Positions 1 through 39,376 of a stretch of DNA of 39,376 bases are shown here, one piece after another (position 1 is the stretch's first letter; each line of letters begins with the position of its first letter). The stretch lies in the NCBI RefSeq assembly GCF_000143415.4, contig NW_003314371.1, forward strand, positions 47,833 through 87,208, read 5' to 3'. The DNA comes from Selaginella moellendorffii (taxonomy: Eukaryota > Plantae > Lycopodiophyta). The position numbers and the translations under genes were made by a program. The notes under the pieces were generated by a model. The model searched no databases and was not told the DNA's origin. It saw only the letters and a program-made list of their open reading frames with translations.

Positions 1-1310
1 AGATGCCTCAAAGTAGGAGACTTTGTGGCAATCCAACAACAAATGGAGTGGAAGGAGTAGGATACAATGTGCCGTCCATTGGGGACATAGACTCGAGCAT
101 TCACAGCACTTACACTAGCGTGGGTAGAAGGGGACTTCAAGGTGTGGTTCGTTGCTTCACTGGAGCACAACACAGGACGACCTCTTCACGTTACCAAAGG
201 AGATATACTTCTCCCAACGAGTGACACACAAGTGATGTTGGATATCATTGATGACAAGGTACATGGGAGGATCTAAGTTCTTAGGCAAACGCCCAAGAGG
301 CTGGACATGGTGGAGTTAGAGGGCTTACTAGAGGGTGTTGGAACACTGCTATGGTGGCACCAACAACTGATAGAAGATCTAGACTAGGACCTTGCTGTAT
401 GGTGACAAGGGGCGAAAAGCTTCTTCTCCTATGAGGTTAAGGAAGCATGCAATGGACTGCTAACATCTAGAGAGGAGGCACGGGAGGAGATTCTAAGGCT
501 GTGGCAGAAGTGGATAGAACAAAGGGTGGATGTGGAGTAGGTGGTGGACAACACGGTTCACTTCTAGAAGTTGCCTGTGTAGGAGAAAGTGAAGGTCACT
601 TCGTGGCTGGTAGCCAATAACGATCTCTCGGTTGGACAGCATTTTCAAGATGATGTGAGTTGCACATGCAAGGAGTATGGCAGGATTGAAACAATCATGC
701 ATGCACTGTGGGAGTGCAATATTGCAAAGGAGGTATGGCAATATATTGTCAAGGACGTGAAGGAGTTGGGGGTTACACAGGAGTTTGAGGCTCATAGTGG
801 GGACATTCTCCACTAGTTTGAGGGAAGGGCCCACATAGCTAGGGGATCTAGGTCCACTGGGATGTGATTGGGGCAGAGATAAGAGTTCCTATGTGGGAAG
901 CTCTTGGCCATGCTCGATGGGCAATATGGCAAGTGACAGGGGTCCAAGCCTTGTGGGAAGCACGTAATTGGGTGCACTTTGATGGGATATAGGTTAGAGT
1001 ATCATAGATGATGGTGGAGTGGTGAAGACTTACACTAACAGCTCCACCATGCTATCCTTTGAGATAGGGGGAAGCTAGAGTGGCTAGACGAGTGGCAAAG
1101 AACATGTTTTGGTGATGGCGACTAAAAAGGAGTTCAATAGAGATGGTGCCCCCTAGAATCGATCTTGCAGTCTGCACAAAGGGGGGACTTGAACCTAGAT
1201 GTGGTATGACAGCAACGACTGCAGCCACTTCTACTTCAGACTTGGTGTCACTTGGGATGAGGGAGAGCTCCACTAGGTAGTGTGAGTTCAGGGTGGCATG
1301 CCCAATTTTT
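1..1310 (+). pseudogene. Degenerate LINE (L1-like) ORF2 3' remnant with zf-RVT-like zinc finger
   Basis: ORF 589-816 reads CTCKEYGRIETIMHALWECNIAKEVW (CxxC...ETxxHxxWxC motif of the LINE C-terminal zinc finger). Surrounding frames are Trp-rich and broken by stops. Boundaries approximate. Confidence 0.7.
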
Positions 1311-1359
1311 GTATTAGTCCTTATAAGACATTGGAGAATGTACATACACATTTCATTAA

Positions 1360-4300
1360 ATGCAAACTCTACATATGTATCTATGAACAGCATCATCTAG
1401 GATGTTTGGCATGACTCCCCATGTTGATGCACTAACTTATATCCAATGTGTATTACAGGTCACAACTTGGGAACCTAGTTCCTTTGAGCTTCCAAATCCT
1501 CTCACTTGACAAACTAGTTGATCAGCCTATGATCATGTATGAACTCCTCTATATTTGGCCCTTTGGGCCATCCTTTTTGAAGTCAACACCTATAACTATG
1601 TTCTTCTGACTTGCCAATTTTGCTTAACAAGTCACTTGATTAGTGTAATTCTATGCATAAGTTTGAAAGTCCTCAAACATTGACTTTCGTTCAAAGGCAT
1701 ATCTTTGAATGCTTGGGAACTATTTCCCCAACATTGATAGCTTTACCTCATGGCAAACTTCAAGGCCACATTTTTGTTACGCCACTTTGATTTGCATATT
1801 CCTGTGAACCATTCATATTTATATTTCTAAGTACCAACCTACCCAGAATTGTCTTTGGGAACATTGAAGGGACTTTACTCTTTAGTTTGTCAAGGCTTTC
1901 ACAAGCTTTTTAAGTGCCATATGGTTTACATAGGCAATTTTATACTTTAAACTCTTAATAACACTACAATACGCTTTCGAGCACTTATTTGATTCTCCAC
2001 CCCTAACTTATATAACCACCTTTGGTGATGCCTTTTGAATCCTATAGTTTAGTTTTATCCCTTTATTACTTGCTTTTGGCTTTACATATTCCCTTTGGTT
2101 ATTCTCTTCCAAGCTAGAAGGACTTTTTACCATGCTTTAGTAATTATTCTTAGGGATGAACCTACTTGATGGCCTAGAGAGTGGTTCCTCTATTTAGATA
2201 TGCTCATTTTGCAATCCTATAGACCAGGATTAATGTTGCTACTCATAGGCTTCTATATACTTGACATTAGCCTTGTTAAAATCTTTTTAGCTTTGTTCAA
2301 TTTAGATAACCGAACTTCTCTCATCTCTAGTTTTCCATAACCTTGGATATTGGATAACACCTCCTATCTATTATCCTTTAGGGACTTAGTCCTTTGGGCC
2401 TTATCTAATGCTTTTATGATACCAAACACCACTTCCTAGTGTTTTAGAGTTTTTATGTATCTTAATGATGGACTTTGTTTACAATGAGCATTTCTTTTTA
2501 CCACATTGATTAATTATATTGCAACATAAGTAATTTATCCTCTAAGGGATATCTTTAGCCTCCTTTTTATCCCAATAAAAAATCTTAAGAAGTTAACTTT
2601 TACCAATATAATCAATTATGCCACACTTTTTGCTTAATTGCATTATAGTCGTGAAATTCTACAACCCAACCTACCAATCCCATTTCCGTTGGGATTCCTT
2701 TAGTAAGGGGTTCCCATGAACCCACCAACTTGACTTTAAGGCAACATCCCTTGAGACATTTAGGGTCTCCACCCTATCTGCTCCACAAGCCTATCCTCAA
2801 GACATTATATGTCTAGGTTTTGCCAATACAAAAGTAATCATTTCTTATATTAACTATTGGTTAACACTACTTTATAATGTTTACACACAACTCTTTGTCA
2901 AAGTTGTTGTCTTTTGTAAACACCTTTTTACGACTTTAGTATAATATTTTCTGCCATCAATGAAATACCTATTGTTTTTATACTTGGATTTCATGATCCT
3001 CTCAGTCCTTCATAAAGTATAACACACATCCATCCAAATAAGATTCCTCTAAGCCTTTAGGACCATCTTTTAACTCTATTAAGTCATCTAACTTTTGGAC
3101 TTTGTTAATCTAACGTCCCATAAAGTCTTAGCCTTTTGACTATTTTTGAAGTGCCACCACACTTGAATGCAATTTCTTATATTTGCATCTTATTCATAAA
3201 GACTATCTTTGCAAATGTTACTCTGACACTTATTAATCCTTTGTTCTACATGGGCTATTTTTGCCCTTTAGAATTATTTTTCTATATGATAAGAATACCA
3301 AATCATCCTTTTAGTACACCCCCCAATTCCTTAGGTTATTCCGACCTTTATTAAAAGTAGCCCTAGCTACCTATATGTCCTTCTCCATATTTAACCTTTT
3401 ATAGTCATTAGCTTTAATGAGCACCATCCTCAACCATATGAGGATAATCCTGTGACTCCTTTATTCTCTTAGAGTCTTTATCTTTCCCATGATCTCAACT
3501 ATAATTTTTTTTATCACAACCACATTAACCAATTTACTAAGTCAAAGGTTCATATAGATCACATCCTTAACCCTCTAAGGAAAACCTTTTATTGTTCCCA
3601 AAATCCCAAAATCATTTTTTTATTAGCCCCTTTCTATCCACCACATTACCTACATATTCATGTATGAATTAAAGTGGAGAGTCATACTTTCTCGACATGC
3701 TACTCCTCAAGTATAACCCCATTCCTAGGACTTTCAAATGTCAATATCAAATAGTGATATACTTAATTAACAATAAGAGTCAGACCAAATTGTATGTGAC
3801 TAAATTTTCCATTCTACTTTAATCACTTAACCACACTTTTGACCACTTAGAGGAGTCTCACCCACAACCTCCATAAATCCTATTCCTGACTTGGGGACAT
3901 GCTAGCCCCATAAATGGCATTTATGCCACTCAGCCTTTGCAGTTAGTCCAAGTGTTCCATGTGTTTGATCCCATGATAGACACCTTAAAGGTACTACTTA
4001 TATATTAGTTCGTTACACTAAAGCCATGCCTATTTACCCTTGTCTCATTAGCAGTTCAAAACCACCCATATTATAGTCTTGTTTCTCAAAGAATGAGCCA
4101 TTTGGTCATCCTAGGACCACACTTTAGCATCTTTAGGATATTTGGAGACATGGGAAACACCCTTCCCCATTGTCCTTTCTTCGATCCCTATCAAATCCCT
4201 CTTCATTCACGGCCGTGCTCGCTAGGTAAAGCCCCAAAAGCTTGACTACTAAGTCTTATTGACCTTTGGGATTTCCTCACCACGTGACCATGCTTTTGGT

Positions 4301-4430
4301 CATTATATAAAAGGATTGTTCCTTTTCTTTTTTACAATTTAGGACTTTGGGACAACATTTTGAAACACCATAACCCTACTTGGGTGGCACTACTTTGTGT
4401 GCCACATCCACCACTTGAGAAATATAGTTT
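1360..4430 (-). mobile_element. Old, diverged inverted partial copy of the non-autonomous LTR element at 9879-17501 (part of 5' LTR plus internal region)
   Basis: Reverse complement matches ~11000-14190 colinearly. 1401-1440 matches 14111-14150, and ~3790-3860 matches the LTR end and PBS remnant at 11570-11645. Heavily C>T/G>A decayed. Confidence 0.85.
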
Positions 4431-7250
4431 GGTCGAAGGATGTTCCAAGATAGAATGTCACCTTGTAAAGGGGCAACCCATTAGGCAAGTCAAAGAACTT
4501 GAGATTGATGTTGAAGGTATTGTTCATTCCCAATCCTCACATCCATTTATGGAACATAAAGACTCTCGATTCACGTCGTTGGGAAGTTGAAAGTAGTCCC
4601 CAATAACTATTTCCACATTGCCAACACTTCCCATATGAGAAAGAGGGCGAACCTAAATAGTGTTCAAAACCAAGAAATATTAAAGTTAATACATGTTTTA
4701 TTTCATACTTGTTTGTGTGAAGCCAATGAAGACAACTCTTGGAGGTCATCCTTTGTAGCAATGGAGAGGGATGGAAAAAATGCATTTGTACATCAGCATA
4801 TAGAGTGCTAGCTATTTTCTTTGACATCTACAATCAAATTACAATAAGCAAGGTCATTGGAAATCAAGTTCTTACTCTCTTGAACATCCTCGGTATGGAG
4901 TTGTCTTCGTACATTTCAAGCTGTTGGGGCTGGACGAGCAGTGGCAATAGAACCTGGGGAATGAGCAACTGTAGTAGGATGAGATGGGGCAAGAGAGTTT
5001 TCAATTGGGTTCTCCACTTGTCCCTCTTCGGTTTGCTCAATATGAATCTCCTCCTTGTCCTAAAGCATCTCCACTCCCTCCAAAAGTGCCTCTACAATAA
5101 AGTAGAAACATAAATTACTGCAAGGAAGTTTTACTCATCAAACCTAGATGACACTTGAGGTAGAGATCAAGCTCAAAAGGTGACAATGGCATTTGCCTCC
5201 ACAACTCCAAGTACTATGGACAAAATTCTCACTCCCATGCAGTGGTACAATGGAACTCCAACTCATACATGCCAAGCTTCTTTCTACTAGTTAAGAGCTT
5301 GAGAAAAACACTTGCTATGTATACTAGATCACCTGGGCAATGATTTAAACACCTACAAAAGAGCCATGATTAAATAAGCAAGTCAATTTCTTGCAATATA
5401 TCTATATGCCATGTGGCGTGAGAAAAATGGTTGGCCCAGCTGGTTCTTGAACCCCATGGAGCATAAGCTACCATCAGGAAGCCATCCATCCCCAAGCTCT
5501 TGAAAGAAAGTTTGGACATATTCCTGAAGTTTTATGCCAATGCGAGCATTGGTAAGAAACTTCGTATCCCATGCTTGAAGTAGCTTCTCAGTAGCCACAA
5601 TACTCTGAGTGATATAAAGTTTCTCCTTCATCACATTTTCAAACTTGCTCTCTAGCCTCATGTTATTGTTACAATGCCAAGTATTGAAGAGCTCCAAGTA
5701 AAAGTTCATTGAAGGAGAGCTTTATTTTTGTGATGTTATAGATCAATTCTTCAGGTGTTTTACCATTTTTTACAAGGACAAGAATTTCAAAGTGGAATGA
5801 GAAAGATAAACGAGACTTACTACTATGAGAGTATATCTTTGCAATATAATCCAGCTAATCTTTATCGCATTTTATATCCACAATCACAAGTAGCTTCTTC
5901 ACCTTTAACTTCTTCAAGTTCAAAATATGCAGCTCAATTTGTCACAGTTTAAGGTTCTTTTGGCCCTCATCGCATAATTTTCAGGTATGAGTTTTGCTCT
6001 ACCTTGACAATTGGCTAAAAGGAAAACTTGTATATAGAAAACACAAGTTCATGCAAGAGAAGAATACCTTTGCCCAAACCGCAACCAAAAAATCCATAGG
6101 CACTTGATACCAAGTAAACAACTCTTAGCCTTTACGTGCTACAAGCTTTGCTTAAACTACTTCCATAACCTCACAACTATATAGCATCTGGATTTCTCAA
6201 GAGAGAGCATACCAACATATCGAAGGTGCTCGATATCATGAACAAGGTATGTGCTTGGAAAGCAAACTGATTAAACCTGTAATATAAGTGGTGAGAACAA
6301 AGGCTACTAATAAGGGATTCTTACATGTTGATCTTGTGACATTCCAAGTTGAGCCTCCAGGTTGGTTTTGATCCTCTACCTCCACAAGTATCACTAGAAC
6401 ACAAATATATTGCTTATCATCATCTTGGAACTTCTCTTGGATATCCTCCAAAACACTAGCCACTGGTGGTTTCCATCAATAATGAAGAATAGCTAGCCTA
6501 CAAAGGCTTATATCTCCTTGTAGCACACCATCAAAATATCAAACTCTTGAGATTTCCTTTGTTATATCTAATCCCAAGTCTACTTGATCTTGTGAGTAAC
6601 CATGTCTATGCAATTTGTTCTAGGGAATGATGATGACACAATAAATGATCCACCAGTGTGCCCAAGTCCAACCTCTGTGAAAGAGGTATAAATAGCCATG
6701 TTGAGGTTGTAGGCTAAGTGCACCCAATGACTCTGCTTGAGACAGCAAAGTGGAATTTGAAGATTTTGGGATCCTTTCCAACCTATTTCACCTAACACGT
6801 TGCTGATAGTTCATTCTTGAGCCTGGACAATAGTCTCACATACTCGCTCATTCAAGATCATATCAACCTCTAGCATAGTTACCACCTCATTTTTATGACC
6901 TTCAACACTAATGATATGTCTGCCATTTCTACCACTAAGATCTACCCCACCACCTATGGCACCAGGTGTTGCATTTTCACCACCACCACCAACTTCTCCT
7001 ATGCTATAGGTAGGTTTTGCATTTCCACGCTCTCTAGAACCATATGGCTTTTGCATGTTGACATCTAGATCAGGATCAACCATTACTTAGATTTGGACAC
7101 CACTGCTCCCACTATGGTTTTCCTCTGAAAAAACTCCTTGAACTTGTGAAGTGTCCTTAGTGAATCTAGCACAATGATCTAGTCTTTTTCCTAGAGAACA
7201 GGTCTATTAAGGTTGACCAGCACGCTTCTTTTGTTATGGCATGATTTATG
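4430..7250 (-). pseudogene. Highly degenerate coding remnant, possibly a MULE/SWIM-type transposase
   Basis: Only weak motifs: NNNMRLES (NNxxES-like) in ORF 5383-5709 and a frameshifted GVP-C-like SWIM fragment near 5240-5275. Many stops. Confidence 0.3.
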
Positions 7251-7309
7251 TGTTTACATAAAAATGACAAAAACACTTTGAGTAAACATTTAAAAAACAT
7301 TGGGAAGAA

Positions 7310-7620
7310 AAAATAGGAGTGATTTCTTTAGTATTGGATAGATTAATTCACCACTGAACCAATCTTCTAGCACCAAGGGAACAAAATAAAAAAAAAAAGG
7401 AGCACCTCCCTTAGTGCTAGGATCAATTTGGCAGCGAACTAATCTTTCAACACCAAGGGAATAAAAAAATAGAAAAAAAGGAGTAGTTCCCTTAGCACTA
7501 GGAAGATCCGTTCACTACTGAAATAATCTTAAAGCACCAAGAGAATAACAAGAAAAAAAAAGCCCAAAATTTGATGTGCTAGGAAGATCGGTTTACCGCC
7601 AAACCGATCATTCCAGCAAG
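7310..7620. repeat. Degenerate tandem repeat (~80-90 bp unit, 3-4 copies), each unit with a stem-loop around an A-rich loop
   Basis: Recurring (ct)agcaccaaggga-A-rich-tcccttag(t/c)(g/a)ctag units at ~7367, ~7450 and ~7530. Confidence 0.6.
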
Positions 7621-7853
7621 AAGAAGCTGTGAGATGCAAGTTGTTGGCAAGCTAGGAGCAAGAGATAAGGAGATGGAAAAGCAGTAGGTAGGGAGATTGA
7701 GAGGCATACCTCGATTGAGGAGTGTCTTTCTAGTGTCTTGAAAAGCATATAACGTCTAAATTGAGGAGCATCTTGAAGCACATTGCGAGATTCAAGTGCT
7801 TTTCTCTCACCCTTCCTTGCTCAAACCCTAGCTATAAAACCCTAAAAATTAAC

Positions 7854-7901
7854 AGTCACGATCAATAGTCACAATCAATAGTCATGATCAATGGTTATGA
7901 T
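7854..7901. repeat. 13-bp tandem repeat (agtcacgatcaat), ~4 degenerate copies
   Basis: agtcacgatcaat-agtcacaatcaat-agtcatgatcaat-ggttatgat read directly. Confidence 0.75.
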
Positions 7902-8086
7902 TTTCATTCGGCGATTGCTTCCTAGATTCTAGTGATAAGTCAATTTTTTAACAGTACTTTAATTTCCCAAATGGTAGGATATATTTATTGAATAAATCCA
8001 CTATAAACATAGATTTGACATGTTCTTTCCAAGGACACAATCATTCAATACTTTAGATATTAAAATATGTGTAATTGATTGTGAGA

Positions 8087-8416
8087 TGTTGAAATGAATG
8101 GGGTTATAAGCAAGAGGTGTTGATTAATCACGAGTTGTAGCGTTGATAACTTGTTCTCCCTCTCATCTTCCCTTCAAGAGAGTTTCATTTTTTTTGTGAC
8201 AAGTGAGAAAGAGGTGAGAGTGATAAATGAGATAAGTGAGAGAAAAAACTGCTTATGAACCAACCTCTCTAAGCTTGACTTTCTCTCACTTGTCACAAAA
8301 GAATGAAACTCTCTTGAAGGGAAGAGAACATGGAGATGAGAGGAGAACAAATTATCAACACTACAACTCTCGTGATTAATCAGCACCTCTCGCTCATAAC
8401 CCCATTCATTTCAACA
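8087..8416. repeat. Foldback / MITE-like long inverted repeat
   Basis: The arm at ~8087-8213 (tgttgaaatgaatggggttat...gtgacaagtgaga) is the imperfect reverse complement of ~8283-8416 (tctcacttgtcac...ataaccccattcatttcaaca). TG...CA ends; no clear TSD. Confidence 0.85.
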
Positions 8417-9878
8417 GTATTATTCCTTTCACAATCAATTATACAATTAATATGGGTGGCTCTTTAAGATTTTCATATATCTCTAGATTCTTAACAGTTA
8501 TATATTTTGTTAAAATAATTAACTCATCCTTTGTAAGGACATAGCTAATTAAAGTTCACAATATAGAAGAATATCTTTATTCTTTCTTCTAAGTTTCTCC
8601 TTAAATTTTTTCTAAATGCTTGAGCAAGGAGAAGATATAAGAGAATTTAGTTCGATCAAAAGCCTCCAATTTTTTAATTTAAGAGTGTTATTGGAAAGGG
8701 CTTCCTTTGCAAAAGATTCAAGCTAAAGCCAAGATCAGTTAGTTTGGAGAATATATATCACAATAAGGGTAAGCAAATAGAGAAATCCATTATTCTCGGT
8801 AGTGTTGTGGGAAAGAATGGGATTTAGTGGGATCTTGATAGATGTATAAGTTAGGAGGTTCTAATTGTAGAATCTTCGAAGTGAGGAGAGGAGAAGATAT
8901 CAATTTCATAGCCAATTGCATAAGGAGTGAAGGATGAAGTTGTTATTCTCTCTAGCAATGAAAATAAAGAAGATGAGTTTTTGGACTTCCAAATAAGGAG
9001 GTGCATTCTTTCTAAATTGGTTTTTGATACAATAAATAAGGCATTTTGGCAATCTTAATCATTATGGCTGAAATTGAAGGAGTTTGAGTACATGAAAGGT
9101 GAGGAGCTTTTGTCTTCCTATAATGGAAATATATACTTCAAATTTCCACTAGCCAGTTCATCAAACAAGAAGAAGGGCATGGAGACACATCTTGATCCAC
9201 ATAATTAGTGTAGAGTAAAGATGACCAATTTATCCCATTTTGACAGATCCATGTCTATAGTCCATTGTGGTGGACAACTTGAGTGTATCATTGAGAAATA
9301 CATTTCTAATCATGTATAGTGCACGTGGTTTTTACCCTTTACCCTATGGTGATTTACCATAAAATAACCATGAAGCAAAATGTAAACCCTTCATATGCCA
9401 TATGTCGCATGCCACATGTCCTAAGGACAGTGGTGTGGAACCCAAGTTTTAGGGCATTAGGCCATTGAATGAGAACGGAGCCAAACTCCTAAACATGGAG
9501 CCAAAGAGCAAAAAAACTGGAGCATGGAGTGACTCCCAAGTGTTTAGCTCAAGAAACAAAAGGACAGGAGTACGGAGTGACTTGGAATAGTCCTATAGCA
9601 TTTAACATCCCAATGCTAGGACCAACACGCAAAATGGAGCCAAATGGAGTTTGACGCTATTTCAGCATCTGGGGGCTTAACACAAGGATATATGTACTCC
9701 ACCAATTGGTATGGTGTGAAATTTGGGTTTAGACCTAAGCCAAACGCAGAACAAGGACAAGCACATAAACAGGAGCTAGGCTATGCCTCAGGTTAGTTAA
9801 CCATACCCAACCTACCCACTATCCCTACTATATATTTGGAACCCCCCACAGCCATCTGTAAGGAACCAACTCTCTGAG

Positions 9879-10498
9879 TGTGAGACACAAAATCCCTAGG
9901 CCCCAAAGTGGAGCCGAAAAGGGTGCCACGTGGTAGTGGCTGAAGCGAGAGCCAAACGAGCGTAACACGTTTGGACCAAAAGCTCCGACTTGAAAAGTCA
10001 AGAGCGGGAGTGGAACTCCCAACGAAGTGCTCGAGGAACGAGCACGAAGCGAGCAAAAGGCGAGGCTCCAAAAAGGGACCCGAGTTGGAGTCTGAAGTGG
10101 AGTCCGAGATGGACCCGAGTTGGAGTCCGAAGTGGAGTCCGAGATGGACCCGAGTTGGAGTCCGAAGTGGAGTCCGAGATGGACCCGAGATGGAGTCCGA
10201 GATGGAGTCCGAAGTGGAGTCCGAGGTGGACCCGAGATGGACCCGAGTTGGAGTCCGAAGTGGAGTCCGAGATGGACCCGAGATGGAGTCCGAGATGGAG
10301 TCCGAGATGGAGTCCGAGATGGAGTCCGAGGTGGACCCGAGATGGACCCGAAATGGAGTCTGAGATGGAGTCCGAGATGGACCCGAGATGGAACCCGAGA
10401 TGGAGTCCGAGATGGACCCGAGATGGACCCGAGATGGAGTCTGAGATGGAGTCCGAGATGGAGTCCGAGATGGAGTCCGAAGTCGAGACCGAGACCGG

Positions 10499-10530
<32 letters not shown>

Positions 10531-11639
10531 TCGGGACCGAGACCGAGACCGAGGCCGAGGCCGAGACCGAGCCCGAGCCCGAGTCCGAGTCCGAATCCAA
10601 GTCCGAGTCCGAGTCTGAGTCCGAGTCCGAGTCCGGAGCCTGAGAGGGTGAAAGCCCAAAGCGTTCGTCTCCCAGACCCTGGGGGGTTTGGTGAGCTCCA
10701 AAAGTATAGTAGGGGGAGGACTGCAGTGGAGCCAGTTTGGCCAGGAAAGGCCAGTTTGGCCCAGGAAGGCCGGACCCAGTGTTGGGTGATGAGCTGCCCA
10801 CTGGGAAGTCCAAGACTAGAGTGAACACGGACCGACAAGCGGGGTAGCTTGGTGAAGTGTTCAAGAGCCGGCTCTAGTTCCCCCGGGAGATCGACTGGCC
10901 GATGCTCCCAGTCCAAGTGTGGGTGGCACTACCTACTTGGATACCAGGCGTGGCTCAACGGAACCTCGCTCTAAGCCCATGGCTAGAGCACCTAAAGGCG
11001 AAAGGTGGGGAGAGTACCCAGGTGGCTCGCGTAAGGCCACGGTGTTTCGAAATGGTGTCCCAAAGTCCCAGACTGTGGAAAGGAAGAGGGGTAGCCCTCT
11101 GGTGGGGTAGCCAAGGACACAGTCACACAGTGAGGAAGTCCTCGAGGATAGTGGGACTTAGTGGTCGAGCCGGTGGGCCTTGATCCAGTGGCAGTGTTGG
11201 CGAACACAGCCAAGGACAAAAAGGGACTTGGTGGAGACCGGAACAGAGATATTGGGGAAGGCTATTCCCCATGTCTGTAGGCATCCTAAGGATGTTAAGG
11301 AGTGGATCTGGGATGATCCCTCATGGACGAATGACCCAGTCTTTGAGAGACGGGATTGGAATGCAGGTGGTGTTGGACCACCAGTGTGACCAAGGTAATT
11401 GGGCATGGCCTTAGCGTAACGGGCCGATACGTCGGTGGTACCTTGGGGTGTCGATCATGGGATCGGACACGTGGAGCACTTGGACCAAGTGCTAAGGTTG
11501 AGTGGCATGGATGCCATTCTCGGGGCTAGCAAGCCCCAAGTCCTGAGTTGGACTTATGGAGGTTGTGAATGAGACTCCTCCAAGTGGTCAGAGGTGTGGT
11601 TAAGTGACTAAAGTAGAATGGAAAAATTAGTCGCTTACA
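9879..11639 (+). repeat. 5' LTR (1761 bp) with internal 11/12-bp (ccgagatggac/ccgagatggagt) and 6-bp (ccgaga/ccgagt) tandem arrays
   Basis: tgtgagacac...gtcgcttaca; near-identical to 15741-17501 (about 9 transition differences seen by eye). Confidence 0.95.
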
Positions 11640-11642
11640 ATT

Positions 11643-11654
11643 TGGTATCGGAGC
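11643..11654 (+). promoter_or_regulatory. Primer binding site, tRNA-iMet type (one mismatch)
   Basis: tggtatcggagc, 3 nt after the LTR end; canonical sequence is tggtatcagagc. Confidence 0.85.
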
Positions 11655-11749
11655 TGTTCCTTAGTCCGACTTTTATTGGTGCTCAAGTATATCACCACTA
11701 GTGTTGGCATCGGAAGGTCCGAGGAGTGGGCCTATCCTTGAGGAGTAGC

Positions 11750-13810
11750 AAGTCGGGAAGACATGGCTCTCCATTACAGTTCATGTGTGAACTTGTAGAC
11801 GAGGTGGTGGATAGAAAAGGGCCAATAATGGAACGACTTTGGGATCTTGGGAACAGTATATGGTTTTCCTCAAAGAGTTGAGGATGTGATCCAGATGAGC
11901 GTTTGACTTAGCAAACTGGCTAATGTAGTTGTGGTAAACAACTACAGTTGGGATCACGGGAAAGGTAAAGACTCCAAAGCAATAAAGGAGTCATAAGATT
12001 TTCCTCATATAGTTGAGGTTGGTGCTCATGAATGTGAGACCAGAAGTAATGACCGTGGGAGGTCAAATACGGAAAAGGACTCAAGTCCTTGAAAAGGTAG
12101 CCGGGGCTACCTCTAATAAATGCTGGAACAACCCAAGGAGTTGGGGGTGTATTAAGTGGATGAGTTGGTGTTCTCATCACATGGACAAGTAGTCCTAAGG
12201 GGCAAAGGTTGCCCCCAGAGAACAAAATCAAGTGTCGGAGTAACACTTGTGAAAATAGTCCTTTTGAGTAGGACAGGAATGCAAGAAGTGTATTCCAGTG
12301 AGCTAGTGCCTCACAAGTAGGACCTTACGGGTCTGTGGATTAACCAAGTCCAAAACTGCTGGATGACTCAAGTAGAGTCAACGGATGGTCCTAAAAGGAC
12401 TGATGGAAGCATTTGGACTGAGGTGTGTTGTACCCCACAAAGGATGGGGGGGGATCATAGGATCCAAGGATGAGAATAGAGGGTATCTCATCGATGGCAA
12501 AATGTGCCATGCTAAAGTTATGGGAAAGGTGTTCCCAGAAGAAAACAACTTTGACATAAAGTTGTATGTGACCTCTATGGTGCAGTGCTAACGGATGGTT
12601 GGCATGAGAAAGAGCGGTGTTGGTCTTGGCAAAGACTTAGACACGAAGGGGAAATGTCATAGAGGTAGGCTCGTGGAGCCGATGGTGTGAAAACACCAAA
12701 TGTGCCAAGGTGTGGTACCTTGAGGCTATGTTGGTGGGTTCATGAGAACCCCTTGCCAAAGGAATCCCAATGGAAATGGGAATAGCATAGCCTAAGCTGC
12801 AGAGCATGTAGTTGGAGTGTGGTGACCCAGATAATGATGGAAGTGTGAAAGCACCAAGCAATGAGTTGTAGAACTTGACAACTATGAGGCAACTAAGCAA
12901 GAGGTGCAAAATAACTGGTTAAACGGGTAGAAGGTAGCTACCCAAGACTTCTTAATAGCATAGGGAAGTTGGATATACCCTTACGGGGGATAAGTTGCTT
13001 GTGTTGCGATATAGTAAGTCAATGTCATAAAAGGAAATACTCATTGTCAAGAAAGCCATCATTGGGACACCCGAACACTCTAGAACACCAGAAGGTGGTG
13101 TTTGATGTCGCGAGGGCAATGGATAAAGCCCAAGGGACTAAGTCCCTAGCGAATGATGGATAGAAGGTGCTATCCAAATGTCCAAGGTTGCGGAGACAGA
13201 AGAGGACTGTCTACCCGAGTTGGACAAAGCCAAAAATGGAATTTTGGCAAGGCTAGTGATGGGCATGCAAAGGCCCATAAGCAACAATGTAATCCCAGTG
13301 TGTGGGATTATAAGGTGAGCATACCCGGATTGAGGAACCACTCCCTAGGCTATTGGGTAGGTTCATCCCTAAGAATACTTGCTAAAGCATGATAGAAAGT
13401 GCAAAGCTATCCTCCTGGTTTGGAGGAGAATGACCAAAGGAAAGGTGTGAAGCCAAAAAGCAAGAAGTAAGGGGATAGAACCGAACCGTAGGAATCAAAG
13501 GGCATAACCAAGGTTGGTTATGCCAGCTGGGAGTGGAGAATCAAGTGGGGGCTCGAGGGTGTTGCTGCTAGCAATCGTGATGCCATGGAGAGTCTAAAAT
13601 ATGGAATTGTCCATGTTAGACTATGTGGCATTTGGAAGGCTTGCAAAAAGGGAGGCCTTAGCAAGCTGAGGGACAGAGTTCCTTCAAGGTTCCCAAAGGC
13701 GATTCTAGGTAGCTTAGTACCTAGAAAGGCCAAGTGTAAATGGTTCATGGAACGCGCGAAATCAGAGTGGCGTAGCAGAAGCGTGGTCTTGAAGCTTGCC
13801 ATGAGGCAAG
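11750..13810 (-). pseudogene. Decayed Gypsy pol (RT-RNaseH-INT) in antisense to the enclosing LTR element
   Basis: Minus-strand relic motifs in pol order: KLPRIAFGNLEG (PLPRI..L.G, ~13700), LVMPFD (LVMPFG, ~13500), LAKIPFLALSN (L..APVLALPD, ~13240), SRSIIGPF (RYxGPF, ~11820). Confidence 0.6.
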
Positions 13811-15551
13811 GCTATCAAGGTTAGGGAAGTAGTTCCCGAGTGTTCAAAGAGAGGGCTTTGAACGAAAGTCGATGGTCAAGGACTTTCACGCTTATGCAGG
13901 AACCATGTTACAGTGGTCGGAGGACTTGCCAAGCGAGATTGGCACGTCGGGGGAACAAATACCCTAGTTGAAGGTGATAACTTCAAAAAGGGTGGGCCAT
14001 GGGGCCGAGCATGGAGGAGTCCATGCATGATCGCAGACATGTCAAGTGAGAGGACTTGGCAGTGTGGAGGAACTAGGTTCCTAAACTGTGATCTGTAGCG
14101 CGCTTTAAAAATAAGTTGGTGCACCGGCGTGGGGAGTCACGCCAGGCATCTTGTGTGATGCCGTCCGTAGATGCATATACGGAGGTTGGGTTCGAGTCCC
14201 GACCCTCTAGTGCTTGAGTTCGAGTCCCAAATCACTAGGGCGTGGTGATGGTTTGGAATATGAGGACACTCATATTTCGGTGGTCATGGACTCTCAGTGG
14301 GGAGACTGGTTTGGGCACACCGCCAAGCGAGGGATGCCTCGGAGTCGTGATGCACGGTTAGATTGCTTAGAGTGAAAGCTCGGCATATCTAACTTGAACG
14401 CTTTGGTGCAAGTGGCACCAAGGTCGTGGTGAGTGAGATGGGGACACCTAATCTCAGTTGCTATGAACCCTTGGCCGTAAGGGCTAGCTTGGGTGCACCG
14501 CCAAGTGTGGGGGATGCCCCCGGGGTTATAGTCAACAACTTGGAGGTCTAGAAGACCAAGTACCTATTGGCAACTCTGTTAAGGTGCCAAGGTGAGATCA
14601 CTAGGTGATCTTATGGCCAGATAAGGACAAGATCCTTGGTTGGCTAAGGAATGAAGTTCCTGGTTCAAAATATTGAAATTGAACTGTTTAAGGTGGTGTG
14701 GCTTGGTCGTGATGACCAAGTGGGAAGAGCACCTAAGGGAAATAAACTATGTCCGTGCGATGGCATAGTGAGTCTGAGGAAAGTAGTCTCTATAAAAGAC
14801 CCATAGGAGGGTCACGAAGTTGGGCCGTGGATAGAGCCCATAGCAGAAGATGCTAAAGAGACGTACTAGGGGTGAACATCCTCCGGACTTGGCAAAGAAG
14901 AGTCTTTGCTATGGAACCAAAACAATACCTCAAGGAGGGAGGTAGAGATTCGATGTTGCTTGGTGCAACAATCAACGGATAGGAGCAAAAGATGAGTGGC
15001 CAAGATAGGGCCGTGGAATCCCTTGGAAGGAATCCAAGTGACAAAGTTAGGCGAGGAACACTAATGTGTTGGACGCTAACAAGTTGCGGGAAAGGAAGTG
15101 TGTTTCCAGGGAGGGATTCCGAAATGCTCCGATTTGGCGAAAGTGGAAGCTCCAAGGGAGGGAGCGGTAAGGTAGCCAAATGATAGGGCCATGAACAGCC
15201 CTAGCACAAAAGTATGATAACTGGAACTTTGGCACGATATAGAAGAGAGGATGATGGTGCCCTTGAGTAGAGAACTTCCTAGGATGGGAAGTGGAGTTGC
15301 ACAAAAGGTGCAAGGCAAGGTGTCGGAGACACCTAGGAAATTGACTCCAAGAAGTCAAAATTCAAAGTTCCAAAGTGCAAAGGTTATATCGGTGGAACTT
15401 GAGACTACTTGAGAAGGAGTAGTGGGATTGACTTAAAGAAGGGTCTTTAAGAGGTTTAGTGAGAACTAAACCAATAAAAGGAGAGAACCACTATATGTGG
15501 TCCAATCAGTCTCTAAGTTGGAGAGACTACCCTCCTTAGAGGATATGCAAA

Positions 15552-15637
15552 AGGCATGGTGAGCCTTCAATGTCCAACCATTGACGAATATGGAGAAGGC
15601 ATGGTGAGCCTTCAATGTCACACCATTGACAAATATT
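15552..15637 (+). repeat. ~45-bp tandem duplication upstream of the PPT
   Basis: aggcatggtgagccttcaatgtc..accattgac.aatat occurs twice in tandem. Confidence 0.8.
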
Positions 15638-15726
15638 GGCTACGCGCCAAGGATGGAAATGGTAACACATGCGGGTGTTACTTTATAAAATGGTTCACCG
15701 TTCGATGAGGACATCGAACTTCGTCT

Positions 15727-15740
15727 ATGGGTGGTGGAGT
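15727..15740 (+). promoter_or_regulatory. Polypurine tract
   Basis: atgggtggtggagt immediately before the 3' LTR. Confidence 0.7.
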
Positions 15741-17501
15741 TGTGAGACACAAAATCCCTAGGCCCCAAAGTGGAGCCGAAAAGGGTGCCACGTGGTAGTG
15801 GCTGAAGCGAGAGCCAAACGAGCGTAACACGTTTGGACCAAAAGCTCCGACTTGAAAAGTCAAGAGCGGGAGTGGAACTCCCAACGAAGTGCTCGAGGAA
15901 CGAGCACGAAGCGAGCAAAAGGCGAGGCTCCAAAAAGGGACCCGAGTTGGAGTCCGAAGTGGAGTCCGAGATGGACCCGAGTTGGAGTCCGAAGTGGAGT
16001 CCGAGATGGACCCGAGTTGGAGTCCGAAGTGGAGTCCGAGATGGACCCGAGATGGAGTCCGAGATGGAGTCCGAAGTGGAGTCCGAGGTGGACCCGAGAT
16101 GGACCCGAGTTGGAGTCCGAAGTGGAGTCCGAGATGGACCCGAGATGGAGTCCGAGATGGAGTCCGAGATGGAGTCCGAGATGGAGTCCGAGGTGGACCC
16201 GAGATGGACCCGAAATGGAGTCTGAGATGGAGTCCGAGATGGACCCGAGATGGAACCCGAGATGGAGTCCGAGATGGACCCGAGATGGACCCGAGATGGA
16301 GTCCGAGATGGAGTCCGAGATGGAGTCCGAGATGGAGTCCGAAGTCGAGACCGAGACCGGGACCGAGACTGAGACCGAGACCGAGACCGAGATCGGGACC
16401 GAGACCGAGACCGAGGCCGAGGCCGAGACCGAGCCCGAGCCCGAGTCCGAGTCCGAATCCGAGTCCGAGTCCGAGTCCGAGTCCGAGTCCGAGTCCGGAG
16501 CCTGAGAGGGTGAAAGCCCAAAGCGTTCGTCTCCCAGACCCTAGGGGGTTTGGTGAGCTCCAAAAGTATAGTAGGGGGAGGACTGCAGTGGAGCCAGTTT
16601 GGCCAGGAAAGGCTAGTTTGGCCCAGGAAGGCCGGACCCAGTGTTGGGTGATGAGCTGCCCACTGGGAAGTCCAAGACTAGAGTGAACACGGACCGACAA
16701 GCGGGGTAGCTTGGTGAAGTGTTCAAGAGCCGGCTCTAGTTCCCCCGGGAGATCGACTGGCCGATGCTCCCAGTCCAAGTGTGGGTGGCACTACCTACTT
16801 GGATACCAGGCGTGGCTCAACGGAACCTCGCTCTAAGCCCATGGCTAGAGCACCTAAAGGCGAAAGGTGGGGAGAGTACCCAGGTGGCTCGCGTAAGGCC
16901 ACGGTGTTCCGAAATGGTGTCCCAAAGTCCCAGACTGTGGAAAGGAAGAGGGGTAGCCCTCTGGTGGGGTAGCCAAGGACACAGTCACACAGTGAGGAAG
17001 TCCTCGAGGATAGTGGGACTTAGTGGTCGAGCCGGTGGGCCTTGATCCAGTGGCAGTGTTGGCGAACACAGCCAAGGACAAAAAGGGACTTGGTGGAGAC
17101 CGGAACAGAGATATTGGGGAAGGCTATTCCCCATGTCTGTAGGCATCCTAAGGATGTTAAGGAGTGGATCTGGGATGATCCCTCATGGACGAATGACCCA
17201 GTCTTTGAGAGACGGGATTGGAATGCAGGTGGTGTTGGACCACCAGTGTGACCAAGGTAATTGGGCATGGCCTTAGCGTAACGGGCCGATACGTCGGTGG
17301 TACCTTGGGGTGTCGATCATGGGATCGGACACGTGGAGCACTTGGACCAAGTGCTAAGGTTGAGTGGCATGGATGCCATTCTCGGGGCTAGCAAGCCCCA
17401 AGTCCTGAGTTGGACTTATGGAGGTTGTGAATGAGACTCCTCCAAGTGGTCGGAGGTGTGGTTAAGTGACTAAAGTAGAATGGAAAAATTAGTCGCTTAC
17501 A
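15741..17501 (+). repeat. 3' LTR (1761 bp)
   Basis: Direct repeat of 9879-11639, followed by TSD CTGAG. Confidence 0.95.
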
Positions 17502-17515
17502 CTGAGGTGTCAAAG

Positions 17516-17615
17516 NNNNNNNNNNNNNNNNNNNNNNNNNNNNNNNNNNNNNNNNNNNNNNNNNNNNNNNNNNNNNNNNNNNNNNNNNNNNNNNNNNNNN
17601 NNNNNNNNNNNNNNN
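17516..17615. other. Assembly gap (100 N)
   Basis: Run of N. Confidence 1.
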
Positions 17616-17644
17616 TCATCGGATGAAACTAAGTCCAAGATCAA

Positions 17645-18243
17645 GTAAGCAACTAAGTGTGCCAGTCTACTGTAGTCACTTAACCGCACCTCCGACCACT
17701 TGGAGGAGTCTCATTCATAACCTCCATAAGTCCCATTCAGGACTTGGGGCTTGCTAGCCCCGAGAATGGCATCCATGCCACTCAACCTTTGCACTTGGTC
17801 CAAGTGCTCTATGTGTCTGAACCCATGACCGACACCCCAAGGTACCACCAACCTCTCAGCCCGTTACGCTAAGGACCTTGGTCACACTAGTGGTCCAACA
17901 CCACCTGCATCGCAGTCCCGTCTCTCAAAGATTAGGCCATCCGTTTATGGGTGATCATCCCAGATCCATTCCTTAACATCCTTAGGATGCCCACAGACAT
18001 TGGGAGACACATGCTTTGGGCTTTCACCCCATGACCTGTATTAGTATTCGGACTTAGTCTTGGACTCAATCTTGGACTCAGTCTCGGACTCGGTCTCAGA
18101 CTCGATCTCAGACCAAAGCTTAGACTCAGTCTCGGACTCAATCTCGGACTCGGTCTTGGACCCGATTTCAAATCTTGGACTTGGTTTCGAACTTGGTCTC
18201 AGACTCAATCTCAGACTCAGTTTTGAACTCAGTCTTAGACTCA
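17645..18243 (-). mobile_element. Inverted, internally deleted LTR fragment (mosaic of the two LTR families)
   Basis: 17645-18000 is the reverse complement of the 3' part of the 1761-bp LTR. 18013-18060 matches the 1148-bp LTR (gctttgggctttcacccc..gacc.gtattagtatt.ggacttagtct). Confidence 0.8.
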
Positions 18244-19080
18244 TGTGAGACACAAAATCCCTAGGCCCCAAAGTGGAGCCGGAAGGGTGCCATGTGCTAG
18301 TGGCTGAAGCGAAAACCAAACAAGTGTAACAAGTTTGGACTAAAAGATCTGACTTGAAAGGTTGAGAGCAGGAGTGGAACTCCCAACGAAGTGCTCAAGG
18401 AATAAGCATGGAGCAAGCAATAAGTGAGTCTCTAAAAAAGGGACACAAGAGGACCAACACATGACACATGAAAGTGTTTGAGATGGAGTCCAAGATGGAT
18501 CCAAGATGGACCCGAGATGGACCCGAGATGGAGTCCGAGATGGAGTTCGAGATGGATCTAAGATGGACCCAAGATGGACCCGAGATGGAGTCCGAGATGG
18601 ACCCGAGATGGAGTCTGAGATGGAGTTCGAAATGGACCCGAGATGGAGTCCGAGATGGACCCAAAATGGACCCGAGATGGAGTCCGAGATGGAGTCTGTG
18701 ATGGATCTAAGATGGACCTGAGATGGACCCGAGATGGAGTTCGAGATGGAGTCCTAGATGGAGTCTGAGATGGAGTTCGAGATGGAGTCTGAGATGGATC
18801 CGAGATGGACCCGAGATGGACCCGAGATGGAGTCTGAGATGGAGTCCAAGATGGACCCGAGATGGTGTCCGAAAAGGACCCGAGATGGAGTCCAAAGTCG
18901 AGATCGAGACCGAGACCAAGGCCGAGGCTGAGACCGAGCCCAAGGCCAAGGCTGAGACCGAGCCCAAGCCGAGTCCGAGTCCGAGTCCGAGTCCAAGTCC
19001 AAGTCTGAGTTCGAGTCTGAGAGGGTGAAAGCCTAAAGCGTTCATCTCCCAGACCCTAGGGGGTTTGGTGAGCTCCAAAA
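18244..19080 (+). mobile_element. Diverged 1761-family LTR 5' part, interrupted by the DNA transposon
   Basis: Starts tgtgagacacaaaatccctagg and stops at ggtgagctccaaaa, where intact copies continue gtatagtaggg. Confidence 0.9.
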
Positions 19081-19104
19081 AAGCTCTATTTCGTTAAAGT
19101 GGGA
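19081..19104 (+). repeat. Left TIR
   Basis: Exact reverse complement of 33540-33563. Confidence 0.95.
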
Positions 19105-19511
19105 ATTGTCATTATCCCACTTGTAAAATAAGGTTTCCAAACCTTTATATAGTATATAAATATAACAAAATTCAACTGCATTGAGGCACATGCCATTTTA
19201 TTTTAAACAAGGAAATGTCTACTCAATCACTTCTCACTACTTCACCTCTCTCTTCTCCTTGTCATCGTCGTCCAATTTCTTTCCATCCTTTTAATATTGG
19301 CTCAGTTGCTCCGAGTCTAGGTGGAGCCCAAGTCCCCATTCAATCTTTACTTTCCCCTTATTAATAAAACAACTTCGTAGACTTCCAATAACATGCTGTA
19401 ACACTTCTAGTATAATGCAAATCCTCTCAAAGAATTGTCTTTTAATATTAATACAATGGCATGGAACCCCATGCCATAATAAGTTACATTTTTAAATAAA
19501 TACATGCCATC

Positions 19512-20374
19512 TCAGACTGTTATTTTTTGCCTCCAACGCCTATACAATAATCTTGGAATTTCATCACTCTCCACACTATCAGGATTTAAACCCAATAGTA
19601 ATGCCATCTCTTCTCTAATACGTCCACGCTCATGTTCAGTGGTCGAAGAACCCATCCGGTTGAGCAGATTATGGAGATGCGGATAGTGCTTGGCTAGACA
19701 ATATACATGCCATAAATGATGACTGGTGTCTGTCCGATCAAATGGCTTCTGATATACCGTTCCATCTGCCATTTGGTTGATTTCTGCAGCCACCTCCTGG
19801 ACTGGCCGGTTCTCTATCACCATCGCTTCAAGCCGTTTTGCAAGGTCCCCCAGAACATACGGTTTCTTCTCCCTAGTTTCCATACTGCAAGAGATGGGGT
19901 GCACTGCATATGTGTGCGTGTTCACTGCAGTTTTAATCGGCGAGTCATCGATGATGAGGATTTCACTTGACCTAGCAGTCCGGTTCATCACTACAGCCTC
20001 TGGCTTGACGAAGATGGGCTTGCTACCCCTCACATGGACCATAGTCAAGCAATCCTCCTGCGTTAGGAGAAAGTCAAATGGTAATATTACTCGCGTCTGA
20101 TCGTGCATCATCTGTAGCAACGTTAATGCATTGTGGCGCATCATGGATGTCCAAACTCTCAATTGCAAATTGAACCCGGCCCTCTGTTTTAAGTGTCGCA
20201 TAGTCATTATTAGATCCCGCAGTTTCTCCCGTGTGATTAATGTGAATCTGTCTCTTTTGACCAACTTGCGACCGCAGGCTTTGGAGGGTGCAGTGACATT
20301 CGAGGACGAGCCATGCTCATGGGAGAAAAGGACACCGTTCAGATCAAAAACGATACAGTACTTTCGCCGTGACT
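19512..20374 (-). CDS. Last exon: FCP1/NIF-like HAD phosphatase domain
   Basis: HAD motifs IVFDLNGVL (I), VWTSM (II), IFVKP (III) and LIIDDSPIK (IV), plus LTQEDC. Confidence 0.8.
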
Positions 20375-21964
20375 CTGAAATGAAATGCGTTAGCATAAAA
20401 AATGGTACAAGTCAATTTTACCATCTACAATATTAGCGAATGGTGCTCCCGATGGTCGTTCAGAGGGTTTTGGTCGAGGAAACGTGAAGGGCGGAAATAC
20501 TCTCCTCTGCAATGTGGGGTCAATCGCATCCGATGGCGTGTGGGCACATGCCATTTCAGCTGTAGACTCTGGTACAACTGGCTCAACAGTGGCATGGGGT
20601 GGTTCCGATGGCGTGTGATCACACGCCATTTCAGCTGGTGCCTCCGTTGGCAAAGTGGACATGACCGAACAGGCAGCAGGGGCGGTGTAGGGAGGTTCTA
20701 ACGGCGCGTAGTCAGACGATTGGGCACACGTTGGAAATGAGGATACGACCGGCTCGGCGGCTGGGGCGGCCTCATGCGGGTCCAATGGCGCCTGGTCACC
20801 GTCAGTTGGATACGTGGACAAGATTGACTCAGTGGTATGGGCAGCATCAAGTGGAGCGTGGTCAGCTTGCTTGGCGTTGATATGGATAGTAGCCTCCACC
20901 AGCTCTGATGACTCTTGCAGGCAAGTAGAGTCCACTGGCGGATCCATATGCATGTCCAAATATCTCCCTTCGATTGAGATGGTATCCTCCCGTGCTACTA
21001 AAAACAAACTCATTAGCACATTGAATCAACTATACTGTATTTACCATCAACTGCTATTGAGGAACTAGGACCGATATCACTTGGGCGCACTGCTGATTCT
21101 GAAGGATTGGACATACGTTTCGACCCTTGCTTGGCACTATCCTTCCTCGACACTAAAGGCTAGAGTTTGTATCTTAATTCAACTGAATAATCTCTACTTA
21201 CCATTTCTTCTGCGACCTACATGGACAATGTTAGAAATGGTAAAAGGTTAGGAATGGATGTACTATTATTTACCTGATGGTTTGTCTTGTATGACCTTCC
21301 TCCGCTGCTCTTTGGCCACCTCAGGCTGGCCATCATCGTCATCATCGTCATCGTCGTTATTGTGATCGTCACCATTGTGAGGACCATCCAAGTCCTCTTC
21401 GTCCTCCTCTTCTTCGTCCTCCTCTTCTTCGTCCTCCTCTTCTTTGTCCTCCTCTTCGTCCTTCTGCTCTTCCTGCTCATTATCTTTCTCTGGCTCCTCA
21501 TCCCCCTCTTGCATTTCTTCCATAGGCTGCTCAGGCTGGATTGCTTGTTTTTCCAGGACCATCTTGGAAAAATCATCTGGCCGAGTCTCCATCTCAAAAT
21601 ACAAGACATCCATAGCCTGTTTTAGTGCGTGACCTAGGACCGTATCCTCACCCGACTGTCTTAACATGGTTTCTGCACGTTCTTGCACCCTTCGAAGACG
21701 ACGAGATGAGAAAAACGTGGCCCTGACTTGAAAAGCATCCCTCATCCATTGTACCTCTCCATTGAGATTGGGGAAGGGGAGTCTGCCATAGGAATCTGAG
21801 TCAGAAGGTGGTGACTGGCTCCTTTCACTCAGCCCTTGATCTGCAATGAATGGCATGAGCACACACGCCATAACCGCGAGGCATTACCTATCATCTTTTC
21901 GTTGCCCTTCTTCCTTTTCGAATCAAACGCCTCTGATCCCGACGACTGTCCAACGTGCTTTCGC

Positions 21965-22064
21965 NNNNNNNNNNNNNNNNNNNNNNNNNNNNNNNNNNNN
22001 NNNNNNNNNNNNNNNNNNNNNNNNNNNNNNNNNNNNNNNNNNNNNNNNNNNNNNNNNNNNNNNN
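21965..22064. other. Assembly gap (100 N)
   Basis: Run of N within the cargo gene. Confidence 1.
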
Positions 22065-22421
22065 CTGTCAGTTTGAGCTTGGCTGGTGCTTGCCTGTTTT
22101 GCCTTTGAAGAAGTGTCTCCTGCAAGGAATGGCATGAGACCACACGCCATTGCAAATATAATTTGTACCTCCTTTTTTCCTATTGCTTGTCTGTTTGTCC
22201 TTCTTCGACGCGCCACCAGTGCGCTTTTCAGTCCTCGTGTCTGAATATTCACAACGATCTATAATCAAAATGGCGTGAGGCCTCACGTGACCTTACCTTG
22301 TGCAGGTTGTGACCTCGGCCTAACATCAGTAGCTGTTAACGCCATTTCAGCATCTGGGGGTGGCCACGCTCCTGCATACAGAGCTTGTGAGATAACATTT
22401 AAACTTAAAGTGCGTACTCAC

Positions 22422-23130
22422 CAGGTTCGTAGAGAAGATACTGTTTTTCTTTGGCAACTGTAATTATATGCTCCATTGAAGTCACCTCTTCAATGGAGTT
22501 TGTCACCGCAACACACAGGACACCCTTGAGTAGTGCGGCTCGAAAGAATAGTCCGCTGCAGTTGTACTCGACAACGCATTTGCCCTTGGAGTCACCCGCT
22601 ATTGCGTTGAAGACCCAGCTGAGCATTTCCCATGCTGCACCTGGAGCTTTCTTTGGATTCGAAAGCTCCATAGCCGTCTTCAGTTCCTCAGGCACGGGTA
22701 AATTGACCTCCCTCAGATCAATTCGATCGGCTTTGTTGAACGAAGCTGGGAAGTCACTCCAGTCCCACTCTGCTGCAGGACCAATAACAAGGGCGACTGT
22801 GAAGATGCGGACATTCGTCGGTATCTTCTTCTTAGCCATTATCCCATGGATCTCCCGCATCTCCTTGCCTTTCAACCGAGCCTTCACCTCGTTCAAGGCC
22901 TTCCAGAACTTGTGATAGGATTCGGAGTCGTAGATCATATAGTGGACTGAAGATTCCACCTCCGCAAGTCCCACCATTAAGTCAATGATGGAGCTGACTT
23001 CGTCTGCATGAGTGATCTCCTCGTTTGTGAAGTCCATCACACAAAAGATGTTCTTGACCTACTCATCTCCGCAGGAAACGATGCTCCTCCACCTTTGATC
23101 CTCATCCGAATTCACGTATACCCGGTAAGG
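22422..23130 (-). CDS. Exon segment: degenerate N4/N6 (beta-class) DNA methyltransferase-like fold
   Basis: IFCVMDFT sits at the expected motif IV (DPPY) position. The C-terminal KKAP..WEMLSWVF..GD..CVVEYNCSG.FFRAALLKG..CVAV parallels KP..L..LI...GD.VLDPFxGSG...AA...GR..IG. Confidence 0.5.
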
Positions 23131-23792
23131 TTCTCGATAGGCCTCTGCTGCGGGGTCGAGCTGTTTCTGAAGCCGGCGGTCGACATCCCTCTTAATGAAA
23201 TTTGGATACTGATCCAACTTCTCAGCTTTACTTTTCGTGGCATCCCGCAGCAGATCGATGAACTTGGGGGCCCCCTTCACGTACTCGTCGATGTCTTCAT
23301 TTGACAAGTCCAGCTCTTCCATCATCTCTTGCGTGGTGTCGATGCTCACCCTCGCCACGGCCACTTGCTCGAAGATCCAATCCTTCAATAGCGCACGAGC
23401 TCTCAGAGTCGTGCACAAGTCCTCGTATGTCACAATATGGCCGGGAGTCATTTTGGTCTTGTTGAAGACTACCTCACCACGTAGAAGAGCATTAGCCACT
23501 GTCAGAAGGTCGTCGTCGTCTAGAGACCGCGAGAAATGCAAGGCGTTGAGCTTCAAATCATTGGGCTTCTGGCCGTCCTCCACACCCATTGAGTTTAGCA
23601 ACTCCCTGTCATGGTACCTCCTTAGCACATCTACCCATTTGTCAAAAACAACTTTTGTCGCGAGTAGAATGTTATGGATGCTGAGTGTGTCATTGACCCG
23701 CAGTGTTTTCGAGAGAAGACTCGAGAATTCCTGCAATGGAAACGGCGTGAGGCCACATGCTATGCCACATGCAACGAGGCTTACCTGCCAGG

Positions 23793-24940
23793 TGTAAGCC
23801 ACAAATTTTTCCTTTCCAATTTGCTAGCTTACCTCGTCTATCCGTCCAACATTGCCTTGGCTTTTGCTAAGTTCCCTTGCCAAGGTTCTCGCCTATGGTA
23901 CCAGCTCCTACTTGGTTTCAGCTACTCACTGCACGAGCAATGGAGCGTTAGCCATCCTTCCACGGATTCCCAAATCACTCCCAATCCCCCTCCCCGGGTT
24001 AGACTGGACTTAAGGTTCGGCTACACTCCCCGCAAGCACAAGCAGCCAAGCACACCAAGCTTCCAGGTTCCTAACATCCCTTGGTACCACAAGACTTGAT
24101 CATGGGACCCTCTAAATCCCAAGTCTTGAGTGCAACACTTGCTTCGGGACGCCGGGGCGAAACACCGTGGCCTAACGGCCCGGCATGGGTACCTCTCGCC
24201 CCCCACTTCCATCCCGAAGGAAGGCCCAAGCCCCTAGGAAGGGCGAGGACCAATGAGCCGCATGGTACTCAAGTGGGGCACCACTCCACATGAGCCGGGA
24301 GCACCGCAATCGGTTTCCCTTTCGGGAGTGGGAGCTGCTCTTGAGCACTTCCTTGGATGGCCCCTCCGGCACCAACCAAGTCCATGCTCACTCCCACCCA
24401 AGGCCCCTCGGTCCCAGTCCCAACCTCAAGTCAGTTTGGGAGCCCCACTGGAGAGTCCCTTCTAAACTGGTTCCTGGACCTCACTATCCCTACTATACTT
24501 TTGGAACCCCCTGCAGCCCCCCCCCCCTGGGGGACGCACGCTTTGGGCTTTCACCCCTTGACCCGTATTAGTATTTGGACTTAGTCTCTGGCTCGATCTC
24601 GGATCCGATTTCGGATCCGACTTCGGATTCGGTCTCGGACTCGATCGCGGACTCGATCTCGGACCCGATCTCGGGCCCGACCTCGGACTCGACTTCGGAC
24701 TCGGTCTCGGACCCGATTTCGGATCTCGGACTCCGTCTCGAACTCGGTCTCGAACTCGGACTCGAACTCGGTCCCCGAGTCGGTCTTGGACTCGATTCCG
24801 GACTCTATCTCGAACTCGGTCCTAGAGTCGGTCTTGGACTCGATCTTTGACTTGGTCCCATCCGATGAACTCTTTGTCATTTTGGTCATGCTTTCGGGGT
24901 TCCCTTAGCCTACGACACCTCGGCGAGTTGGTTCCTTACA
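23793..24940 (-). mobile_element. Solo LTR (1148 bp) of the Gypsy family at 33568, inserted in a cargo-gene exon
   Basis: TG...CA ends; TSD CCAGG (23788-23792, 24941-24945); near-identical reverse complement of 33568-34715; no PBS or internal region adjacent. Confidence 0.95.
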
Positions 24941-25039
24941 CCAGGCGCTAGTTGCTAGTGCACGTCCTTGTCCTGGTTTTTGTGGCTTCTTCAGTTGAAC
25001 CCAGAGCTTCCGTGTTCGTGCCAATGTCTCGTGCAGACC

Positions 25040-25450
25040 CGATTTGTAGCACGTTTCTTGCTTGACATTCTGCGCGTGGGAGATGTATATGATAGATCGG
25101 AGGGGCGAGTTGCCTTTTATCAGGCGGACAACTCTTGTCTTGAAGACTTTCTTCACCTCCTCGCCCACCATAATATCCACAACTATCTATTGCATCGCCA
25201 AGCTAGAATGCTGCCCGGAGATGGCATAGAACCGGATGTTCTGATCGTCCAACACCTTCCTATTGATCAAGTCTGGAAACCTCGTCTCGCCCTTCATTGT
25301 TTGGTAGTAGGGGATCACGTCTGCGATGTCGGGTGTTACTGGACTTGCCAGCATCTTCTGCTTCAGTTTCTCCACCCACTCATCAGATACTAGCCTGTGG
25401 TTGTATTTGCTTTGGATCTCGATACAGCTCACGTCGATTGTATATACTTT
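25040..25450 (-). CDS. Exon segment: ParB/Sulfiredoxin-like domain
   Basis: YTIDVSCI...YNHRLVSDEWVEKLKQKM...FYAISGQHSSLAM fits the ParB/Srx pattern (R......V..L...I; hh(D/S)GxHR..A). His is followed by Ser instead of Arg. Confidence 0.65.
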
Positions 25451-27029
25451 GTTGGAATAGTAACAAGTACTATTATCTGCGACGATTTTTGCTGCCTCTT
25501 CTTGCTCTTTCTGCTCTTTGCGGCTCTTCTTTTTGGTGGGTGTAGTGTTCGAACCCGAGGCAATGGCATCACCGAGTAGCTTCTTTTTTGGAGCAGCAGA
25601 GTCGGACGTCGGCTTGAGCTTAACCACCCTTTTCTGCTTCGGGGTAGTTTCCAGATCGACCCCCTTCCCCTTCGCTTCGCAAACTGGAGGCACTCTCAAC
25701 AGCTCAATGTTGGAATATAGTTTTTGAACATCGCCGTAGGTGAGGTCCGTGGATTCCATGTGATCTTCATAGACCCGCAGCGTCTTTGAAATTCTGGGCC
25801 TCCTGGACAACCTCTCCCTAGCTCCCTCTAGGAATTCCTCATAGCCGCTGCCCCCCTCCGGGAAGCCGCTAGGATGTGCAAGGTGGATCTTGAAGGCGGA
25901 CGCTGTCTCTACCACAAGTGCCAGTCCATATTCTTGCATGGAACTGCATGGAGTGTCTGTCACTTGGATGAGGATCCCCATGCATTCTTTTCTCCCACCA
26001 TCTGTGTTGTACAGCATCAGATCCTCGCCTTCCATCCCGAAAGTCCAATTGGTGAGCTCCTCCCCCTTCTCTGCATCCACATTGACAGTGGCTGGAAGAA
26101 GAACGCAATTCCTCTCCTGTTCAAAAATGCACAACAATTAGAGCTGACAGATGAAAAGCTAGCAGCTGGAAATAACGTGAGGCCACACGCCATTCACCAC
26201 TGCATCAGATGTCTTGAGGCTGCATCCTAAGATGGCGTGAGGCTACACGCCATCTGTAACCGGACTGCACTCGAGAGCCCAATCGGTGCATGCCAATGTT
26301 GCTACTGAATGGCATGTGGCCTCATGCCATTTTCTACTTGGTCTAAAAGACTTACCATTTGAAGCCGAATGGAGGCCGTGACAATCGAGGCCGGACTCGC
26401 TGGCGAATGTGCACTGTGTGTGCAGCGGATCGTAGCAGCAAGGCTACTCTGCCACTTACAGTTGGAGAGTGGTGCTGAAATCTCCTGGGACGCCAAGTGG
26501 GCTGCGTGTGGGTGGTGGAGTGGGCGGCGGAGTTGGCGGCGAAGTTACAAACTGGGTGTGTCTTGAAGTGGACGCCGATGCACACGAGCGCGATGCGAGT
26601 GCGAGTGTGATGCAAGCGCGAGTGGACGCCGATGCACACGAGAAACCTGTAGAGAAGTGAGCGTGATCGCGAGTGGGAGCGCGAGTGTGATGCGAGCGTG
26701 AGCGCGAGTACAAAGCAAAATGCAAAACCTAACCTCACACGCGCGAAATGTCACAACGGTTGGTAATCCCGCCACGTCATCATTCCTCGGACTTGGGCGC
26801 CACCATTAATTTCTGGATTGCCGCGCGCATGCAAGCACGCAAAATCCAAAAGAAATCCGCAACGTCATCATTCCTCGGACTGCATGCACGCGAAATCCAA
26901 AAGAAAGATCATGATTGGGATATCATTTAATACCCTCGCTATATTTATACCATGCATGATTGGATATTCCAAAGCATCTTGTATTTCCAAAAATGGCAGA
27001 TGTTCAGCTAAATAAAGAAATTCTATCTG

Positions 27030-28420
27030 TTTCTATTTTTCTCTCAAATCAATATTATAGCGTGTGGGCTCATGCAATTTTGAACCAAAGAAACCCAAAA
27101 AACGTTGGACCCAAAATATTTTGAAAAAACCCAAAAAACCCTAAACATTTTAAACCCAAAAATCCAGGCGTCCTGTGGCGTTATTCCTTGAATGGCGTGT
27201 GGGCGCATGCCATTTTCAGGGCCAAATGCTGAATGGAGAAAAATTCCCTTTCAGTGCAAATGCTGCAAGAGGCAGATGCTGAGCACAAAGGACTGTAACT
27301 ACCTCACATGACACAGATAAACTTTTCTCTATTTGGCAAAGATAAACTTTATAGTGTGTGGGCTCATGCAATTTTGAACCCAAAAAATGCACCAAAAAAT
27401 TCTCGGCGTCATCTGGCATTATCTCTTGAATGGCGTGGGGCCGCATGCCATTTTCAGGGGCACATAGGAGTATATTCCTAGGATATTCTGACACGCGCGA
27501 GATTTTTTTGAGTTTTCTGGAGATCCAACCGTTAGATCGCAACTAGATTTTATAGAATGGTATACAATGTCTTTCTTGATGACCCTGCAAAGAAGCATCT
27601 CGATCGGACACCACATGAGACCACACGAGCCTTACAATGTTTCAGGGGCATTTGCCATAGATCCGACCGTTATTTTGCTCCAAGATTTTACAGTTTGGTG
27701 TGCATTGACCTTTCGATCGAAACTGCAAAGGGACATCACAATCAGATGCGGGATCACAAGAAACTAACTTCACTAACTCTGGTTTCACCAAGATCTACGT
27801 AAGGAGTTATGAAATGAAAGGACCCTCTCTATTGAAATGTGTTTATGGTCCTAGGGGCATTGTGACATATCAAAGGATTTTGCATCAAGTTCTGTATTTG
27901 CATGTTTATCAAGCTACTGAATTGCTAAACCCTAAACCCTAAACCCTAAACATGTGGCAAATGCTGCGTGAAGAAAGATGCCCTTTCTGGGCAAATGCTG
28001 TAAGAGGCAGATGCCGAGCAGATGTATCTCAGGCTAGTGAAGGGGACGAACGAAAGCTAGCTATAAACATGACGGGATGCAAATAGATTACTAGGCTGGT
28101 CCTACGAAAATCAAAAACCATAATTGAAAACATTGAAAATGCAAAAAGAAAAGTTTATAATATTTTTGAATTTTAGGCAACCAAAGGAATGTAAGTAGGG
28201 CATGTGTTTGTAAGTTTAAAAATGCCTCAACCACTTAAATTCCCAAGTAAATAAAGCTGTTTCTATTTTTGGTACAGGTAAACTTTATAGCGTGTGGGCT
28301 CATGCAATTTTGAACCCAAAAATGCACCAAAAAATGCTCGACTAGCATTATTCTTTGAATGGCGTGTGGTCTTATGTCGAGCATTATTCTTTGAATGGCG
28401 TGTGGCCTTATATTGCCATA
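27030..28420. repeat. Three dispersed copies of a ~130-180 bp module, each carrying 2-3 palindromes, in the divergent intergenic region
   Basis: ttctattt...tatag(c/t)gtgtgggctcatgcaattttgaacc...attc..tgaatggcgtg at ~27031, ~27325 and ~28261. Confidence 0.8.
27925..27951 (+). repeat. Plant telomere-type repeat / telobox cluster, (CCCTAAA) about 4 copies
   Basis: ctaaaccctaaaccctaaaccctaaac. Confidence 0.85.
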
Positions 28421-29281
28421 AATGGACGTACACACACAGCGTAATTATTCCTTTACACGGCGAATAATCTTGGCGCGGATCGCTGACATGGCATGGCAAA
28501 GTTCGAATCACTGACATGGCACAGCTGGATCGAGGCAAGGACATGATGTGACAAAGTTCAACCTCCGACAGCAAAGTCTAGAAGCTACTCAGTTTGAAAT
28601 TTGTCAGAGGAATCATAAGATCTGGTTTGTCAGAGGATTTGATGTGACGTTCAAGCGTGTGTTATTTTTGAATTCTCGAACTCATTCCTAGGTCTATCAT
28701 TTTTGTGCGCCGTGTTCTTGGTTCCGCTGAGCGCAGTGAGCGCTGCTTGTGTAAGCGGCGTTGTGGGCTGTGGTTTATGCGTCTACGAGCGGTTGCGGCA
28801 TTGCGAGCGCCATTGCGAGCGGCAGTTTATGCGAGTGGCAGTTTGTGCGAGCGGCGCTACGAGCAGTTGCGGTGTTGCGAGCGGCGCTACGAGTAGTTGC
28901 GGTGTTGCGAGCGGCACTGTCTTTGGTGTGGCTACCGCTTCCTCTTGATATTCGGCACTTGTGCTTCCTGGTATGTTTACCATGGAATGGCTTAGGACCA
29001 CATTTAGAAATGGCATGAGGCCACATGCCATCTTGGGCCCTTGCAATTTCATGGCTAGCGTATTGTCATGTATGTTTTTACTTGCCTGCAGCTGTGTGTA
29101 TATCAAGATGGCATGAGGCCTCATGCCAATTTTGTGAATGCGAAATTTCACGTGGGTGTCAATAGCATGTTTGAATAATGGCATGTGGCCTCATGCTATT
29201 GAGGTTGTTTGGTATGTTATGATTTAGGCCATTCTCCAATCATTTTTTGTATGGTCTTAACTTCTTTTCTGCACTTTCAGA

Positions 29282-32200
29282 ATGGCCTTCAGGGTTGGGG
29301 AAAAGGTTTACATTTTGAATGGTGGGAAGAGAGTTGCAAAAGGGACCCTTGTGTCTATGGATCGGAACTTTGTTATACACTGTGAAAGGCTTGGGGAATG
29401 CAATGCTGCTGTATCAGTAGAGACTGTCTTCGATGGGAATGTGGTCGCTATTGAACGAGGAGAGATGGTCGTCGGGGTAAATGTTGTTGTTGCCTTGAAA
29501 AATCTTCAGAAGAAAGCAGATGTTGGGGACAGCGCAAGTGCGACGCATGTTCCCTCTGTGGATCTTAAGAACCGTGCTACATGGATTCAGGCAAAAGTGT
29601 TTCTAAACAACCCCGAGGGGGAGGTGGTAGCTGAGGGCTTAGCCACAGTTGTCGATCCAAGAGATGCGGTTGCTAATCAAGAATTGGGCTGGGATGATAT
29701 TGGAGTTGCGATTTTAGAGGTTGTTGACACAGAAGAAAACAGTCTGACTATTGGAAGCATTGTGCGGTGGAAATTGAGGCACTTAGTGTTTGAGAATGTG
29801 AAGGATTCACAATCAAACACCACTACAACTGATGACAGAACATCTCTTCATGGGAAAAGAAAGTACACCTTCCTAAAGCGCAGCCAAAGGGATCTGAGCA
29901 ACAAACCGAAAAGGCAGAAAATGGCGATGGAGGTTCGAATGGTCTCGACAGTTGCTTGTTGCAAGAGGAGGTGCTGTCAACATGCTGATTGGGATGCTAT
30001 TGAAGAGGAGAGAGCAAGATACAAGACATTGTCCTGGAAGGTAGCTCGCAATTTTGTGTATGAGGCATTACGGTCATCTGTTGATGCTTCAGAACATCAG
30101 GTGGGGGGCATGGTCTTCCAAAGGGGTTTGGTCTGCATGAAGGCATGGAGAATCATTTATGGAGTCCCTCGAACCACATTCTACAGAATCAAAACTAAGT
30201 TCGAGGAACAAAGGGTTCAACAGGCAGTCCATGGGAACGACGGTACTCACAAAACCAGGGGTCATGTTGTATATGGAGAGGCAATCTTCAAGAGGTTTGT
30301 CGAGACATGTAGCGAGCAGCAACCACATGGAAGATGGAACCCGCCTCTTGGAAGATGGAACACGAGACACCCAACGAGTTCTCCCTTCCATGTATACCAA
30401 GGGGGCCATATTGGAAGATGTGAATCGGGAACTCTAGAGTAATGGCTACAGGAAGCTGAGCCAATCTAGATTTAGTAGATTGTGGAGCAACAGGTTCAGG
30501 GATGTGAGTATAGGAAAGTACTCCAGCTTTTCAAAGTGTGACGAGTGCACTGCTATCAAAATGGCTTTGTCGAAGAATTCTTGCAGCGCTCAAGAGCGAG
30601 AGACGTTGGTTAGAAGGCGGCTCGACCACAACATCGAGCAGAGAAGCTGCAGGACTGCATATTATCATAACAGGATTCTCTCCATGGAGAGACCTGACTC
30701 TTACCTCTGCATCATCCACGACAAAATGGACCAGAAAAAGACATGCTTACCTCGACTCAATCCTGCCCCCAAGGCAATCTCTTCATCCATGCAGCTGCCT
30801 GTGTCTCTGTTTGGCATAATCGCTCATGGGCATGGTGCCCAGAACTATGGGAACTTCTTTGTACCTCTATGGGGTGGCGGGGGTGCAAACATGATGATTG
30901 CGTCCCTAGCAAAACACTTAAGGTCTCTGCAAAGTGCGCAGACTGAGCTGAATGGCCAACCCTTGCATAAAGCCCTTGTCGATCGAACCCCATACAGGGT
31001 TCAGCTGGAGGAGGAGCAAAGGCTTGCAGTATCGTGTGGGGCCCCATGCCATCCCAGTGAATATGTTGGCCGTCAGATTGTAGGGTTATCACGTGAGGCC
31101 TCATGCCATTCCGACGAGGCTGGTCGCCCGGTGAATGCACAGCCTCATCCAAACGAAGCAGAATCTCAAGGAAGTTCTTGCGGCCGATGTGGCCTTCCAC
31201 CCCATCTTCTGCTCCAAACAGACAATGCTGGCAGTGAGAACAAAAACATGTACGTCTTCGCGTACTTGGCGATGCTTGTTGCCAAAGGCATATTTGAAAC
31301 GGTTACACTTGGCTTTCTCATGGTTGGGCACACTCATGAAGACGTCGATGCCATGTTCAGTCACCTGGCAGAGTCCCTCCGGCGATCCAATGTCCTCACC
31401 CTCCCACAACTCTACGATGAATTCCAAAATTGCATCAAAGGCACTGTTGAAGCTGCACTTCTGACAGAGGTTCCAGACTTTAAGGGGTTTGTAAGAGGCT
31501 ACATCAGGGATGGATCCGAAACGCTGATTGGCCACTCCAAGCCTCTTCAGTTTCATTTCAGCATGTGTGACGGTGCTCCAGTGATGAGGTACAAGATGAG
31601 AGAATGGGACACAGTGTGGCTGCCAGTGGACGGCATTGAACTCTTCAAGAGAGATCCCATAACTGGGGAACCTATGATTCCTCAGGGTTCCCCACGGCCG
31701 ATGCACCCGGATGGACTCAAAGACTAGGAAAGTATAGTGGCCGGGATTAGACAGCATATTGCCTTCTGGAAGAGGGGGTTGGTGTTTGGTGGAGAATCCT
31801 ATTTTCAGAGGTGCAAGCCTTTGCTCGAATACTGGGAGAAGATTATATCTGCTATCCAAAATGGGCCAGTTGTATATGAAGAATTGGAAGAGTCCTTTTG
31901 GCCAGAACCCAGAGCACCAGATAGTAGCGGAACAATGTCCTCTGGAAATGCAGTGACAGATAACGATGTTGAGGATCACTATTGTGGGCCGAGGAACAAG
32001 AAGCCGGATTCAGCATTCAATCCAGTACAGGTCTGCAAAGGAATGGTCGTGCTTGTCAGACCCAGTAATAAAAAACAAATGATATGGGTGGGGCGCTGCA
32101 TCACTGATGCAGAGGAGGACGCGGAAACTAACTCCTTCAATGTAACTGTGGAGTGGTTCAAGCCAAGTTCCGGATATACGAAGGATTGCCTAGAAAAGAG

Positions 32201-32430
32201 ATGGGTGCTGAATCCAAGGGATCCCAGCATGAGCATATCGGTGGGTAATGTTGTGCATGGTTGGATGCGGAAGCAGAGTGCCACCATCACCTTGCCAGAC
32301 CATGCAAGAGATGCAGCAAGAGCATTCATAACTCGGGTTCAAGGTGAGATTCATTAATATTCCTTTACAAAGTTTCTAATGTATTTTATTTCAAGGTGAA
32401 CAATCCGAATCTGAATCAGAGGAGGCTTGA
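29282..32430 (+). pseudogene. Sola/DUF7869-like transposase (~1029 aa reconstructed), disrupted
   Basis: Motifs CCKRRC, FSKCDEC, IIHDKMDQ, LQTDNAGSENKN and FLMVGHTHEDVD. A 7-bp insertion near 30330 shifts the frame; in-frame TAGs at 30435-30437 and 31725-31727; last intron 32344-32395; probable 5'UTR intron 28971-29280. Confidence 0.85.
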
Positions 32431-32646
32431 TATAGTGTGTGAGGTAAAACAAAGATGATGTGACATATGCATTTACCAATCACACGTGCATAAATCTAAT
32501 AATATGGCGTGTGGCCCATATTAATGGCACATAAACCCATATTGTGGGCTTACGTGCTTTATGTACCATCATTCCCTTGCAGCGTGTGTGTTGGTTTCCT
32601 TTTATAACACAACGAACTCCATATTTTAGGGTGAAGAGCGTTCTCA

Positions 32647-32903
32647 TGGCAAGCACAAAATCTGTAAGTGAGGCAGAAAAGGAGACGGAGAAGGAGATAG
32701 GTGAAGATGTAGAATATATAAGTCTTCCAAACTCCCCGTACTATACTCCAGGTGATCATTTTTCTGAACAAACGGCAACATTAACAACTATCGAGAACGC
32801 CCCAGTAACGTCAGAGACAACAATCCAAAGCAAAACAACTGACCCGGAGAAGGATGATAGTACCGCTGAGAGTACCAAAAAGGAGGTGTCCACTAGCGCT
32901 TAG
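32647..32903 (+). CDS. Possible short acidic/Thr-rich ORF inside the transposon
   Basis: ATG-initiated ~85 aa ORF (MASTKSVSEAEKE...) with protein-like low-complexity composition; no recognisable domain. Start coordinate approximate. Confidence 0.25.
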
Positions 32904-33539
32904 GCTTATAATGGCGTGTGCCCTCATGCCATTTACTTGATCACCAAATACCTTTTTCCCTTTGCACTAGTATATCTTAATACCGGTCTGAGAAATAGAA
33001 TGGCATGTGCCCTCAGGCCTTTTACTAAATCACCTTTGAAAGAAATGCAAGCCTCTATGTCGTAAAAAAAAGGTACTAGAGAAATTCCTTAATAATATGA
33101 ATGTTATTTAGTTTCATGAAAATACACTAAGGGTCAAATGAGTTAAATGACTTCTCCAGACTAGCAATGCCTCTTGCTACACCTTCACAATTAGATTCGT
33201 TAGAAAAAGATAACATTGAATAATATCTAAATGTTCTCACCATTAAGTTATATGTCTGGCTAATAGGAATGATGTTCATCTTGGAAAGCTCACCACACGC
33301 TCAATGAACAAACAAATAGTGTGTGCGCGCATGCCATCGCTCTTCTTTAGCTTCAGATTCGGCTTGTTCACCTTGACAATGAGATTTATTATACAACTAG
33401 ATGGACTCAGTCTGGACATAAGGTCACCGCGCTAGTCACCATGCCCCAGATATGTCTAGCCCCTGGACAAAAAACATATAATTTCACGTCATTTTCAAAT
33501 ACTTGAAAATTTGTACCTAGTCCCATTTTACTGAATAAA

Positions 33540-33563
33540 TCCCACTTTAACGAAATAGAGCTT
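33540..33563 (-). repeat. Right TIR
   Basis: tcccactttaacgaaatagagctt followed by TSD AAAA. Confidence 0.95.
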
Positions 33564-33567
33564 AAAA

Positions 33568-34715
33568 TGTAAGGAACCAACTCGCCGAGGTGTCGTAGGC
33601 TAAGGGAACCCCGAAAGCATGACCAAAATGACAAAGAGTTCATCGGATGGGACCAAGTCAAAGATCGAGTCCAAGACCGACTCTAGGACCGAGTTCGAGA
33701 TAGAGTCCGGAATCGAGTCCAAGACCGACTCGGGGACCGAGTTCGAGTCCGAGTTCGAGACCGAGTTCGAGACGGAGTCCGAGATCCGAAATCGGGTCCG
33801 AGACCGAGTCCGAAGTCGAGTCCGAGGTCGGGCCCGAGATCGGGTCCGAGATCGAGTCCGCGATCGAGTCCGAGACCGAATCCGAAATCGGATCCGAAAT
33901 CGGATCCGAGATCGAGCCAGAGACTAAGTCCAAATACTAATACGGGTCAAGGGGTGAAAGCCCAAAGCGTGCGTCCCCCAGGGGGGGGGGGCTGCAGGGG
34001 GTTCCAAAAGTATAGTAGGGATAGTGAGGTCCAGGAACCAGTTTAGAAGGGACTCTCCAGTGGGGCTCCCAAACTGACTTGAGGTTGGGACTGGGACCGA
34101 GGGGCCTTGGGTGGGAGTGAGCATGGACTTGGTTGGTGCCGGAGGGGCCATCCAAGGAAGTGCTCAAGAGCAGCTCCCACTCCCGAAAGGGAAACCGATT
34201 GCGGTGCTCCCGGCTCATGTGGAGTGGTGCCCCACTTGAGTACCATGCGGCTCATTGGTCCTCGCCCTTCCTAGGGGCTTGGGCCTTCCTTCGGGATGGA
34301 AGTGGGGGGCGAGAGGTACCCATGCCGGGCCGTTAGGCCACGGTGTTTCGCCCCGGCGTCCCGAAGCAAGTGTTGCACTCAAGACTTGGGATTTAGAGGG
34401 TCCCATGATCAAGTCTTGTGGTACCAAGGGATGTTAGGAACCTGGAAGCTTGGTGTGCTTGGCTGCTTGTGCTTGCGGGGAGTGTAGCCGAACCTTAAGT
34501 CCAGTCTAACCCGGGGAGGGGGATTGGGAGTGATTTGGGAATCCGTGGAAGGATGGCTAACGCTCCATTGCTCGTGCAGTGAGTAGCTGAAACCAAGTAG
34601 GAGCTGGTACCATAGGCGAGAACCTTGGCAAGGGAACTTAGCAAAAGCCAAGGCAATGTTGGACGGATAGACGAGGTAAGCTAGCAAATTGGAAAGGAAA
34701 AATTTGTGGCTTACA
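33568..34715 (+). repeat. 5' LTR (1148 bp)
   Basis: tgtaaggaacc...gtggcttaca; matches the solo LTR at 23793-24940. Confidence 0.95.
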
Positions 34716-34718
34716 ATT

Positions 34719-34730
34719 TGGTATCAGAGC
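34719..34730 (+). promoter_or_regulatory. Primer binding site, tRNA-iMet
   Basis: tggtatcagagc. Confidence 0.95.
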
Positions 34731-34774
34731 CTTTATCTCAGTTCTAGCGAAGGATAGAGGCGGATTGCTGGGAG

Positions 34775-37700
34775 ATGGCAAGGGCAGGGCGTAAGCGAAC
34801 CCAGGCGGAGACGGAACCTCCGCCGGAGCTGGAGCCTCCGGTTGAACAAGAGGCTATGGATGAGGAATCCTTGCATGAGGAGGACTCCAGTGAGGAAACT
34901 TCCAAACAGGAGTCCGGTGGCGAGGTTCGGTCGTCCAAGGCTCGATTGGACGTGCTAGAAGGACAGTTGGCACAGACCAATGCCCTGCTGGAGACTCTCG
35001 TACGCAAGTTAAAGTGTGACGAGAAGCGGAAGAAAAAGCGAAAGACTGCGGATGCTGGCAGCGCAGAAGGTGCGGACCCTTCGGCAGGGACTGAGGCAAA
35101 ACCAGACAAGGTCGAACAGACCGAAGTGGAATCAGTCCCTCAGGCGGTTCCCAAGTACAAACCAAAGCCCCCACCGGTGTTCAAGGGAGTGAACGACTAT
35201 AAGGTTGTGGAGGATTGGTTTTACGATATGGAGGACTACTTCCGAGCGTTGCGGTTACCGAGCTCGGAGAAGGTCCCATGTGCAAAACCATACTTGGCAG
35301 ATAATGCCAAGTCTTGGTGGAGAACAACGGAGGCCAACGAAGGACCGGTGGCCACCTGGGACATGATGAAGGCGAGGATCCGCGCGACATACGTTCCTCC
35401 GAATGCCACTCTGCATCTGAGAGATGAGCTGAGTAGGCTGAAGCAGACTGGAACCATCCAGGAATATGTGAATGGGTTCATGGCAAAGAGGATACTTGTC
35501 ACGGACATGGGGGATATGGATGCGTTCCATGCCTTTATATCAGGTTTGCAAACCTGGGCTCGCGGTGAGGTGATGCGCTGGAACCCGACCAACTACAAGG
35601 AAGCGTTGGATGCGGCCATCAAGGTGCATTTCAACGATAACCTGCGAAAGGGGAACACGACGGGGTCGGGATCCACGTTTCACAAAGGGGCCAAACCGAG
35701 GGGAACATATAGCAAGGGGAAATTCAAGAAGAGTTTCTCTAAGAATGAGTCCTCGGGGTTCCGGAAAGGCAAATCCGGTGGCCAGCGAGCGAGTACGTGG
35801 GGAAGTCAAGCGAAAAGAGACAAACCCACGGATAAGAAGGTCAAGTCGTATAGCAGCGTGGGCAACAACGTATGCTACAACTGCGGCGAAGCGGGACACT
35901 TCTCAAGGGAATGTCCCTACCCGAAGAAGGCCAGAGCCAATATGGCCATCAAGTCGGGTGAAGTCCAAACTGAGGTATGTGATCCAGTCCCTAACTCAAA
36001 GTTACTCATTACACGAGCAACTTTGGTAGAGAGTCGTTCGCGACATCTACTAGCCCTCCGAGGGAAGCTCGGAGGTAGCTTTGTTAAGATCCTTATTGAC
36101 ACGGGTGCTTCGGATAATTTTGTGGCTGCAGACATAGTCCGGCAAGCCGGACTAACGGTGCAGCGGCTAGGCGAACCAAGGACTATAGAATTTGTTCAAG
36201 GTAGCCAAAGCACCGATGAGGTACTTCGACAAGCGAGAGTCGAAGTGGGGACATGGAAAGTGGATATGGATTTCACCGTCTTGGACATGGCGGGATTTGA
36301 CGTGATCTTCGGAATGGATTGGTTTAATCGGTTCGTGGTAGCCCTGCATGGACAAGGTAGGAACCTTGTGGTATTGGCGAATGCCCAAGGAAGAAGATCT
36401 AGGGTGGAGGCCCAGGATCTAAAGGTAGGGCAAAGCAAGGCCAAAGAGTCATGCTTAAACCTGGTGTCCACGAGAGGACAACTCACTAAAGGAACTAAGG
36501 CAGCCTTTTTGTGCTTACTCTCGGTGAAGAGTGACAAAAAGACAAGAACGGAAGAAGTACCTTTAGTGATCCAGCAGGTGCTGGACCAATTCCAGGATAC
36601 CATGCCAGAGGAGCTACCGGCGGGGTTGCCCCCCGCACGACCGATAGAACATAAGATTGAGCTGGTCGAGGGTGCTGAGGCGGTGGTTCGTCCACCCTAT
36701 CGATTGAACGAAAAAGAACTCAAGGAGCTCAAGAGCCAACTAGAGGAGTTGGTGGACAAAGGGTATGTTAGGTTGAGCAAGTCGCCGTATGGGGCGCCGG
36801 TGCTATTTGTGAAAAAGAAAGATGGATCTATGCGCATGTGCATAGACTACCGGTTGCTCAACAAGTATACCAAGAAGAACAAGTACCCTTTGCCAAGGAT
36901 CGAGGACCTGTTCGATAGGTTGGGAAAGGCAAAATACTTCTCGAGGATTGACCTAAGGTCAGGATACTACCAGATCAGGGTAGCTGAGGAAGATGTCGAG
37001 AAGACAACCTGTCGAACGAGGTATGGGAGCTTTGAGTTTTTGGTGATGCCCTTTGGGCTGTGCAATGCGCCGGCAACGTTTTCGGCGTTGATGAACCACA
37101 TCTTTGTACCCTATCTGGATCGCTTCGTGGTCGTCTATATTGACGACATCTTGATCTATAGCGAGACGCTAGAGGAGCATGCCGAACACTTGGCGAAGGT
37201 GTTTGAGAAACTAAGGGAACACAAACTGTATGCTAAAGAGAGCAAATGTGACTTTGCTCAACAAGAGGTAAAGTTTCTCGGGCATGTGGTGGGCCAGGAC
37301 GGGCTCAAGGTGGACCCGGAGAAGGTCCAAGCGATCCAGGAATGGGAACGACCATCGAATGTACATGAGTTGAGGGCGTTCCTGGGGCTATGCAACTACT
37401 ATCGAAAGTTTATCAGACACTATTCGAGAGTAGCCCTGCCCTTAACGGACCAAACAGGAAAAGGGAAGATGGTATGGACAGCGGAATGCGAGGCGGCATT
37501 CGTCCACCTCAAAGGGAAGTTGAGGAAGGCTCCGGTGTTGGCATTACCAGACTTTGGTAAGGACTTTGAGGTAGACACGGATGCTTCGGACTTTGCGTTG
37601 GGCGCAGTTTTGAAGCAAGACAACCATCCAGTAGCGTTCTTCTCGAAGAAGCTGGACAAGGCTCAACGGAAGTGGCCTGCCCACGAGAAGGAATTGTTTG

Positions 37701-39376
37701 CGGTGGTCAAGGCACTCAAGGAGTGGCGACACTACCTTGGGAGACACTTCAAAGTTTACACGGACAATGTGGCAACGAAACACTTCTTGTCACAGCCCGA
37801 CCTAAGGGGAAAACAAGGTCGGTGGGCCAATGCTTTGGCCGAGTTTGATTGCGAGATCCTGTACAAGCCTGGGAAGAGCAACATCGTGGCAGATGCGCTA
37901 AGTCGAAAAGCGAGCTTGAAGTTGGCGATATCTAGCGCGACAGCAACCTTTTGGGACGATGTGCGGACCGCATACGAGAGTGATGGTCTAGCACAAGAAG
38001 TGTTGCTGAGGAATCTGGAGGCGCGGGAAGCTCACCAGAGAGGTGAGCTGCCAACGGAAGAGAAAACGGGCTATGCGGAACGCAACGGACTCATATATTA
38101 CAAGCAAACGAGGGTGTATGTTCCAGAAGGGGAACTAAGGAAAGTAGCCTTGGAAGAGTGTCATGACGGACCTCTTGCGGGACACGGCGGAGTGCCCAAG
38201 ACGATGGGCTTACTCAAAAGGAAGTATCACTGGCCGGATATGGCTAAGGACGTCCAAGACTATGTAAAGACATGTCCAACATGTCAGCAGGTCAAAGCCG
38301 TGACGAAGGCTAGTGGGGGCTTGTTGCAAAGCATCCCCATTCCAGATCGTCCGTGGAAATGTCTCACGATGGACTTCATCACGGGACTACCCCCAAGCGA
38401 GGGGTTCGATGCGATATTCGTGGTGGTGGACCGATTTTCAAAGATGGCACATTTCATACCCACCACAACGGATGTGGATGCGGAAGGTGTGGCGAAGCTG
38501 TTCTTCGAACAAGTGGTTCGAGTGCGGGGAAGGCCGGAAGAGATTATCTCAGATCGAGATAAGATCTTCACCAGTAGGTTCTGGAGGACACTCCTAGAAC
38601 AGTATCGCACCAAGTTGAAATTCAGCACGGCCTATCACCCACAGACAGGTAATGGGTATTGAGTCAAGATTGATGGCACTAACACTTCTTGACAGACGGA
38701 CAAACGGAAAGGGTGAATAGGCAGCTGGAGGATTATTTGCGATGCTATGTCTCGGGAGACCAGGCCGACTGGGTAAGTCATTTGGGACTTGCGGAAATGT
38801 GTTATAACAACTCACCACATTCGAGCATCGGGGTGAGTCCATGGGAAGTCATCAATGGGCGAGCTATTGAAGGTCCTGTGGAACTCGGCGTGGCCGAGTA
38901 TCATGGAGAGTTACCCGCAGTGGAGGCATTCACGGCGGAAAGACTCAACATTTGGAATCTAGTGAGGGATTCCTTGGAACGAGCTCAACAAAGGCAAACC
39001 AAGTACGCGAACCTAAAGCGCCGGGATGTAGAGTTCCAAGCTGGGGAGAAGGTGTGGCTGAACACCAAGAACCTTAGGCTACCAAGTGGGATCAGCCGAA
39101 AGTTGACCCAAAGGTAAAAATGCATGTATTCCTGTAAATGAATTGATCTTGAGTTCCTTAAGCAGGTTCGCGGGGCCTTACGAGATTGAGGCACGAATCG
39201 GTAAAGTGGCTTACCGACTCCGACTTCCTCGAGAGATGGGGAAGATGCACCCAGTGTTCCATGTGAACTTACTCAAGCCGTACTTTGAGGATCCGCTTCG
39301 CAAGGACCAAGTAAGACCTTTGCCTGAGGTTATCCAAGGGGAAGAGGAATACGAAGTCGAGGCCATCCTCAATGCG
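34775..39376 (+). CDS. Gag-Pol polyprotein, spliced: join(34775-38648, 38696-39113, 39166->39376)
   Basis: [14 protein letters not shown] knuckle, LIDTGAS protease, YIDD RT, DTDASD RNaseH, HHCC plus TMDF/SDRD integrase. Removing two GT-AG introns restores [12 protein letters not shown] and KLTQRFAGPY. Confidence 0.9.
38649..38695 (+). other. Predicted spliceosomal intron 1 in integrase (47 bp)
   Basis: ag|gtaatg...cactaac (branch site)...ttcttgacag|ac; contains an in-frame TGA. Confidence 0.85.
39114..39165 (+). other. Predicted spliceosomal intron 2 in integrase (52 bp)
   Basis: ag|gtaaaa...ccttaagcag|g; AT-rich; removal restores QRFAGPY. Confidence 0.85.

Follow-up and report, generated by a model that had tools for sequence, protein, structure and literature searches.

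A Ty3/Gypsy element with an interrupted integrase

The window, that is, the whole 39,376-nucleotide stretch of DNA analysed here, ends within an LTR retrotransposon on the plus strand, for which Pfam returned gag, zinc knuckle, protease, RT, RNase H and the integrase zinc finger and core, in this order. Judged by its domain order Gag-PR-RT-RH-IN, the element is a Ty3/Gypsy LTR retrotransposon. Further Ty3/Gypsy LTR traits found were TG..CA ends and a primer-binding site (PBS) behind the LTR, with a target duplication known from a solo LTR only. The 5' LTR (33568..34715, plus strand; 1148 bp, TGT...ACA) carries a 12-nt-type tandem repeat and a G11 tract. Sequence comparison revealed a solo LTR of the same family on the minus strand (23793..24940), 8.6 kb from the element and 99.9% identical to its 5' LTR, with a 5-bp target duplication, CCAGG, indicating recent insertion. 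A TATA-like word at 34011 and a likely transcription start at ~34038-34041 (together 34008..34041, plus strand) are weakly hinted at by contig starts: contigs from two RNA-type runs, belonging to two studies, begin at 34038 and 34041, whereas DNA runs continue beyond these positions. The PBS, of the tRNA-Met type and 12 nt long, lies at 34719..34730 (plus strand).

The main open reading frame begins with the ATG at 34775 and extends over 3885 bp (1295 aa) to a TGA stop at 38660-38662. An earlier note on this DNA had described a frame of ~1290 codons whose unspliced reading stops ahead of the catalytic Glu codon at 38707, and this is what we found: the frame (34775..38662, plus strand; ORF and Pfam evidence) encodes Gag, PR, RT, RH and a partial IN and ends within the third of four introns, labelled A to D along the element. 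Between introns C and D lies an integrase exon (38696..39113, plus strand) that contains the catalytic Glu codon and is 44.6% identical to its best relative over 139 aa. The last visible exon (39166..39376, plus strand) matched the Pfam families SH3_Tf2-1 and Integrase_p58_C and gave no Chromo match before running off the window, which ends at the likely first residues of a chromodomain.

Family identity and relatives

The element is likely SM1-Galahad of Selaginella moellendorffii, a match made by features and not by alignment. According to the accessible text of its description (Novikov et al. 2012, PMC3350952), SM1-Galahad has a 3885-bp, 1295-aa ORF, LTRs of 1076/1146 bp with a G tract of 11-25 nt, and a tRNA-Met PBS described as 13 nt long; downstream of the main ORF follow two short ORFs of 316 and 309 bp, the last with a chromodomain. 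The window element has the same ORF length in bp and aa, an LTR of 1148 bp with G11, and a PBS of 12 nt against the 13 described. A candidate for the first of the two short ORFs, from the ATG at 38797 to a stop at 39115, measures 318 bp compared with 316 bp, and the other is cut by the window end. The same portions of the source report hundreds of copies, ~95% alike, among which no intact copy was identified, and give the family as a consensus of several copies with split frames (PMC3350952). Since the published sequence is a consensus, the split frames represent the family norm. The words 'intron' and 'splic' are absent from the main text of the description (PMC3350952), and the accessible parts of PMC2864245 and PMC7197481 hold nothing on introns of the family. 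Compared with SM1-Galahad as published, the breaks in the window element are shown here to be introns, and two further introns were found. A sister family in the same genome, SM2-Galahad, is described in the accessible text as having a single 1577-aa ORF and hundreds of copies (PMC3350952).

More distant relationships were assessed with a quick tree of 50 rows. The RT-RH region of the window element fell into a 22-row clade (SH-aLRT 99) together with environmental and seed-plant elements, the latter of which we take to be the Galadriel group. Most named members of this clade carry PF00385. On this tree, the element's RT-RH groups with chromodomain-bearing elements, as expected of a chromovirus. 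The search returned no close relatives, the best reaching 56% over the full RT-to-integrase region and 53% among representatives, and the inter-intron exon and Gag gave no matches at 1e-10 within the lengths searched. Viral contigs yielded no relatives, and metagenome contigs yielded two distant loci at 31-37%.

Among relatives with the integrase motif, 244 of 261 are continuous through it, and none of the eight that end within 40 residues does so at the stop of the window element; some of these relatives are gene models that could hide introns, and the nearest are ORF calls of ~1540 aa on short contigs. As the frames of relatives are continuous, introns C and D are most likely gains in this lineage.

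Two introns inside the integrase

Intron C (38649..38695, plus strand) is 47 nt long, has GT..AG ends and interrupts the integrase core in phase 1 ahead of the catalytic Glu. Intron D (39114..39165, plus strand) measures 52 nt, likewise with GT..AG ends, and lies in phase 2 within the SH3-like (GPY/F) region. Both insertions had been proposed as frame-breaking GT/AG sequences of exactly these lengths, and the CTAAC branch site claimed for the first was found 14 nt ahead of its acceptor; intron D offers only a weak branch-like word, TTGAT. GC content drops to 0.40 in C and 0.33 in D, compared with 0.52 in the flanking coding DNA, and GT..AG ends arose in 1.2% of 100,000 shuffles of each insert.

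That removal restores the frame, as had been predicted, is borne out at both junctions, which are in register with all 14 intron-less relatives examined when the frame is read with an X at each break. Skipping the 47 nt of C moreover yields the D-x35-E catalytic spacing, with the Glu codon at 38707. Frameshift recoding was ruled out as a source of the two breaks by the precise skipping of both inserts, and a sequencing or assembly artefact by DNA contigs of other runs, which hold the introns with variants of their own.

At their ends, both introns bear short repeats, of 5 nt in C and AG|GT in D, which would be expected if they had been inserted at a proto-splice site or with duplication of the target. 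Apart from chance matches of 11 nt, nothing resembling C or D was found in the rest of the window, and neither intron folds better than its shuffled versions. A hairpin-type mobile origin of the two introns is unsupported on both counts.

Two further introns upstream

The remaining introns had escaped the earlier note. Intron A (34676..34741, plus strand; 66 nt, GT..AG) comprises the last 40 nt of the LTR, a 3-nt spacer, the PBS and 11 nt more; a joint skipping 66 nt is present in run X15, and the intron is retained in an X17 contig. Its branch-like word, CTTAC, overlaps the LTR end, and a predicted hairpin pairs its donor with that end; on its own, this fold is weak (z -1.3 over 78 nt), with z -2.7 in a longer context of 181 nt. 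Intron B (35975..36131, plus strand; 157 nt, GT..AG), for which X15 holds a joint skipping 157 nt, is coding when retained and contains the protease DTG at 36098-36106. When B is removed, the frame ends one residue past codon 400, just beyond the zinc knuckle, giving a 401-aa Gag. All four introns have GT..AG ends, with branch words in A, B and D that are weaker than the CTAAC of C. Introns A to D are real and, by these ends and their precise skipping in RNA-type data, of the spliceosomal U2 type.

Two observations touch the surroundings of intron A. A hairpin just ahead of the PBS is predicted in three LTR ends of the window (34676-34714, 11601-11638 and 3790-3826) despite sequence changes in its stem, with GTAAG in the 5' arm of the autonomous element only and GTTAAG in the other two. 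At 34735-34736, most family DNA reads TC where the window copy reads AT, resulting in a purer pyrimidine run before acceptor A.

Spliced and retained forms in RNA-type data

Eight of 24 runs were compared with the window; RNA is on record only for X22-X24, and X15, X17 and X18 are RNA by guess. Contigs of X15 contained skips of 66, 157, 47 and 52 nt, each readable as GT..AG, one for each of the four introns. One 2500-nt X15 contig, starting at 36896, precisely skips both C and D, and a single sense raw read of the RNA run X22 skips the 47 nt of C; together, these records agree with the earlier claim that the two integrase insertions are true spliceosomal introns. The joints of A, B and D all come from X15 and from contigs only. 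Matching raw RNA reads numbered 60, 23 and 36 in X22-X24, from ~12% of each run, with almost none of those in X23 and X24 falling into the coding region, and among them one covered joint C and none joint A, B or D. For intron B, X15 holds the skipped form only; no coverage lies within the intron (a depth of 1.03 was observed, against 1.02 predicted for the uncovered case), which is consistent with RNA.

Two further studies bear on the same joints. In X18, contigs stop at 38643 and resume at 39164, positions that coincide with the X15 joints. Bin depths in this run exactly fit a 47-nt skip of C (2.62 and 2.05, predicted and observed), from which we infer the skip. Contigs of X17, from a third study, retain A and C. 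With A and C retained in X17 and four skips in X15, spliced and unspliced forms are both represented in RNA-type data. Taken over all RNA-type contigs outside X15, retained forms were seen for A, C and D. At ~2-6% divergence from the window, the X15 contigs derive from other copies and report on the family rather than on the window copy.

The records of X15, X17 and X18 and the raw reads include none that links A to C and D, and none with B kept and C and D removed, which would be the integrase message; in X15, C and D may be skipped from a gag message, within its 3' UTR.

X22 also contributed antisense and sense reads over the integrase exons (38666-39208), at a depth below 2-fold. In the three 2026 runs, most raw RNA reads fall on 34184-34540. 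They stem from a different locus, whose transcript contains no more of the LTR than this segment, and their loose ends are identical in all three runs.

Introns are kept in the DNA of a recently mobile family

In the DNA run X1 (88,229 contigs), intron bins reached depths of 1.16M, 0.98M and 1.00M, within the range of other internal bins (0.80-1.33M). An X4 contig with a depth of 51.7 spans D free of gaps, and an X4 loose end carries a diverged version of intron C in which the GT is kept. These depths, the X4 contig across D and the split frames of the published consensus support the expectation, raised before this analysis, that family DNA retains both integrase introns. Joints A to D were absent among the best-supported 15 of 189 X1 DNA joints, all 15 of which are at single-contig depth; rare intron-less copies may exist in family DNA.

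One-base indels occur inside C and D (38651 and 39116), and the variant list has none for the intervening exon. Of the coding variants listed, most are synonymous, with 22 of 26 among the 40 shown of 152 and 24 of 27 among the 40 shown of 1379, all of the counted ones lying upstream of C. Identity to relatives is 44.6% and 49-53% for the exons after C, compared with 44-54% for the integrase before C. From the LTR end, 39 contigs run into unlike flanks. These many flanks and the 99.9% identical solo LTR with its 5-bp duplication indicate that the family is large and recently mobile.

A proposed splicing-based division between message and genome

As read from the frames, a complete integrase, including the third catalytic residue and the C-terminal part, requires removal of C and D with B kept, and removal of B yields Gag alone, the protease active site being lost. 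Retroviral-type minus-strand synthesis is primed by a tRNA, and an RNA devoid of the PBS cannot begin it. With the PBS and the LTR end lying inside intron A, spliced RNA of this family is likely unprimable, and because the PBS intron likely makes it so, the integrase introns would survive reverse transcription. All four GT..AG introns are removed from family RNA and kept in family DNA, and we consider it probable, with some reservation, that they are kept owing to the PBS carried by intron A.

Three RNA classes would be involved. Unspliced genomic RNA would be the only one to carry a PBS, a fully spliced mRNA would encode Gag, and a gag-pol mRNA would have lost A, C and D. Provided that downstream splicing goes along with removal of A, only unspliced RNA would be copied, and downstream introns would not be purged. 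This could act as a ratchet, in that once A had split message from genome, later intron gains downstream would have been unpurgeable and could have become fixed, with no regulatory role of C and D required. The hairpin predicted at donor A could hold some transcripts unspliced. In its fullest form, the proposal is that an autonomous, high-copy LTR retrotransposon has turned into a multi-intron gene, in which splicing chooses between message and genome, all proteins come from unprimable spliced RNA, and the pol introns are locked in by an intron-gain ratchet, the whole possibly being switched by a donor-hiding hairpin; to this complete version we give an even chance. The splice-gated integrase suggested in the earlier note survives in part: complete integrase can be read from spliced RNA only, but the suggestion was incomplete, as introns A and B had been missed, the former of which offers a simpler reason for the survival of the integrase introns through reverse transcription.

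Other ways of keeping genome and message apart have to be weighed. The introns may be real and the replicated RNA separated by different means, either as a BARE-like unspliced pool (second promoter, uncapped RNA) or through selection at packaging or export, in which case C and D would form a regulated integrase gate, as the earlier note had proposed, and A would be a by-product. BARE1 indeed has a packaged unspliced pool next to a translated, partly spliced one, according to the accessible text of PMC3735527, and the retention of A and C in X17 alongside the skipping of all four introns in X15 fits all-or-none pools; a further point in favour is the weak branch word of intron D. Spliced X15 and unspliced X17 data, however, both start at ~34038-34041, a weak hint of one start, and PBS loss alone would suffice to exclude any RNA without A. 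We rate this alternative as rather unlikely.

Clearly less probable still is that the family has, in practice, no working integrase of its own and relies on that of the intron-less SM2-Galahad, the splicing of C and D being incidental and confined to the 3' UTR of the gag message. A donor of this kind is at hand in the same genome, where SM2-Galahad is described as having hundreds of copies and a single ORF of 1577 aa (PMC3350952), the RNA-type records contain no RNA with B retained and C and D removed, and the presence of a non-autonomous LTR element in the window makes it likely that mobilisation in trans occurs there. Yet the reading frame stays open in the exons after C, whose conservation is close to that of the integrase before C (44.6% and 49-53% versus 44-54%), both joints restore the exact register and the D-x35-E spacing, and the listed indels include some inside the introns (38651, 39116), where they are tolerated, and none in the intervening exon. 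Highly improbable, finally, is that the joined forms are active, intron-less master copies in DNA, the window copy stemming from a sub-lineage with insertions: run types were guessed and the DNA joints seen are the best 15 of 189, but a copy without A has no LTR end or PBS and a copy without B no protease, so that neither could be a master, joint C occurs in a raw RNA read, the published consensus has split frames in the accessible text (PMC3350952), and the top 15 DNA joints, at single-contig depth, include none of A to D.

Relation to known systems

Classically, retrotransposition is proven by showing that an intron disappears when the element passes through RNA. Introns in LTR elements have been considered exceptional: a 2005 paper stated, in its accessible part, that no intron upstream of gag had then been reported for any LTR element (PMC1142308), and the accessible text of a 2025 review describes plant LTR elements as generally without introns, with Ogre and EVADE as notable exceptions (PMC12786077). 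The closest parallel to intron B is found in the Ty1/Copia elements EVD and BARE1, in which, as far as the accessible texts go, removal of an intron at the protease/gag end creates an early stop and a Gag-only message (PMC5580714, PMC3735527). The window element differs in being Gypsy and not of Copia domain order. Unspliced RNA of EVD and BARE1 encodes the whole polyprotein according to the same portions of text, whereas that of the window element cannot make integrase. BARE, moreover, is described in the accessible sections as separating its pools by promoter and R region, and not by splicing out the PBS (PMC3735527). Short-Gag introns were not found conserved in Arabidopsis Gypsy elements in the parts of PMC5580714 available to us, and the Gypsy cases named in the available parts of PMC3735527 are Ogre, CRR and env splicing.

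Like the window element, Ogre is a Gypsy element whose full polyprotein needs splicing and whose genomic copies keep the intron, as stated in the accessible text of PMC6317226. There, Ogre has one intron between its Gag-PR and RT-RH-IN frames (PMC6317226), while PR and RT are continuous in the window element, with no joint at this position. Unlike Ogre, the window element has two introns inside the integrase, one of them beside the catalytic Glu, and one across the LTR end and PBS. The supplement files of PMC6317226 that were accessible contain no Selaginella text, although larger tables may be missing from them.

In foamy viruses, the major splice donor lies upstream of the PBS. Foamy Pol enzymes come from a spliced message and not from genomic RNA, a likeness to the window element that rests on the accessible part of PMC7828637. 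Foamy Pol is, by the same text, a separate protein obtained by removal of gag, whereas the Pol of the window element stays fused to Gag and its introns of 47-66 nt are non-coding inserts; a gag-removing joint of the foamy pol type is absent among the four joints listed in RNA-type data. Penelope-like elements also keep spliceosomal introns through RNA-based copying, as described in the accessible text of PMC4209133. They differ from the window element in being non-LTR, with a telomerase-like RT, no integrase and no tRNA priming.

A full-text literature search, conducted mostly at title and abstract level and covering few subscription journals and Repbase notes, returned no report of introns inside a Gypsy integrase, and within the same scope no RNA-shown PBS-spanning intron and no introns in SM1-Galahad. 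The family itself is known. For its four-intron design, in which integrase depends on splicing and one intron takes out the primer site, this search gave no published account, which is short of establishing that none exists.

A family described without an intact copy appears intact once splicing is allowed for, and annotation that calls elements dead from broken frames may miss live families in genomes with small introns. Removal of its own primer site by splicing would explain, in a way open to testing, how a retroelement tells its messages from its genome. With the intron-less sister in the same genome, nature also provides a comparison by which intron gain could be dated and explained.

Other features of the window

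A young non-autonomous LTR element lies at 9879-17501 (plus strand), with LTRs of 1761 bp that are 99.5% alike, a 5-bp duplication (CTGAG) and a Met-type PBS. Its 4.1-kb interior gave no tblastn match to the Gag-to-integrase frame. In the LTR repeat and at the LTR end, it is similar to the autonomous element, its likely partner in trans. An older, AT-shifted copy of the same non-autonomous element, ~71% alike, occupies 1373-4369 (minus strand). Assembly gaps of 100 N are located at 17516-17615 and 21965-22064, and an imperfect inverted repeat of ~380 bp, 73% self-complementary and MITE-like, at 8068-8445.

Between ~19100 and 33000, a cluster of divergent frames resembles a DNA transposon, inside which the solo LTR sits. 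The cluster includes a NIF/FCP1-like phosphatase frame (19512-20411, minus strand) and a DUF7869 frame (30438-31727, plus strand), and it contains many palindromic repeats of the GGCATG..CATGCC type. Introns of 47, 57 and 69 nt are predicted within it; the statement of the earlier note that the integrase introns match other introns of the window in size rests on prediction, namely on candidates of these three lengths at ORF borders, which make up three of 15 pattern hits.
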